A DNA stretch of 64,000 nt from Candidatus Multiplicimicrobium inquinatum (GCA_002344825.1 DDUN01000038.1:21061-85060), one strand, 5' to 3'; counted from the stretch's first letter, positions 1 through 64,000 are shown. Translations and numbers: made by a program. The notes: generated from the sequence alone by a model not told the origin.

Positions 1-1067
1 AGTGAATGCCAAAGCTGGGTGGGCGGCGCGGCATCATACTCAATCGCGTACCCATAGCGAACGATTTTTGCGTTTTCTAATCCGCGAATCGAATGCACCA
101 TATTCTCCTGCACATCTTTGGGCAGGGAAGTCGAAAGGCCGTTCACATACACTTCGTCCGTGTCCAGGCCTTCCGGCTCCAAATAAATTTGATGTGAAAT
201 TTTATCGGCAAATCGCACCACTTTGTCTTCGATGGAGGGGCAATAGCGCGGACCGGTGCCGACAATGCGTCCGGCGTAAAGCGGGGAACGGTTTAAGTTG
301 TCGCGTATCAACGCGTGCGTTTCCGCGCTTGTGTGCGTGAGATAACATGAAATTTGTTTTTGCGGAATATGGGTTGTCCGGAAAGAAAAAGGACGCGGGG
401 GTTCGTCGCCTTTTTGTTCCTCGGTAACGCTCCAATCAATGCTTGGGTGCAAAAGACGCGGTGGCGTGCCGGTTTTAAAGCGCACAAGCTCAATTCCGTT
501 TTTGCGCAAAGAATCAGAAAGTCCCACGGCAGGCGGCTCATCGCGGCGGCCACCTTCATAATTGGTTTCGCCGATGTGAATCAGCCCCTGCAAAAAAGTT
601 CCGGTCGTTAAAATAACAGTGCGGCTTAAAATAATTTCGCCGTCGCCGGTTTGAATACCATAACAAACGCCGTCCTTGACCAGAAGATTTACACCCATGC
701 CCTTTTTTAAATCAATGTTGGGCGTTGTCTTCAAAGCGCGCTGCATATATTCGGAATAAAGTTTTTTATCGGCTTGCGCGCGGGGAGCCCACACCGCGGG
801 ACCCTTCGAGCGGTTCAGCATGCGGAATTGAATGCCGGTGGCATCCGTGGCGAGTCCCATTTCACCGCCGAGCGCGTCGATTTCGCGCACCATATGGCCC
901 TTGGCAAGCCCGCCAATCGCGGGATTACAGGACATGCGCCCGATGGATTCAATATCCATCGTAAGAACACAAACGGGAAATCCGGCGCGGGCAATGGAAA
1001 GAGAGGCTTCAATGCCGGCATGTCCGGCGCCGACAACGACGGCTGCGTATTCTTTGGTTGAATTCAT
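1..1067 (-). CDS. mnmG: tRNA uridine 5-carboxymethylaminomethyl modification enzyme MnmG/GidA. The 5' part is present; the gene runs off the window start.
   Basis: Minus-strand translation from the ATG (complement of 1065-1067) reads MNSTKEYAAVVVGAGHAGIEASLSIARAGFPVCVL...GIQTGDGEIILSRTVILTTG. This is the FAD-binding N-terminus and conserved core of GidA. It is absent from the ORF track because the frame is open to the window edge. Confidence 0.85.
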   Translation of the reverse strand, partial: MNSTKEYAAVVVGAGHAGIEASLSIARAGFPVCVLTMDIESIGRMSCNPAIGGLAKGHMVREIDALGGEMGLATDATGIQFRMLNRSKGPAVWAPRAQADKKLYSEYMQRALKTTPNIDLKKGMGVNLLVKDGVCYGIQTGDGEIILSRTVILTTGTFLQGLIHIGETNYEGGRRDEPPAVGLSDSLRKNGIELVRFKTGTPPRLLHPSIDWSVTEEQKGDEPPRPFSFRTTHIPQKQISCYLTHTSAETHALIRDNLNRSPLYAGRIVGTGPRYCPSIEDKVVRFADKISHQIYLEPEGLDTDEVYVNGLSTSLPKDVQENMVHSIRGLENAKIVRYGYAIEYDAAPPTQLWHS

Positions 1068-1117
1068 GTTTCTACGGCTGAGCCGTTAAGGCCGCATTCT
1101 CATTTAATTTTTGTGAT

Positions 1118-1147
1118 GCGGCAAAAGCACAAACGGCTTCGCCGTTT
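1118..1147 (-). terminator. Candidate hairpin terminator downstream of yidC on the minus strand.
   Basis: Perfect 7-bp stem AAACGGC/GCCGTTT with a 3-nt loop at 1131-1147. On the minus strand it is followed by GTGCTTTTG. It lies between the yidC stop and the mnmG start. Confidence 0.35.
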
Positions 1148-1153
1148 ACTCTA

Positions 1154-2812
1154 CTAATTGTCTCGGTCTTCGGGATGAAGTTCCGTTTGAATGCGGTTAA
1201 TAAAAACCTGCTGAAGCATGGAAAAAAGATTCTGAAAAATCCAGTACAGTACCAATCCCGAGGGAAAAGACCAGCAAATGAACCCGAAGAAAAAAGGCAT
1301 GATATTCATAATCATTTGCTGTTCGGGCATGGACATCGTTTGCGGCATCATTTTTTGATAGCCGATTTGCGAAGCAACCATCAAAAAAGGAAGAATGTTA
1401 AGCCACTCGCCCAAAAACGGAATTTTAAACGGAAGCTGCATAAATTGATCTTGTGCGGAAAGATCCTGAATCCAAAAAATAAACGGCGCGCCATGCAGTT
1501 CGATCGCTTCCGGAAGCAGGCGGAACATTCCGATTAAAATCGGCAACTGGATTAACATCGGCAAACATCCTGATATCGGGTTCACCTTGTTGCGCTTATA
1601 AAGCTCCATGATTTCTTTTTGCGCGCGCTGCGGATCCTTTTTATATTTTTCCTGAATCGCTTTTTGCTTGGGCGATAAAAGCTGCATTTTTTTCATCGAC
1701 TTTGAGCTAATCAATGTCAGCGGAGCAAAAACGAGCTTGATTAAAAAGGTTAAAAGCAAAATGTCCCAGCCGAAGTTATAGGTAAACTGATGCAAAAACT
1801 TTAAAATCAAAAGCAGCCAAACTTTTGGCGCGCCAAAAAAACCGCGCGAAAGCACTGCCTGAAAACCGTCTTCAAAGCTCTTAAGCGTTTCATAGCGCTG
1901 CGGGCCGGCATAAATTTTAAACCGGACGGTTTCCCGCGAGCCGGGAGCAACGGTTAGCGGATCAAGATGGTTAGACATCATCACTTTTCCGTCTCTCGCT
2001 TCGGCACGGGTCGAAATAATTTTTTGATCGGGGCGGACAATCAAAGCGAAATAGCTTTTAACAAGCGCCGTCCATGCCGCGGGCTCGGAAACCCAAAAAC
2101 CTTTTTTTTCGATTTTTCCAGTATTCGCTGTTTTTAGCCCATTCGCAAAAACCATGGCATCAAAATATTCTCCGGGTTTGGGGTGTCCGCCAAGTGCGTG
2201 ATAATCAGCGCCGTAAATAAACTCGAGCGGATATGTTTTTTCGCGGGCAGAAAGATTTTCAATATCGATGCTGAGCTGAAGCGCGGGAGCGTCGGAAGAA
2301 AGCTGAAATTTTTTTGTCAGGCGAAAAGCGCCCGGCTCTTCATAGGCATAAACTGCTTCGTTTTCCGTTTTGCTCATGAGCTTAAAAGTAGAATGCGTTA
2401 AATGTTCTGCCTGCCCGCGAATTGCGACAGAAAAAATCCCGGGCAAATCCATGTCTCCCTGAAAGAAAGTGGTTTGCGTTAAATGTTCTCGTTTGGACTC
2501 ACCCTTAAACTCAAGCTGTGTGAGGGTTGCGCCGCGGTCGGAAAACTCAGCGAGCATGGTTTTGGTTTCTAATTTAAAAAGCGCCGCGGCGGAGGTTGGC
2601 AGCACTTCCGCTTTTTTTGCTGAAAAAGCACCGGCTTCTTCGGTTGCTTCAGCGGGAACGGAAGCTTTTTCAGAAAAAGCGGGCTTCGCTTCTTCTGCCG
2701 CTGGAGCTGGGGCCTGCGGCGGTTTAACTAAAGCAAAATAGGTAAACAACACCAGCGCGGAAAGGGCGATGGCAAAAAAATAATTTTTTTCAAATGGCTG
2801 GTTTTGATTCAC
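1154..2812 (-). CDS. yidC: Membrane protein insertase YidC/Oxa1 family.
   Basis: 552 aa. The N-terminal TM anchor is followed by a periplasmic domain. The C-terminal region has the 5-TM YidC core (…KQKAIQEKYKKDPQRAQKEIMELYKRNKVNPISGCLPMLIQLPILIGMF…LYWIFQNLFSMLQQ). It sits in the conserved rpmH-rnpA-yidC context. Confidence 0.93.
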   Translation of the reverse strand: MNQNQPFEKNYFFAIALSALVLFTYFALVKPPQAPAPAAEEAKPAFSEKASVPAEATEEAGAFSAKKAEVLPTSAAALFKLETKTMLAEFSDRGATLTQLEFKGESKREHLTQTTFFQGDMDLPGIFSVAIRGQAEHLTHSTFKLMSKTENEAVYAYEEPGAFRLTKKFQLSSDAPALQLSIDIENLSAREKTYPLEFIYGADYHALGGHPKPGEYFDAMVFANGLKTANTGKIEKKGFWVSEPAAWTALVKSYFALIVRPDQKIISTRAEARDGKVMMSNHLDPLTVAPGSRETVRFKIYAGPQRYETLKSFEDGFQAVLSRGFFGAPKVWLLLILKFLHQFTYNFGWDILLLTFLIKLVFAPLTLISSKSMKKMQLLSPKQKAIQEKYKKDPQRAQKEIMELYKRNKVNPISGCLPMLIQLPILIGMFRLLPEAIELHGAPFIFWIQDLSAQDQFMQLPFKIPFLGEWLNILPFLMVASQIGYQKMMPQTMSMPEQQMIMNIMPFFFGFICWSFPSGLVLYWIFQNLFSMLQQVFINRIQTELHPEDRDN

Positions 2813-3191
2813 TTTTTTCTCGATAGTTAAAAATTATTTCCAACAAATCCTGCTCGAGCTCCTGATAAGAAATTTTTTTATCTACATGTCTTGCGATTAA
2901 TACGCAGGCGGTTTGCTCAGGAAGAATGCCGTATTTTTTTCTGAAAGCCTCTCGAAGCTGCCGTCGCATTCGATTTCTCGCAACCGCACGCTTTGATTTT
3001 TTGCGGCTGATCACCACCGCGAGAAAGGGCCCTTTCTCGTTTAAAAGAGGGCTTACTTTTTCGGATGGAATAAGGCGAGCTAAAAGATGTTTTCCGCGAA
3101 ACAATAATCCGTGGTCTAAAACACAGCGGATCTGCTCATCTTTGCGTAAACGCAATGTTGGCTGAGCTTCGCCCTCTGTGTGATGGATCAA
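2790..3191 (-). CDS. rnpA: Ribonuclease P protein component.
   Basis: 133 aa, basic. Contains the RNase P protein signature region …[21 protein letters not shown]…. It lies immediately downstream of rpmH and overlaps the yidC start by 23 nt. No separate yidD ORF is seen. Confidence 0.88.
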
Positions 3192-3198
3192 GCGGTTG

Positions 3199-3325
3199 TT
3201 AAACGTTTACGCCCTTTTTTCCGGCGTCGCGCGAGCGTTTTGCGTCCGTCTTTTGTGCTCTTCTTCTTGAGAAAGCCGTGCTTTCTTTTTCTGCGCCGTT
3301 TTTTCGGCTGATATGTCCGTTTCAC
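3199..3325 (-). CDS. rpmH: 50S ribosomal protein L34 with a GTG start.
   Basis: Minus-strand translation is [41 protein letters not shown] (41 codons). This is the classic very basic L34 pattern. An AGGAGG RBS lies 5 nt upstream. The ORF is not in the six-frame track because of its size and GTG start. Confidence 0.85.
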
Positions 3326-3614
3326 CCGATCCTCCTAGATATAAAATCAAAAACGAACCCGCTTGATCAACAAGGTGATTTCTGTGGGTTCGCGCCGCGG
3401 ATTATAACAAAACATACCCGAATATCCAGCCTTTTTGTTCCGCAGCAGAAAGAACACGTGTTTTTTAATTATTTTTTTGGACATTTGTCTTTGTTTTTAG
3501 GTAGAATGCGCACCTTGATTTTATTAACTTTTGCCTGTTGATAAGTTGTTTATAGTTTGTTTCTTCTATACCTACACTTATCCACAGGTTATTAAAAAGC
3601 TGTTTATAACACTC
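3326..3614. promoter_or_regulatory. AT-rich rpmH-dnaA intergenic region with DnaA boxes. It is one of two candidate oriC/dnaA-promoter regions.
   Basis: A perfect consensus DnaA box TTATCCACA lies at 3578-3586. A one-mismatch box TGTTGATAA (reverse complement TTATCAACA) lies at 3536-3544. A further degenerate box TGTTTATAA is near 3601. There is a long AT-rich run around 3460-3530. The divergent rpmH and dnaA genes flank the region. Confidence 0.55.
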
Positions 3615-4958
3615 ATGTCAGCACCGCAAACAGAATCATCGGCCTTGGTTTGGGACAAGGTTTGCGCTTGTCTTAAGCGAGAGCTAAGTGAAAGATCCTT
3701 TCAAACCTGGTTTGGCCCCATTTCAATCAGCTCCCTCGAAGGCGCATCTGTCGCCCTGGCTGTTCCCGACAGTTATTACGGAAAATGGCTTTATGAACAC
3801 TATCAAAACCTGATTGAAAGCTCTTTTCAGGATGTTTTGGGTAAAAAAATGACTGTCTCCTATCTTGTTGTAGAGAAAGCACTTATACAAGAAAAGGGCC
3901 CTTCTTTACAGCCTGCTTCCGCGGCATCGGCACGGATTGATGGAATGAATCCTAACTATACCTTTGATTCTTTTGTGATTGGTCCCGGAAATCGCTTTGC
4001 TCACGCTGCTGCCACCGCTGTAAGTGATGCTCCTGCAAAGAATTACAACCCTTTGTTTGTTTATGGTCGCGCAGGGTTGGGAAAAACCCACTTATTGCAA
4101 TCAATCGCGAACGAAGTTAAAAATAAAAATCCACGCTTTAACGTTCTTTATATGTCAAGCGAGAAGTTTGTAAATCAACTTATAACATCAATTCAAACAA
4201 AAAAAACAGGTGAGTTTCGGGCGCGCTATAGAAATTGCGATCTTCTTCTTATTGATGATATTCACTTTATTGCGGATAAAGAAGCAACTCAGGAAGAGTT
4301 TTTTCACACTTTCAATACTCTCTATGATGCGCATAAACAAATTGTTGTTTCAAGTGATCGTCCGCCAAAAGAAATTCCCGGGCTTGAAGAGAGGCTTGTT
4401 AGCCGTTTTGCGTGGGGCCTTGTCACAGATATTCAGCCGCCGGACTTTGAAACGCGCGTCGCGATTTTAAAGAAAAAAATAGAAAAGGAAACGGTCGCGG
4501 TTCCGGACGATGTTGCTTATTTTATTGCGTCTAAAATTAAATCCAATATTCGGGAGCTGGAGGGCGCGCTTATTCGCGTTGTTGCTTATTGCACGCTGAC
4601 GGGAGCGATTTTAGATGTTAAACTTGCCGAATCCGTTTTAAAAGATTCCTTTCATGAAGAGTCTCAAAAGTTTTCTATAGAGGAAGTTCAAAAGGTGGTG
4701 GCGGAGTATTTTCATATTCATGTTGCGGATTTGCGTTCAAAAACACGGACGCGTTCGGTTGTAAAACCAAGACAGTATGCGATGTTTCTTATTCGTGATA
4801 TGACAAAGTATTCTCTTCCTGAAATTGGTGATTTTTTTGGGGGAAGAGATCACACAACCGTGCTTCATGCCTGTAAAACAGTAACAAATGAGCGGTTAAA
4901 AGATCCGGAAATTGCTAAAATGTTAGAGACGCTTAAGAATATGTTGAAGAAATCTTAA
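3615..4958 (+). CDS. dnaA: Chromosomal replication initiator protein DnaA.
   Basis: The protein begins MSAPQTESSALVWDKVCACLKRELSERSFQTWFGPI…. Walker A is GRAGLGKTHLLQSIAN and Walker B is LLLIDDIHFIADK. Sensor and DNA-binding domain motifs are KPRQYAMFLIRDMTKYSLPEIG…DHTTV. The track ORF starts further upstream at 3531 (MPVDKLF…). The ATG at 3615 is chosen because it matches the DnaA N-terminus and lies downstream of the DnaA box. Confidence 0.95.
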   Translation: MSAPQTESSALVWDKVCACLKRELSERSFQTWFGPISISSLEGASVALAVPDSYYGKWLYEHYQNLIESSFQDVLGKKMTVSYLVVEKALIQEKGPSLQPASAASARIDGMNPNYTFDSFVIGPGNRFAHAAATAVSDAPAKNYNPLFVYGRAGLGKTHLLQSIANEVKNKNPRFNVLYMSSEKFVNQLITSIQTKKTGEFRARYRNCDLLLIDDIHFIADKEATQEEFFHTFNTLYDAHKQIVVSSDRPPKEIPGLEERLVSRFAWGLVTDIQPPDFETRVAILKKKIEKETVAVPDDVAYFIASKIKSNIRELEGALIRVVAYCTLTGAILDVKLAESVLKDSFHEESQKFSIEEVQKVVAEYFHIHVADLRSKTRTRSVVKPRQYAMFLIRDMTKYSLPEIGDFFGGRDHTTVLHACKTVTNERLKDPEIAKMLETLKNMLKKS

Positions 4959-5090
4959 GTTATGAACAGCTTTCTTTTATTGAAAAAGGTTACTGTTAAA
5001 AGGGTTATTGTGGTTTTCCACATTTCCACAACCCCTATTACAACGACTACTTCTTTATATAAAAATTTAGATAGGAGCAGAAGATAGTAA
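4959..5090. promoter_or_regulatory. dnaA-dnaN intergenic region with a second DnaA-box cluster. It is an alternative oriC candidate.
   Basis: Overlapping boxes TTTTCCACA (5013-5021) and ATTTCCACA (5021-5029) are present, plus TGTGG just upstream. They are flanked by AT-rich sequence (ttctttatataaaaatttagatagg) that could serve as a DNA-unwinding element. Confidence 0.45.
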
Positions 5091-6188
5091 ATGGATATAC
5101 GCATCGATAAAAACGAATTATTGTCGAAAATTTCTTTAGGGGTGAATATCAGTTCTTCAAAAGCGACAACCCTTCCTATTTTAAGCAACCTCCTACTTGA
5201 AACTAAAAAAAATAAACTTCAAATTATTGCCACAGATATGGAAGTAGGTGTTTTAACTTCTTGTAGTGCTGAAATTAAAGAAGAAGGAAGTGTGACGGCG
5301 CCGGCAAGAAAATTTTATGACATCGTGAAAGAATTATCCGACGGAGATGTGGAGATTCAAGTATCAAAAAACCACACCGTTCAAATTAAATCCGGCAAAT
5401 CCGTTTTCAAAGTGATGGGAATGGATAAAGAAGATTATCCGCAGCTTCCGGAGCCGTCACTTGAAAACGCGATTGAAATGGAACAAAACACACTTAAAGA
5501 AGCGCTCCAACTTACTTCTTTTGCCGTTTCACGCGATGAAACAAGATATGTTTTAAATGGCATTTTAGTTTCATTTAAATCAGATATTTTTCGATGTGTT
5601 GCCACAGACGGAAGACGACTTGCATATTATGAGAAAAAACTTCCGAGTAAAATAAAAAAAGATATTGAAATTATTATTCCGAGTAAAGCCGTTCATGAAT
5701 TATCTAAACTTTTAGGGTGGGACGGAACCGTTCAAATTTCTGTTTTTCAAAACAAAGTTGTTTTTTGTGTCGCGAATACTTTTTTAAGCGCCACTCTTAT
5801 TGAAGGTAAATTTCCTAATTACGAGCAGGTGATTCCAAAAGGAAAAGGAACCACCGCTGAAATTAACAGAAATGAATTATTGCAATGCTTGCGTCGTGCC
5901 GCGCTTTTAACATCGACCGAAGCACCGGCTGTAAAAGTTGATTTTTTAAAAGGGCGCGTCATGATTACCGCGCGCACACCGAATTTAGGCGAAGCAAAAG
6001 AAGAAGCGGTTAGCCGGCACGAAGGCAAAGAAATGACAATCGGATTCAACCCTGATTATTTAATGGATGTTTTAAAAAATTTAGAAACGGATAATATTGT
6101 TTTTACTTTGAGTGATGCGGATAAGCCCGGTGTTGTGGAAGGCAAAGAAGGCTATCTTTACGTTATTATGCCGATGCAAATACACTGA
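5091..6188 (+). CDS. dnaN: DNA polymerase III beta sliding clamp.
   Basis: 365 aa with a three-domain clamp pattern. The N-terminus is MDIRIDKNELLSKISLGVNISSSK…LLLETKKNKLQIIATDMEVGV and the C-terminus is …YLYVIMPMQIH. It is in the canonical position after dnaA. Confidence 0.93.
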   Translation: MDIRIDKNELLSKISLGVNISSSKATTLPILSNLLLETKKNKLQIIATDMEVGVLTSCSAEIKEEGSVTAPARKFYDIVKELSDGDVEIQVSKNHTVQIKSGKSVFKVMGMDKEDYPQLPEPSLENAIEMEQNTLKEALQLTSFAVSRDETRYVLNGILVSFKSDIFRCVATDGRRLAYYEKKLPSKIKKDIEIIIPSKAVHELSKLLGWDGTVQISVFQNKVVFCVANTFLSATLIEGKFPNYEQVIPKGKGTTAEINRNELLQCLRRAALLTSTEAPAVKVDFLKGRVMITARTPNLGEAKEEAVSRHEGKEMTIGFNPDYLMDVLKNLETDNIVFTLSDADKPGVVEGKEGYLYVIMPMQIH

Positions 6189-6231
6189 CATGTTTTCCTC
6201 TGTGCCGAAGGCACAACCGGAGACGATGTAG

Positions 6232-6516
6232 ATGGAAGAAATGAAGGGGCTTGTCGGGCGGGTTTTGGCAGGGATGGTGGACCCTGGGTCGCCGCAAAAC
6301 AAACTATCGCAGGAATGGGAAAAAGTAGCGGGAAAAAAAATCGCCGCCTTCTCCAGACCGTTTGTTTCGAAAAAGAAAATTTTGTACGTCGAAGTTTCAG
6401 ACGGGGGATATGCGTTTGAGATTCGGCAAAAATACCAAGCGTCGCTTTTAAAGCGGGCGCAGGCATTGCTCGGCGAAGAAAATATTTTAGATATTAGAAT
6501 CATTGTTCGTCCTTAA
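6232..6516 (+). CDS. Small DUF721-type protein, possibly a DciA-like helicase-operator factor.
   Basis: 94 aa. It occupies the position between dnaN and gyrB that DUF721/DciA-like ORFs typically hold in dnaA-dnaN-(recF)-gyrB loci. A GGAG RBS is present. The assignment rests on context and size, not on a strong motif. Confidence 0.45.
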   Translation: MEEMKGLVGRVLAGMVDPGSPQNKLSQEWEKVAGKKIAAFSRPFVSKKKILYVEVSDGGYAFEIRQKYQASLLKRAQALLGEENILDIRIIVRP

Positions 6517-6520
6517 CTGA

Positions 6521-8962
<2,442 letters not shown>

Positions 8963-9035
8963 GGCTCTGAGCGCACAGCGCTCAACCGCCGACGAGCAAC
9001 ACTATTTTTAAAGAATAAAGCAGAGGGTACAAAGA

Positions 9036-11513
9036 ATGGCTGACGAAAAGAATCTTTACGCGATGAATGAAAAAATCATTCCGATTGCAATCGAAGATGA
9101 AATGAAAAAATCGTACATCGATTATTCGATGTCGGTTATCGTGGGCCGTGCTTTGCCTGACGTCCGTGACGGACTCAAGCCGGTGCATCGCCGCATTTTG
9201 TTCGCGATGAACGAACTGGGCTTTGCCTATAACAAACCTTATAAAAAATCCGCGCGTATTGTGGGTGAAGTGCTCGGTAAATTTCACCCCCATGGCGATA
9301 CCGCCGTCTATGACACGCTTGTGCGTATGGTGCAGGACTTTTCTCTTCGTTATCCATTGATTGACGGACAGGGAAACTTCGGGTCCATCGACGGCGACCG
9401 CGCCGCGGCGATGCGTTATACCGAAGCGCGTTTGGCGCAAGTCTCTAACGAGCTTTTGGAAGACATCGACAAGAACACCGTTGATTTTGTTCCGAACTTT
9501 GACGAATCGCTGAAGGAGCCAACCGTGCTTCCTTCCCGTATTCCGAATTTGCTTGTGAACGGCTCCGCCGGTATTGCGGTGGGTATGGCAACGAACATTC
9601 CGCCGCATAATTTAAACGAAGTGGTCAGCGGTATTTTAGCGACCATCGAAAACCCCGATATCACCATTAAAGATTTGATGAAGCATGTGAAAGGGCCGGA
9701 CTTTCCGACCGCGGGAACGATTATGGGCCGGGACGGAATTCGCTCGGCTTATGAAACAGGTCGCGGCAAAGTTTTGATCCGCGCGAAGGCTGTGATTGAA
9801 TCAGGCCCCAAAAAAGAAGCCATCGTTATCACCGAAATTCCGTATCAGGTCAATAAAACCAATTTGATCGAATCGATCGTCGGTCTTGTTGAATCCAAAA
9901 AAGTCGAAGGCATTTCCGATATTCGCGATGAATCCGACCGTGACGGAATGCGCGTTGTTATCGAGCTGAAGCGTGACGCGAACGCTCAGGTTGTTTTGAA
10001 TCAGCTGTATAAACATACCCAAATGCAGCAGACGTTCGGCATTATTATGCTTTCGCTCGTGAAAGGGCAGCCGCGCGTTCTGAACTTGAAACAAATGATC
10101 GAATACTTCATTGATTTTCGCGTTGAAGTGATCATGAAGCGCACGAAGTTTGATCTTGAGAAAGCGGAAAAACGCGCCCATATCTTAGAGGGTTTGAAAA
10201 TCGCGGTAGATAACATCGACAAGATTATCAAGATCATCCGCGGCGCGAAAAACCCGGAAGATGCGAAAAATGAATTGATCAAACAATTCAAGCTCTCGGT
10301 GCTTCAGGCGCAGGCGATCTTAGAGTTGCAGCTCCAAAGATTAACCCAGCTTGAGCGGCATAAGATCGACGAAGAATACGCCGAGCTTCTCAAGAAAATC
10401 AGCGAATTGAAATCTATTTTGAAGAGCCGTCAAAAAGTTCTTCATATAATCAGCGAAGAATCCAAAGAGCTTGTTAAGAAAACCGGCGATGAGCGGCGCA
10501 CGCAAATTGTGGCCGCGGAAAAAGAAATCGACATCGAAGATTTGATTGTTGAAGAAGATGTTGTGATCACGCTTTCGCACGCAGGCTACATCAAGCGCAT
10601 TCCGGTTTCCTCTTACCGCAAGCAGAATCGCGGCGGCTCCGGCGTGAACGCGGCTGGCATGAAAGACGACGATGATTTCATCGAGCATTTGTTCCTTTGT
10701 TCAACGCATGAAACTATTTTGTTCTTCACTAACACGGGCCGTGTTTATTGGCGCAAGGCTTATGACATTCCGCAGGCCTCCCGTATCGCGAAGGGTAAAT
10801 CCATCGCGAATGTGTTGGCGCTGAATCCAACCGAAAAGATTCAAAGCTTCCTCAAGGTGAAAGAGTTTGATGATAAACGCTTTGTGGTCATGATTACGAA
10901 GAACGGTATTATCAAGAAGACGCGCCTTGTGCATTATTCACGTCCGCGCGCGGGCGGCGTGCAGGCGATTACGCTGCGCGACAAAGACGAGCTTGTTTCG
11001 TGCATGATTACCACCGGCGAAGACACGATTTTTATCGCGTCCCGCGAAGGTATGGCGATTCAGTTTAGCGAAAAAGACGCGCGTGAATTAGGCCGCACGG
11101 CATCCGGCGTGATGGGAATGCGCCTCGATAAAAAAGATTACGTGATCGCGGCTGAATTAACACAGCCCGAATCAACCGCGCTGACAGTTACCGAATCCGG
11201 TTACGGCAAGAAAACGTATTACAAAGAATACCGTCTTCAATCCCGCGGCGGCAAAGGTGTCATCAACGCTAATGTCACCGATAAAAACGGCAAAGTCGTG
11301 AATGTCATTACCGTAACCGAAGACGATGAAATTATCGTCATGACGGATAAGGGCATGGTTGTTCGCAGCGCGGTAAATCAGATCCGCACAACAAGCCGCA
11401 ATACTCAGGGCGTGCGTATTATCCGCCTGAAAGACGGCCATAAAGTTGTTTCCGCTGCGCGCGTGGTTGCCGGCGAAGATGACGGCGAAGCTGAGCTTGA
11501 TCTGACAAAATAA
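9036..11513 (+). CDS. gyrA: DNA gyrase subunit A.
   Basis: 825 aa. It contains …[26 protein letters not shown]… (the active-site Tyr region) and [10 protein letters not shown]. The C-terminal beta-pinwheel repeats include a GyrA-box-like QNRGGSGV. Confidence 0.97.
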
Positions 11514-11520
11514 TTTGTTC

Positions 11521-11556
11521 TGCGCCTGCGGCGCAACCATGGGGGCTTTTTATTTT
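11521..11556 (+). terminator. Possible terminator hairpin after gyrA.
   Basis: TGCGCC-TGC-GGCGCA hairpin at 11521-11535, followed 11 nt later by CTTTTTATTTT. The geometry is not ideal. Confidence 0.25.
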
Positions 11557-11610
11557 AGCTCCGGGCTTTGCTCGACCGCGGAAAAGCAATCTTAAACAGG
11601 AAAAGTTTGA

Positions 11611-11724
11611 ATGTTAGATTTAAAAAAATTACGCGAAACACCGAATATTTTTAAAACGGGCGTTGCCGCGCTGAAATATTTTGGCTCTGCGGATTCGCCG
11701 CAACCACGGAGCACATATGCTTGA
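11611..11724 (+). CDS. 37-codon upstream ORF whose first ~20 codons are a near-duplicate of the serS 5' end. It may be a leader peptide or a duplication relic.
   Basis: It translates MLDLKKLRETPNIFKTGVAALKYFGSADSPQPRSTYA*. The serS start reads MLDLKKLREAPDIYKAGVAS. Its TGA stop (11722-11724) overlaps serS codons 2-3 (ATGCTTGA). A purine-rich stretch lies upstream of its ATG. Confidence 0.4.
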   Translation: MLDLKKLRETPNIFKTGVAALKYFGSADSPQPRSTYA

Positions 11725-12997
11725 TTTGAAAAAACTCCGAGAAGCCCCTGATATCTACAAGGCAGGCGTTGCTTCCAAGTCTCCGAAAGCCGCGGAGATG
11801 ATCGATCAAATTCTTGAGTTGGATAAGGATCGCCGCAAATGGGTGGCCGAGGTGGAGGCTTTGAAAGCGGAGCGAAATAAGGCCAACGACCAAATTGCTG
11901 CCGCAAAGCGCTCCGGACAGCCCGCCGATGCGATTTTGACGGCGATGAAAGAGGCGTCCCAGAAAATCAAGGAATTTGATCAAAAAGTGGGTGATGTTGA
12001 CGCTAAAATAGGCTCAATCTTGTCCAATATCCCAAATATACCTCATAAAGACGTCCCGGTGGCACCTGGTGCAACTGGTAATAAAGTAGTTAAAACCTGG
12101 GGCGAGCCTAAAAAACTTGGCTTTGAAGGCAAAGACCATCTTGATTTGGGCAATGTCCTCGGCTGGATTTCGATGGAAACCGGCGCAAAAATTACCGGTG
12201 CCGGATTTCCGGTTTATTTTGGCGAAGGCGCGCGCCTTCAGCGCGCTTTGATTAATTTCATGCTCGATATGCATACACAAAAGCATGGGTACAAAGAAGC
12301 CTGGTCGCCCGCGATTGTAAACCGCGCGTCGATGATCGGCACGGGACAGGTTCCAAAAATGGAAGAAGATATGTATTCGCTGTATGAACCCGAGTCCGAA
12401 AAAAAGCACGGCGATTTTTTTCTGATTCCGACCGCTGAAGTTCCGATTACCAATTTTTTCCGCGACGATACTTTAACCGAAGAGCAGCTGCCGGTTTTGA
12501 TGACAGGCTACACGCCTTGCTTCCGCCGCGAAGCGGGAACTTACGGAAAAGATACGCGCGGGCTTTCACGCGTGCATCAATTTGATAAAGTCGAGCTTGT
12601 AAAAATCGCGCACCCGGACAATTCGGAGGAAGAGCTTGAAACTTTGCTGGCGAACGCGGAAGCCGTGTTGCAGGCGCTCGAATTGCCGTACCGTGTTTTG
12701 CTTTTGGGAAGCGGGGACATGAGTTTTTCTGCGGCAAAATGTTATGACCTTGAAGTTTGGGCGCCCGTAAGCCAAAAATGGTTTGAAGTTTCCAGCTGCA
12801 GTTTGTTTGGCGATTTTCAGGCGCGTCGAGCGAACATCCGCTTTCGGCGCAAAGAAAATAACAAAATTGATTTTTGCCATACCTTAAACGGTTCGGGCTT
12901 GGCTTTGCCGCGCATTGTGATCGCGCTGCTTGAAAATTTTCAAACCGCCGAAGGTAAGATCAATTTTCCCAAGGCATTGAGCAAGTATCTATCTTAA
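11717..12997 (+). CDS. serS: Serine--tRNA ligase.
   Basis: The sequence MLDLKKLREAPD…coiled-coil arm…FRREAGTYGKDTRGLSRVHQFDKVELV…TLNGSGLALPR aligns motif-for-motif with class II SerS (compare E. coli MLDPNLLRNEPD…[27 protein letters not shown]…TLNGSGLAVGR). The track ORF begins at a TTG at 11681, but the SerS N-terminus matches the ATG at 11717. Confidence 0.96.
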   Translation: MLDLKKLREAPDIYKAGVASKSPKAAEMIDQILELDKDRRKWVAEVEALKAERNKANDQIAAAKRSGQPADAILTAMKEASQKIKEFDQKVGDVDAKIGSILSNIPNIPHKDVPVAPGATGNKVVKTWGEPKKLGFEGKDHLDLGNVLGWISMETGAKITGAGFPVYFGEGARLQRALINFMLDMHTQKHGYKEAWSPAIVNRASMIGTGQVPKMEEDMYSLYEPESEKKHGDFFLIPTAEVPITNFFRDDTLTEEQLPVLMTGYTPCFRREAGTYGKDTRGLSRVHQFDKVELVKIAHPDNSEEELETLLANAEAVLQALELPYRVLLLGSGDMSFSAAKCYDLEVWAPVSQKWFEVSSCSLFGDFQARRANIRFRRKENNKIDFCHTLNGSGLALPRIVIALLENFQTAEGKINFPKALSKYLS

Positions 12998-13047
12998 TTC
13001 TTGCCACGGCAAAAACATTTTTATAAGCTAGCGCTTCGTCAAAGCTG

Positions 13048-13067
13048 AAATGACGCGCGCGTCATTT
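13048..13067 (+). terminator. Perfect 20-nt palindrome downstream of serS. It may be a terminator or a protein-binding site.
   Basis: AAATGACGCGCGCGTCATTT. There is no clean downstream T-run, so its function is uncertain. Confidence 0.3.
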
Positions 13068-13141
13068 AAAATAATACACAGCGCTGTGCCGAATCTGCTT
13101 AAAGAATAAATAGTGATTCGGCCTAACGTTTCGTTTTTCGC

Positions 13142-13233
13142 GGAGGGGTCGCATAGCCCGGCTTAGTGCGGCGGTTTGCTAAACCGCTGTGGCTCGCAAG
13201 AGCTACCGGGGGTTCAAATCCCCCCCCCTCCGC
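13142..13233 (+). tRNA. tRNA-Ser (anticodon GCT), class II with a long variable arm.
   Basis: GGAGGGG acceptor stem pairing with CCCCTCC. Anticodon stem-loop is GCGGT-TTGCTAA-ACCGC. Variable arm is GTGGCTCGCAAGAGCTAC. T-arm is GGGGGTTCAAATCCCCC. The discriminator is G. Confidence 0.85.
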
Positions 13234-13410
13234 AGTTTTATTTCCGCTCTGTGCGCATTGCGCACAACCGCTCCGGTTCCGCAAGATCAAACTGCCCTAT
13301 TGTGCTTGTCCCACACCCGCCCGGTGCGCGCACAACAATCCTCACCGTTTTTAGGAAGCATTATAAAGCGGCGGGGGGTTGCCCCCTTGAAATCTTGCAA
13401 AAATCACACT

Positions 13411-13433
13411 CATGTAATATACTGAGTTACATG
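13411..13433 (+). promoter_or_regulatory. Inverted repeat (candidate operator) overlapping a -10-like TATACT and the start codon of the methyltransferase gene.
   Basis: CATGTAA-tatactgag-TTACATG is a 7-bp perfect inverted repeat, and the final ATG is the start codon at 13431. An Rrf2-family regulator is encoded immediately downstream. Confidence 0.35.
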
Positions 13434-14069
13434 AAAGATAAAGACAACCATTCTGGCCCAGAGGGCACACACCAAAGTCATGCTGGTTCGCATGACGTTT
13501 TTGATAACGTCGAGATGTTCATAGAAAAATTCGACGGAGCAGAGCGGGATGAATGGCAAAAACCAGACGAAGTTATTAAGTCGTTTAATCTTCCCGATGA
13601 TGCTGTGGTAGTCGAAGTTGGCGCTGGTACAGGATACTTTGCGGTTCGATTGGCTCCGCAGGTAAAAAACGGAAAGGTCATCTGCTACGACCAATCCGCT
13701 AAAATGATTTCATATCTTGGAAATCGCGTGAGCGAACTGGGGCTAACGAATGTTGATGCTCGCAGCACTGGACCAGACGGCGGTCTGGAATTGGAGGAAA
13801 AAGCCAATCTCATATTTTCTGTCGATGTCTATCACCATCTAAACGACCGCGTTGCCTACTTCTCAAAAATTGCACAATATCTCAAGCCCGGCGGCGCTCT
13901 CGTCGTGATTGACCGAACAGAGGAGAAGGTAGAAGGGCAACCCACGGGGCATCGAGTGCCTAAAGAGAAAATTATAGAAGAGATGAAGGAGGCCGGTTTT
14001 GAATTGGCTACTGATTTCGATTTTTTGTTACCTGTTCAATATTATTTGGCATTTAAACGAGCCGCATAA
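13431..14069 (+). CDS. Class I SAM-dependent methyltransferase.
   Basis: 212 aa starting at MKDKDNHS…. Motif I is VVEVGAGTGYFAVRLA, an acidic post-I residue is CYDQS, and there is a motif II/III-like LIFSVDVYHH…LKPGGALVVID. The track ORF 13176..14069 would overlap the upstream tRNA and is rejected in favour of the ATG at 13431, which sits inside the palindrome and after the tRNA. Confidence 0.8.
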   Translation: MKDKDNHSGPEGTHQSHAGSHDVFDNVEMFIEKFDGAERDEWQKPDEVIKSFNLPDDAVVVEVGAGTGYFAVRLAPQVKNGKVICYDQSAKMISYLGNRVSELGLTNVDARSTGPDGGLELEEKANLIFSVDVYHHLNDRVAYFSKIAQYLKPGGALVVIDRTEEKVEGQPTGHRVPKEKIIEEMKEAGFELATDFDFLLPVQYYLAFKRAA

Positions 14070-14075
14070 GCATGT

Positions 14076-14516
14076 ATGAAAAAGAGCACTAAATTTTCAG
14101 ATGTGCTTCACATTCTCCTGCACATGGCTGGGTCCAGAAATCCAGCTAGATCGGAGACATTGGCAAAATCCGCGCAGACAAACCCTGTGGTGGTTCGCAG
14201 GATAATGGCTGGGCTTCGAGAACGAGGCTTTGTACAGTCAGAAAAAGGCCATGGTGGCGGGTGGTCGCTTTCGTGCGATCTAAAAAAAGTCACGCTGTAC
14301 GATGTGTATGACTCAATCGGCGCACCGACAATGCTTGCACTTGGGAATCGCGCCGAATCCTCAAAGTGTCTTGTTGAGAAAGCCGTGAATACTGCCACGG
14401 GTCATGCTTTTCGTGAAGCCGAGAGTCTATTGATTGCAAATTTTCGCAACACAACATTGGCAGACGTACACAGTATTATTAAAAAATACCCACGCGGCCA
14501 TGCCAAAAGAAAATAA
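14076..14516 (+). CDS. Rrf2-family (BadM/Rrf2) transcriptional regulator.
   Basis: 146 aa. The N-terminal wHTH is typical of Rrf2 (…FSDVLHILLHMAGS…ETLAKSAQTNPVVVRRIMAGLRERGFVQSEKGHGGGWSL). A single Cys region follows (SSKCLVEKAV). Confidence 0.75.
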   Translation: MKKSTKFSDVLHILLHMAGSRNPARSETLAKSAQTNPVVVRRIMAGLRERGFVQSEKGHGGGWSLSCDLKKVTLYDVYDSIGAPTMLALGNRAESSKCLVEKAVNTATGHAFREAESLLIANFRNTTLADVHSIIKKYPRGHAKRK

Positions 14517-14581
14517 CAATTATTTGATGTCATCATTGTCGGCGGAAGCTATGCGATTCTTGTGAGGTGAAAACATTGTGA

Positions 14582-14606
14582 GGAGCGAGTGGCCGACCTG
14601 AAGTGA
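14582..14606 (+). repeat. Conserved 25-mer (GGAGCGAGTGGCCGACCTGAAGTGA). This is the 3' core of repeat family X. Here it is upstream of tRNA-Ser(TGA).
   Basis: It is identical or near-identical to 19048-19070 and 22399-22423, which lie inside the tRNA-linked X elements. Confidence 0.7.
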
Positions 14607-14691
14607 TCGGCGCGACTAGCTCGAATTTCGTTCAATAGCGCTCCATTCCAGGTCTCTCCTCGAGCAATATTTTCACACAAGCACCTGCAGG

Positions 14692-14697
14692 GGTTTT
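14692..14697 (+). promoter_or_regulatory. TATAAT -10 element 22 nt upstream of tRNA-Ser(TGA).
   Basis: Consensus -10 hexamer. No convincing -35 is present. Confidence 0.3.
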
Positions 14698-14719
14698 CAG
14701 TTATAATTTTGCTCGTCGC

Positions 14720-14806
14720 GGAGAGGTGGCAGAGCGGTTGAATGCGGCAGTCTTGAAAACTGTTATACCCGCAAGGGTATCGGGGGTTCGAATCCCTCCC
14801 TCTCCG
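14720..14806 (+). tRNA. tRNA-Ser (anticodon TGA), class II.
   Basis: GGAGAGG/CCTCTCC acceptor stem. Anticodon stem-loop is GCAGT-CTTGAAA-ACTGT. Long variable arm is TATACCCGCAAGGGTATC. T-arm is GGGGGTTCGAATCCCTC. The discriminator is G. Confidence 0.85.
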
Positions 14807-14924
14807 TTCTTAAAGATGCCGGCGATGGCGGCGTTACGCTCCTTCAAATTTTTTCAACGCACATTTTCAGTGCGCCTCAAAAATTTTCGGTCGCAAGCCT
14901 TGCCCTCACCGGCATCTTTAAGAA
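14807..14924. mobile_element. MITE-like element Y, 118 bp, bounded by perfect 16-bp terminal inverted repeats. It is inserted exactly at the 3' end of tRNA-Ser(TGA).
   Basis: TTCTTAAAGATGCCGG (14807-14822) pairs with CCGGCATCTTTAAGAA (14909-14924). The interior shares a core (…CGCCTCAAAAATTTTCGGTCGCAAGCCTTGCCC…) with the second copy at 22480-22598. No coding capacity is evident. Confidence 0.5.
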
Positions 14925-15162
14925 CGAGGCTTGAAGGGATTCGAAGCAAGCCCGCGCCGACCTTATGGGAGGAAAAGCGTTTCGAGCAAAATAAGTCGAA
15001 CGCGTCAGCGGGCGGGTGGGGCTGCGCAGCGAGCTGCTGCGAGCGAAGTAGCCGAATCCCTTCAATTGAAAATTAAAAGCAAACGAGAGAGAATGCATGA
15101 GGGGGGTTAATCCCTCTTATTGCTCTATCTATTTATAAAAAGAAAAACCCAACATACATAAA

Positions 15163-15408
15163 ATGACCGACAAGCCCGAAGAAAAAATCGAAAATGGTGT
15201 CCAACCTCTTGACGCGCTACTGACCTCGCTTAATATCAAAAACAGTGATCTTGTTGCGCAATCTTCCGAGCAGCTTTCGCATAAAGTCGTGGCGAAGGCC
15301 CGCAAAGGGCGCCGCCTCACGATTAACGCAAAGCATAAAATCTTGAATGCGCTGAATGCATTTCAAAAAGAAAAAACCTATAAACTGCCCGATTTGTTCA
15401 ACTACTAA
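15163..15408 (+). CDS. Hypothetical small basic protein, 81 aa.
   Basis: Intact ORF with an upstream A-rich region and no recognisable motif. It ends just upstream of the next gene's start. Confidence 0.35.
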   Translation: MTDKPEEKIENGVQPLDALLTSLNIKNSDLVAQSSEQLSHKVVAKARKGRRLTINAKHKILNALNAFQKEKTYKLPDLFNY

Positions 15409-15418
15409 TACCAAGGAC

Positions 15419-16138
15419 ATGATGAAAAAAATTATTTTGCTCGCTGCCCTTTTTTTAATTCCCGCTTCCGCGCAGGCGTTAGATTGGGCGGGGATGCTTA
15501 AAAAGGTGTCGACATCTCAGCCCGCAACAGGGGACTCCAAAATCGCAAACGGTCTCAAAGAAGCTTTGCGTGTGGGGGCTGAAAAAGCGGTTGCGATTAC
15601 CGGTAAACAGGACGGCTACTTCAAAAACGAAGCGATTAAAATTCTTTTGCCTGAAAGACTGCGCGCCATGGAAGGCGCTTTGCGTAAAGTGGGGCTGGGC
15701 GGACAAATAGATCAGCTTGTTTTGAGCATGAACCGCGCCGCGGAAGCTGCCGCACCGCAGGCTAAAAGCATTTTTGTGAAAGCGATTTCCGAAATGACAT
15801 TCGATGATGTTCAGAAAATTTACCAAGGCGGCGACACGGCAGCGACGCAGTATTTTCAAACCAAAACTTCTCCCGAGCTGACCCGGCTTTTTAAACCCGC
15901 GGTTACCCAAAGCATGGCCGAGTACAATGTTTCCAAAATGTATCAGGGGGTTGCCGGAAAATATAACGCGTTGCCCGCAGCAAAACTTTTCCCCGCGCCG
16001 GAAGTGGAAGACTACGTTGTGAAACAGTCTTTGAGCGGTCTCTTTAAAGTTTTGGGCGATCAGGAAAAAGCGATTCGCAAAGATCCCGCCGCGCGTGTTA
16101 CCCAGCTTTTAAAGGATGTTTTTTCTCAAGCAAAATGA
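15419..16138 (+). CDS. Secreted protein of the DUF4197-like periplasmic family.
   Basis: Signal peptide MMKKIILLAALFLIPASAQA. The mature region (…IANGLKEALRVGAEKAVAITGKQDGYFKNEAIKILLPERL…) resembles DUF4197 proteins. The start is chosen at the tandem ATG at 15419 (AAGGA RBS) rather than the track start at 15356. Confidence 0.6.
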   Translation: MMKKIILLAALFLIPASAQALDWAGMLKKVSTSQPATGDSKIANGLKEALRVGAEKAVAITGKQDGYFKNEAIKILLPERLRAMEGALRKVGLGGQIDQLVLSMNRAAEAAAPQAKSIFVKAISEMTFDDVQKIYQGGDTAATQYFQTKTSPELTRLFKPAVTQSMAEYNVSKMYQGVAGKYNALPAAKLFPAPEVEDYVVKQSLSGLFKVLGDQEKAIRKDPAARVTQLLKDVFSQAK

Positions 16139-16329
16139 TCAGACTTTTGATCGTGCCGCTTTTTGTTTTTTTGCTTTGGCCCGCCTTGCTTCAGGCAGAG
16201 GAAAAAACCGGCGGGTACTTTCGTAAAGCAAAGCCTCCGGGCATTTTTGAGCGAATGAAAGAGAGCCTAAAGGAACCTTTCATTAAAAAGAAAAAAATTC
16301 AGCATCCTTATATCCGGCAAATCGATTAA
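16135..16329 (+). CDS. Hypothetical small secreted protein, 64 aa.
   Basis: The start overlaps the previous stop (ATGA). It has an N-terminal hydrophobic segment LLIVPLFVFLLWPALLQA. Confidence 0.35.
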   Translation: MIRLLIVPLFVFLLWPALLQAEEKTGGYFRKAKPPGIFERMKESLKEPFIKKKKIQHPYIRQID

Positions 16330-16370
16330 ATCCGTCCATCCGAAAGAATCAAACGTTCAACCTCAATTGA

Positions 16371-16399
16371 TTTACAGCGCAACCGGCATTCGCTATACT
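16371..16399 (+). promoter_or_regulatory. Sigma70-type promoter (TTTACA-N17-TATACT) upstream of the first coiled-coil gene.
   Basis: The hexamers have a 17-nt spacer. The -10 plus downstream leader (CTATACTCTGAATCTCTTGAAA) is ~80% identical to the promoter region at 18741-18762. Confidence 0.55.
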
Positions 16400-16502
16400 C
16401 TGAATCTCTTGAAATTTTTTTATGCGCTTCAGCAGACAGCTTGTTATTTCTGTGCCCGCGACAGTTGTTTGCCCGGAAGCCTTTTAGTCAAAGGCTGAAC
16501 GG

Positions 16503-18647
16503 ATGATAAAACCGAATTTTCCGCAGGCGCTTTTCCGCGGGCAACCCGAAAAAAAGTGGAGCTTCGTTTTTCACGAAGTTTCCGCGGAGGCACGAGCCGC
16601 TTTTTCCGCTGACCTTGCCAAAAAATATGCTTTTTCCGAAGATGAGTGCGGCGAGGTTTTAAAAAACATACCCGTTTTGTTTTTGAGCGGGCTTGTGGAA
16701 GCCACGGCACAGCAATTTATCCGGCAATGGACACTTCCGGGCGTCAAGGTTGCCTTAACGGAAGATGAGGCTGTTAAACAAAAATGCTTTCAAATCATTT
16801 GGCCTGAAGCCGCCCCTTCTCCGGATGTTGCACTGGGGAAAATCAAATCAGAAAAATACACTTCGTCACTTGACTCCGCGCCTGATTATAAAAACAGTGA
16901 CCGGGGAATTAAATTTTTAATTCAAAAGCTTGAAAGACGTGCGGCCGAACCCAAAACCGAAGCCCCTAAAGAAAATTTATCCGGCACCCCCGCGATAACG
17001 CCTCTGCCTAATCAGAAACCAATCGTGCCGCAGGTTGTTGCGGCAAGCAGCGCGCCTTTGGAGAAGCCTGTTTCGGCCGAAACGATGCAGGCGCTCAAAG
17101 ACGAACTGCAGAAGCAGTTGGAAGCGAACGAAAAACAAAAACAGATTATCGAAGCACAGGCGGCACAGCTCATAGATAAACAGGCGGAGCTTGAGCGCCT
17201 TCAGTCCCAAAAAGCAGAATCAGAAAAGCCTCCGGGTGAAGATGCTGCGGCTAAGCAGAAACTGGAAGAATTGGAAAGCGAATCAGCCCGCCTAAAACAA
17301 GAAATACAAAAAAATAGCGAGCTTTCCGCGCAAAAAGAAAGTTTTATGCGCAAAAATTTCGAAGAGCTGGAAAAAAATCTTGCAGCCGCGGAAGCCTCCA
17401 AAGTTGACATCCAAAAAGAAGCAGAAAGAAATTTGAAAGAGGCTCTTGAGGCGAAGGCCTGCGCGGAAGCGAAGCTGCAAGAACTTGAAAATGAAGCGCT
17501 CCAAAAACAAACTTCGCAGGCCTCATCCGAAATAAACGAGTCGGACGAGGGCTTGCAAGAGCAGGAAGAGGCAAAAACGAAACCCCTTCCTCCCGCGGCC
17601 CCGATTAAATCTTTGCTGAAGCAGGCGCTTCAAAAAAACAGTCAGAGCTCACCAGCCCCGATGAAATCTGTCGCGATTGAAAAAAGCCAAAATGATTTTA
17701 AAGAGAAACAAGCGGAGCTTGAGCAAGCCCTTGAGGCAGAAAAAGCTAAAGCTGCGGAAGCAGAAAAAAAATATACCCAAGCACTGGAAGATTTTAATGT
17801 GCAAAAGGAAGCGTGGCAGGAAGAAGCTAAACAGCTTGGGTTACGTAACCAAGTATTAGTAGAAAAAATGGAAAAGGAAGCGGAGGCTTTGCGAGACAGC
17901 GCGCAAGAGCTGAAAAAAAGGGCTATTTTAGCGGAAGAGGCTATGCGCAAGGCTGAACAGAGCGCAGAGGAGACAGCCCTGCGAATGAAGCAAATGACCG
18001 AGCAAGACCGCACTCCGGGTTTTGAGCAAGCGCTTGAAGCGGAGCGGTTGAGTCATGCTGATACGGAAAAAAAGTATACCGCAATGCAAGAAGAGCTTCG
18101 CTCGCAAGAAGCGAAACGGCAGGAAGAAGTTAAAGAGCTGAACCTGCGCAATCAAAAGCTGTTGGATAAATTCGAAGAGGAAAGCAATCTTTTAAAAACA
18201 AAAATAGAAGAATTGGAAAAAAGCTTGTCTTCAGCGGAAGCCATTAACCGCGAAGCCGGACAACGGCTGGAACAAGCACTGGAAGAAGAGCGCTTTAAGA
18301 CAAAAGAAGCGGAGAAAAAAAACACCGAACTTTTAGAAACGCTTAAGAGCTCTGCTGAAAAAACCGTTGCGGCGGAGCCGAATGAAAACGCAAGCGAAGA
18401 AAGCAAGCATTTGCAAAACAAACTTGCGGAAATTGAAAAGAAGTTAACGGAAAGCGAGTCTGTTCGGGAAGCGCTGGAAGCGGACAAAGAAAATGAAATC
18501 AAAGCGATGCGCGAAGCCTTGAGCGAGGTCTATGTGCATTTGTTAAGTCAGATGAAAGAAGACAATCAGAAAAAAGATTTAACTATTCAGGCGCAGGCGG
18601 CTGAACTGGAAGCGCTGCATAAAGAGCGCGGTAAAAGCGGGGCCTGA
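16503..18647 (+). CDS. Large coiled-coil protein (714 aa) with a globular N-terminal domain and three internal sequence repeats.
   Basis: Residues 1-150 are non-repetitive (…EVLKNIPVLFLSGLVEATAQQFIRQWTLPGVKVALTE…). The rest is an E/K/A/Q-rich heptad-rich sequence. Three related segments are EQALEAEKAKAAEAEKKYTQALE…, FEQALEAERLSHADTEKKYTAMQEE…LNLRNQKLL… and LEQALEEERFKTKEAEKKNTELLE…. Confidence 0.7.
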   Translation: MIKPNFPQALFRGQPEKKWSFVFHEVSAEARAAFSADLAKKYAFSEDECGEVLKNIPVLFLSGLVEATAQQFIRQWTLPGVKVALTEDEAVKQKCFQIIWPEAAPSPDVALGKIKSEKYTSSLDSAPDYKNSDRGIKFLIQKLERRAAEPKTEAPKENLSGTPAITPLPNQKPIVPQVVAASSAPLEKPVSAETMQALKDELQKQLEANEKQKQIIEAQAAQLIDKQAELERLQSQKAESEKPPGEDAAAKQKLEELESESARLKQEIQKNSELSAQKESFMRKNFEELEKNLAAAEASKVDIQKEAERNLKEALEAKACAEAKLQELENEALQKQTSQASSEINESDEGLQEQEEAKTKPLPPAAPIKSLLKQALQKNSQSSPAPMKSVAIEKSQNDFKEKQAELEQALEAEKAKAAEAEKKYTQALEDFNVQKEAWQEEAKQLGLRNQVLVEKMEKEAEALRDSAQELKKRAILAEEAMRKAEQSAEETALRMKQMTEQDRTPGFEQALEAERLSHADTEKKYTAMQEELRSQEAKRQEEVKELNLRNQKLLDKFEEESNLLKTKIEELEKSLSSAEAINREAGQRLEQALEEERFKTKEAEKKNTELLETLKSSAEKTVAAEPNENASEESKHLQNKLAEIEKKLTESESVREALEADKENEIKAMREALSEVYVHLLSQMKEDNQKKDLTIQAQAAELEALHKERGKSGA

Positions 18648-18720
18648 GATATCACGCAGAAAGCCGCCGCGGAGGACCCAAAATAGCAAAATCTCTTTCT
18701 TGTAGTGCCTTCTTCGCCGC

Positions 18721-18749
18721 TTTACAAAAGCGGTAGATTTGCCTATACT
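18721..18749 (+). promoter_or_regulatory. Sigma70-type promoter (TTTACA-N17-TATACT) upstream of tRNA-Arg.
   Basis: Same architecture and near-identical -10/leader as the promoter at 16371-16399. Confidence 0.55.
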
Positions 18750-18788
18750 CTCGACTCTTCAAAGCCGCCCCACAGAGCGGCTTTTCAT

Positions 18789-18862
18789 GCGCCCGTAGCT
18801 CAATTGGATAGAGCATCTGACTACGGATCAGAAGGTTTATGGTTCAACTCCATACGGGCGCA
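18789..18862 (+). tRNA. tRNA-Arg (anticodon ACG).
   Basis: GCGCCCG/CGGGCGC acceptor stem. D-arm is GCTCAATTGGATAGAGC. Anticodon stem-loop is TCTGA-CTACGGA-TCAGA. T-arm is TATGGTTCAACTCCATA. The discriminator is A. 74 nt. Confidence 0.85.
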
Positions 18863-19130
18863 TATTCTTTTTCTGAAAATGACCGTCTGCAGCGCACAAA
18901 TCCACTCGCCTACGCCTTGTATTCAGGTCCTTTTGAGAAAACGAATGATAAATGGATGGAGCTGAAGTGAGCCGCGCAATTTATAGGGCTTTCGCGGAAT
19001 AAGAAACAGACCTAATGTCAGATCCGCACGCAGCGAAGCCCAGGCGCGGCGAGTGGCCGACCTGAAGTGAGTGCGGCTGATTAAGCCGACATGAACAAAA
19101 GGCGCCAACTCCATACAGGCGCATATTTTT
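18863..19130. repeat. Repeat family X copy 1, about 245 bp, inserted after tRNA-Arg. It ends in a partial duplicate of the tRNA-Arg 3' end (19107-19123).
   Basis: The element shares TTTTCTGAAAA…GTCTGC, CCTTTTGAGAAAA, a GATGG…GAAGTGAGC block, a TAATGTCAGAT block and the 25-mer GGCGAGTGGCCGACCTGAAGTGA with 22179-22460. Its end is …GGCGCC followed by AACTCCATACAGGCGCATATTTTTCTG. That matches the tRNA's own 3' end plus flank (AACTCCATACGGGCGCATATTCTTTTTCTG). Confidence 0.65.
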
Positions 19131-19230
19131 CTGTTTATATCTTCTCCAGCGAATATAATTTGTTTGTGACCCATTTTTTTGAGAGCCCTTTTTTTAGACT
19201 GATTGTTTTTAAACAAAATCATTTTGTGTT

Positions 19231-21504
19231 ATGACAGAGCCGCAAAAACCTTCCGAGCCAACAGATTATTCTGACGGGCAATCCAGCTTCCAAGATCTAA
19301 CGCAGGATATTCGCCGGCTGCTATATCAACAGCAGCAAGAAACAGAAGGCGAAAGGAAAAAAAACGCAGAGTTACTGGAAATTTCTAAAAATCTTCAAAC
19401 GCTTTTAAATGAAGCGGTCTCGGATCTCGAACAAGAAAAAATCCGCCTGGCAGAAGCAAAAAGAGAGCTTGGCGGAAGCGAGCAAAGCCTTTCTGATTTT
19501 AAAGAGGCGTCGGCGAAACAAATTCGCGAAAATCTTCAGAAAATTACCGACCACGAACGCGACATAGAAGCTTTAAAAAAAGCAAAACTGGATAACGAAA
19601 AAGAAATCAAAGAAAAAACAGAGGCAATTTGCCGACTAGAAAGCAAGGCTGCGGAGCATCTCGCTGCGCTCCAATCTCAATCAAGCGAAAAAGAACGCGA
19701 GCAAGCTCAGGCTCAGGCAAAACAGCAAGAATTAGAAAACGAGCTTCGACAGACACGGCTTAAAAATGAAGCCCTCGAAAAAGAGCGCGCGGAGGCAGAT
19801 GCGAAGATAAGCCAAATTAAAGAAGCAAGCACAAAAGAAATTAGCGAGGCAAGGGAAAGATCTGCTGAACACCAAGCCTTGGCCGAAAAGCTTGCTGATG
19901 AAAACGCGCTCCTGAAAAAAGAAACTGAAAAACAAAAAGCAGCTTATGAAGCCGAGCTCGAAATTAAAAAATCAAAAATCATAGAATTGGAAAAAACAGG
20001 CGAAGATTTGCGGCTAGCCGTAGAAAATAAAGGGCGCGAGATTGACGGTGCTGTGAAAGAAAAAGCAGAGTCTCTTGCGAGCGAAAGAGCGCAAGCTCAA
20101 ATAAAGCATAAAGAGCTGCAAGACAGGCTCGACGCATTAAGCCGTGATTATGACGCGACGGCCGCAAAGTTAAAAGAAGCGGAGCAGAAAAGCGCTGTCG
20201 ACACCGGAGTTATCGAGCAGCAAAAGAGGGAGGCTGAGGAAGCAGCTTCAAACCTGGCTCAGCATCGCGAATTACAAACGCAGGCGGAAAAAAAGTTGGC
20301 GGAGCAGTCCGCGCAAAGCGAACAGCAGTTGCAAGCGCTCCGGGCTGAAAAAGAAGATTTAATCCAGAAACATAAAGAGCTGGAAGGCAAACTTGATGCC
20401 CTGAGCCGTGATTATGCCGCGGCGACCGCGAAATTAAAAGAAGCGGAGGAGGAAAGCGCCGCCGCCGCCGAAGTTATCGAGCAGCAAAAGAAGGCGGTTG
20501 CGGAAACCGCTTCAAATCTTACTCAGCAACGCGAATTAAATGCACAGGCAGAAAACAGACGGGTAGAGCAGTTGACGCAGAGCGAACGGCAACTTCAGGC
20601 ATTGCAGGGCGAAAAGGAAGATTTGGTTCGAAAGCACAAAGAGTTGCATGAGAAGCTTGAAGCGGCAACGCGTAATTTTCTGGAAACAACCGCAAAACTT
20701 ACAGAAGCGGAAGAAAAAAACAGGGTCAATTTAAATGATCTAGAAAATCAAAAAAAAGAACATGCCGAAGCGATTTCCAGGCTGGCGGAGCAACAAAATC
20801 TGAGTATTGAAAAAGAAGCGGCGGTACGCCAGCTAGCTGAAAATAAGCGCCAAATCGAAGTATTGGGCAGTGAAAAGGACGGACTCGCTCAAAAGCAAAA
20901 ATCTCTGGAGGCTAAACTGGTTGAGCTTCAGGTTAGAGAAGAAGCTTTGCGCCAAGAAAAACAGAAACAGCATGAGCTTTTGGACGAACACATTAAAAAA
21001 GAACAGGCGTTGCGCGATAAGTATTCAGCACTTGAGGCGGTTAAAAACACTATGTTTACCGGCTGGAAAGATGAGCGGGAGCGACTTGCCCAGGCAACCG
21101 CTTCCCTTACAGATCTTCAAAGCAAGCTTGTAGCGGCAGAAGAAGAAGCGAAGAAATGGAAAGAATCCGCCGCTCTTCTTCAAACACAAAATTCGAAAAC
21201 GGGAACGGAAAATAAAGTTTGGACGATCGGAGCGGAAGAAGACGGCTTGAAAAATAAAAATCAACTTCTTTCGCAGGCGCTTGATTCCGAGCGGGCGCGC
21301 GCAAAGAAAATGGAAGAGGACTTAGCGCGGTTGCGGCAGGTTATAGCGCTTGGGCAGCCGAAAGCGAGCGCGCCGGAAATAAAGTCCGCTATTTTGCCAG
21401 TAGCGCCTAAGCCGACGACAGGCAAAGACAAGGTGAATGGGTTGGAGCTCATTTTGGCGCTGGAAGATAAAAAAGAACCTCCGCAAAGCGGCAAAACAAA
21501 ATAA
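19231..21504 (+). CDS. Coiled-coil protein (757 aa) with ~88-aa tandem repeats.
   Basis: Almost entirely heptad-type and E/K/Q/A-rich. At least three tandem repeats are present: HKELQDRLDALSRDYDATAAKLKEAEQKSA…, HKELEGKLDALSRDYAAATAKLKEAEEESA… and HKELHEKLEAATRNFLETTAKLTEAEEKN…. Confidence 0.7.
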   Translation: MTEPQKPSEPTDYSDGQSSFQDLTQDIRRLLYQQQQETEGERKKNAELLEISKNLQTLLNEAVSDLEQEKIRLAEAKRELGGSEQSLSDFKEASAKQIRENLQKITDHERDIEALKKAKLDNEKEIKEKTEAICRLESKAAEHLAALQSQSSEKEREQAQAQAKQQELENELRQTRLKNEALEKERAEADAKISQIKEASTKEISEARERSAEHQALAEKLADENALLKKETEKQKAAYEAELEIKKSKIIELEKTGEDLRLAVENKGREIDGAVKEKAESLASERAQAQIKHKELQDRLDALSRDYDATAAKLKEAEQKSAVDTGVIEQQKREAEEAASNLAQHRELQTQAEKKLAEQSAQSEQQLQALRAEKEDLIQKHKELEGKLDALSRDYAAATAKLKEAEEESAAAAEVIEQQKKAVAETASNLTQQRELNAQAENRRVEQLTQSERQLQALQGEKEDLVRKHKELHEKLEAATRNFLETTAKLTEAEEKNRVNLNDLENQKKEHAEAISRLAEQQNLSIEKEAAVRQLAENKRQIEVLGSEKDGLAQKQKSLEAKLVELQVREEALRQEKQKQHELLDEHIKKEQALRDKYSALEAVKNTMFTGWKDERERLAQATASLTDLQSKLVAAEEEAKKWKESAALLQTQNSKTGTENKVWTIGAEEDGLKNKNQLLSQALDSERARAKKMEEDLARLRQVIALGQPKASAPEIKSAILPVAPKPTTGKDKVNGLELILALEDKKEPPQSGKTK

Positions 21505-21515
21505 TTTTGGATTAA

Positions 21516-22016
21516 ATGATGGAAAACATACACGAGCATTTTATGAAGGAAGCGATCAAGCAAGCGGTGATTGCTTTTGAACGCGGAGAAGTTCCCGTTG
21601 GCGCGGTCGTTGTTTATAAAAATAAAGTTATTGCGCGCGGGCACAATCAAATGGAAACCTTACATGATCCGACAGCTCACGCGGAAATGATCGCAATGAC
21701 CGCTGCTTCCGAGAAGTTATCGGAAGGGAGCGATAAACATCGCGGTTCTTTGGAAGGCTGTACGCTTTATGTCACGATGGAGCCTTGCCCGATGTGTGCT
21801 GGGGCGCTTGTGATTTCAAAATGTTCCAGCGTCGTTTATGGCGCGCGGGATGTAAAAGCCGGAGCCTGTGAAAGCTTGTACCGTATCCCGCAAGATGACC
21901 GCCTCAACCATCGCCTTGCTGTTCTGGGCGGCGTGATGGAAGAAGACGCAAAAACACTTTTGCGGGAGTTCTTTGTGACACTACGGAATAATAAAAAGAA
22001 TCTGCCGCTGAATTAG
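21516..22016 (+). CDS. tadA: tRNA adenosine(34) deaminase.
   Basis: CDA-fold zinc motifs HAEMIAM and PCPMCAGAL. The N-terminus is [17 protein letters not shown]…VPVGAVVV. 166 aa. Confidence 0.9.
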
Positions 22017-22044
22017 GCCGAAACACCCCTGCCAAGATTGGTTT

Positions 22045-22072
22045 TGAGAAATTCCATAAGATAAGCTAGTAT
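22045..22072 (+). promoter_or_regulatory. Candidate promoter TTGAGA-N16-TAGTAT upstream of tRNA-Ser(GGA).
   Basis: The hexamer spacing fits sigma70. It lies 15 nt upstream of the tRNA 5' end. Confidence 0.35.
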
Positions 22073-22086
22073 ACGCCCCTCTACGG

Positions 22087-22178
22087 GGAGAGGTCGCATA
22101 GCCTGGTCTAGTGCGCACGCCTGGAAAGTGTGTGAACCTGAAAGGGTTCCGTGGGTTCGAATCCCACCCTCTCCGCCA
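22087..22178 (+). tRNA. tRNA-Ser (anticodon GGA), class II, with CCA encoded.
   Basis: GGAGAGG/CCTCTCC acceptor stem. Anticodon stem-loop is CACGC-CTGGAAA-GTGTG (one G·U pair). Long variable arm is AACCTGAAAGGGTTCC. T-arm is GTGGGTTCGAATCCCAC. Discriminator G plus CCA. Confidence 0.8.
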
Positions 22179-22479
22179 TTTTCTGAAAAAGGGCGTCTGC
22201 TTCGCCGCGCTCTTCACTCCCTTGTGCGGCGTAGGTTTCACTACGCCTCCGCGGTCGTTTGATCGCATCTCGCATTCAACCCTTTTTGAGAAAATAGCTT
22301 TTGATAGATGGGATTCGAAGTGAGCGACGCCTTATTTTAAACTGCGCCGAATATAAATCTGACTTAATGTCAGATTTACAAGAGGCGCTTTCTTTATAAG
22401 GAGCGAGTGGCCGACCCGCAGTGATTGCCGCTGACTAAGCGGACAAGAACGAAGGGCGCCGTTAATCCCACCCTCTCCG
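22179..22479. repeat. Repeat family X copy 2, about 280 bp, after tRNA-Ser(GGA). It ends in a partial duplicate of that tRNA's 3' end (22461-22479).
   Basis: It has the same block order as copy 1 and includes the 25-mer GGAGCGAGTGGCCGACCCGCAGTGA (22399-22423). It ends …GGGCGCC followed by GTTAATCCCACCCTCTCCG, which matches the tRNA 3' end GTTCGAATCCCACCCTCTCCG. Confidence 0.65.
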
Positions 22480-22598
22480 TTCTTTATTCTGCCGGCCATG
22501 GCTGCGTTACGCTCCCTCAAATTTTCTCGACGTACACTTTTAGTACGCCTCAAAAATTTTCGGTCGCAAGCCTTGCCCTGACCGGCATCTTAAAGAAC
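22480..22598. mobile_element. MITE-like element Y copy 2, with degenerate terminal inverted repeats. It lies directly after the partial tRNA 3' duplicate.
   Basis: TTCTTTATTCTGCCGG…CCGGCATCTTAAAGAA ends. The interior is ~85% identical to 14807-14924. Confidence 0.45.
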
Positions 22599-22710
22599 GT
22601 ATGGTTCATGGGATTTGAAGTGAACCGCTCTATTATTTAGTGAAAATAAGCCCTAAGAACAAAGACGCGGCGGACCTAACTATGAATCCGTTTTTCGGCG
22701 ATGGGTTATC

Positions 22711-23193
22711 TTAGTGATGCCCACCGCAACAGGTTTGATAGCGCTCGGCTGGAATGTTTTCCATGGCCACAAAAATTCCGGCAACCTCTTTCTCTGTCAG
22801 CAGCTGATCCATGGTGGGGTAAAGAACCTGTTCTTCTTTTTGATTATGGCCGTTCAGAATTTCAAGAAGCATCTCTTCTTCGCTCTCGCTGGAAGAATCT
22901 CCCCGGCGAACTTTGTCGTGAATCCCTTCCAGGAGAGCGCCGATGCGCCGATGCTCTTCACGCATCACAAAAGTAGGTCCTCCGTCTTTTATCCCGCTTT
23001 TTTCTTCGAATAAAGGGAAAAGAACATCTTCTTCCCAAACAATATGCCGCTTAAGACCGTTGTTAAAAGATTTAAAATAAGGCTTCGCCTCTGCCATTGA
23101 TTCATATTTCTTTTTCTGAAACTGATGAAAGATGGCGTCTAGGCGGTTGTGATCTGCTTCGAAATATTGGGTAATTGTATTAGTTGTTTTCAT
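22711..23193 (-). CDS. Hemerythrin-like domain protein, possibly RIC/ScdA-like and NO/iron-centre related.
   Basis: 160 aa. Hemerythrin cation-binding His/Glu pattern is present (…DHNRLDAIF…EEDVLFPLFE…EHRRIG…HNQKEEQVLYP…). The C-terminus is CCGGHH. A GGAGGA RBS is present. It is co-oriented and probably co-transcribed with the upstream cupin gene. Confidence 0.65.
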   Translation of the reverse strand: MKTTNTITQYFEADHNRLDAIFHQFQKKKYESMAEAKPYFKSFNNGLKRHIVWEEDVLFPLFEEKSGIKDGGPTFVMREEHRRIGALLEGIHDKVRRGDSSSESEEEMLLEILNGHNQKEEQVLYPTMDQLLTEKEVAGIFVAMENIPAERYQTCCGGHH

Positions 23194-23217
23194 CGTGCTC
23201 CTCCGAAATGTTTTCTG

Positions 23218-23610
23218 TTAGGCGCCGAACGTAATTAGGAACGCACACTCTGTGCGCGCTCTCACACTGTGCAAAATACCCTTATGCAGACTCAGCATCT
23301 GCCCCGCTTTTAAGGCGACGATTTCCATGTCCGTAATAAACTCCAGCTCCCCTTCAAGAGCTTGAACGCTTATTGCATGATCCGCTTTGTGCGGCTTAAT
23401 TAGGGCGCCGCTGTGAAGCGCAATAACGACCATGCGCAATCCGAGACCCATATTTAAGGTGATGGAATTACGGTCTGTGCTTTTCCACGCTTCTTCGCTT
23501 TTGATTTTGGCGATCAACTTAGGGATTTCATAAGTTAAAATCGGCGCGTCCATGATTCTTTGTTCGCGCCTTCCTGTCTCAGTCATAGCGGACTCCTGTC
23601 TGCTCTTCAT
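23218..23610 (-). CDS. Cupin-fold domain protein.
   Basis: 130 aa. The His-rich pattern in a beta-rich context (…LHSGALIKPHKADHAISVQALEGELEF…LHKGILHSVRA…) is consistent with a cupin domain. The start may be an internal Met (MTETG… or MDAPIL…). Confidence 0.45.
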   Translation of the reverse strand: MKSRQESAMTETGRREQRIMDAPILTYEIPKLIAKIKSEEAWKSTDRNSITLNMGLGLRMVVIALHSGALIKPHKADHAISVQALEGELEFITDMEIVALKAGQMLSLHKGILHSVRARTECAFLITFGA

Positions 23611-23645
23611 TGGGCTAATACTACGAATTCACCCTTGTGTTTCTT

Positions 23646-23676
23646 AAAGATGTATTTATAATGCATGTATAAATTA
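23646..23676. promoter_or_regulatory. NsrR-type operator candidate in the divergent promoter between the cupin/hemerythrin operon and the nsrR-like gene.
   Basis: AAAGATGTATTTATAATGCATGTATAAATTA contains AAGATGTATTT. This matches the gammaproteobacterial NsrR half-site AAGATGyATTT. A partial second half (AATGCAT) follows, and a TATAAT lies inside. Confidence 0.45.
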
Positions 23677-23706
23677 CCATAATGAGAGGACATAAAAAAG
23701 GTTTTT

Positions 23707-24144
23707 ATGCAGCTTACATATTTTTCAGATTATTCCTTGCGCGTACTTATATATCTCGCCGTAAAAAAGGATAAAGCTTCCATCGCCGAAATCAGCCGAG
23801 CCTTCGGTATTTCAAAAAATCATTTGGTAAAAACCGCACAGCATTTGATAAAGCTTGGCTACATCAGCTCGATTCGCGGCAAGACAGGCGGCATTACACT
23901 GGCCAAGCCACCGAGATCCATCAATCTTGGTAAAATTATCCAACAGCTCGAACCGCATATGGATATCGTTGAGTGTTTCACCCCGCAAACGAAAACTTCT
24001 TGTGCTATTACACCCGTGTGTCGCCTCAAAAGTGTCTTTCAGGAAGCAAAGCGGGCCTTCATTTCGGCTCTGGAAAAATATTCTCTCGCAGATATTGTAC
24101 GGAATAAGGAGGCGCTTTCCCGATACATTCTGCAGCCTGCTTAG
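23707..24144 (+). CDS. nsrR: Rrf2-family regulator of NsrR/IscR type with a three-Cys cluster ligand motif.
   Basis: 145 aa. The N-terminal HTH is …YSLRVLIYLAVKKDKASIAEISRAFGISKNHLVKTAQHLIKLGYISSIRGKTGG…. The Cys arrangement is CFTPQTKTSCAITPVC (C-x9-C-x5-C). It is adjacent to NO reductase and hemerythrin-like genes. Confidence 0.7.
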   Translation: MQLTYFSDYSLRVLIYLAVKKDKASIAEISRAFGISKNHLVKTAQHLIKLGYISSIRGKTGGITLAKPPRSINLGKIIQQLEPHMDIVECFTPQTKTSCAITPVCRLKSVFQEAKRAFISALEKYSLADIVRNKEALSRYILQPA

Positions 24145-24279
24145 CTGCGGCCGGCTCCGCCTGGTTCAAAGGAAATAGGTGCTTTTTTAAATTTTAAATG
24201 TTGTTTTGGCAGACAGTAATAGATGCAATCATATAGTGCCGGGCAGAAAAATAAGAAACAAAGATCAACAGGAGAAAAC

Positions 24280-26559
24280 ATGAGTCACAAAAAGCTATGG
24301 ATTTGTTTTGCCGCAATCATCATTGTTTCTTTTTCAGTTCTGGGATACTACGGTTCAGAAATTTATCGACAAGCACCGCCCATTCCCGACCGCTTCGTCA
24401 CGACGGACGGACGGACGCTCTTCACGGGCCAAGACGTCAAAGACGGTCAGAACGCCTGGCAGTCCACCGGAGGGCATCAACTCGGAACGATCTGGGGGCA
24501 TGGGGCCTACGTCGCACCGGACTGGACAGCGGATTGGCTGCACAGGGAAGCTGAATTTATCCTCAACAATTGGGCAAGCAATGAAGGCGCTTCCGATTAT
24601 AAAGCGCTCGATGAAGAAAAGCAGGCCGCGCTCAAAGCCCGCCTTCAAAAAGAGCTGCGCACAAATTCCTACGACGCCGAATCGGACACGGTGACCGTCA
24701 GTCCCCAGCGCGCCGAGGCCATCGAAGCCAACAGCCGCTATTACGCCTCTCTTTTCATGAACGATCCTGCGATGGCCTTCGAGCGCGACGCCTACGCCAT
24801 GAAGGCAAATACAATCAAAGATCCCGAGCGCATGCGACAGTTGAATGCGTTTTTTTTCTGGGCGACCTGGGCGTGTGTTACAGAACGTCCCGGGCAAGAT
24901 ATCACGTATACGAACAACTGGCCCCCCGAAGAACTTGTCGGCAATCGCCCTGCCGCTGAACTGCTTCTTTGGACGGGCGTCAGCGTCATTCTTCTCATCG
25001 CGGGTATCGGCCTGTTGGCTTTCTATTACGCTGCAAACCGTAACAAGGAGGAGTTGCCTGAGGGAGGCTATCCTGAAAAAGATCCGCTGCTTGGCCTCAA
25101 GCCGACTCCGTCGATGATGGCGACGTTGAAATATTTCTGGGTCGTGACAGCGCTCATCGTTGTGCAGGTGCTCATGGGCGGGGTGACAGCCCACTATGGT
25201 GTGGAAGGAACGGGGCTTTATGGTATTCCTCTTTCCGAGTGGCTGCCCTACTCACTCACGCGCACCTGGCACGTACAGCTTGGAATTTTTTGGATCGCGA
25301 CATCCTGGCTCGCCACCGGCCTTTTTCTTGCACCGGCTGTTTCAGGGCATGAACCGAAATTCCAACGCCTTGGCGTTAACATGCTTTTTGGTGCACTGCT
25401 CGTCATTGTCGCCGGATCTCTCATAGGGCAGTGGTTTTCAATTATGCAAAAGCTCGGCTATGTTGAAGGATTCTGGTTCGGGCATCAGGGCTATGAATAT
25501 GTTGACCTCGGCCGTTTCTGGCAGATATTCCTTCTCGTCGGTCTTTTCCTCTGGCTCTTTCTCATGACGCGCGCGATCTGGCCCGCGTTCAAGAAAGATG
25601 CACCCAACAAACATCTTCTTGGCCTTTTCCTGATTTCGTCGGCGGCGATCGCGCTCTTCTACTCCGCCGGCCTCATGTGGGAAAGGCAAACGCATTTGGC
25701 CATCGCGGAATACTGGCGTTGGTGGGTTGTTCATCTTTGGGTGGAAGGTTTCTTCGAAGTCTTCGCCACGGTTGTCATTGCGTTTCTCTTCGTACGCATG
25801 AAACTTCTGGCCTCGCAACTTGCCACGACGGCCGTTCTTTTTTCGACGAACGTCTTTCTGCTCGGCGGCATCATCGGAACGTTTCATCACCTCTATTTCT
25901 CGGGAACGCCGACGGCGGTGCTTGCTCTCGGCGCCACCTTTAGTGCGCTGGAAGTCGTGCCGCTTGTCCTCATCGGTTTCGAGGCTTACCACAATCTCAC
26001 ACTGAGCCGCGCCACGCCGTGGATCACAGCCTACAAGTGGCCGATCTATTGTTTTATCGCGGTCGCATTTTGGAATTTGGTAGGCGCGGGCGTCTTCGGG
26101 TTTCTCATCAATCCGCCCATAGCTCTCTATTATATGCAGGGTCTGAACACGACTCCCGTCCACGCGCATACGGCACTCTTCGGTGTTTACGGAATGCTCG
26201 GCATAGGGCTTATGCTTTTCGTACTGAAGGGACTGGCTGCGCGCAACGTGTGGAAAGACCCAGTCATCAGCTTTGCCTTCTGGTCGATCAACATTGGGTT
26301 AGCGCTTATGGTGCTCCTAAGTGTCCTGCCGATCGGTCTTGCACAGGCAGTCGCGAGTCACAAGGAAGGTCTGTGGTACGCTCGCTCCATCGAGTTCACG
26401 CAAACGGGCCTTATGGATAATCTGAGATGGATGCGCGTCATTGGCGATACAATCTTCGCGGCGGGCACGCTGGCTCTGGCGTGGTTTATAATCGGACTAA
26501 AAACCGGCTGGTCTCTCAAGAAGGAAGAGGATCGAATTTTCACTTCAGAAAAGGCCTAA
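24280..26559 (+). CDS. norZ: Quinol-dependent nitric oxide reductase (qNOR, single-subunit NorZ/NorB type).
   Basis: The N-terminal TM helix plus periplasmic region (MSHKKLWICFAAIIIVSFSVLGYYGSEIYRQAPPIPDRFVTTDGRTLFTGQDVKDGQNAWQSTGGHQLGTIWGHGAYVAPDWTADWLHRE) is highly characteristic of qNOR. A 12-TM haem-copper oxidase-like core with conserved His follows. An AGGAGA RBS precedes the ATG at 24280. Confidence 0.92.
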   Translation: MSHKKLWICFAAIIIVSFSVLGYYGSEIYRQAPPIPDRFVTTDGRTLFTGQDVKDGQNAWQSTGGHQLGTIWGHGAYVAPDWTADWLHREAEFILNNWASNEGASDYKALDEEKQAALKARLQKELRTNSYDAESDTVTVSPQRAEAIEANSRYYASLFMNDPAMAFERDAYAMKANTIKDPERMRQLNAFFFWATWACVTERPGQDITYTNNWPPEELVGNRPAAELLLWTGVSVILLIAGIGLLAFYYAANRNKEELPEGGYPEKDPLLGLKPTPSMMATLKYFWVVTALIVVQVLMGGVTAHYGVEGTGLYGIPLSEWLPYSLTRTWHVQLGIFWIATSWLATGLFLAPAVSGHEPKFQRLGVNMLFGALLVIVAGSLIGQWFSIMQKLGYVEGFWFGHQGYEYVDLGRFWQIFLLVGLFLWLFLMTRAIWPAFKKDAPNKHLLGLFLISSAAIALFYSAGLMWERQTHLAIAEYWRWWVVHLWVEGFFEVFATVVIAFLFVRMKLLASQLATTAVLFSTNVFLLGGIIGTFHHLYFSGTPTAVLALGATFSALEVVPLVLIGFEAYHNLTLSRATPWITAYKWPIYCFIAVAFWNLVGAGVFGFLINPPIALYYMQGLNTTPVHAHTALFGVYGMLGIGLMLFVLKGLAARNVWKDPVISFAFWSINIGLALMVLLSVLPIGLAQAVASHKEGLWYARSIEFTQTGLMDNLRWMRVIGDTIFAAGTLALAWFIIGLKTGWSLKKEEDRIFTSEKA

Positions 26560-26590
26560 GAGTAAGTTTGATACAGACAAAGGGCCCTCA

Positions 26591-26627
26591 GTCTACGGAG
26601 TGAGGGCCTTTTTTTGCACTGACACCA
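26591..26627 (+). terminator. Rho-independent terminator after norZ.
   Basis: GGGCCCTCA-gtctacgga-gTGAGGGCC stem (8-9 bp), followed by TTTTTTT. Confidence 0.8.
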
Positions 26628-26739
26628 TTAATGCGCCTGGTTAGATCGAATATCACAAGCGACTTTTTTTGAGAAAATGGCGAAATAACAAAGCTTTTAC
26701 CGAGCTGTTTTCAACCCTCCCTTTTTCGAGCTTCCCGAT

Positions 26740-28245
26740 ATGCCCATTTCCCTATACGATAGCCGGATGAAATTTTCCAAGCAAGATACGCTTCAGCTTA
26801 AAAAACAGGGGATCTCCGTTTCTCTGGCTGCCGATCAGCTCGAGCGGCTCAAAAAAGGCTTCCCGTTTGTGCGGCTGATGAAGCCCTGCACGGCGGGTGA
26901 CGGAATTTTCCGGCTGAATACGCGCGAACAAAGAAGCGCCGAAAAGAAATTTCAGGCCGAAGTTTCCCGCAAAACCATTCTCAAATTTGTACCCGCGTCC
27001 GGAGCGGCCAGCCGCATGTTTCAGTTTTTAGAAGATGCGGATGCTAAGCATGACGCCGCGAAACAGAAATTTTTGGAAGCATTGCCGCGATTTGCTTTCT
27101 ATGCGGAGTTAGCTGCCGCTTTGAAAAAAAAGGGGCATGACATTACGGCGCTCGCCCGCAAAAAAGATCTGAAAACAATTATCAGCGCACTTTTGGAAAA
27201 AGACGACCTTGGTTACCGCGACGCGCCAAAAGGCATGATTCTTTTTCACGGCCGAGGAAAAAACGCCCGCACCGCATTTCAGGAACAACTGGATGAAGCG
27301 CGGATTTTCGCGGATAAGAAAAAAATTTCTCATTTGCATTTCACGTTGCCGCCCGCGGCACGTAAAGCTGTACGACTGCATTTAAAGCAATCCGCTCGTG
27401 GGGCAAAATTTGTTATCGGGGATTCAATTCAAAGCCCCGCATCCGAATGTCTCGCGATGGAGAAAAACGGTAAGCCGGCGCGTAATGACAAGGACAGTTT
27501 GTTGCTGCGCCCGTCCGGGCACGGGGCCTTGCTTGAAAACATCAACCGGCTTAAAGCCGACTTGATCTATGTCAAAAACATCGACAACATTTTGCCGGCC
27601 GGAAAGCGTAAAGAAGCCGACCGGTGGAAAAAAATTCTGACCGGTTTTTTCCTTTTCAAACAGGAAGAAGTTTTCCGCGCGCAGGAAATTCTCGCGCAAA
27701 AGAAAATGCAGCCGCGCGACTTGCTCTTCACGCTGGTGCTCGCGCAGGAGCTGGGCTGGGATGCCGCACATCCCGGTGCGGAGGGCTCCAGAAAATCGCT
27801 GGAACATTTTTTTAATCGTCCTTTTCGCGTCTGCGCCATGGTGCCGAATGTCGGCGAACCCGGCGGCGGCCCTTTTTGGATCAAAGATAGCCATGGGAAA
27901 GTTTCGGCACAGGTGATCGAATCAGCCGAGGTGAATCTAAAAGACAAAGCGCAGGAAAAAATTTGGCGGGCTTCGACTCATTTCAACCCCGTTGATTTTG
28001 TGTGCGGAGTTTATGATTGCCGCGGAAAGAAATATAATCTTCCGGAATTTTGCGATCCCGAGCGTGGATTGATTGCCGAAAAAAGCTATCAGGGCCGGTC
28101 TATTCGCGTGATGGAACTTCCGGGGCTTTGGAACGGCAGCATGGCCGACTGGCTTACGATTTTTGTCGAGGTGCCGGGCGTTACTTTTGCTCCGGTTAAA
28201 ACAGTTTTAGATTTACTCAGAAAAGAACATCAGGTTAAAAAGTAA
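26740..28245 (+). CDS. UDP-sugar pyrophosphorylase-like nucleotidyltransferase (UDPGP family: UGPase/UAP1-like).
   Basis: 501 aa. The P-loop-like stretch KFVPASGAASRMFQ resembles the UAP1/UGP L(x)2GxGTxM loop. The stretch LLLRPSGHGALLENINRLKADLIYVKNIDNIL resembles the P(D/S)G(H/N)G…DN(L/I) region. It abuts pgm, consistent with a Glc-6-P to Glc-1-P to UDP-Glc route. The assignment rests on motifs only. Confidence 0.45.
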   Translation: MPISLYDSRMKFSKQDTLQLKKQGISVSLAADQLERLKKGFPFVRLMKPCTAGDGIFRLNTREQRSAEKKFQAEVSRKTILKFVPASGAASRMFQFLEDADAKHDAAKQKFLEALPRFAFYAELAAALKKKGHDITALARKKDLKTIISALLEKDDLGYRDAPKGMILFHGRGKNARTAFQEQLDEARIFADKKKISHLHFTLPPAARKAVRLHLKQSARGAKFVIGDSIQSPASECLAMEKNGKPARNDKDSLLLRPSGHGALLENINRLKADLIYVKNIDNILPAGKRKEADRWKKILTGFFLFKQEEVFRAQEILAQKKMQPRDLLFTLVLAQELGWDAAHPGAEGSRKSLEHFFNRPFRVCAMVPNVGEPGGGPFWIKDSHGKVSAQVIESAEVNLKDKAQEKIWRASTHFNPVDFVCGVYDCRGKKYNLPEFCDPERGLIAEKSYQGRSIRVMELPGLWNGSMADWLTIFVEVPGVTFAPVKTVLDLLRKEHQVKK

Positions 28246-29892
28246 ATGGAAACCCAGATTCAAAAAGTAAAGACACAGCCTTTTCAGGACCAAAAGCCCG
28301 GAACCTCCGGCTTGCGTAAAAAAGTATCTGTATTCAGCCAACCGCGGTATGTCGAAAACTTTACGCAGGCAATTTTTAACGCACTGCGGGCGGGCGGGGA
28401 AACCATTGAAGGCAAAACACTTGTTGTGGGCGGAGACGGCCGTTATTACAACCGCGAGGCCATTCAGAAAATTATCCGCATAGCATCCGGCAATGGTTTT
28501 GGAACCATTCTTGTTGCGCAGAACGGAATTTTATCGACCCCGGCGGCTTCCTGCGTTATCCGCCGCCAACAAGCTTTTGGCGGAATTATTCTTTCCGCAA
28601 GCCATAATCCCGGCGGGCCCGAGGGCGATTTCGGCATGAAATATAATATTTCAACCGGCAGTTCCGCGCCTGAAAAAATCACTGAAAAAATCTATGCTGA
28701 GTCTTTGAAATTAACGGAATATCTCGAAGCACCGGTGCCTTCGGTGGATTTAACCAAGCCTGGCATGACGCGCTGGGGCAAAACCACGATCGCGGTTTTT
28801 GACGGATTAAATGATTACATCGAGTTAATGCAAAGCTTGTTTGATTTTGAAAGTATCCGTGCGCTTTTAAAATCGGGTTTTAAAATCAAATTTGACGCGA
28901 TGCACGCGGTAACCGGGCCTTACGCGAGAAAAATTTTTATCGATTTACTGGGTGCCGCGCCGGCGGATATTTTGAATGCTGCGCCCAAAGAGGATTTTGG
29001 CGGTGGGCATCCCGATCCGAATCTGGTTTATGCCGAAGAGCTTGTTCAAATTCAGTTTGGAAAAAACGCGGCTGATTTCGGCGCGGCATCCGACGGTGAC
29101 GGTGACCGGAATATGATTCTCGGAAAAAACTTTTTTGTTTCTCCCGGAGATTCCCTGGCGATGATTGCCGAACATTTATCCGCCTGCGCGCCGGGATATA
29201 AACAGGGGCTGAAGGGCGTGGCGCGCTCCATGCCCACTAGCGCAGCGGTGGACCGGGTTGCGAAAGCGCTAAATATTCCCTGCCACGAAACACCGACGGG
29301 CTGGAAGTTTTTTGGCAATTTGATGGATGCCGGGCTTTGTACAATTTGCGGCGAAGAAAGCTTTGGAACCGGCTCCGATCATGTCCGCGAAAAAGACGGA
29401 CTGTGGGCGGTTTTGGCATGGCTTTCCATTTTGGCAAAAACGCGCAAACCTGTTGAGCAAATTGCAAAGGAGCATTGGAAAAAATTTGGACGATCTTATT
29501 TTGCGCGTCACGACTATGAAGCGCTTGAAGCAGGCCCCGCGGCTGAAATGATGCGCGAAGCGGTGTTTATTTTTCCGCGTCTTGTCGAGCAGCAAATCGG
29601 CGACGGTAATGTGGTTTCAACCGATGATTTTTGTTACGAAGACCCGACCGATAAAAGCTATTCGAAAAACCAGGGACTTCGGATTTTTTTGGATAACGGC
29701 GCGCGGATTGTGATGCGCCTTTCCGGAACCGGGACACGGGGCGCCACCTTGCGGCTTTATTTTGAACGTTACTCAGCCGAAGAACTTGACCGCGATCCGG
29801 AGGAGTATTTAAAGCCGCTTTATGAATGGACGCGGCAATTTCTAAAACTCAATGAACGCTTCGGCCGCGATGAGCCGGACGTAATAACTTAA
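28246..29892 (+). CDS. pgm: Phosphoglucomutase, alpha-D-glucose-phosphate specific (PGM1-type).
   Basis: 548 aa. The active-site Ser loop is SASHNPGGPEGDFGMKYN. The N-terminus is …QKPGTSGLRKKVSVF…. The metal-binding region is DGDGDRNMILG. The sugar-binding region is GEESFGTGSDHVREKDG. Confidence 0.93.
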   Translation: METQIQKVKTQPFQDQKPGTSGLRKKVSVFSQPRYVENFTQAIFNALRAGGETIEGKTLVVGGDGRYYNREAIQKIIRIASGNGFGTILVAQNGILSTPAASCVIRRQQAFGGIILSASHNPGGPEGDFGMKYNISTGSSAPEKITEKIYAESLKLTEYLEAPVPSVDLTKPGMTRWGKTTIAVFDGLNDYIELMQSLFDFESIRALLKSGFKIKFDAMHAVTGPYARKIFIDLLGAAPADILNAAPKEDFGGGHPDPNLVYAEELVQIQFGKNAADFGAASDGDGDRNMILGKNFFVSPGDSLAMIAEHLSACAPGYKQGLKGVARSMPTSAAVDRVAKALNIPCHETPTGWKFFGNLMDAGLCTICGEESFGTGSDHVREKDGLWAVLAWLSILAKTRKPVEQIAKEHWKKFGRSYFARHDYEALEAGPAAEMMREAVFIFPRLVEQQIGDGNVVSTDDFCYEDPTDKSYSKNQGLRIFLDNGARIVMRLSGTGTRGATLRLYFERYSAEELDRDPEEYLKPLYEWTRQFLKLNERFGRDEPDVIT

Positions 29893-30000
29893 AAGTTAAA
29901 ACTAAAGAGTCAAAACCATAGCTAAAAACTTTTAAATGCCCGAGTCGTTTTGACTTTTGGGCTATTGTTTTTAGATTTAACCTTTGACCTATAACCTTTT

Positions 30001-30918
30001 ATGCAAGCGGTTGAAATTAAAAATTTAAGTAAGTTTTACGGGAAGTTCCAGGCTTTAGATCGGCTTTCATTTGAAGTGAAAGAAGGCGATTTTTTTGGTT
30101 TTCTCGGGCCCAATGGCGCGGGGAAGACCACAGCCATTCGTGTTTTGACCGGCCTCGCGAATTATACGGAAGGCGACGTTCATGTTTTTGGCCATGATGT
30201 GATTAAAGAATACCGCAAGACGCGCAGTCTTATCGGGTTGGTTCCGCAGGAGTTTAATTTCGACCCGTTTTTTTCCGCCGAATGGATTTTGCGTCTTGAG
30301 GGCGGTTATTTTGGTATGGGGCCCAAAGAAGCCAAGCAGCGCGCGGAAGAACTGCTCAAAATGCTCAACTTGTGGGAAAAACGCGACCAAGACTATAAAA
30401 AACTTTCAGGCGGAATGAAGAGGCGGCTTTTGATCGCGCGCGCTTTAATGCACCGTCCCAAGCTTCTGATTTTAGATGAGCCCACCGCGGGCGTGGACAT
30501 TGAGCTGCGTTTTGAATTGTGGGAATTTTTGCGCAAACTGAACCGCGAAGGAACCACTTTGATTTTAACAACACATTACATTGAAGAGGCGGAACAGCTT
30601 TGCGATACCATTGGTGTGATTCATGAGGGCCGCATGCTGACCGTGGAAAAGAAAAATGATCTTGTGCGCAAGATGTATCATGGTGAAATCGAACTCGAAA
30701 CCAAGCAGGCATTGGCGGAAATTCCGCAGGAGCTTTTAAGTCTCGGTGCCGCGTATGATTTTAAAACGCGGCGGTTAAAATTAATGCAGGCGAACGGTGT
30801 TTTAAATACCGCGCTTGAAATTCTTGTCGGAGCCGGCATTGAAATTGAAAAAGTGGAAGTGCGTGAGCCTAAACTCGAAGAGGCTTTTCTTAAATTAATT
30901 CGCGAGAAAAAATCATGA
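30001..30918 (+). CDS. ABC transporter ATP-binding protein (ABC-2 type).
   Basis: Walker A is GFLGPNGAGKTT. The signature is LSGGMKRRL. Walker B is LLILDEPTAGVD. The H-loop is THY. Confidence 0.92.
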   Translation: MQAVEIKNLSKFYGKFQALDRLSFEVKEGDFFGFLGPNGAGKTTAIRVLTGLANYTEGDVHVFGHDVIKEYRKTRSLIGLVPQEFNFDPFFSAEWILRLEGGYFGMGPKEAKQRAEELLKMLNLWEKRDQDYKKLSGGMKRRLLIARALMHRPKLLILDEPTAGVDIELRFELWEFLRKLNREGTTLILTTHYIEEAEQLCDTIGVIHEGRMLTVEKKNDLVRKMYHGEIELETKQALAEIPQELLSLGAAYDFKTRRLKLMQANGVLNTALEILVGAGIEIEKVEVREPKLEEAFLKLIREKKS

Positions 30919-31021
30919 GTCCCGTTAGACTTTTAAACTTCAGCGCGCGAGACGAAAAGATTTTTCTGTTTGTTTTAACAAAGAATGATTTGAAAATATT
31001 ATTTGAAGAAAGTCTAACGGG

Positions 31022-31786
31022 ATGAATCGGTTTATCGGCTTTCAAACTTTGGTCTGGCGCGAGATCGTGCGGTTTTTTACCGTTGCGATTCAAACGCTTT
31101 TACCGCCGCTTGTTTCAAGCTTTCTTTATATTTTCATTTTTGGACTCTCGCTCGGTAAGCGCATGGGCGAGCTTCACGGAGTGCCGTACCTCGAGTTTAT
31201 GTTGCCCGGCATGATTATGATGTACGTCATTGAAAGCGCATATCAGAACACGTCCAGTTCGCTTTTTATTTCTCGCTGGGCGAATTACATCGAAGAGCTG
31301 CTTGTCACCCCGCTTTCTTACACGGAGATGGTTTTCGCGATTATTTTCGGCGGGCTTGTGCGCAGCATGCTGATTGCGGCGGGTGTTTTCGGCGTCGCGT
31401 CGGTTTTTGTTAACTTGCCCTGGGCGCACCCTTTGCTTGTTTTTTATTTTTTAATTTTGGTTTCGCTGACTTTTTCATGCCTGGGAATGATTGTCGCGCT
31501 GATCGCGGAAGAATTTGAACATTTAAGCATTGCGACCACTTTTCTTATTACGCCACTGGTGTTTTTTGGCGGAGTTTTTCACTCAATTGAAATGCTGCCT
31601 GCCAAGCTTCAGGTCGTTTCTCAGTTTAATCCCATGTTTTACATGATCAACGGTTTGCGCTACAGTTTTCTTGGTGTTTCAGACGCGCCCATCGCGGGGT
31701 GTATGCTGGTTGTCGCGGCTCTTTTTATTTTATTGTTTGCCGGAACCGTACTTATGTTTCGCTCAGGATACAAATTAAGGAAATAA
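31022..31786 (+). CDS. ABC-2 family transporter permease.
   Basis: 254 aa with 6 predicted TM helices. It lies immediately downstream of the ABC ATPase, and its N-terminus MNRFIGFQTLVWREIVRFF is typical of ABC-2 permeases. Confidence 0.8.
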   Translation: MNRFIGFQTLVWREIVRFFTVAIQTLLPPLVSSFLYIFIFGLSLGKRMGELHGVPYLEFMLPGMIMMYVIESAYQNTSSSLFISRWANYIEELLVTPLSYTEMVFAIIFGGLVRSMLIAAGVFGVASVFVNLPWAHPLLVFYFLILVSLTFSCLGMIVALIAEEFEHLSIATTFLITPLVFFGGVFHSIEMLPAKLQVVSQFNPMFYMINGLRYSFLGVSDAPIAGCMLVVAALFILLFAGTVLMFRSGYKLRK

Positions 31787-31789
31787 ACC

Positions 31790-32764
31790 ATGATTCATTC
31801 TTATTTCTTTTCTACCGAAACAGGGCTCAAGCGTGATGTTACCCGCGCCGAGATGCACGCCATTCTCAAGAAAAAACAAGGCGTGCTGTGGGTTGATATG
31901 GATGAAGCCACTGACCTTGAAGATGAGCTTTTGGTTGAGATTTTTAATTTTCATGAGCTCGCGATCGAAGACGCGCTAAATGACCACTGCGGGTCTAAAC
32001 TGGATGATTACGGCGATTATCTTTTTATGAACATGGACGCGGTGACATTAAAAATGAATGAAAGCCATCAGCGCGAGCTTGTTTCCGCCGAGCTTTCCAT
32101 GTTTTTGGGTTGTAATTATGTGGTGACGTATCACAAAAAAACAATTCTCTCCATTTTGGCGGATCGGCTGGCGGTTGAAAAGAAGCCTCAAAGCCAGCTC
32201 GGCGAAGGCGCGGGCGCGCTGCTGCACACGATCATCGATCATTTGGTCGATAGCTATACGAGTGTTATTCACCAATATGAAGAGAAGGTGGATGAAATCG
32301 AAACGGAAATTTTTTCGGACGGCTCGGATTACTTAAAGAAGCTCATGAGCGTGAAACAGGATATTTTTAAATTACGGCGCGTCTTCAGCCCTCAGCGCGA
32401 TATGCTGTATTCGCTCGCGCGTTTCCGCAAATTGGTCGGCACTGAAAACGAATTCTATTTCCGCGATGTTTACGATCATTTGGCGCACATTGTTTTAATG
32501 ACCGAAGCGATTTATGAAAATCTAACCGGTATTTTGCAGGTTTATTTTTCTTACTCTTCAACCAAGCTGAATGAAGTCATGAAGCGCTTAACGGTTATGG
32601 CAACGCTGACCATGCCCGCGCTTTTGATTTTCAGTTTGTATGGGATGAATTTTGAATGGATGCCGTTTTTAAAAAGCCCCGCCGGATTTTGGATCTCACA
32701 AGCGGTTACTTTTTTTATGGCGGTGGGAATGCTGGCGTTTATGAAATACAAAAAATGGATCTAA
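31790..32764 (+). CDS. corA: CorA-family divalent cation (Mg2+/Co2+) transporter.
   Basis: 324 aa. The cytoplasmic N-domain is followed by two C-terminal TM helices with the signature YGMNFEWMP (GMN motif). Confidence 0.85.
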   Translation: MIHSYFFSTETGLKRDVTRAEMHAILKKKQGVLWVDMDEATDLEDELLVEIFNFHELAIEDALNDHCGSKLDDYGDYLFMNMDAVTLKMNESHQRELVSAELSMFLGCNYVVTYHKKTILSILADRLAVEKKPQSQLGEGAGALLHTIIDHLVDSYTSVIHQYEEKVDEIETEIFSDGSDYLKKLMSVKQDIFKLRRVFSPQRDMLYSLARFRKLVGTENEFYFRDVYDHLAHIVLMTEAIYENLTGILQVYFSYSSTKLNEVMKRLTVMATLTMPALLIFSLYGMNFEWMPFLKSPAGFWISQAVTFFMAVGMLAFMKYKKWI

Positions 32765-32804
32765 AAACCGCACCAAAAAGCTTATCTGCGGCGTTGCGCG
32801 CTGC

Positions 32805-32885
32805 GCTTCCTTGTGCGGCGTATTTTTCTCATACGCCTCCGCGGGCGCTTGCGCGCGCCTTGCATCTAAACCTTTTGATGCGGCT
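32805..32885. repeat. Repeat family X fragment (5' module only) in the corA-rlmN intergenic region.
   Basis: CCTTGTGCGGCGTA…TACGCCTCCGCGG…GCATCT…AACCTTTTGATG matches 22225-22300 of X copy 2. It includes the conserved GGCGTA/TACGCC hairpin. Confidence 0.55.
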
Positions 32886-32892
32886 TTAAAAT

Positions 32893-33951
32893 ATGGAAAC
32901 GAATTTAAAGCCTACTTTATACGGGATGAGCGTGCAGGAGCTGCAGGAAGCAGTGAAAGCCATCGGTTTGCCCGCCTTCCGCGGGGTTCAGCTGGGTGAC
33001 TGGATTTATAAGAAAAATGTTTTAGAGTGGAGCGAGATCAAAAATTTTTCTAAGGTCGATCTTGAGAAGCTGGCCGCGCATTATGACTTGCGCTCACTCG
33101 ACGGCTCCGAAGCATCTTTTTCCAAAGGCCTTGAATCCACCAAAGGGCTTTTTAAGGCCCGCGACGGGCACTTTTTAGAAAGCGTTTTGATTTCGCAAAG
33201 GGATCGCCAAACCGTTTGTCTTTCCACGCAAATGGGCTGCAAAATGGCCTGTTCTTTCTGTGCGAGCGGCAAAGCCAAGTTTTTGCGCAATTTGACCGCG
33301 GGAGAAATTGTTGAGCAGGTTGCGTGGATTCAGCGTAAGACAGAAAAGCGTGTTTCCAATATTGTTTTTATGGGAATGGGCGAGCCACTTGATAATTTTG
33401 ATGCAACCATGAAGGCTATCGAAATTCTCATCGCGGAGTGGGGCTTTCAGCTCGGCGGAAGACGCGTCACCGTGTCAACTTCCGGTATTACTCCCAAAAT
33501 TATTGAATTTGTGGAACGTGTTGACGGGCGCGTGCGGCTTTCGGTTTCACTCCATTCATCCAAGCCCGAGGTGCGCGATGAGCTGATGCCGATTAACCGA
33601 AAATATAATATCGATAACCTGATACAAACGCTTACGGAGATTCACGGCAAACTCAAGCGAGAGGTCACATTTGAATATACGTTGATTGAGAATATTAATG
33701 ACACCGAAGAAGAAGCGCGGGGCGTCGCAAAAATTTCTGTACCTTTGAATGCGAAGGTGAATTTAATTCCTTACAATCCCATTCGTGAAATGGCCGCGGT
33801 TTACAAGACACCGTCCAAGGAACGCATTGAAAGATTCACTAAAATTTTGATGGATGCCGGCATTCACGTGACTCTGCGCAAAACCGCCGGACGTGAAATT
33901 GATGCTGCCTGCGGACAGCTCAGGCTCGACCGCGAGCAGGTTAAAGGTTAA
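32893..33951 (+). CDS. rlmN: Dual-specificity 23S rRNA/tRNA adenine C2 methyltransferase, radical SAM.
   Basis: 352 aa. The radical-SAM cluster motif is CKMACSFCASG. The GMGEPL motif is present. The conserved C-terminal Cys is in IDAACGQL. Confidence 0.93.
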   Translation: METNLKPTLYGMSVQELQEAVKAIGLPAFRGVQLGDWIYKKNVLEWSEIKNFSKVDLEKLAAHYDLRSLDGSEASFSKGLESTKGLFKARDGHFLESVLISQRDRQTVCLSTQMGCKMACSFCASGKAKFLRNLTAGEIVEQVAWIQRKTEKRVSNIVFMGMGEPLDNFDATMKAIEILIAEWGFQLGGRRVTVSTSGITPKIIEFVERVDGRVRLSVSLHSSKPEVRDELMPINRKYNIDNLIQTLTEIHGKLKREVTFEYTLIENINDTEEEARGVAKISVPLNAKVNLIPYNPIREMAAVYKTPSKERIERFTKILMDAGIHVTLRKTAGREIDAACGQLRLDREQVKG

Positions 33952-33953
33952 AG

Positions 33954-34397
33954 CTAAAAGGTTGAAACCATAGGCTTGGAGCCACTAGGTTCTTTTTTTC
34001 CGCGCAGTGTAAGAATGCTGGCTCCAAGCATTCTGCATAAGCTGCTATTTTCTTGTAGCAAGCTTTCCATGCAGGCCGGATCTACTTTCTTAGAATCTCT
34101 CAATAAGCATAGCCAGTATTCGCTTTCGTTGGCAGATTTTAATGCATACGAAAAAAAATTAGCAAAATCTCGTTTTGAGCTACTTCCTTTTGCCTCAATA
34201 ATATTTGCACCAATTGAAGTTGCTGACCGCAATAATTGCTTTGCAATGATCTGAGCGGCAAAATCTTTTTGTAAAATTTCTAAAAAGCGAATGATTCTAA
34301 TCGAAAAAGTATAGCTTTTTTCCTGTAATAAGGTTTTGGCTTTTGGGCCATGGCTTTGACCTTTAGCCTTTAAGTTTTGGGCTGATTGTGCTTCCAT
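33954..34397 (-). CDS. Four-helix-bundle protein (TIGR02436 / 23S rRNA intervening-sequence protein family).
   Basis: The core …IRFLEILQKDFAAQIIAKQLLRSATSIGANIIEAKGSSSKRDFANFFSYALKSANESEYWLCLL… is the hallmark of this family. The annotated ATG overlaps the upstream gene by 28 nt, so the true start may be internal. Confidence 0.75.
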   Translation of the reverse strand: MEAQSAQNLKAKGQSHGPKAKTLLQEKSYTFSIRIIRFLEILQKDFAAQIIAKQLLRSATSIGANIIEAKGSSSKRDFANFFSYALKSANESEYWLCLLRDSKKVDPACMESLLQENSSLCRMLGASILTLRGKKEPSGSKPMVSTF

Positions 34398-36034
34398 ATT
34401 TCCTCCAATTCAGGGTTTGCGTTGTAAATTCTTTCTAACTGTTTCGAAAGATATCCATCCGTTAACGCATCAATGAGCGCGGTCAATTCATCCAGCCTAA
34501 GCAAGCGGTCCCAATGAGATTTTTCATCCTCCGCGGGCGCATAAACGATCTCAGCTTGCAGGCGGCGGCGTTCATAAAAAAGACGCGTGGCTTCTGAAAG
34601 CAAATCGTTTCTTTGGTCTACCATCAGTTTTGAGCGCGAATCAATTGACGTTTGGCTGGAGCTGAAAATAAAATTCCCCAAATCCCATGAGAATCCGATA
34701 TCGGCTCCTCGGTCTCTGTCCCACGGACCGTCAATGAAGCGGTCGGGGTCGTTCGTGCCGGCGCGATCCAGGTCAATGTTGTTGGATGTTCCCCAGTCTT
34801 TTCCCGCGGAAACATTGGGCAGTAAGGCCGCAACGCGCGATTGCGCCTGCCAGCGTTTGATTTTTCCGTTGCCGGTATCGGAGTAACGAATGACTCTTTT
34901 GTGAATGTCACGTGCGGAGGGCTCGAGCCGGATGAGCTTATTGAAAACAAGTGCATTCTCAGCGCGGATTGGTTCGGAAGAAGATTTTGCAACCCACTTC
35001 CAAAGACCTTCTGCTGTAACCGCGAGCAAGGCGTCCGAAGCTTTCAAATGGAGCGTTGAAAAAACATGTGTTTTTGCAAGTCCGTCATTTTGAATTTGCC
35101 ACTTGCCGTCGGAGTTGTTGAAAATAAAGAATCCATCTTCGCCAAGGCCGATCAATTGTTTCGTCTTAAAATTCCACGCAAGGCGCTTCGGAAGAGCGTT
35201 GCGCAGTCCCGAGCCGGAGAGCGGCTGCCAATCTAAACCGTTGCGGCTTTGATAAACGCCTTTGGATGTGGCTAGATAGAAGCTTTCCTCTGTTTCGATA
35301 AAATCAAAGAAAGTTTGTTGCGAAGCCAGTGCCCCCTCATCTTCAAACTCTTTAGGGAGATCATCCGTCTCGCTTCCGGTTTGATCAAAGTCAAAAACTT
35401 TTAACACGGTTTGCACGGAGTCATCCCCCGCAAGACGCCAGTCTCCGTTAGCCGAAAAGAAAAGACCGATGGAGCTTTCGGCAATTAAAAAAACAGGCAA
35501 AGAATCCGCAAGCTCGGAATGCTTGCGCCAAGCCGAAGTATCTTTTTGTGTCGACCATAGCCCGCGCGCGGTTCCAATCCACCAAGTGTCTTTTCCCGCA
35601 AAAAAAGTAAGCGGAGCTTTTTCTTCATCGCGGCTTTCATAAATGCGTTTGGCATTGCGCGTTTGAGCAGTCCATTCAAAGACCGATTGTTTTGTTTGAA
35701 TCCAAAGACTTTGATGCGATTCGGAAGAAGCGGAGATCCGCGCAATTTTATCCTGCGAATGAGACAGTGAAAAGACAGTTTGCCAGTGGCCGCTTTCATT
35801 TTTAAAAACAGCATGAGGAGTTGCCGCGTAATAGTCAGGGTCTGAATTAGGCACGGACGCTAAATCAATTGCCGCTTCTGTGGAAGGCAATCCGGAAACT
35901 TTTTCCCAGGCCGGAAATCCGGACCCGGGCAAGGTAAGCAATAGCACCAATGCGATCCATTTCCACTTTTGGGAACCGGGAAGGGGTTTGACTCTGGTGC
36001 TTGGAGCGTCATAATAAAAGTGATTCATATGCAA
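34370..36034 (-). CDS. Secreted hypothetical protein (554 aa), possibly with a beta-propeller or BNR-like repeat fold.
   Basis: An N-terminal signal/TM segment is present (WKWIALVLLLTLPGSGFPA). W/G/D-rich repeats follow (…KDTWWIGTARGLWST…, …SKGVYQSRNGLDWQPL…, …GLWKWVA…). The C-terminal ~150 aa are charged. No catalytic motif was recognised. Confidence 0.5.
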   Translation of the reverse strand: MHMNHFYYDAPSTRVKPLPGSQKWKWIALVLLLTLPGSGFPAWEKVSGLPSTEAAIDLASVPNSDPDYYAATPHAVFKNESGHWQTVFSLSHSQDKIARISASSESHQSLWIQTKQSVFEWTAQTRNAKRIYESRDEEKAPLTFFAGKDTWWIGTARGLWSTQKDTSAWRKHSELADSLPVFLIAESSIGLFFSANGDWRLAGDDSVQTVLKVFDFDQTGSETDDLPKEFEDEGALASQQTFFDFIETEESFYLATSKGVYQSRNGLDWQPLSGSGLRNALPKRLAWNFKTKQLIGLGEDGFFIFNNSDGKWQIQNDGLAKTHVFSTLHLKASDALLAVTAEGLWKWVAKSSSEPIRAENALVFNKLIRLEPSARDIHKRVIRYSDTGNGKIKRWQAQSRVAALLPNVSAGKDWGTSNNIDLDRAGTNDPDRFIDGPWDRDRGADIGFSWDLGNFIFSSSQTSIDSRSKLMVDQRNDLLSEATRLFYERRRLQAEIVYAPAEDEKSHWDRLLRLDELTALIDALTDGYLSKQLERIYNANPELEEIWKHNQPKT

Positions 36035-36201
36035 GAAATGTATGCTAATTATAAATATATGTCAACTAAAAAATGATTAATTATTATATTTAAGGATTTT
36101 CATCTGGGCCGGGTTGAAATAGAGGGGTTTAACAGGCACATTTCTAAGAACATTTAATAAGTTCAACTTCGGGCATAAAGCAATCTTAAAAGTAAGGATA
36201 G

Positions 36202-39200
36202 TTGATGGGACGGCATCAGCAGTTCTTAAAATTTGTGGCCACAGCTGTCATCATGTGTCTTTTGGCGCAGGATGCGGCGGTGGCATTGCCATCGCAGACT
36301 ACAGACTACAGACCACAGACCACAGACTCTGCGGAAACTCCCGGAGTTGAGGGATCGCATCTCCGGGAGTTGGGCTGGTTAAGCACAAAAAACCTTGGAA
36401 CGATTGATGAAGAGTTCCAAGGCACGAACGGTAAAAGCATTACCTTCATTCTCGATGCCCACGACTCTCTCGACGCGCAAAAGAATATTGTCCGAATTAT
36501 TCAACGGGCAACAGCCTCAGGCCGGGTTCGAACCGTCTTCGAAGAAGGTTATGAGGACGAGCTCAATACGGATGAATGGTTTGGCGATATCCAAGATGAT
36601 CAAATTCGCCGCAAAGTTGCTTACTATTATTTGGATCAACTTAAAATTGGCGCAGCAGAGTTTGCGCATATTAATCGGCAGAGCCGATTAGGACAAAGAA
36701 CAAAGGACAAAAAACAAAGCACCGATTGGCAATTAGTCGGCGCGGACGACAAACAAGCTTATCTTGAAAACGTGCGCGCTTTCGGTGACTCTGAAAAAGT
36801 CCGCGCGAAAATCCTGCGTGACACGCAAGCCATTCAGCGCGAACTGAAAGCTGTAGGCGCTAAGCAGCTTACGCCCGAAGCTCAAAAGTGGATTGCCGAT
36901 TATCAGCGCTTCCATGAGCATGCGCTTCCTCTGCTTGATTATTTAAATCGCTGGCTTAAATTTATTCCCCAAGAAGCTTGCCCGCTTTTACGCCGTATTT
37001 TGTCCGCCGCGCAAGATTTAGAACTTGCGCGCAGTATTCAACGGATCCGCGCCGCAGAAGTTTTAATTGAAATCAAACAATTCGAATCCTCACTGGAAGC
37101 GCATTTTTTTGAAGAAAGACAAACCGCCGAGATTTGGCAAGCACAGAAAACCATGGGTTCCGTTGAAAAATTGACTAATCTTAAAATTTCAAGTCATGAG
37201 CTGGATGAGCTTAAGCAGAATTTGAAAATGTGGGATACGGAAAGCCTTGCGCCCTTGCTTGCTCGCGCGAAGAAAAATCCTGTCGTGCTTTCCAAACGCT
37301 GGGAAACACTCATTCAAGACGCGCTGAAATTTTATGAGCTTGCGCATAAAAGAGATATGGCGGTGGAGAGAGCTCTTTTAAGTTGGAACAACTCCTCGGC
37401 TCCGCTCAGGGCAAGCGAACAAGAGCCAAAGGACAAAGAAGCGGTTTTGGTGTTCGGCGGTTTTCACCGCGAGGGAATTACCGAAATTTTGCGGCGCAAC
37501 GGATTTTCTTATACGGTTGTCATTCCTAAAATCACCGATTTTTCCAAGCGTCACCAATTGCTTTATCGCGAAGCTATGAGCGTTGGACCACGGGGCTCGG
37601 GCCACGGAGCCCGCCAAATGGTTCAAGCCGCGCGTCCGCTTTCAGGTTTTTATGATCACGGCTTTCGTTATGAAATTCCGCTTGTGGCGGCTCTCGCAAA
37701 AGAAAATCCAAAGCTAGATCAAAGAAGCTTTGCCTTGCTTGTCGAAAGAACACTTTTAGAAAAAAGTTCAACAACCGTGGCGCGTGGAGTTAATGGCGAG
37801 AATCTGAGCCGTCCCTCGGCTTCTCCCAACACGCGCCGCCTTTTGTTTTCAGCTCGCTCCGAATCTCGAAAAAAAGCAGAGAAGGTTCTCGATTATGAAG
37901 AAATTGATTTTGGGACTAAAAATCGTTTTTTAAAGAAAGCTTTGTCCACCTACTTAACTCCCAAGGTGTTTGAAACGGGCGGATTCATTTATAAATGGTT
38001 CGGGATCCAATATTTCATTTTTTTACTTAATCAATTTGACCGTCAAAAAATTCTACCGCGGTTACCCGTAAGCCTTTCCACCCCGCTTACGGATTCAAAG
38101 CCCGAAGAAGAAATTTCTGTCTCGGGACGAATCAAAATGGGATCTGCTTTAGAGATTATGCATCTCGCGGCATTTTTTATCATATTGGCTTTAGCCTCTA
38201 TGGAGCATTTAAGTGCAGATAATTTTGGAGCCACGTTATTGCATTTGGGAAATGTAATTGCAAATGTGTACCCCATTTTTGTTCAACGCTATGTTCGGGC
38301 AAGACTATGGCCTCGATATATTCAGATAAAAGAAAATGAAACCAACCGTTCCGAAGCCCGCGCGGGAACAGCCAAGAAGGAAACGGTGATTCGGAGCCCC
38401 GAAGTGCTGCGCCTTGCTTTGGGAAAATTCAATATTTTAAATTCCGGCGCACTGCATGAGTTGTTTTCTTCTCAACAAACAAGCCTGCAAAAGCTTACAA
38501 AAGCTGAGCGGGACCTTTTAAGGCGTATAGCGCTAATAAGAGACTCAACGAAAAAAGTTATGCGTAAAGAGAAGGGTGAGAATGAATTTCATGGGCCCTT
38601 TGCTCCTGCAAACGTGAGCCAGGTGATGACGGTTTTGAAGCATCTTGGAGCAAAACAGGGCGAAAAAATAATGGATCTGGGTCACGGCGAAGGGAGCGTG
38701 CTTTTTGGTGCGGCGGCGCTGTTTGGTCTTCAGGGTCTTGGCGGGGAGCTGAATTCCTATCTTTACAGGAAAAGTGCCGCGATTCAAGCGGAGCTGGTTG
38801 ATGCCGGGATTTTAGACGCGGGCGCCGTCGAGCTTAGAAAAGAAAACTTTAATCAGCTTGATCTTCGAACTGCTGATTATGTTTTCTTTTTTTCATTCGG
38901 AGGAAAAGTTGATCAGGAGAAGCTCTTGCGAGAGTTAAAGCCCGGCGCCAAATTCATTCTTTTGGGACTTAAAAACACCAATTGGGAGCAGGAGGAATTA
39001 ACCGGCTACTCTGATTTTTCAAAATTATTGGAAAACGGGCAGTTTGAACTTGTGCGATTTCCGGAACTGAGAACTTGGGTTTTCACAAAGCGGTCCGCGC
39101 GTTCCGAAATGCGCGAAGCAACTCGCGCGCAGATTTTGGAAATTTTAAGGAATTTCGAGCAGTTTCGTGAAAATATAAAAGTCAGCGAGCCTGTTGTGTG

Positions 39201-42200
39201 GGATTTAGAGGGGGTTGAATTAAACCGCGCACGGCCGCTGTTGGTGCTTCCTGATATTCATGGCGACCTGGAAGGCATGCTCGCCATGCTTTATTTCAGC
39301 GGCGTGATTGACCGCGAGGGCTTACCGACGGGCAGCGCGGATGTGATTCAGCTGGGAGATGTTATTAACGGGCGCGAGCAATGGTTTGAAGCGGATGATT
39401 ACCTGCGTTTTTTACAGCAAGAATTTGAGGAACGGGGACTTAGTCTGATTCGCCTGGCGGGCAACCACGACGTAAAAGTTTTGAAAGCCTTTGATCGCAA
39501 GAAATATTTTTTGGAATGGGTTTATGGCCCGTCCGAACGGCAGTTAAGCGGGTTGCGGGAATTTTTTCAGCAGTATTTATGGAAAAACCCGGGCAAACAA
39601 GGCCGGCAACTATTAAGAAAAAAGTTTACTTCCGTCGGTCTGCCGCTTCATATTTATTTTATTTTGGAAAAAGCGCGGGATTTTTATCAGGCAGTTAAAA
39701 ACGATATTCAAACCGGAAAAATCAAAGCGGCGGCAAGATTCGGCAATCTTTTTGTCACACATGCCGGATTGTCCCCGGCCGCGATGGAAGAGGAGTCCCT
39801 CGGTGCGGATTTTGATGAGAAAGCGGACGTTCTCAATCGGGCTTTTCAAGCATGGCTTTTAAAAGAAAGCAAGCCAAAGCAAGATGAGAGAACTGCAGAC
39901 GACGAAACAGTCGATGAACGCATCAAAATCATTCTGAAAAAAGCTCTCGGAATGAAAACAGCCGAAGGATTTAAAAAATCAAGCGTTTGGCAATTGACAG
40001 GGCATCGTCCTAAACGGCATAAACGCGTGAGCTCTGATGAGCGAATGATTTCCGCCGACTTTGATTTAGCGCGCCGCTTTGAAGTCTCCGAAGACGATCC
40101 TGTTTATCCGCGCATTTTATTTTTGAAGGAAAACCAGTTAATCGAGCAGGAAATTAAATTACCGCGCTTTGAAAGTCCGCCTTCGCCTGCAGATGACGGG
40201 GAAACATTGAAAGAAGAGTTTGTTGCCCGTTTTTCAACCGAAGAATTAAAAGAGTTTGAAATAAAGCCTGTCTCCCGAATTCGACTGATTAATTTGATTC
40301 AGGCCGCGATTAGCCAAAGCGGTGTATTAGAAAGCGCGTCCATCCAAAACGACTCCGTTTTTGTGAGAGTCATTGAGACAGCCGCCCACGGGGAAAGCAG
40401 CATTACGTTGCCCGCGCAAAATTATCATATTGGGGGGTATCATTCGACACTGGCAGAAGCTTATTTACAGCAAAACTATTTGGCGGGCGATGAGTTTTTG
40501 AACACGGTGCACGCGATTGAAGTTTGGCGCCGCTCCGAGGCGCGTTATTTGGAAGCGGAAAAAATTTACTTTGACAGCCCTGAATTTTTGAGCGCTACGC
40601 ATTATTTTAATGAAGCCGTCATTGTGCGAGACGAAGCCGGGACCATTCAGCCTATGGACTGGAACAAACTCATCACAATTTATGAAAGACTGCGGGGCGA
40701 TGATGTCAATGCCGAGTATACAGATGAAGATCGGCAGCTGAGGCTTTCGCATGAAAATGAGCCGTGGGCTCGGGAATGGCTTCAAAATATAAACCGGCAG
40801 GATTTAACTGGCGACGAAGCGCTTAATTTAGGAGTGAAAATCTACCGCGATAGCAGCGAAGGCGATGGCAGAAATCAGATGTTTGTAAAAAAAGCGGGCT
40901 TTGACCGGGTTCGCCCCCCCAAAAAAGCAGGAGCTTATTTTGAGCGGCACCCTGCCGATGGGCACCATGGTTTGGCTTGGTTTTTAATGAATTTTTTCTT
41001 GATGCGCAATGGATACGCTCCTTTTTATTTTAAGAATGAGAAAGAGTATTTGAAAATTCCGATCGACTATTACAACCGTGATGAAGGCGCGGCTCGTTTG
41101 CGTCAGCTTCTCCGCGAAAGAGTTTTTTCAGAAAACAAAGGCAACCGTTCCGAAGCGCGGACAAGCGATGAAATCGGGCTCCAACAAATTAAAAATACGG
41201 AAATTGCTTTGACGCCGCGCGCGTTTCACGGCCGAAATTGGCTTCGCTATCCGTGGATGACCACAAGAAAAAAAGTTTGGGAAGTTTTCGGGCTGCCCGA
41301 CCCGCGCGATGCAAAACCGGCGCAGCAAAAAACATCGCGCGACATCACCTTTATTAAACGCAAAAGTGACCGTCATCCGGTTTGGGTGATTTTAGAAAAA
41401 GACAAAGTCCGCTTCGAAGAAAAATTTGCAAGAGAATTACTTATGCTGCGCGGCAAAGCCCGTTCCGAATCTCGAAACGACCCCAAAAAACAGGCGGCGG
41501 AGTTTTCAAAAAAAGCGAATGCCATTATCAAAGCACGGGGCAATTTAGAAGAAGCCGCGCGGCTGGCGGAAGAAGCCATCGAACTTGATTATACAAATGC
41601 ATTTGCGCATGTGGCGCTTATTCAGGCGCGGCGGGGGCTGGGTCAGTATAAAGACGCGCTTGAAGCATTTATCTCAGCAGAGCGGGATATTCCCGATAAC
41701 CAATACGTGCGCGCAATGTTTCCGGGTATTTTAAATTCTTTCGCGGCTCAATCAGCGGAGCAAAATCGGCTTGATGATGCCATAGACACTTTCCGAAAAA
41801 TTTTTCCGGATACGCCGGAAGAACTTCAAGAAAGCGTTAAGTTAACGGCTATGCGGGCGCGTGAAGCCTTAGCGTATCAAGCCATTGAAAGAGGCGATTT
41901 TGGAAAAGCGCTTCAAATAGCCGAGCAAATCAATCAGATTTTACCTAGCAATCAAACAACAGATCTTATTTTAGCGACAGCATTTATTCATCAAGGCCAG
42001 CCCGGGCGCGCAGAAGCACAGCTTGATTTCTCGCGCAGAAAATTTTTAGCGCGGAATCCCCGAAGTTATTTAATTAAAGCTTTGAGCGCGGCACATAAAC
42101 TTCGGCCGAATGAAGCGAAGGCAATATTAAATGAAGCTCAAGACGTATTTTCAGCTGAGAAAAGCATTGTGGGGGTGATTCAAAAGCACTCGAAGCTGAT

Positions 42201-45200
42201 TGAAGCCGGCGCGGATGTTGGCGAATTACTTAATCAAGTAAATCGAGATCCCGTGCTTGCTGCGCGCGAAGAAAGAATTATTGCCGGAGTTTCTCGCTCC
42301 GAATCGCGCCGGCGCTCTCAAGATGAGGGAGAAAAAATTTTAAAACTCCATACGCTTTATATGGATGTGATGCGCAGAAAAGCAAATGCGTGGAAAGATG
42401 GAGCTGAAAAAGTAGAAAGCGCGGGTTTTTTAGTTACGGACGTTGGCTATTATCCGATTGATACGGACAACGAATTCGAACACTTGCTGGCGATTTTCCC
42501 CAAAATTCGTGATAAGACAAATTTTAATCAACCCCTTCGCTTTCTTGATTTAGGATCAGGCGCCGGCAAGCTTTTGATACAAGTGCTAATGCTGGACGCC
42601 CATCTTAATGGAGTTGGCATCGAATATGATCAGGCGCTTTATGAAGTTTCTTTAGACCTCGCTGAAGAAGCCGCAAAACAAAAACTTATTTCTCGTGAGC
42701 GCGCGCATTTTTTAAAAGGGGACTTTTCTGTCCCTGAATTTGAAAAAGAAATTTCTTCCGCGGACGTTCTTTTTCATTATCAGGCAAGCTCATTTGACCC
42801 CGCGCTGCTTGAACAAGCATTGATTCGCTCGATGCGCCCAGGAGCCAAGCTTTTAGTATACGGGTCATCTCGTGATTATTTCCCAAAACTATCGGCGCGC
42901 GCTGGTTTTGAACGGGCGTTTGATGAGACAGCGCGAGTGACAACTTATAAAAGAAATTTCATGCCGCGCGAGCCCATCTCTTATCAAGATACAGCCGTTG
43001 TTTTTGTGCATACCGCGGGCATGGGGGATCACTCACTGCCTTTGGCGCTGGATAACCGGCGTGTGATTAAAGATGCCGTGAAAGCCATGCAAAATTTAGG
43101 CGGCAAAGAACTTGAATTTTATATTGACGGTCATCCGAGCTATTTGCCGCCGCGACCCGATCGCATTCGTTCCCGACAAGAAAACACAGCCGCGCTGACT
43201 TCGCCCTTTAGCTACGATTTTGATCCTGTCCGCAATCTGCGAAGATTTGTTATGGCTGGGGGAGAGTGTGAAGCTTGTTTTCAAGCCGCGCTCACTTCGC
43301 TATTGGAAGAAAGCAGCGGGCAAGCAGCACCGAAAGAAATCCATTTAGCCGCGGATGCTGTGTACCAAGTTGTTCCGGTCCCAGATGAAGATGATCTTCG
43401 CGGAGTGCTCCATGAATCAAAAGCTGTTTCCAGCGAGCAGGTTTTTGACATGGCAGCCAAAACGTTGGCTCGAAACAGATTTACTTCGATCGGCAAAATT
43501 TCTCGAGCTGAAAACTTTTTGACCCAAGGCACATTCTCAGAAAGCTCCCAGGTTGTTGTTTGGGACAATTATCGTGAAATGATTGATTGGATTCGTGCCG
43601 ATCAAAAGAGATCTGAGGCGAGAGCCAATTTCAAAGCTGTTTGGAAAAGTGCGACAACCGCGGATGGCCAAATGCGGATGGCTTTGGGCTTGTTGCGCCG
43701 TGTCGAGCAATCACGAAAAACGCGCGGCTTAGATCTTCCGGACAAGCTAACTGAAATTTTAAAAAATGCGGATGAAATCGGCGTCGGACCGCATGCGCAG
43801 CTGAACAATACCATTGCTCTTTTGCGTATTTTAGGAATTCACGTCGCTTTTAAATTGATCCCCGGCCTTGGAACGGTAGGCGCGGCGGGATTGGGGATGA
43901 TGGCGCTGAGTGGGCCTTGGTTTTTTGCGGGCCTTTCTCTTTTTATGCTGCAGGGTTTTTTGCGCGCGGCAACCACCGCGTGGTTCTTAACGGGAACGCA
44001 ATTGCCCGCAAAAACAGGGCTGGCTTTTCTATCGGCAATTCCGGCGCTCGGAATTTTGGCGGTTCCGGTTTATATGCTTGCTTTAAAAGATCAGCGCGGG
44101 CTGGGTTTCGCTATTTTAGATTACTTTTGGAATTCCGCTTGGGACAAACTTCTTTTTCCATCATTGATGGCTTTAGGAGCGGGACTTTTTTGGGTATTGC
44201 GTTGGGGAGTGAATCTGGGAGTCTTTGCTTTAATAACAGCGGCTTCTGTTATTTTTTTTACTGGGTCAAAATACATGGAATGGCGTGATCAGGGACGGAC
44301 TGTCTTGCAAAAAACAGTTGAAGCTGTTTCGGTGATAGGCGCGCTTGCCGGCTTTGGGGCAACGATCTTCTATTTTGGATTTTTCAGTCTGGCGACACTT
44401 TTTGTTTTTACCGCAATGGCTGTTCTTTTTAAGGGACTGCAAATATTTTTTGATTTTCGAGAGCGGCTTTTCCGTAAATCTTTGAGAGAGCCCGGCTCGC
44501 CCGCAGCGGCTGAGAAAAAAGAGGGCGATTTTAAAAACCGCTCAGAAGAGCGAAGCGCATTAGAGATTTTTGATGAAGCGGCGGACAATTTATTAGCTTA
44601 TCCAAAAGCGCTTCTTCATTCACGCGGCTTAGAGCCCTATCTGGATGCGTTCGACCGCGAGCATTATGCCTGGGATGAAACGCATCAGCATTGGGCGTCG
44701 AAAGACTTTCATCCGACGATTACGGGCGCGAAGCGGCTTATTTTAGGGTCTTGGGAAGATATTCGGCGCGCCTCGCCTGGTGAACACGCGCGCATGAAAA
44801 ATTTTGTCGCCATTCGTTTAAACACAACAGAAGGAGCGCGCAGTTTTTATGCTTTTGATGACCACGGCTGGTCGCTTCAGGCTTATGCCGAGGCGCATTG
44901 GCGCGGAGAAATTCCGGCGCTCGGCAACACACAGATATTTATAGACAAGCACGGTGATGATCGAAAAGTACGTGACGGGCAATATTACGCGGAAAGGTTT
45001 ACCGCGATACTCCGTCAGGATGCCGGAACGAACAATAATATCGAATTTGATATGGGCGGTTTTAATAACACGCTTTGGTCTTCGGGGTTTATTCCGAAAG
45101 AAAATCATCATCGATATCATGCCCGCATGAGCTGGCTCAAGGAAATGATGATCGGTTTTCCAAACAATCGGGCTGTTTTGCTGAATGTCGATACGGACGT

Positions 45201-48200
45201 GACAGAGTTTATCGTGGGTGATTGGGGGAACGAAATGCCGCTTGGTTTGGGAGAAGAGGATTTTGAGTCGCTTGCCGTTGATTTAACCAATTTACGCGAT
45301 CAATACGGCTTGACTCCGCTTACGGCGCATTTCACCACAACGCATTTTGAAAATGAAAATTTGGCAGATTTTTCTTTGCATTCAAACCGCATTCAATACG
45401 GCGACACCGAGCTTGCGCGTTTTCTTGCCCGCATCGCTCCGTTTATTTATTTTGTGAAAGATCAGCCCGTCGAATTGCGCGATCAGGCGATTGCGCAAGC
45501 GGCGCAAGAACATGCCGCGCAATGGAAGCAGGATTTTGGCGCTAAATTTAACCGTTCCGAAATGCGGGCGGAAATCATTTTTCCCGATGCGCAAAAAGTG
45601 AAAGATGTTTTTGAGAAAGCGGAGGGATCCGCGGTGCTTTCAGAGGAAGACCTTGAAACTGCTGTTCAACAAGCTGTGGCGGAAAGCCGTGCGTGGCTTG
45701 CCGACCGTGTTAAACAAGAAACGCCCGAAAGCGAAAGACGGGCCATCGCGCTTCAGGCCGCTGAAGAAAAAATTGACGAAAGAACTTTGTATTTAGAGCC
45801 CGAGCATTGCGGTCAGCAATGCGGTTTTTCTTCGGGGGATGTCAGAGACAGACTGTATTCTCTTTTGGGGGCGAAGGTCAAAATTCGGCGTATTCAGGCT
45901 AAAGATGGCTTTGGTGTTGCGCAAAGCCAAAAACACCTTCTAACACTTATATCGTTGCCGGACAAATCCAAAATTTTCCTTATAGATTTAACTTTCGCGC
46001 AGTTTATGGATCGAAAGAACAGCCCCTCTCCTTACATTGGGATGCAATTAAAAAGCAATGCGCCCGATCAGCTGAATACGCTTTTACGCCGCGGCTATGT
46101 CGATTTAACCGAGAACAAAGACTTTTTAACGCAATACGCTCAATCTTTTCTATCTGAGGCGGAGGATGATGACGCGCATTATCCTTTAGAGCATTTTCCC
46201 GCTGAGTATATTGCTGATCACACCGATTTGATTTCACAGCCCATGAGTGATTTTATAAATATTCCGGCAACCGCCGAAGAGAATTTCAAAAAATCTTTGG
46301 AAGAGCGCGGAACAAAATTTCTCATTTTAGCAAAAGAGCGGCGTGAAAGAATTTGGAGGGGATTTTTAAGCTTTTACCGGAATAGCGCAGGGCAGCAAAG
46401 CAATTTAAAAACAGAGGATGGCCGGTTTTTTGAATTTAGCGCGCGCTCCGAAATGCGGAATGATGAAGTGGGCAACCCTTTTTTCGTAATGGTTCACGGG
46501 GAATCGCGATATTGGCAAAAATTAGAAAGCGAGGGTTATTTTTCAGAAGAAGACAGGTCTTTGATCTTTGACGCCGTGGATGGATTAATTCGTCCCGATG
46601 CTTCAATTTTAGATTTAATGTCAGGCAGAAAAATTAGCTTTTCAAAAAAGCAGCGAAATATCACCGCCCTTGGATTGACGGAAGCTATTCTGCGCCAAAA
46701 TAAAATCGACGGAAAGATCGATAATTTTGATGTGCAGGACCTAAACCGTAACTCTCAACTACCTTACGCTGATAAAGCATTTGATAGCGTGGTGATTTCT
46801 TTTGGCATCATGTATCTGACGCAGCCGGCGGAGGTTTTGAAGGAAGTGCGCCGTATTTTGAAGCCGGGGGGCAACTTGATCGTGATTTACGCCGAAGATT
46901 CCTGGGCAAGTTCTTCCGCGGTTGCTTTATGGAACCAACCAGGATTATTCCGCTATCGGGGAAGCCGTATTTATGGGCCGCCGTTTCTTTCGGATGATCA
47001 CCAGGAATTCAGTCAATTTTATGGCCAAAGCGATGTTTTAAACTTTTATCTGCGCGGCGCAGGCTTTGAAATTACGGAGCGAAAAAGAGTTTTTGGAAAA
47101 AAAGACACGCGGGTTGTTGGTTCTGAAATGTTTGCTGAGATGGAAACGCAGAATATTTACCAAATTGTTTCTTCCGGCTCGTCCGCGCGATCTGAAGCGC
47201 GGCTGGATGAGTTGCTGGATAAAAACCGCCGCAATGCGGATGAATGGAAAGAAACGATTCGTCTTATTAAAGCCACTTTGCCCTTGGCCGAGGAAGTGAC
47301 CCCTAGGATGATTGTTGAAGCACCGGCGGCAAAAGGAAAATTGCGTTATCAGACTTTAGTTATGGCGGTTCATCAAACCGGAGGAGATTATGCGAGCTTT
47401 GGACTTGATGCGGAGGAAAAAAACTCAATTTCTGAAAAAGAAACCAAAATCAAAGCGGCAGCTCGAGCTCTTCTAGCCGAAAAGAAAAGCCCAAGTCCTG
47501 AGGCCGTTTTGAGTTATCTTCAAAAACCAGCACATTTCTTTAAAGGGTTAGATGAAGGCGCGCTAAAAAAGTTAGGGCTTGTTTTTCCTGAAAAGAAAAA
47601 GACGGCGGATGAAAAATACATGCCTATTTTAGAAGCGCTTGTCCAAGCAGGAGAAAAATTCGAAACGGTTCGTGAGATTGCTATCGCGGCCGCAGGCGTT
47701 CCTGAGAGCTACGTGAAAGAGCTTGGCGCACCTAAGCTTACTGCTATGGGACTTCTCACAGGGGGAACAAACCCATATGAAAAACTTTCGCAAAGATTTC
47801 GAGTTGCTCGCCAAGCTAAAATTAATGCAGCGCAGGCTAGAAAAACCCCCGTACGAACAATTGCCGAGCTGTCTGAAAGCACAGGTATTCCAGCCACAAC
47901 TTTAGCGAAATATACCGCGCAGCAGTTAGAAGAGCTTGGTTACATTCCGCGCCCCGTCAAGCTTGAGCGCGCGGTAAAAGCTTTGCTAGTTGAAAATCCC
48001 GGGCAAATTATTTCTTATGAAGTATTGGCTCAGAAAATAACTGAAATGGGCCTTGAAGATCTGAAGCCAGAGCAGCTGCGCGAATGGAATGCTTATCAAA
48101 AGCCGCCTTTTACCGCACAGCCCGGCTGGAGGAAGCGTTTCGAGCCGATCATGAAAGCCGTTGAAGTACTTGGAACGAATGATAGCGAATTAGACTTATT

Positions 48201-51200
48201 TTTTAAGAACTCACTTGGCGTCCAAACCGTCTGGATTTGGCAGATTGAATACTTTGTGGCTAAAGCGGCGGATATTTTAAAACAAAACCCTTATTTTCGA
48301 AGTAGATGGAATGAACAAACAGGAAAAGATTTTACCGCCGCGGTGATGCGCGCGCATACGGTTACAGAACCGGAAAAAGCCGAGCTACAACAGATATCCG
48401 CTAAAGACGCGGCTTTAAAATGGCTTGTTGCCACCGGCGGCGCAGAAACACTTAAACCGGCTGGGCCCGTTTCTACGATTCAAATTTCTTTGGAAGGCTT
48501 TTCCGAAAACGGTCAAACCTTGTATGAAAAGTATGAGTATGAAAAAACAAACGGCCTGAGTGCTGAGATGCTTGTTGAGCAGCTTGGTTTTTCGGATCAG
48601 CCCGGAGCAAAAAGAAGGCTGACGGATATTAAACAGGTTTTAATTGATGGCATTGATCAAGGCCGGTCTTGGCATAAAATCGGTTTGTCTTCCCGGACGA
48701 GCGCCTTAGTTATTAGGCATAAAAACTATCAAAGGCCGCAAGCCTCTCTTGCCGAAAGCAAAACAAGCTTGAATGTCGAAAAAACCTCTGTTCCGAGAAG
48801 GGAATTAAAAACAAAACCATCTCCGTCTCGTGCTACGGGTCGCCGCGATGCCCGATATTGGACCATTGCCATGCTTTCTGCCGCTCAGCGTCTTGAGGCC
48901 GATAAATTCTTTGACGTGGCTGAGAAAGCGATTCAAGCAATGAGGCAAGAAGGCGTTCGCAAAGATTATCTAACAAGTTTTACGCGTGTTTTTGATAAGC
49001 ACGCTCGGCAAATGGATCTGCTTAGTCAGGAACCCGAAGATCGAGAAGCTTATCAGCGGTATCAGTTGATTTTAAAGTTAATAGGAGAGCTTCAAGCTTC
49101 TGCGCGCTCCGAAACCCGTTCGGTTCCCGCGGAACAATATTTTATTGTTGGGGATATTACCCGCGCGGATTTGATATGGTCGGAATCCGCGATGGGCTTA
49201 CCTGAAAGCGATGATCCTGAAAAATCAAAGCGCCTTTTAGCCATTCGTGATGCATGGAATTATTTGCGGCCGATTCAGCGTGAAATCATTCGGCAAAGAC
49301 ATGGAATGAGCCAACACAAATCGACGGATTGGAAAAGTATCGCAAATCGGATAAATCGACACAAGGTTGGCATTATTCAGCTTCACACACGCACACTTGA
49401 ACAACTTCAAAGCTTAGAAAATGGCGCAATGGCATTGTTTCAAGACACAGGTATTCCGTCCAAACATCTTCAAGAAGCTTTTAATTTGTTTTCAGGCAAG
49501 CCGCTTCATCAGTTAATTTTAAAATTAGAATACGGCTTGGATGGTATTCCGCGAGAAGAAGATGACACAGCCATCGCCAAGATTTTAAAAGAAAAAGTAA
49601 GCGCTGAACTCGATCGTGGGCAAGTCGCTGACCTCAGAAAACATCTGCTGAAGCAACTGAAAGTCTTGGCGGTAGAAAAGGGATGGACCGATCTTGAAAT
49701 CATGCAAAAAAGAAAACGAAAGAAAGCTGCGCCAAAGTGGACAGAAGCTGAGCTTGAAAAATTTATGCGCGAAAGATCCGATGAAGGACTTGCGGCCAGA
49801 GGCGGAGTTATTGATGGTGGTTTTGAGTATGTATATAACTTAATGAGAGCTAGGCATGGAACATGGGAAGCCGCCCTTCGATTTTACGGAAGAAATCCCG
49901 AAGCAATCCGTTTGCGCTCCGCCTTGCCAAACCGGCTGGATGAAGCTGCCGCCTTACAAGCAGCGGCAATCTCTTCGGTGAAAGCACAGCCAGCGACAGC
50001 TCTGGAAACGCCTGTCGTTGCGCCCGCCATAGAAACAATAATTTTAATGGAAGAAGAATATTTTTATATTCAAGATCTTATTTCTCGCGGAATAACTTTG
50101 GCAGAAATGGTGCGCAGATCCGACGGGCATCATCTTCGCCCGATTTTTGCAGCGATTATGGGAATCATCAAAGTCACTGCGCCGATTTTTGAAAAATATT
50201 CAAATTTTGAAAATCGAGAAACCGCGCTCAAAGTTTTCAATGACCTCAAAGAAATTGAACTTCGAATTCAAAAATTGCCGTCGATTCCGGAACCGGATTT
50301 GCCGAGGCATCGCCCAGTCTCTGCCGTGCCCGCTACGGCGCCTCAACCCGTTGTTTCGCCGGTACCGCTTTCGTCCCATGACAAATTAGCGCAAGATTTT
50401 CAGAATGGTTTGCGTACTATCCTGAATGCCTTGGAGAGCTTTCAAAGCCGCTCAATTCATAATCAGGAAGGATTTGACCGCTTTAAAGGAGAGCTTGCCG
50501 GTTTCCGCGACCGTTTCGACAAAATTAAAAAAGCACTTGAAGAAGAACCGGGTTTAGCAAGCCGCTACGCGCAGATTCAAACGCAGTTGCGGCTTTTTGA
50601 AAATGCTTTGCGCGAACCCGAAGCCAAATTAAAAACAGCCAAGACTCGTTTTGAGGGCGGTGCAGTTGCTCGCAAATCGGCGCTATCTGTGCCGCCATTG
50701 AATCGGCCTCGGCCTTCAGTTTCGAATGTTGCGGCCGCTGAGAGAAAGCATGGGCACGGACACTATGCGCGGGCAAAGCGTTTAGAAAAAAACGAAAAGC
50801 CGGCACAGACAAATGATTGGCGCACAGCATTAATTAAAACCGGAAAAACGAAAGAGGCGCTGGAAGAAGATTTACTTAATTTGGAAGAGCTCTTGTCTCA
50901 AGAGCCTCAGGATATTTCCGCGACGGAGAAGCCCCGCATTGTCCGACTGGCAGAAACCCAACAAGCATGGCTTCGTATTTTAGCGGCGCTTTTTCTGCCT
51001 TCAGAAAAGCCGCGCGCGGAGCTAAGCAAGGCTGCCAAAGAATTTGAGCTGCTTTTTAATCAGGATGCGCAGATTACGCGCGACAAACACCGCATGTTAA
51101 TGGCGGACCCGCGTTATCAGGCTTATGATGCCGCAGTGTCGCGTCTCAACGATGCTTCAAAAACAAGACTTGTTCCCGCAGGCAAATCGGTAAACGGCGC

Positions 51201-52665
51201 GGATCTTTTTACGTTAAGCATGGCAGAGATCATTGCCACCTCATTTTGGGATAAGCATGATCGTGATATTGCGCGCTCCGAAATGCGGGACCCTCAAAAA
51301 GCGGCCGAAGATATTTTTAATAATTTCTTTCTGGATCCTGTTTCACGGAAAAAACTTGTAACCACGCACCTAACCATTCGTACGATCGGGGAAGATCGCG
51401 GCCTCGACCCAGAAGATGTCGGGTTGTGGCTTTTGGAGTGGGATTTTGCGCGAGCCCTTGTTTTACAGCAGCTTGTCAGCAACCTGAATGGAATTCAAAA
51501 AACATCTCCCGAAAGACTTGAAAGCGCGCTTGATTTGGATTTGGCTTATTCGCAAGTCATGGAGCTTGCGGGAGGGCCTCAATATCGGCAAATTTTGAAT
51601 TTTTTCCACGACAGCGAAGAGCTTCCGATCGACTTTGGAAGGAAAGTCGATGAGGCTATTTCCGGAGTTAAAGCGGACGTCGCAGAAGTGCATGCTTCGC
51701 AGGGTTCTCAGGAGTTAATTTGGCGGCTTCGGAATGATGCGAATGACTACAAGCGGTACCTGGATTACATTACGGGCATTGTGGAGAAGGAGAATTTTTG
51801 GAAATTTGACCTTGAGCTTGAGAGGTTAGAGTGGCAGCAAAGCGTGTTTTTTCGGTCAGAGGCACGGTATCAGCAGATTTTGAACTCAGCGCTCAAACGA
51901 GTAAGTCCGGATCAAGCGGCTGAATCGTTGATGGAAATCGAATTCGAATTGTCGGTCCAGGAAGAAGAAAAATTGGACTCGGAATTAAAAGAGCTCGCGA
52001 TTTATTTTGCTGAACAAGGTGATTTAGAAAAAGCCGCCGTGATGTTTTGGCTGATTAAAGATGACAGCGTTGCGGCAAGTCTTACGCAAGAAACAAAAGG
52101 CCTTGAAAATCTTGGAAGACAGCGGGAGGCGCTTATCTCGTCCAATGCCCAGCACTTAATGCTTAGCGCAAATCGAACGGCAAGCGTTGAGCGGTCAGCG
52201 TTGAACGGTCCGAAGGCACGAATTTTAATCAGCCGCGAAGAGCTTGTCAAAATGTCAGAAGAAAACTTTTTGGCTTTTTACAAATTTTTCTATCAAAACC
52301 AAGAGTTGGAGCTGTCCGTCTACAGCTCCGGCTCAAAAAATCCAGAAGAGGAAACGCGTGTCGGCTTGCTTGAGGCCGTCCCCTCGGCAAAAACCGGCCG
52401 CGTTTCTTTCTTCCTGGACCTGTCTTCCGCGGCGCAAGGCGGGGAAGCGATTGAGTTTTCTTCTGTGCCGGGGACAAAAACAGTGCGTGGTAAAAAGATC
52501 GCCGCAGCGGATATTCGCACAGTCGAAGGCATGGCATCCGGATTTTTAGCCGCCATGGGTATGGAATATACCGAAGAGAAAGGCTTTGTCCGCGTGACGA
52601 ACGGGGTCGAAATCAGCCGCTTTTTTGAATTCTTGTCTTGGCAAGTCTTTGCGGCCTCGGCGTAA
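36202..52665 (+). CDS. Giant multidomain protein, 5487 aa (16.46-kb single ORF). It has a signal peptide, a Tiki/TraB-like N-domain, two DOT1-like methyltransferase folds, a PPP-type phosphatase, a Fic-like motif, TPRs, an internal TM bundle and a class I methyltransferase. It is punctuated by R-S-E-x-R motifs.
   Basis: One uninterrupted reading frame with an AAGGA RBS. The signal peptide is MMGRHQQFLKFVATAVIMCLLAQDAAVA. Motifs are read directly from the translation; see the findings for each. There are no stops in 16.4 kb, and codon usage is like the neighbouring genes. Confidence 0.75.
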   Translation: MMGRHQQFLKFVATAVIMCLLAQDAAVALPSQTTDYRPQTTDSAETPGVEGSHLRELGWLSTKNLGTIDEEFQGTNGKSITFILDAHDSLDAQKNIVRIIQRATASGRVRTVFEEGYEDELNTDEWFGDIQDDQIRRKVAYYYLDQLKIGAAEFAHINRQSRLGQRTKDKKQSTDWQLVGADDKQAYLENVRAFGDSEKVRAKILRDTQAIQRELKAVGAKQLTPEAQKWIADYQRFHEHALPLLDYLNRWLKFIPQEACPLLRRILSAAQDLELARSIQRIRAAEVLIEIKQFESSLEAHFFEERQTAEIWQAQKTMGSVEKLTNLKISSHELDELKQNLKMWDTESLAPLLARAKKNPVVLSKRWETLIQDALKFYELAHKRDMAVERALLSWNNSSAPLRASEQEPKDKEAVLVFGGFHREGITEILRRNGFSYTVVIPKITDFSKRHQLLYREAMSVGPRGSGHGARQMVQAARPLSGFYDHGFRYEIPLVAALAKENPKLDQRSFALLVERTLLEKSSTTVARGVNGENLSRPSASPNTRRLLFSARSESRKKAEKVLDYEEIDFGTKNRFLKKALSTYLTPKVFETGGFIYKWFGIQYFIFLLNQFDRQKILPRLPVSLSTPLTDSKPEEEISVSGRIKMGSALEIMHLAAFFIILALASMEHLSADNFGATLLHLGNVIANVYPIFVQRYVRARLWPRYIQIKENETNRSEARAGTAKKETVIRSPEVLRLALGKFNILNSGALHELFSSQQTSLQKLTKAERDLLRRIALIRDSTKKVMRKEKGENEFHGPFAPANVSQVMTVLKHLGAKQGEKIMDLGHGEGSVLFGAAALFGLQGLGGELNSYLYRKSAAIQAELVDAGILDAGAVELRKENFNQLDLRTADYVFFFSFGGKVDQEKLLRELKPGAKFILLGLKNTNWEQEELTGYSDFSKLLENGQFELVRFPELRTWVFTKRSARSEMREATRAQILEILRNFEQFRENIKVSEPVVWDLEGVELNRARPLLVLPDIHGDLEGMLAMLYFSGVIDREGLPTGSADVIQLGDVINGREQWFEADDYLRFLQQEFEERGLSLIRLAGNHDVKVLKAFDRKKYFLEWVYGPSERQLSGLREFFQQYLWKNPGKQGRQLLRKKFTSVGLPLHIYFILEKARDFYQAVKNDIQTGKIKAAARFGNLFVTHAGLSPAAMEEESLGADFDEKADVLNRAFQAWLLKESKPKQDERTADDETVDERIKIILKKALGMKTAEGFKKSSVWQLTGHRPKRHKRVSSDERMISADFDLARRFEVSEDDPVYPRILFLKENQLIEQEIKLPRFESPPSPADDGETLKEEFVARFSTEELKEFEIKPVSRIRLINLIQAAISQSGVLESASIQNDSVFVRVIETAAHGESSITLPAQNYHIGGYHSTLAEAYLQQNYLAGDEFLNTVHAIEVWRRSEARYLEAEKIYFDSPEFLSATHYFNEAVIVRDEAGTIQPMDWNKLITIYERLRGDDVNAEYTDEDRQLRLSHENEPWAREWLQNINRQDLTGDEALNLGVKIYRDSSEGDGRNQMFVKKAGFDRVRPPKKAGAYFERHPADGHHGLAWFLMNFFLMRNGYAPFYFKNEKEYLKIPIDYYNRDEGAARLRQLLRERVFSENKGNRSEARTSDEIGLQQIKNTEIALTPRAFHGRNWLRYPWMTTRKKVWEVFGLPDPRDAKPAQQKTSRDITFIKRKSDRHPVWVILEKDKVRFEEKFARELLMLRGKARSESRNDPKKQAAEFSKKANAIIKARGNLEEAARLAEEAIELDYTNAFAHVALIQARRGLGQYKDALEAFISAERDIPDNQYVRAMFPGILNSFAAQSAEQNRLDDAIDTFRKIFPDTPEELQESVKLTAMRAREALAYQAIERGDFGKALQIAEQINQILPSNQTTDLILATAFIHQGQPGRAEAQLDFSRRKFLARNPRSYLIKALSAAHKLRPNEAKAILNEAQDVFSAEKSIVGVIQKHSKLIEAGADVGELLNQVNRDPVLAAREERIIAGVSRSESRRRSQDEGEKILKLHTLYMDVMRRKANAWKDGAEKVESAGFLVTDVGYYPIDTDNEFEHLLAIFPKIRDKTNFNQPLRFLDLGSGAGKLLIQVLMLDAHLNGVGIEYDQALYEVSLDLAEEAAKQKLISRERAHFLKGDFSVPEFEKEISSADVLFHYQASSFDPALLEQALIRSMRPGAKLLVYGSSRDYFPKLSARAGFERAFDETARVTTYKRNFMPREPISYQDTAVVFVHTAGMGDHSLPLALDNRRVIKDAVKAMQNLGGKELEFYIDGHPSYLPPRPDRIRSRQENTAALTSPFSYDFDPVRNLRRFVMAGGECEACFQAALTSLLEESSGQAAPKEIHLAADAVYQVVPVPDEDDLRGVLHESKAVSSEQVFDMAAKTLARNRFTSIGKISRAENFLTQGTFSESSQVVVWDNYREMIDWIRADQKRSEARANFKAVWKSATTADGQMRMALGLLRRVEQSRKTRGLDLPDKLTEILKNADEIGVGPHAQLNNTIALLRILGIHVAFKLIPGLGTVGAAGLGMMALSGPWFFAGLSLFMLQGFLRAATTAWFLTGTQLPAKTGLAFLSAIPALGILAVPVYMLALKDQRGLGFAILDYFWNSAWDKLLFPSLMALGAGLFWVLRWGVNLGVFALITAASVIFFTGSKYMEWRDQGRTVLQKTVEAVSVIGALAGFGATIFYFGFFSLATLFVFTAMAVLFKGLQIFFDFRERLFRKSLREPGSPAAAEKKEGDFKNRSEERSALEIFDEAADNLLAYPKALLHSRGLEPYLDAFDREHYAWDETHQHWASKDFHPTITGAKRLILGSWEDIRRASPGEHARMKNFVAIRLNTTEGARSFYAFDDHGWSLQAYAEAHWRGEIPALGNTQIFIDKHGDDRKVRDGQYYAERFTAILRQDAGTNNNIEFDMGGFNNTLWSSGFIPKENHHRYHARMSWLKEMMIGFPNNRAVLLNVDTDVTEFIVGDWGNEMPLGLGEEDFESLAVDLTNLRDQYGLTPLTAHFTTTHFENENLADFSLHSNRIQYGDTELARFLARIAPFIYFVKDQPVELRDQAIAQAAQEHAAQWKQDFGAKFNRSEMRAEIIFPDAQKVKDVFEKAEGSAVLSEEDLETAVQQAVAESRAWLADRVKQETPESERRAIALQAAEEKIDERTLYLEPEHCGQQCGFSSGDVRDRLYSLLGAKVKIRRIQAKDGFGVAQSQKHLLTLISLPDKSKIFLIDLTFAQFMDRKNSPSPYIGMQLKSNAPDQLNTLLRRGYVDLTENKDFLTQYAQSFLSEAEDDDAHYPLEHFPAEYIADHTDLISQPMSDFINIPATAEENFKKSLEERGTKFLILAKERRERIWRGFLSFYRNSAGQQSNLKTEDGRFFEFSARSEMRNDEVGNPFFVMVHGESRYWQKLESEGYFSEEDRSLIFDAVDGLIRPDASILDLMSGRKISFSKKQRNITALGLTEAILRQNKIDGKIDNFDVQDLNRNSQLPYADKAFDSVVISFGIMYLTQPAEVLKEVRRILKPGGNLIVIYAEDSWASSSAVALWNQPGLFRYRGSRIYGPPFLSDDHQEFSQFYGQSDVLNFYLRGAGFEITERKRVFGKKDTRVVGSEMFAEMETQNIYQIVSSGSSARSEARLDELLDKNRRNADEWKETIRLIKATLPLAEEVTPRMIVEAPAAKGKLRYQTLVMAVHQTGGDYASFGLDAEEKNSISEKETKIKAAARALLAEKKSPSPEAVLSYLQKPAHFFKGLDEGALKKLGLVFPEKKKTADEKYMPILEALVQAGEKFETVREIAIAAAGVPESYVKELGAPKLTAMGLLTGGTNPYEKLSQRFRVARQAKINAAQARKTPVRTIAELSESTGIPATTLAKYTAQQLEELGYIPRPVKLERAVKALLVENPGQIISYEVLAQKITEMGLEDLKPEQLREWNAYQKPPFTAQPGWRKRFEPIMKAVEVLGTNDSELDLFFKNSLGVQTVWIWQIEYFVAKAADILKQNPYFRSRWNEQTGKDFTAAVMRAHTVTEPEKAELQQISAKDAALKWLVATGGAETLKPAGPVSTIQISLEGFSENGQTLYEKYEYEKTNGLSAEMLVEQLGFSDQPGAKRRLTDIKQVLIDGIDQGRSWHKIGLSSRTSALVIRHKNYQRPQASLAESKTSLNVEKTSVPRRELKTKPSPSRATGRRDARYWTIAMLSAAQRLEADKFFDVAEKAIQAMRQEGVRKDYLTSFTRVFDKHARQMDLLSQEPEDREAYQRYQLILKLIGELQASARSETRSVPAEQYFIVGDITRADLIWSESAMGLPESDDPEKSKRLLAIRDAWNYLRPIQREIIRQRHGMSQHKSTDWKSIANRINRHKVGIIQLHTRTLEQLQSLENGAMALFQDTGIPSKHLQEAFNLFSGKPLHQLILKLEYGLDGIPREEDDTAIAKILKEKVSAELDRGQVADLRKHLLKQLKVLAVEKGWTDLEIMQKRKRKKAAPKWTEAELEKFMRERSDEGLAARGGVIDGGFEYVYNLMRARHGTWEAALRFYGRNPEAIRLRSALPNRLDEAAALQAAAISSVKAQPATALETPVVAPAIETIILMEEEYFYIQDLISRGITLAEMVRRSDGHHLRPIFAAIMGIIKVTAPIFEKYSNFENRETALKVFNDLKEIELRIQKLPSIPEPDLPRHRPVSAVPATAPQPVVSPVPLSSHDKLAQDFQNGLRTILNALESFQSRSIHNQEGFDRFKGELAGFRDRFDKIKKALEEEPGLASRYAQIQTQLRLFENALREPEAKLKTAKTRFEGGAVARKSALSVPPLNRPRPSVSNVAAAERKHGHGHYARAKRLEKNEKPAQTNDWRTALIKTGKTKEALEEDLLNLEELLSQEPQDISATEKPRIVRLAETQQAWLRILAALFLPSEKPRAELSKAAKEFELLFNQDAQITRDKHRMLMADPRYQAYDAAVSRLNDASKTRLVPAGKSVNGADLFTLSMAEIIATSFWDKHDRDIARSEMRDPQKAAEDIFNNFFLDPVSRKKLVTTHLTIRTIGEDRGLDPEDVGLWLLEWDFARALVLQQLVSNLNGIQKTSPERLESALDLDLAYSQVMELAGGPQYRQILNFFHDSEELPIDFGRKVDEAISGVKADVAEVHASQGSQELIWRLRNDANDYKRYLDYITGIVEKENFWKFDLELERLEWQQSVFFRSEARYQQILNSALKRVSPDQAAESLMEIEFELSVQEEEKLDSELKELAIYFAEQGDLEKAAVMFWLIKDDSVAASLTQETKGLENLGRQREALISSNAQHLMLSANRTASVERSALNGPKARILISREELVKMSEENFLAFYKFFYQNQELELSVYSSGSKNPEEETRVGLLEAVPSAKTGRVSFFLDLSSAAQGGEAIEFSSVPGTKTVRGKKIAAADIRTVEGMASGFLAAMGMEYTEEKGFVRVTNGVEISRFFEFLSWQVFAASA

Positions 52666-52672
52666 AGGCTTC

Positions 52673-52701
52673 TTGTCCGCCCGTCTTTCACCTTATATAA
52701 T
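52673..52701 (+). promoter_or_regulatory. Candidate sigma70 promoter TTGTCC-N17-TATAAT for ychF.
   Basis: Exact 17-nt spacer and a consensus -10. It lies 37 nt upstream of the ychF ATG. Confidence 0.45.
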
Positions 52702-52737
52702 GCGCGCTCTTTCAGCCAAATTTTTTTAGGGAGTTTT

Positions 52738-53835
52738 ATGGGGTTTAAGTGCGGTATCGTCGGTTTGCCCAATGTCGGCAAATCCACTATTTTTAATGCA
52801 ATCAATAAAGAGTCGCGCGCGCAGGCGGCGAATTATCCATTTTGCACCATCGAGCCCAATAAGGGCATTGTTCCTGTTCCCGACAATCGCTTGGAAACAC
52901 TTACCAAATTAATTAAACCGCAAAGCAAGGTTCCGACTACGGTTGAGTTTTATGATATCGCCGGATTGGTGAAAGGCGCGGCGGAAGGCGAAGGGCTCGG
53001 CAATAAATTCTTAACCCATATCCGCGAGGTCGAAGCCATCATGCATGTGGTGCGTTGTTTCGAAGACGCGAACATTTTGCATGTTTCCGGCAGCGTGAAC
53101 CCCGCGCGCGACGTAGAAGTGATTGACACCGAGCTTTGCTTAAAAGATCTTGAAACCATCGGCACGCGTTTTACCAAGAATGAAAAGCTCGCGCGCAGCG
53201 GTGATAAAGAAGCTTTGGCGATTCAGCCCACTTTGGACAAAATTAAAAAAGCGCTTGAGGCCGGTACGCCTTTGCGCAAAATCGGTCTTACCGAAGATGA
53301 AAAGTTTACGGTAAAGGAATGCAGCTTTCTGACTTTGAAGCCCGTGTTTTATTGCGCGAATGTCGCTGAGGGTGATTTGCCTAACGGCGGACCGCTTGTG
53401 AATGAAGTGCGCAAAATTGCGGATGCCGAAGGCGCGAAGGTCGTTGTGATCTCGGGCAAAGTTGAATCAGAAATTATCGAGCTTTCCGAAGATGAACAAA
53501 AGAGTTTCCTCGAAGCGCTTGGACTTGAAGAGCCCGGCATGCATAAATTGATTCGTTGCGGCTACGAAACTTTGAATCTCATTACTTATTTAACCGCCGG
53601 TGAAAAAGAAGTGCGCGCCTGGACAATTATGCGCGGCATGACCGCACCGCAAGCCGCGGGCGTAATTCACAGCGATTTTGAACGCGGTTTTATCCGCGCG
53701 GAAGTGATGAGTTATGAAGACCTGGTTGCTTGCGGATCTGAAAAGGCCGTTAAGGAAAAAGGCCTCCTCCGCGTCGAAGGCAAAGAATACGTCGTCAAGG
53801 ATGGCGATGTTATGTTGTTTCGATTCTCAGTGTAG
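52738..53835 (+). CDS. ychF: Redox-regulated ATPase YchF (Obg-family GTPase/ATPase).
   Basis: G1 is GIVGLPNVGKSTIFNA. G3 is DIAGLVKGA. The YchF-specific coiled-coil and TGS domains are present (…VVKDGDVMLFRF). 365 aa. Confidence 0.95.
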   Translation: MGFKCGIVGLPNVGKSTIFNAINKESRAQAANYPFCTIEPNKGIVPVPDNRLETLTKLIKPQSKVPTTVEFYDIAGLVKGAAEGEGLGNKFLTHIREVEAIMHVVRCFEDANILHVSGSVNPARDVEVIDTELCLKDLETIGTRFTKNEKLARSGDKEALAIQPTLDKIKKALEAGTPLRKIGLTEDEKFTVKECSFLTLKPVFYCANVAEGDLPNGGPLVNEVRKIADAEGAKVVVISGKVESEIIELSEDEQKSFLEALGLEEPGMHKLIRCGYETLNLITYLTAGEKEVRAWTIMRGMTAPQAAGVIHSDFERGFIRAEVMSYEDLVACGSEKAVKEKGLLRVEGKEYVVKDGDVMLFRFSV

Positions 53836-54109
53836 AGCAAAGGCAAAGAGTTAAAGCTTGGCATGTAAGTCCTGAGACCTTCGATATTGCTCAGGGTAAA
53901 CCAGTCGAAGAGCGATGTTGTTTCCTTCTGCTTTTTAGTTTTCCTACCCACCGCGGGAGCAAGTTAGCGCGTATTTTAAATATAACTATTAAGATCAATT
54001 CTAATCAAATTTGACTAATAGTATAGTTGCCTCACCAACTTATTTGTTTTTTTTTACCACTTAATGTAATCTTTGCAAACTAATTTAGATTTTAAAAAGG
54101 AGAGAATGA

Positions 54110-57100
54110 ATGAAATTTAATATGCGCAAAATTTTTACCAATATTTTCATTCTTATCTTCCTAATTAACTCCGTCTTCCCCGCCCAAGCCCAATTTGTAA
54201 GGACAGAGCCAAAAGCTAAAACTTTCAGCGGAGTTGCTTTTCAAGCTATTTCTGTGCCCGAAAGTTTGGCTTTTAAGGATAAGAGCTTCCGCGGCAAAAA
54301 ACGCGAAGCGCTTTGGATTTTAAATGATGCCCATGCGGTTCCTTCCGCGCAGGAATCGATTTCACAAACGTTGCAGTATTTACAAAAAGAGGCCGGACTC
54401 AATTTTGTGGGAGTTGAAGGCGCGACAGGTTATTTTGAAACCACGCTTTTGCGTGCTTTTCCTGATTCTGAAAAACTGGAACAAAGCGTACGTGAGCTTT
54501 GGGGAAAAGGGGAAATTTCAGGCGCGACTTTGGCGGCTCTCACGAGCGGAAAGCATGCGCGTTATTTTGGAGTTGAAACATCCGGACTTTATGAACAAGG
54601 GTTAAGAAATTATTTTACCGCGAAGAAAACAGCGCCGGCGCATCAAGAAAAACTTAACGCAATACAGGCTCAAATAAGAGAGCTCAAGCAAAAATTATTT
54701 TCGAAGGAGCTGCGGCGATTTGACGATTTGCGCTTGGAGATGAAAACAAACTCTGCGCAAAGCTTGCCTCTCATTTTAGATTTGGCTTCGCGCGAGATCG
54801 CTGATGATATCAGCCAAAATTTTCAGCATCTTTTTGCGCTTGCCCAAGAGCTGAAAGGGAAACACGAAGTTTCATCCGAGGCTTTGTCGGTGTGGAGCCG
54901 CGAAATCGGGCTTAAGATTAAATCTCAAGCGGAACAGAAAAAATGGTCTGAAAAAGAGCAGGCGTGGCAAACCGGGAATTTTTCGGACGCCCAGTTCGCG
55001 GCTTTTGCGTTTCAGTTTTGCCGAGAGCAAGGCTGGGCTCCGCGAATTCCGGAAGAATTACAAGTTTTGGCCCGACGCGGTGAAACTCTTGCGCGCATGC
55101 GATCCAAAGTTTTTGTCCGGGAGTGGGAGCAGCTCCTGGTTCGGCTTGAAGTGGCTTTTGCAAAAAACCAGATAGAACGAGACCTAATGGTTTTAACGCA
55201 TCAAGCTGAACTTTTAAGCGACTGGCTTCGTTTAGAGCTTTCAAGTGAGGGTTGGAAACGGGCCGTAAAGCCATTCTCTTTTGTTTCCGACTCAAAAATG
55301 AAATTGCTTTCCGCGGACTTAGAAAGTCTGCGCCAACAGCTGGCGGCGTCCGATCTCGCCCGCTTTTATGAAAATGCTGAAGCGCGGGAAAAAGATTTGA
55401 TTGAAAACACACTGAAGCAAATGCGCCGTGAAGGACAAACAACCGGAGTTTTAATTGCGGGCGGTTTTCATACGGAAGGTTTAGCAAACAAGCTCGAGCA
55501 GCGGGATATTTCGTATTCGGTTTTAACGCCAGCCATCGCGGAGCTTCCTGCTGAGAGCCGCTACGATGCGCTTATGCACGGCGATGTCTCGTGGAAAAAT
55601 TACTTGCGCGCCGAGAACAAACAAATTCAGCTGTATGAATCTTTCGCGCGCGCTATGACGCATCAGCTGCTGGATTTGGAAAAACAACAAAAAGACCCGA
55701 TACGCATTCTCGCAAATTATAAAGCTTGGCGTGAACATTTAATTCGCGGTATTCACGCGGCTGACGCGAAAAGGAATTTACAAGCGCTGGCGCTTTTGGA
55801 TGAAATTGTTCTCGAGGCTATTTATCCGGATGAATACGCGCCGCTTAAACAAAACTGGAAAAAAACTTTTTCTAAAATATGGCCTGTTTTAACGAGACTT
55901 AAAAAAATCGGAAAACTTAGCGCGCCCTCTGCCGGCCCGGCGTTCTCCGGAGCGACAGCGATGTTTGCTTTGGGCAATCCCTTGGTGCCGGAGGCTCCTG
56001 TTATTGCGATGCCTGGGGTGGAAGCGCCCACCACTTCTCCCGCGGTATTCCCAAGCGAAACCACCGCGCCGACTTTGCCGCGATCCGAAATGCGTGTGAT
56101 GTCGCCGTTGATGGCACATATAAAAGAAGGCACAACGGATTTATTTTTTGTTCACGCCGCCGTTTCTTCTTTGTTAGACAAGCTGACCGAACGGCATGAA
56201 ACGGAACCCGTTTCTTTCGAAAATATTCGCGATCATTATCGTTGGAAATATTCAGAGCGATATAAGCGCCTCACCGAAAAAGGATTTGTGCCCGCTTTGG
56301 GTCTTCAAATGGAGCTTGCCGATGAACTTTTAAGCAACGCTCTTAATGCTCTTTCCGAAGGCGAGGCGAGCCTTTTTATAAAAAATGAAAAGGGATATTT
56401 TCCGCGCAATCCGCGGGCTTTGGCAATTAAAGGAGACCACGCGGCTTATATTCGCCGTGATTTGATCCGAGCGATTGAAGTCGGCGGCAATGGTTTTAAA
56501 ACGGTTATTCAGGATTATGTGCGGAACGCGAATGAAAGTGAATTTTTGAATCCCATCGAGGGGAAGTGGCCGATTCTTAAGGCTGTGTTGCTTTTAGAAA
56601 AAAGACAAAGAGAAAAACTGCTTCGCTTGCTTTTGGAAGAGAAGACCTTCACCAATCTGCCGCTTGTGCAATCTATGATTCTTATGCTGCAAGCCGATGA
56701 TTCCCTCGGCTGGCTTCGTCAGCAGATAATTGAGAGCATTCAAAAAAAGCAAGGGGCTGTTTCTGTTCCGACAAAAAATAAAAATTTAAAGATATTCGCG
56801 TTTGTTTCAAAAAACAGTGTTCGTTTTGTTTTGATTAAAAACGCTTCCGGAAAAATTATTGATACGGGCGTAGAAAATCTTGGAATGGCGGATCAGGGAG
56901 TTGTTTTAGCTGATTTGTTCAGAGGGGGATTAAAACTTGAAGACGTTAACGTGCTTGAAGTTCGTAATGCGGTTACCAATGCGTTTTACAGCGCCTATGC
57001 CGTCAGCGGTATGATCCGCAACGGGCTCTCGGTTTTTATTCCCGCAGAAACAAATGAAGAGTGGCAGGTTTTGGATTTCGTCCATCGATCCGAGACGCGG

Positions 57101-60100
57101 CTAAGAAAAGAAAACGGATTTGTGAACGTGAAAGATTTTCCGTTTCTTTCAAATCATACGGTTTATAGCCGTCAATTTGAGGCCGGTTTGCCGCGGCATT
57201 TGCTTGAAAAAATCGAAAGCGCGGCCTTAACAGGAGAAGATCAGCTGGTCAAAGAATTTGGGATTTCGAAAGAACTTGCGGCCGCGCTTGTTGCGCAAGT
57301 TAATTTAACCGGCGGGCTGGGCGCGTTAATGCCGGATTTATTCGAAGCCTGGGAAGCGAATGCCATGCCGGTGACAGGCATTCATCCGCTTTGGAATTGG
57401 ATCAAGAACCGCCCTGAAAAAGCTCTGGGCAAGGATGGCAGCCGGCTTCCGCTTGGGAATATGGTAAAGCAGCACATGGAAGATACGGGAATTCATTTCG
57501 AAGTCGCCCTTCCGATCACACAGCGGTATCGTTCTTACGCTCAAAATAGCCGCGCGCGCGAGCTTTTAACCGCGGCCGGGCATAAGCAAATTTTTGTGCG
57601 CATTTATAAGACATACTCTCATTTTCAAAATGCGCCCCAATACTATCTCGATTCGTATTACGTTGAAAACGGCAAAGAGGTTCCGGTTTTCGGCGAAGTT
57701 TATGACGATGACAATGCTCTGCGAGATTTTCATATGGCTGTTTTTAGCCAGGCCAGCCAAACGCTGATTCAAAAACTTGAAGGTAAGGGTGACCCTGAAG
57801 ACATTGTTTTATTGGATCACGAGGTGTTTACGAGCATTCCCGCAGCGCGTCTTAACAGCGCCAAGCTCGCAACTTTGAACCACACGGTTTTTCGTCCGGG
57901 GTTGTATGAGCCCTCTGAGAGCTCGTATGAATTATTGGGTTTCCCGGAATGGCTGCGAGGCACGATTGCGCATGACGGCAAAATCAGTATCGCGGATTAC
58001 ACGGCCGAAGCTTATGACCTCTTGACGGGCGTTGGTTTGGTGGAGCATGTCCCGGCATTGCATACCAATATTTTCCGCTGGGGCTGGCAGAAGCTGCGCG
58101 GATTTTTTGACGGCAAGCGGCGCAGTACCAATGGGGTTTATCTCCCGCGCTGGCAATCGCATCCGCGTCGTAAGCTGATAGAAGATTATAAAAAGAGGCT
58201 TAATATTCCAGTGCCAAAATTCGGGTTGCCCGTTGAAGCCTCCGACCATGATTTTTTTATTGAGCTTGATAAGAAAAAAAATGCGGCGCTAAAAAAAGAC
58301 TTTATTTTAAAAAATGAAGCGGTGGGCGCTTCCGATGCCGCCGAGCTTTTGATTTGGCTTTATGAAAAGCACGGCTTCGAATGGCTTAAGGACTCTTTGG
58401 GCGCGTTTATCGAAAAAGGAAATGTCGCAAATTTAATCGCGGACCTCAACGGAATGCGCGCAAATTTGAATGACATGATCGGAAAAGAGGCATCAGCTGA
58501 CAAACAGTGGGAGGCCTTTTTTAGACAGCGCGGAAAACTTATTCATGCCTTGCTTCAAGATCCGATCGGAGCGAATGTCCGGCGCCAGGTCCCTTATAAA
58601 GGACCGGATAAATATGTGGAAGTTTTAAACAGCTTTTTGACGTTGGCGAAAGCTCAAACCGGAAAGAGCTTTGATCAGGGGGCTCTTTTTCAAAGAATCA
58701 AAGGGCAGGTTGAAAAAGGCGACTTTGGCGATCCTGAATTTCAGGATTTGCGGGCGGCGCTTAAAAACTCGGCAATTAGTCAGGAAATACGTGAGCAAAT
58801 GGCGCGCGTGATTATTGGCGGGCGTACTTTTGACATGGGCGCGCATGAGCGCTTTTTGTATATCCGCTTTATGGCGAATTTGCTTGGTCTTGAAAGCCGG
58901 TTTGCTACGGTTGAAAATTATAATTATCACGAGGCGCGATTAATTTTTAAAGGCGCGCAAGCCGGCATTATGCTTTCGGATGAAATTTTGGAAGCTTCTG
59001 CCACCAGTATGGAAAAAGCGCAAACCAATATGGCCGAGGTGATCGGTGTTTTTGGCGGAGCGGTTCCTGAAATTTGGATCATTCGCAGTACGCAAACGGG
59101 TGAAATCAAAGAGGTTTTAGACAAAGATAGTGATCCCGCGATGACGCATAATGAACTGCGGGAAAAACTTAAAAGCGGGGAGTGGGAGATTTTGAATGGT
59201 ATTTTGGTGGAATACCAGGATGGTTCCAGGAGTGAACAAATCGGCGGGTTGCGCAGGCCTTCCGCGGCCAGCTTGGTGGCGGCGCTGAAACAATTGCGCG
59301 CGTCACGCGGCAACCCCGAAACCCGTCATCAACGCATGTATGACACTTTGGCCTCGTCGTGGAAAGTAGACATGGTTACAAGCCAGGCTCAGGCCCACGC
59401 GTATTTACTGGAGGGCATGCTTAAAATCAAAGCAGATCAAAAAGCATTGCTTGGGAAAACAAAAGCCGCAGATGAAGATTTTAAGCACATCGCTTCCGCC
59501 GGAGTTTTTAACTGGAATGTTCAGCGCGAAAATCTGCATCCTTTTTATCGTGGCGGCATGCTTGGTTTTGTGAGCGCTTTCCGCTGGTTAAAAAGCTGGC
59601 AAAAACCGCATCAAAATTCATCGGACGGCATGGCTTCACGGGGCGAAGACGCGCTGGCGGCGATTCAATTTCACGCGGCAAACGGGGATGTTTTTGAATA
59701 CTTGCTCAAGAATCTTGCGCCGCTTTCGGGCGGCGTCGAGCCTTTGCGCGAGCGTATTCGAGTTTTGCAGGAGCAGGCAAAAAAAGCGGAGAAAGAACGT
59801 GTGCGCGTCGCGTTAAATCTCGAAGCGCTCGAGCTTGTGGATCAGTTTTTTGTAAAAACGGCCGGCGAATGGCTGGAAGAATATGTTGCGGATACAACAT
59901 CGCCGGAAAGACGGCAAGCTTTGCGTGAAGTTTTAGAAAAATCCGCTTTTGTGGAAGAGCATAAAAACAAACCGCAACAGCCATGGGCGGAATATATCGC
60001 GCGTTATCTGGATCATCATCCTTTGGCAACCCCGCTTGAAACTTCCGATACTCGTGTGCGCTCCTTTGTTTTTGCAAAATCAGATCAGCCGATTTTAATT

Positions 60101-61930
60101 AACCTGAGTGTGAACGCGGCATCTTCCGAAGAAAAGGATGCGGCCGGAAAAACCATCCGCAAAGCGCGCGCGACGGTTTATTTGAATGAGTCAGCCGCAA
60201 AGATTTTGGGCGGCGAAAGCTTTGGAAAGCAGGAGCTTTATCGTGTGACAGAGCCGGCACGGGAAATTGATTATAAATTGCATACCGCGGTGGAACTGCA
60301 AGATGCTTTGGGAGTTGGAATTCCGATGCCGCTTGGCGTTGAGGTTTTGGCTTGGCGCCCCGCGCAGGCTGAGCTTGCGGGTGTTTTTCAGCGCGCTTTT
60401 CAGGCAAAAAGTTTTTCTGATGCCGTGAACACGCTTTCGCAGCGCGTTCAGGACGCGGCTAGCTCGCATACCGCCGATGATTTCTCGAGGTTCTCAGCGA
60501 ACGGGGAAGCGAAGGAGGCTTTTTTAAGAGAGTTAGCAGATTTAGCGAGTCTTGATCCCCGCTCCGCCGAGCACCTTTTTACGCAAGACGGGCGCAAAGC
60601 CGTGATGGCCTTTATTTTAATGACGCATCCTGAACTTTTAGATTCCGTCAAGCAATGGCATCGTGATTTTTACGCAAAGCTACAAATTTTGCGCTCGGAA
60701 AACCCGGATTTTTTTAATAGCCGCTCGTCTGTGCGCGTGATTAACTCATCCCGCAACGGGACTTTGGTGTTAGCGCGCCAAGACGGGAATGGAAATTTAT
60801 TGTTTGCTTCGCTGCTTTTCTATGTGAGCCAACGGGAGATTAACTTTGACGGCAAAGTAAACACAACTTTAAGCGGCTTGGAAGGACTGCTTGTCAGATC
60901 ACCTTATAAGATTACGGATGGGCTTACCAGACAGATTTATGGAGAGCGTTCCGATTTGCTTAGCTCCTGGGTCAACCGCATTCCGTTTAATGACCGCTCT
61001 CAGTTTTTGATTCTCGAGCCGGTCAAGCGATCTGAGTTCCGCGGTTTAGCGGAATCGCAGCAACGTTCCGAAGTCGTAACTGAAGGACGCATGGAGGCAA
61101 AAGGGGAAAGTTTCTTGGTTGCCGCGATTAGATTTATGGGTTTTGCTTTTAACCCGGGCCGGGCCGCGTGGGCGGAAGAAGTTTTGCACCCTGTTTACGC
61201 CGCGGGAATTTTGGCGAGAACGCATCCTGAACATTTTGTTCCGGCTTTAATTTTGTCTTCAAACGGAGAGTGGATGACGCCTCATCAAGAAAACCGTTCT
61301 GAAGCGAGGCTTTGGGATCAGCTGGGGGCGTTTGCTTCTAAGCATTTTGAAGCGCATCCGAATACACCGCTTCATTTAGGATTTACGGTTCTTTATGATG
61401 AATCGCTGGATGAAATGTTATTGGCGTACGCTGAAAAAATAAATATGCTTCAAAAAGAGAACGATCGGGGATCGCTCATTAAGAATCGTTTGACAGTCTT
61501 TTTGGCGCCGAATCAAAAGATGTCCGAAAATTTTTCTCGGCAGGCGCCAAAACTTGGAATTGTTTCGAAGCAGCTCAGCGCCGGTAAAGAAGCGGCGCAA
61601 ATCGTTTCTTTTTTGAAAACGGAATCCGCGCGATCTGTTTTTGCTTATGGGTTTGAAGCCTTTAATCTTTCGGATCAGGAGTTGGGCGGTTTGCGCCCGC
61701 TCATTGTGGTCAGCGCTTTTTCACCCGAAGCCACTTTTAATCCTGCGGTTATGTTGAATTTGGCCACGGCTTCAGAGGGAAGCATTACCGCCGACGTGAT
61801 TCAACGGGTGTTTGTCGGGTATCAGCAATTTGTTCGTTTAACCAACGGATCACTTGCTTTGTTGGAAAATATTTTGAAAGACAAACTCCTCGAGCTTCAG
61901 GTAAAACAGCTTATTTCCTCGATGGCGTAA
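54110..61930 (+). CDS. Giant multidomain protein, 2606 aa. It has a signal peptide, an N-domain paralogous to the 36202 giant, and a central GT35 alpha-glucan phosphorylase-like region. It also carries R-S-E-x-R motifs.
   Basis: AAAGGAGAG RBS. The signal peptide is MKFNMRKIFTNIFILIFLINSVFPAQAQ. N-domain motifs are ILNDAHAVPSAQESI…VGVEGATGYFE and LIAGGFHTEGLANKLEQRDISYSVLTPAI (compare ILDAHDSLDAQKNI…FEEGYE and VFGGFHREGITEILRRNGFSYTVVIPKI in giant 1). GT35-like motifs appear in order: IVLLDHEVFTSIPAARL, ATLNHTVFRPGLYEP, VPALHTNIF, STNGVYLPRWQ, EILEASATSMEK, GVFGGAVPEI. Confidence 0.75.
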   Translation: MKFNMRKIFTNIFILIFLINSVFPAQAQFVRTEPKAKTFSGVAFQAISVPESLAFKDKSFRGKKREALWILNDAHAVPSAQESISQTLQYLQKEAGLNFVGVEGATGYFETTLLRAFPDSEKLEQSVRELWGKGEISGATLAALTSGKHARYFGVETSGLYEQGLRNYFTAKKTAPAHQEKLNAIQAQIRELKQKLFSKELRRFDDLRLEMKTNSAQSLPLILDLASREIADDISQNFQHLFALAQELKGKHEVSSEALSVWSREIGLKIKSQAEQKKWSEKEQAWQTGNFSDAQFAAFAFQFCREQGWAPRIPEELQVLARRGETLARMRSKVFVREWEQLLVRLEVAFAKNQIERDLMVLTHQAELLSDWLRLELSSEGWKRAVKPFSFVSDSKMKLLSADLESLRQQLAASDLARFYENAEAREKDLIENTLKQMRREGQTTGVLIAGGFHTEGLANKLEQRDISYSVLTPAIAELPAESRYDALMHGDVSWKNYLRAENKQIQLYESFARAMTHQLLDLEKQQKDPIRILANYKAWREHLIRGIHAADAKRNLQALALLDEIVLEAIYPDEYAPLKQNWKKTFSKIWPVLTRLKKIGKLSAPSAGPAFSGATAMFALGNPLVPEAPVIAMPGVEAPTTSPAVFPSETTAPTLPRSEMRVMSPLMAHIKEGTTDLFFVHAAVSSLLDKLTERHETEPVSFENIRDHYRWKYSERYKRLTEKGFVPALGLQMELADELLSNALNALSEGEASLFIKNEKGYFPRNPRALAIKGDHAAYIRRDLIRAIEVGGNGFKTVIQDYVRNANESEFLNPIEGKWPILKAVLLLEKRQREKLLRLLLEEKTFTNLPLVQSMILMLQADDSLGWLRQQIIESIQKKQGAVSVPTKNKNLKIFAFVSKNSVRFVLIKNASGKIIDTGVENLGMADQGVVLADLFRGGLKLEDVNVLEVRNAVTNAFYSAYAVSGMIRNGLSVFIPAETNEEWQVLDFVHRSETRLRKENGFVNVKDFPFLSNHTVYSRQFEAGLPRHLLEKIESAALTGEDQLVKEFGISKELAAALVAQVNLTGGLGALMPDLFEAWEANAMPVTGIHPLWNWIKNRPEKALGKDGSRLPLGNMVKQHMEDTGIHFEVALPITQRYRSYAQNSRARELLTAAGHKQIFVRIYKTYSHFQNAPQYYLDSYYVENGKEVPVFGEVYDDDNALRDFHMAVFSQASQTLIQKLEGKGDPEDIVLLDHEVFTSIPAARLNSAKLATLNHTVFRPGLYEPSESSYELLGFPEWLRGTIAHDGKISIADYTAEAYDLLTGVGLVEHVPALHTNIFRWGWQKLRGFFDGKRRSTNGVYLPRWQSHPRRKLIEDYKKRLNIPVPKFGLPVEASDHDFFIELDKKKNAALKKDFILKNEAVGASDAAELLIWLYEKHGFEWLKDSLGAFIEKGNVANLIADLNGMRANLNDMIGKEASADKQWEAFFRQRGKLIHALLQDPIGANVRRQVPYKGPDKYVEVLNSFLTLAKAQTGKSFDQGALFQRIKGQVEKGDFGDPEFQDLRAALKNSAISQEIREQMARVIIGGRTFDMGAHERFLYIRFMANLLGLESRFATVENYNYHEARLIFKGAQAGIMLSDEILEASATSMEKAQTNMAEVIGVFGGAVPEIWIIRSTQTGEIKEVLDKDSDPAMTHNELREKLKSGEWEILNGILVEYQDGSRSEQIGGLRRPSAASLVAALKQLRASRGNPETRHQRMYDTLASSWKVDMVTSQAQAHAYLLEGMLKIKADQKALLGKTKAADEDFKHIASAGVFNWNVQRENLHPFYRGGMLGFVSAFRWLKSWQKPHQNSSDGMASRGEDALAAIQFHAANGDVFEYLLKNLAPLSGGVEPLRERIRVLQEQAKKAEKERVRVALNLEALELVDQFFVKTAGEWLEEYVADTTSPERRQALREVLEKSAFVEEHKNKPQQPWAEYIARYLDHHPLATPLETSDTRVRSFVFAKSDQPILINLSVNAASSEEKDAAGKTIRKARATVYLNESAAKILGGESFGKQELYRVTEPAREIDYKLHTAVELQDALGVGIPMPLGVEVLAWRPAQAELAGVFQRAFQAKSFSDAVNTLSQRVQDAASSHTADDFSRFSANGEAKEAFLRELADLASLDPRSAEHLFTQDGRKAVMAFILMTHPELLDSVKQWHRDFYAKLQILRSENPDFFNSRSSVRVINSSRNGTLVLARQDGNGNLLFASLLFYVSQREINFDGKVNTTLSGLEGLLVRSPYKITDGLTRQIYGERSDLLSSWVNRIPFNDRSQFLILEPVKRSEFRGLAESQQRSEVVTEGRMEAKGESFLVAAIRFMGFAFNPGRAAWAEEVLHPVYAAGILARTHPEHFVPALILSSNGEWMTPHQENRSEARLWDQLGAFASKHFEAHPNTPLHLGFTVLYDESLDEMLLAYAEKINMLQKENDRGSLIKNRLTVFLAPNQKMSENFSRQAPKLGIVSKQLSAGKEAAQIVSFLKTESARSVFAYGFEAFNLSDQELGGLRPLIVVSAFSPEATFNPAVMLNLATASEGSITADVIQRVFVGYQQFVRLTNGSLALLENILKDKLLELQVKQLISSMA

Positions 61931-62016
61931 AGGCTGTTTCCATGTACTTTGCCCGCACTCATATCGGGGATGACTGTCTCCGATATGGCGTGGGGATGGT
62001 CTTTGGTCTCTAGTCT

Positions 62017-62709
62017 GTGCTAATATTCTCCATGTCAAATTTTCTTTATAAAGTGAAAAAGGATTTCCGCGGATGCATCGAGCGTGATCCCGCCGCGCAG
62101 ACTTCTTTCGGCTGGCTCGAAGTTCTTTTGCTTTGCCCCGGCTTTCATGCTGTTTTGCTTTACCGTATCGCGCATGTGATTCATTCTTGGGGAGTTCCCG
62201 TTTTGCCGCGGTTGCTTTCTCAGCTCGGCCGGTTTTTTACCGGAGTTGAGATTCATTCCGGCGCGAAAATCGGCGCGGGGCTTTTTATTGATCATGGCAT
62301 GGGTGTTGTCATCGGCGAGACTTCTGAGATCGGTGAAAACGTGACTCTTTATCAAGGCGTGACCTTAGGCGGCACCGGTAATGAACGCGGTAAGCGGCAC
62401 CCTACTTTGGGAGATCATGTTGTGGTGGGCGCCGGCGCGAAAGTTTTGGGAAATATCCGCATAGGTAATTCAGTAAAAGTCGGAGCCGGTTCGGTTGTCG
62501 TTCATCCCGTGCCGGACAATTGCACCGTGGTGGGCGTTCCGGCTGAAATCGTAAGAAAAGAAGGCAAAAAAGTCGCGTGCATTGATCTGGAGCATGGTGA
62601 TTTGCCTGATCCCGTTCGTGAACTTAAAAATCGCGTTCGCGCGCTTCAAAAAGAAATTGAAACGCTCGAGGCTTGCCTCAAGGCTCAGTCTGATAAAACC
62701 GAAGCTTAG
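62017..62709 (+). CDS. cysE: Serine O-acetyltransferase.
   Basis: The N-terminal SATase helical domain (…DPAAQTSFGWLEVLLLCPGFHAVLLYRIAHVIHSWGV…) is followed by left-handed beta-helix hexapeptide repeats (…GAKIGAGLFIDHGMGVVIGETSEIGENVTLYQGVTLGG…). Confidence 0.88.
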   Translation: MLIFSMSNFLYKVKKDFRGCIERDPAAQTSFGWLEVLLLCPGFHAVLLYRIAHVIHSWGVPVLPRLLSQLGRFFTGVEIHSGAKIGAGLFIDHGMGVVIGETSEIGENVTLYQGVTLGGTGNERGKRHPTLGDHVVVGAGAKVLGNIRIGNSVKVGAGSVVVHPVPDNCTVVGVPAEIVRKEGKKVACIDLEHGDLPDPVRELKNRVRALQKEIETLEACLKAQSDKTEA

Positions 62710-62846
62710 CGCGGTGAGACTTTTTTCACTTTGTTATTTAGATAAGATGAACCGAAAATGAAACGGGCCGTTCTTGCGGAAGCATTTGTGTCCGTGTTAT
62801 TTTTTATTTAGGACTTATACTAAATATCGATCGAGCAAGAGAGGCG

Positions 62847-63338
62847 TTGATGACGATGGCGACAAGGTCGGGAAGTAAGGGGTTTACGCTTGTTGAAATT
62901 ATCATTGTTCTCGCTGTTTTAGGATTGCTTGTGACTATTGCCTTGCCTGCGCTTTTGCGCAATCGCGTGATCGCGAATGAATCCGCTGCCAAAGCGAATT
63001 TGCAAACTTTTGCCGGAGCAATGGAATCGTACCGAGCCGCTCAACCGACTCCGGCCTATCCCAATGATATGAGTGATTTGACCGCCGCCACGCCGCCTTA
63101 TCTTGATACGACCTGGGGCGCGGGAACAACTCTTACGAAGAGCGGGTATAATTTGACTTATGTGCGAACCGGAGACGCGATTTACGCCTTAATTGCCGAG
63201 CCCAGTGAAGTTGCCGTTACCGGCAACAACTCTTTTTGCGTGGATGAATCCGCGCTTATTTGGACCTCAGAAACCTCGGCCGGTGCTTTTACGAGCTCTC
63301 CCTGTTCCGGCGGCACCGGCGCGGTAACTATTTCCTAA
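62847..63338 (+). CDS. Prepilin-type N-terminal cleavage/methylation domain protein (type IV pilin or T2SS pseudopilin).
   Basis: The class III signal is GSKGFTLVEIIIVLAVLGLLVTIALP (G-F-T-L-V-E). A C-terminal Cys pair is present (…FCVDES…SPCSGG). Confidence 0.8.
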   Translation: MMTMATRSGSKGFTLVEIIIVLAVLGLLVTIALPALLRNRVIANESAAKANLQTFAGAMESYRAAQPTPAYPNDMSDLTAATPPYLDTTWGAGTTLTKSGYNLTYVRTGDAIYALIAEPSEVAVTGNNSFCVDESALIWTSETSAGAFTSSPCSGGTGAVTIS

Positions 63339-63344
63339 TTTTTT

Positions 63345-63761
63345 ATGACGGCTAAATATTTTTCTTATTCTGACGGAGGCGCGCGCGGTAATCCCGGACC
63401 CGCGGCAATCGGTGTTTTGATTTGCGATGAAAAAGGTACAGCGATTTTTGAGCAAGGGGAAACCATCGGCGACAACACAAACAATGTTGCGGAGTATCAG
63501 GCGGTGATCAAGGCATTGCAAACCGCCGAAGATCTCGGAGCGCATGAAATTGTGCATCATATGGATAGCGAGCTTGTAACCAAGCAATTGCGCGGAGAGT
63601 ATCGCCTGAAAGCGGAGCATCTTCGCCCTTTTTTTCTCAAAGTCAAAGAGCTTGAAAAAAAATTTAAAAAAATCACTTATATTCATGTTCCGCGTGAGCA
63701 CCCGCAAATGCGGAGAGCCGACCGGCAAGTCAACCGTGCTTTGGATGAGGCGGGCTTTTAA
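63345..63761 (+). CDS. rnhA: Ribonuclease HI-family protein.
   Basis: The RNase H catalytic pattern is present (SDGGARGNPGPAAIG…NNVAEYQAVIKAL…HHMDSELVTKQL…REHPQMRRADRQVNRAL). 138 aa. Confidence 0.75.
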   Translation: MTAKYFSYSDGGARGNPGPAAIGVLICDEKGTAIFEQGETIGDNTNNVAEYQAVIKALQTAEDLGAHEIVHHMDSELVTKQLRGEYRLKAEHLRPFFLKVKELEKKFKKITYIHVPREHPQMRRADRQVNRALDEAGF

Positions 63762-63892
63762 ATGAGCACCCAACTTACACGACTAAAAGAAGTGTAAGTT
63801 GCGCGTGCGAATTTATCCCGAGCGAACGACTTGTGGTGAGCATGGTCGAACCAAGTGAGTCGAGGGATCGGCAAGTTTAAAAAGGAAATGTG

Positions 63893-64000
63893 ATGCAAAT
63901 CATCTGGATTGCTTTGATCGGGATTTTCGGCGGCATCATGAGCGGGCTTTTGGGCGTGGGGGGCGGACTTATTTTTGTGCCGCTCATGACTTTCTTTTTG
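63893..64000 (+). CDS. TauE/SafE-family (sulfite exporter TauE/SafE, TSUP) membrane transporter. Only the N-terminal fragment is in the window.
   Basis: MQIIWIALIGIFGGIMSGLLGVGGGLIFVPLMTFF carries the GxGGG…VP motif of the first TauE-family (TSUP) repeat. The ORF continues beyond 64000. Confidence 0.55.
   Translation, partial: MQIIWIALIGIFGGIMSGLLGVGGGLIFVPLMTFFL

Follow-up and report, generated by a model that had tools for sequence, protein, structure and literature searches.

In textbooks, glycogen phosphorylase figures as an enzyme of the cytoplasm. A stretch of DNA of 64,000 nucleotides (the 64-kb window) from an uncultured Omnitrophota bacterium, Candidatus Multiplicimicrobium inquinatum, raised the question whether a relative of this enzyme is built into a secreted giant protein. 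The region concerned is part of an ORF for 2606 aa (54110..61930+, + strand, +1 frame; all features of this protein given below lie on the + strand), whose product is named 'hypothetical' at NCBI. A second giant of 5487 aa is encoded in the same window. A sequence-only reading had proposed a GT35 alpha-glucan phosphorylase-like region at 57560-59100, based on six motifs. A GT35-like domain was indeed found there, but the interval was too narrow. The confidently predicted fold covers about aa 1010 to 1790 (window ~57137-59480), and the catalytic domain of predicted GT-B type was mapped by homology and fold model to aa 998-1790 (57101..59479).

First, the window protein was compared with the curated models. 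Using the whole 2606-aa protein, Pfam yielded no PF00343 match at E <= 1 and found nothing else in the protein. NCBIfam TIGR02094 was the only curated model touching it directly, with weak scores of 13.4-17.6 bits (E 0.0013-0.024) at profile positions 447-515. With cutoffs of 27 bits (GA) for PF00343, 552.9 for TIGR02093 and 191.7 for TIGR02094, the protein itself missed every curated GT35 threshold of Pfam and NCBIfam. A single-sequence phmmer search against the PDB returned nothing relevant, the same search with aa 1790-2606 gave no match, and a word-indexed homologue search with a single-sequence query retrieved one partial protein only. Taken at face value, the empty Pfam and single-sequence PDB searches, together with one mis-registered motif among the six, would fit a chance resemblance of motifs in a large, low-information protein devoid of any GT35 domain. 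The lack of a GT35 profile match had been named beforehand as evidence against the assignment. Applied to the window protein, this check (no Pfam match, 13-18 bits with TIGR02094) would be a false negative.

Homologues were collected by an exhaustive phmmer (HMMER) search of aa 1000-1850 against 1.84e9 proteins, which yielded 73 matches. Those of lower significance (E 6.5e-13 to 6e-5) score above the PF00343 threshold in the matching regions, and the PF00343 gathering score was also passed by the homologues P0006 (29.8 bits), P0019 (34.3) and P0029 (33.7). One homologous giant is already called 'glycogen/starch/alpha-glucan phosphorylase' at NCBI. Searching the PDB with the family profile, 48 GT35 phosphorylase sequences ranked first (best E 2.5e-8), while all others had E >= 0.026; the sole marginal GT5 match among these, 6gng (E 0.026), was located at the GGLG loop. 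Comparing the family HMM with E. coli, GlgP (5e-13) and MalP (6e-13) were found, and GlgA was not significant (score -2.8). An hhalign comparison of the family with a two-sequence MalP/GlgP template recovered the PLP region only (91.8% probability), plus a weak TNG region.

The fold was predicted with AlphaFold2. An initial model on 8 sequences reached a pLDDT of 63.5, with motif regions below 50 and TM-scores of ~0.22; nonetheless, its best matches were all GT35. The model based on a 32-sequence alignment reached a pLDDT of 85.8 and a pTM of 0.87. In a Foldseek search with this model, the best 50 PDB matches were all GT35 phosphorylases (E 4e-17 to 3e-15, TM 0.45-0.55, about 900 aligned columns); at the level of the overall fold, this agrees with the sequence-only reading. 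The TM-scores amount to only about 0.5, lowered by ~100 residues of inserted helices and by differences in domain closure. Four independent lines (transitive homology via PF00343-positive proteins, the PDB-selective family profile, the AlphaFold model and close homologues that themselves pass PF00343) support residues ~1010-1790 as a highly divergent yet intact GT-B domain of the GT35 (glycogen/alpha-glucan phosphorylase) type, and the central proposal of a phosphorylase-like module inside the giant was borne out. A chance resemblance was refuted, as sequence and structure methods, independent of each other, gave E-values of 1e-8 to 1e-17 and matched GT35 exclusively; the probability of such a resemblance is practically nil. 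As the intermediates bridging to GT35 likewise score under both the TIGR02093 and the TIGR02094 cutoffs, the Omnitrophota module is, judged by its sequences, a separate deep branch that was previously undescribed. The family is almost confined to Omnitrophota and occurs both in stand-alone proteins of 0.9-1.0 kaa and inside giant multi-enzyme proteins.

All six motif strings were present in the claimed order (aa 1232-1248, 1254-1268, 1314-1322, 1339-1349, 1625-1636 and 1646-1655; window 57803-59074). Five of the six proposed alignments held, and the pairing of VPALHTNIF with VAALHSDLV was off by 5 residues: HMM alignments place the histidine of the GT35 'NGV..LHS' motif on the invariant H1313 (VEH), while H1318 is variable in the family. 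Three further hallmark motifs were found beyond the six, namely TGGLG (aa 1067-1071, 57308..57322), N-V-R-R-Q-V-P-Y-K-G (aa 1489-1498, 58574..58603) and I-G-G-R-x-F (aa 1569-1574). Overall, nine GT35 motifs (GGLG, NHT, GV..H, TNG..RW, [KR]R...YK, GG[KR], [ND]Y, EASxTxxxK and GA..E) are colinear with E. coli MalP and GlgP. The glycine loop corresponds to G-N-G-G-L-G of GT35 and K-T-G-G-L-G of GT5 enzymes; GGLG starts at 114 in MalP and at 124 in GlgP, with G1068-G-L-G1071 colinear with MalP 114-117, and its rabbit counterpart is G134-G135-L136. The N-V-R-R-Q-V-P-Y-K-G stretch matches the GT35 phosphate-site motif K-R-x-H-E-Y-K-R, with R1491-R1492-x-x-x-Y1496-K1497 colinear with MalP 534-541. 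We assume a role in phosphate binding by analogy to K568/R569/Y573/K574 of rabbit muscle phosphorylase. The C-terminal Rossmann core (aa 1602-1655, 58913..59074) contains E-N-Y, E-A-S-A-T-S-M-E-K and G-G-A-x-P-E. Within the second of these motifs, K1636 (codon 59015-59017) is the predicted PLP lysine; it aligns without gaps with the PLP-lysine motif of PDB phosphorylases and of E. coli GlgP/MalP, and corresponds to K680 of the rabbit enzyme and K645 of MalP. From [ND]Y via the PLP lysine up to the last Glu, the motifs are spaced exactly as in MalP, again in an ungapped alignment.

Is the module an active enzyme? In all 36 of 36 relatives (30-50% identity) GGLG, N1257-H1258, H1313, N1341-G1342, W1348, R1491, R1492, Y1496, K1497, G-G-R1572, E1628, K1636 and E1654 are invariant, as are A1629, N1489 and V1494. 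Conservation of the PLP lysine and the phosphate-binding residues, as proposed for inspection by the sequence-only reading, was thus confirmed for K1636 and R-R-x-x-x-Y-K. Other positions have changed. Rabbit His377 contacts the glucosyl O6. The equivalent of this residue (in N-D-T-H) is lost in the window protein, which carries D1236-H1237-E1238-V1239-F1240 at this site in the register given by colinearity. The family consensus at this site is [DE]-N-E-V-F, with Val/Phe at the position of the His. Furthermore, in the E-A-S-G-T-G-N-M-K loop Ala and Ser take the place of G675 and G677. Such a loss of the His377 equivalent and an altered Gly-rich PLP-phosphate loop would be expected of a GT35 relative that has lost catalysis or been repurposed, and that would serve without PLP to bind alpha-glucan or as a scaffold in a surface-exposed giant. 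The missed curated GT35 HMM cutoffs and a Sec export that makes PLP loading problematic point in the same direction, as do published accounts, which mainly consider an adhesion or coat function for Omnitrophota giants (PMC10066038). On the other hand, no exchange occurs at the lysine, the two arginines, Tyr-Lys, Glu or GGLG across 36 relatives of only 30-50% identity, a pattern typical of a conserved active site and not of a binding scaffold. In addition, the module is associated with bona fide glucan enzymes. We consider a dead or repurposed module unlikely.

These associations were observed within homologous giants. In P0011, GH77 and GDE_C follow directly downstream of the module, and P0005 carries a PGM cassette. 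In L001/P0001 the C-terminus of GlgA lies directly upstream of the module, and P0072 carries GT5. GlgA as a constant neighbor was dismissed, since L001/P0001 and P0072 are the only cases with GlgA next to the module. The fusions behind a GlgA-type GT5 synthase allow for a GT35 fold working in the synthetic or transfer direction: an alpha-glucan, extracellular or associated with the cell, would be built or remodeled, with glucose-1-phosphate as the donor or possibly, in the manner of GT5 synthases, a nucleotide sugar. GT35 reactions are reversible, Pfam Glyco_transf_5 scores on the N-terminal T-G-G-L-G region of P0027, P0015 and P0019, weak Glycos_transf_1 matches were found in P0017 and P0015, and G-G-A-x-P-E resembles the GT4/GT5 'GG..E' motif. 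However, E. coli GlgA was not recognized by the family HMM, all 36 relatives keep the PLP lysine at a position where GT5 enzymes have no lysine, the best structural matches are all GT35, and other giants combine the module with catabolic cassettes (GH77, debranching enzyme, PGM). A synthetic role therefore appears quite unlikely to us.

A 'glucan theme' had been proposed earlier because of a PGM/UDP-sugar locus 25 kb upstream. The theme was retained on account of the GlgA, GH77 plus GDE, or PGM cassettes inside homologous giants, not for the upstream genes. The location of the latter was correct: a PGM gene (28246..29892) and a DUF4301 gene (26740..28245) lie ~25 kb upstream, but no evidence links them to the giant. 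A functional connection was rejected, as both gene products are without signal peptide and ABC-transporter, CorA and RlmN-like genes, the 5487-aa giant and YchF lie in between.

The description of the giant itself as secreted was supported. It starts with a Sec-type signal peptide (aa 1-27, 54110..54190; MKFNMRK, a hydrophobic core and A-Q-A|Q), recognized by sequence reading and a hydropathy scan, in which it was the only hydrophobic segment of the protein. A signal peptide start was seen in all 18 inspected full-length homologous giants and in the stand-alone forms P0019 and P0029; the N-terminus of P0075 showed no evident signal peptide. To our knowledge, all characterized GT35 enzymes are cytoplasmic or plastidial. 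A Sec-exported PLP enzyme would need to pick up its cofactor outside the cytoplasm.

How is the module placed within the giant? The signal peptide is followed by a conserved N-terminal 'head' domain (aa ~30-657, 54197..56080) with invariant D-A-H, E-G, R and G-G-x-H. This domain is common to most homologous giants, in colinear arrangement, and was also detected in the 5487-aa giant of the window (HMM E 1.8e-37). As to a possible Tiki/TraB/ChaN-type protease, the sole lead was PF04187 (ChaN/Tiki), which weakly matched 2 of the 9 members (best E 0.0064); the PDB yielded no match, and the head-domain HMM scored E. coli TraB-family YbaP with 2.2 bits, below shuffled controls. A variable cassette (aa 663-992, 56096..57085) comes next, with no Pfam and no PDB sequence match; none of the 73 retrieved proteins covers it, and it is missing from the colinear homologue P0006. 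The GT35-like domain then forms the core of a conserved cassette of ~1300 residues (aa 998-2306, 57101-61027), which ends with a C-terminal extension (aa 1791-2306, 59480..61027). This extension has no Pfam match and is conserved along with the GT35-like domain in roughly half the homologous giants. A C-terminal cassette (aa 2401-2606, 61310..61927), conserved in P0006 only, completes the protein.

The boundaries of these parts are marked by a pentapeptide, R-S-E-x-R. RSEMR (aa 658-662, 56081..56095) terminates the head domain, as in P0006 (669) and P0017 (653). RSETR (aa 993-997, 57086..57100) lies directly upstream of the GT35-like cassette, and in the model it is followed immediately by residues of low pLDDT. 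RSEFR (aa 2307-2311, 61028..61042) marks the cassette end and RSEAR is found at aa 2396-2400 (61295..61309), while the C-terminal extension is free of the motif. Comparing the two giants of the window with shuffled sequences, 4 copies (2606 aa) and 15 copies (5487 aa) were found versus 0.06 and 0.17, respectively; 10,214 residues of other ORFs contained none. Here and in homologues the motif flanks the GT35-like cassette at both ends. At the position equivalent to RSETR it was observed in P0003, P0004, P0005, P0008, P0010, P0015, P0016, P0020, P0022, P0024, P0030 and P0034, and at the cassette end equivalent to RSEFR in P0004 (3745), P0005 (2009), P0010 (2477) and P0017 (2412). It coincides with homology-defined cassette ends in the window protein and 12 or more homologues, Pfam domains fall between the sites, and small residues precede them. 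A repeat at the DNA level or a hidden Shine-Dalgarno sequence with start codon for internal initiation was rejected because R, S and E are encoded by freely varying codons and Met occupies x only in some copies. In homologous giants without R-S-E-x-R no other over-represented pentamer was found, and no protease domain was detected in the 64-kb window. We propose R-S-E-x-R as a candidate processing site.

Taken together, we favor as the best overall explanation, and judge it probable, that the region is an exported, divergent GT35 phosphorylase cassette that cleaves alpha-1,4-glucan outside the cytoplasm. For this cassette we infer a PLP-dependent phosphorolysis. The domain would bind pyridoxal phosphate via K1636, and phosphate would be held by R1491/R1492/Y1496/K1497 together with the TGGLG loop. 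Chains of alpha-1,4-glucan (glycogen or maltodextrin) and phosphate would then be converted to glucose-1-phosphate. The substrate would be encountered outside the cytoplasm, either as glucan of a host or prey cell or as cell-associated glucan, and processing at the R-S-E-x-R junctions on either side probably releases or delimits the cassette. A more far-reaching picture, which we put forward as possible though doubtful, extends to both giants of the window and dozens of Omnitrophota relatives. These might be Sec-exported polyproteins, in which a common head domain is followed by unrelated enzyme cassettes cut apart at R-S-E-x-R. One of the products would be a glycogen phosphorylase that depends on PLP and works outside the cytoplasm; together with the debranching enzyme, amylomaltase and phosphoglucomutase cassettes of sister proteins, it would harvest host or prey glycogen as sugar phosphates, and R-S-E-x-R would be the missing cleavage site of the Omnitrophota giants.

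Standard annotation misses this GT35-like branch of the Omnitrophota. The module offers a concrete, testable enzymatic role for part of the giants of this phylum, and it points to a processing of alpha-glucan (glycogen) outside the cell that would fit a host-dependent or predatory lifestyle. R-S-E-x-R, in turn, provides specific candidate cleavage sites that can be checked in existing metaproteomes and would allow the giants to be divided rationally for structure prediction.

Compared to known GT35 phosphorylases (PF00343, TIGR02093; E. coli MalP/GlgP, rabbit muscle GP, Arabidopsis PHS2 4bqe), the window domain shares the two-domain GT-B fold and the nine colinear motifs, but is only about 13% identical. 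It contains helical insertions of ~65 and ~40 residues between TNG, RR..YK and GGR, a shorter N-terminal domain and a C-terminal extension of ~500 aa, and it is exported inside a multi-cassette giant, whereas the classical enzymes are free cytoplasmic dimers. The TIGR02094 'alpha-glucan family phosphorylase', the shorter archaeal/bacterial GT35 branch (PDB 9l6i, 20yr), has a similarly compact N-terminal domain, and we assume that its family consensus carries the RR..YK form of the phosphate motif, as in the window domain. Nevertheless, its PDB members score no better with the family profile than classical GT35 (29.7 versus 35.7 bits). GT5 synthases (GlgA; TIGR02095, PF08323) share the GT-B fold, the K/T-G-G-L-G loop and the R....K-G phosphate motif; in contrast to GlgA, the window module carries the GT35 PLP-lysine motif and has GT35 enzymes as structural neighbors.

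With viral and eukaryotic polyproteins and their R-x-x-R-type proprotein convertase sites, the window giant has in common a long ORF of unrelated enzymes and a short conserved basic motif at domain boundaries, preceded by small residues. Different from these, it is bacterial and Sec-exported, and R-S-E-x-R is a candidate site that matches no known protease consensus. A further comparison is offered by the 'Archaeovorins', giants of the same phylum that are likewise exported or extracellular (West-Roberts et al., bioRxiv 10.1101/2023.11.21.568195). For them, GT5/GT1, TPR, HEAT and sugar-metabolism domains as well as central-carbon enzymes (PGM, PGI, TIM and others) were described, and a post-translational cleavage was hypothesized with cleavage points stated to be unknown; a phosphorylase or GT35 domain has 0 occurrences in that report. 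Some of the 'GT5' matches reported in Omnitrophota giants may be the N-terminal half of the GT35-like module. Compared to the 'Archaeovorins', the window giants are smaller (2.6 and 5.5 kaa) and possess a distinct head domain and the explicit R-S-E-x-R motif.

The interval 57560-59100, in which the sequence-only reading had placed a GT35 alpha-glucan phosphorylase-like region, lies within a single plus-strand ORF (54110..61930, 2606 aa). Frame translation recovered all six quoted peptide motifs on this strand in the order claimed, at aa 1232-1248, 1254-1268, 1314-1322, 1339-1349, 1625-1636 and 1646-1655. An identical protein is recorded as 'hypothetical protein DIS66_06085' in the Candidatus Omnitrophica MAG GCA_003535755.1 (contig DPYK01000156.1). 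Curated profiles were almost blind to the GT35-like domain (aa ~998-1790, termed the module). Using Pfam, GT35 was absent from the 2606-aa protein even at E <= 1, and NCBIfam gave a single weak match, TIGR02094 'alpha-glucan family phosphorylase', spanning aa 1586-1654 versus profile positions 447-515 at 13-18 bits (E 0.0013-0.024; cut-off 191.7 bits). A single-sequence query of the PDB sequences matched nothing relevant. The sequence-only reading would have given up the assignment if no GT35 profile matched; taken literally, this rule would wrongly discard the finding, since other searches make the homology of the module to GT35 secure at the level of sequence comparison.

An exhaustive HMMER search with aa 1000-1850 against 1.84 billion representative proteins yielded 73 matches, 40 of them at E < 1e-30. 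Within these 40, 28 are 2000-7500 residues long and the shortest has at least 763. Weaker matches (E 6.5e-13 to 6e-5) include proteins of ~400-1100 aa above the PF00343 gathering score (P0045, P0046, P0049, P0052, P0054, P0055, P0063, P0067), and their PF00343 matches cover just those segments that align with the query (256-392, 552-662, or both, in query numbering). The same gathering score was exceeded by P0006, a colinear, full-length homologue with 45% identity (29.8 bits), and by the homologues P0019 (34.3 bits) and P0029 (33.7 bits). The homologous 3186-aa protein P0077 is named 'glycogen/starch/alpha-glucan phosphorylase' by NCBI. When a family profile built from only eight members was compared with all PDB sequences, the best 48 distinct sequences were all glycogen, starch, maltodextrin or alpha-glucan phosphorylases, led by 4bqe_A (E 2.5e-8); only four other proteins matched, all at E >= 0.026, one being the GT5 starch synthase 6gng (E 0.026). 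A 36-sequence family HMM found E. coli GlgP (5.4e-13) and MalP (5.8e-13), and the same HMM stayed below significance against E. coli GlgA. AlphaFold2 with an 8-sequence alignment gave a poor model (pLDDT 63.5, motif regions < 50), for which 50 of the 50 listed Foldseek matches were nevertheless GT35 (TM ~0.22). With a 32-sequence alignment the model was confident (pLDDT 85.8, pTM 0.87), with disorder limited to the first 9 and last ~60 residues. The best 50 Foldseek matches of this model in the PDB were all GT35 phosphorylases (from yeast, Klebsiella, rabbit, E. coli, Arabidopsis, potato and Streptococcus), at E 4e-17 to 3e-15, TM 0.45-0.55 and ~900 aligned columns, i.e. the whole length. At fold level, the predicted structure agrees with the phosphorylase fold that had been claimed, and to this extent does not refute the sequence-only reading.

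Nine hallmark motifs are colinear between E. coli MalP and the giant. Their positions (MalP/giant) are GGLG 114/1068, the N-D-T-H region 307/1236, N-H-T 345/1257, G-V..H 419/1307, T-N-G..R-W 449/1340, [KR]-R-x-x-x-Y-K 534/1491, G-[GA]-[KR] 571/1570, [ND]-Y 612/1602 and E-A-S-x-T-x-x-x-K 638/1628, the lysine of the latter being K1636. The last motif, G-A-x-x-E (659/1649), follows this lysine. The [ND]-Y to E-A-S spacing is 26 residues in both proteins, and the E-A-S to G-A spacing is 21 residues in both. The six strings of the sequence-only reading are thus present, while GGLG, RR..YK and GGR had been overlooked, and the third string was mis-registered: HMM alignments put the 'A-L-H-S' histidine on the invariant H1313 (V-E-H) and not on the variable H1318. 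In 36 family members of 30-50% identity, G1068-G-L-G1071, D1076, E1238, P1244, N1257, H1258, V1308, H1313, N1341, G1342, W1348, N1489, R1491, R1492, V1494, Y1496, K1497, G1570, G1571, R1572, F1574, A1609, E1628, A1629, K1636 and E1654 are invariant. In rabbit muscle phosphorylase their counterparts are the PLP lysine K680, the phosphate site K568/R569/Y573/K574, E672, N484 and the G134-L136 loop. An equivalent of His377 is absent, with D-H-E-V-F in the giant and a family consensus of N-E-V-F. In comparison to the rabbit enzyme, G675 and G677 are replaced by Ala and Ser in the giant, and the Ser is shared by E. coli GlgP. Recognition of the glucosyl O6 is possibly altered. A non-catalytic glucan-binding role is a rival explanation for such a domain. 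Judged from the alignment, the residues are conserved as in an active site kept by purifying selection, from which we infer a PLP-dependent phosphorylase that is functional, or else a transferase closely related to it.

The distribution of the family was scanned in one genome per GTDB species using the pattern N[VLI]RRQVxYKG. Among the 47 loci found, Candidatus Omnitrophota or Omnitrophica is the label on most of those with a phylum-level name; roughly a quarter bear no label beyond 'uncultured bacterium', and a handful carry other submitter labels. Most homologues share a colinear order of signal peptide, ~600-aa head domain, variable inserts, GT35-like domain and C-terminal extension. A Sec-type signal peptide (basic n-region, hydrophobic core, small-x-small site) was seen in 18 of the 19 full-length homologous giants inspected, and in the window protein it is the sole hydrophobic segment. 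From these N-termini, the module appears to be exported in nearly all cases, with the exception of P0075, at whose N-terminus an evident signal peptide was not seen. In the stand-alone proteins P0019 (1032 aa) and P0029 (940 aa) an own signal peptide directly precedes the module, which is therefore an autonomous unit. The head domain of ~450-600 aa after the signal peptide is common to both window giants and most homologous giants. By homology it occupies 54197-56080 (+; aa 30-657) in the 2606-aa ORF, with a second copy at aa ~63-460 of the 5487-aa ORF 36202..52665 (+). It carries D-A-H, E-G, R and G-G-x-H as invariant residues. As to its nature, a weak ChaN/Tiki-superfamily match by Pfam, seen for 2 of 9 members, was the sole hint; comparison with the E. 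coli TraB-family protein YbaP was negative.

The pentapeptide R-S-E-x-R (RSExR) recurs four times in the 2606-aa protein, all on the plus strand: at the end of the head domain (56081-56095, aa 658), 5-15 residues before the first conserved residue of the ~1300-aa GT35 cassette (57086-57100, aa 993), at the end of this cassette (61028-61042, aa 2307) and at 61295-61309 (aa 2396). The 5487-aa ORF holds 15 copies (+; 37855, 38347, 39100 and 40531 through to 51853 among them), and each 'RSE' in it belongs to an RSExR. Shuffled sequences contained 0.06 (2606-aa) and 0.17 (5487-aa) copies, and never more than 3 in 2000 shuffles; not one copy occurred in the remaining 23 ORFs of the window (10,214 aa). 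Codon choice for R, S and E differs between copies, so selection on the motif acts at the protein level. At the 131 sites compared, L, M, S, V, A or T stands in place of x, with A, S, T, G, P and N enriched at positions -1 to -3. In homologues, alignment predicts the site to within 0-9 residues of the one observed (predicted/observed: P0003 1421/1421, P0008 3848/3848, P0022 751/751, P0010 1244/1245, P0015 1098/1099, P0005 713/715, P0004 2346/2343). Copies at the cassette end were found in P0004 (3745), P0005 (2009), P0010 (2477) and P0017 (2412), and none inside the GT35 cassette of the window protein or of any homologue. Pfam domains of the 5487-aa giant sit between successive sites (all +), namely a CrtO-like acyltransferase (aa 584-702), a DOT1-like methyltransferase (aa 2100-2218) and a second SAM methyltransferase (aa ~3485-3562); in the homologue P0005 a PGM cassette is bracketed by sites 2967 and 3767. 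Based on its frequency, protein-level selection and boundary location, RSExR is read as an inter-cassette junction and candidate processing site at which cleavage may occur. The motif is restricted to certain lineages: it is absent from some homologous giants, in which a substitute motif was looked for and not found. A preprint on Omnitrophota giant genes proposes proteolytic processing and calls the cleavage points unknown (10.1101/2023.11.21.568195). Our literature search on Omnitroph* plus polyprotein found no relevant paper, and RSExR was likewise not found in the literature searched.

The 5487-aa giant (36202-52665, +) is divided by RSExR into 16 segments of 105-723 aa, most without a detectable family. 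It also holds TPR repeats and ~5 hydrophobic helices clustered at aa 2538-2748. Directly upstream, 34370-36034 (-) encodes a 554-aa ORF with a hydrophobic N-terminus and no Pfam match. Elsewhere, 1154-11513 is a typical replication-origin neighbourhood, with yidC on the minus strand followed by dnaA, dnaN, gyrB and gyrA. Genes after it, including both giants, are almost all on the plus strand, and cumulative GC skew climbs throughout. At 16000-22000 the AT skew is unusually high (0.22-0.31); this region carries two large ORFs without Pfam match (16503..18647, 714 aa; 19231..21504, 757 aa), after which a MafB19-like/cytidine deaminase ORF follows (21516..22016). At 22711-26559 a minus-strand hemerythrin gene adjoins a quinol-type NorB-like nitric oxide reductase (cytochrome-c-like N-domain plus COX1).

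A glucan theme had been suggested from a pgm gene and a UDP-sugar pyrophosphorylase-like gene 25 kb upstream of the giant. Neither of the two genes there, PGM and DUF4301, has a signal peptide, and unrelated genes stand between them and the giant; the theme holds through partner cassettes in homologous giants, which support an alpha-glucan function far better. In the Omnitrophica contig JAQTQY010000177.1 (1-3768), a GlgA C-terminus that runs in full to the end of TIGR02095 comes first, then R-S-E-V-R, R-S-E-M-R and the module. A frameshift near nt 1380, probably an assembly error, divides this module into two called genes, 'glycosyltransferase, partial' (P0001) and 'hypothetical' (P0009). A full GT5 plus GT1 synthase lies upstream of the module in P0072. 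Beside such synthases, a biosynthetic or remodelling role on cell-associated glucan has to be weighed as a rival to glucan degradation. In P0011 (3942 aa) the module is immediately followed by a GH77 4-alpha-glucanotransferase (aa 2445-2727) and an amylo-alpha-1,6-glucosidase GDE_C (aa 2898-3287, E 2e-98), and P0005 (4318 aa) carries a phosphoglucomutase cassette (aa 3088-3557) as well as HEAT repeats. For a GT35-fold domain with PLP-lysine and phosphate-site residues, an export signal, RSExR boundaries and glucan partners in sister proteins, we propose a degradative route. After Sec export, the polyprotein would be cut, or at least hinged, at the RSExR junctions, and the GT35 cassette with bound PLP would phosphorolyse alpha-1,4-glucan to glucose-1-phosphate. 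Debranching enzyme, amylomaltase and PGM cassettes of sister proteins could finish the route to glucose-6-phosphate. The glycogen of a host or prey cell would be an obvious substrate for an ultra-small, host-dependent bacterium (PMC10066038). The main difficulty for an extracytoplasmic phosphorylase is how it would be supplied with cofactor, and whether phosphate and substrate are available outside the cytoplasm. That these giants are true bacterial exported polyproteins, cleaved at R-S-E-x-R to release an extracytoplasmic glycogen-degrading enzyme set, is a tentative and rather doubtful proposal.

Some of this was already known. GT35 is a classical enzyme family, GenBank already gives at least one homologous giant a phosphorylase name, and the preprint (10.1101/2023.11.21.568195) described enzyme domains in giants of Omnitrophota; the finding is therefore not categorically new. 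The N-terminal half of the module is weakly matched as Glyco_transf_5 in some members, so the 'GT5' signal that has been reported for Omnitrophota giants may in part come from the module. Bridging sequences score far under the NCBIfam cut-offs of both TIGR02093 and TIGR02094, and TIGR02094-type PDB entries (9l6i, 20yr) score no better than classical GT35 enzymes against the family profile, which places the module on a separate deep branch in neither curated subfamily. What is new compared to the classical enzymes is this deep GT35 branch, missed by standard models and found almost only in Omnitrophota, as a junction-delimited cassette with an export signal in nearly every full-length N-terminus read.
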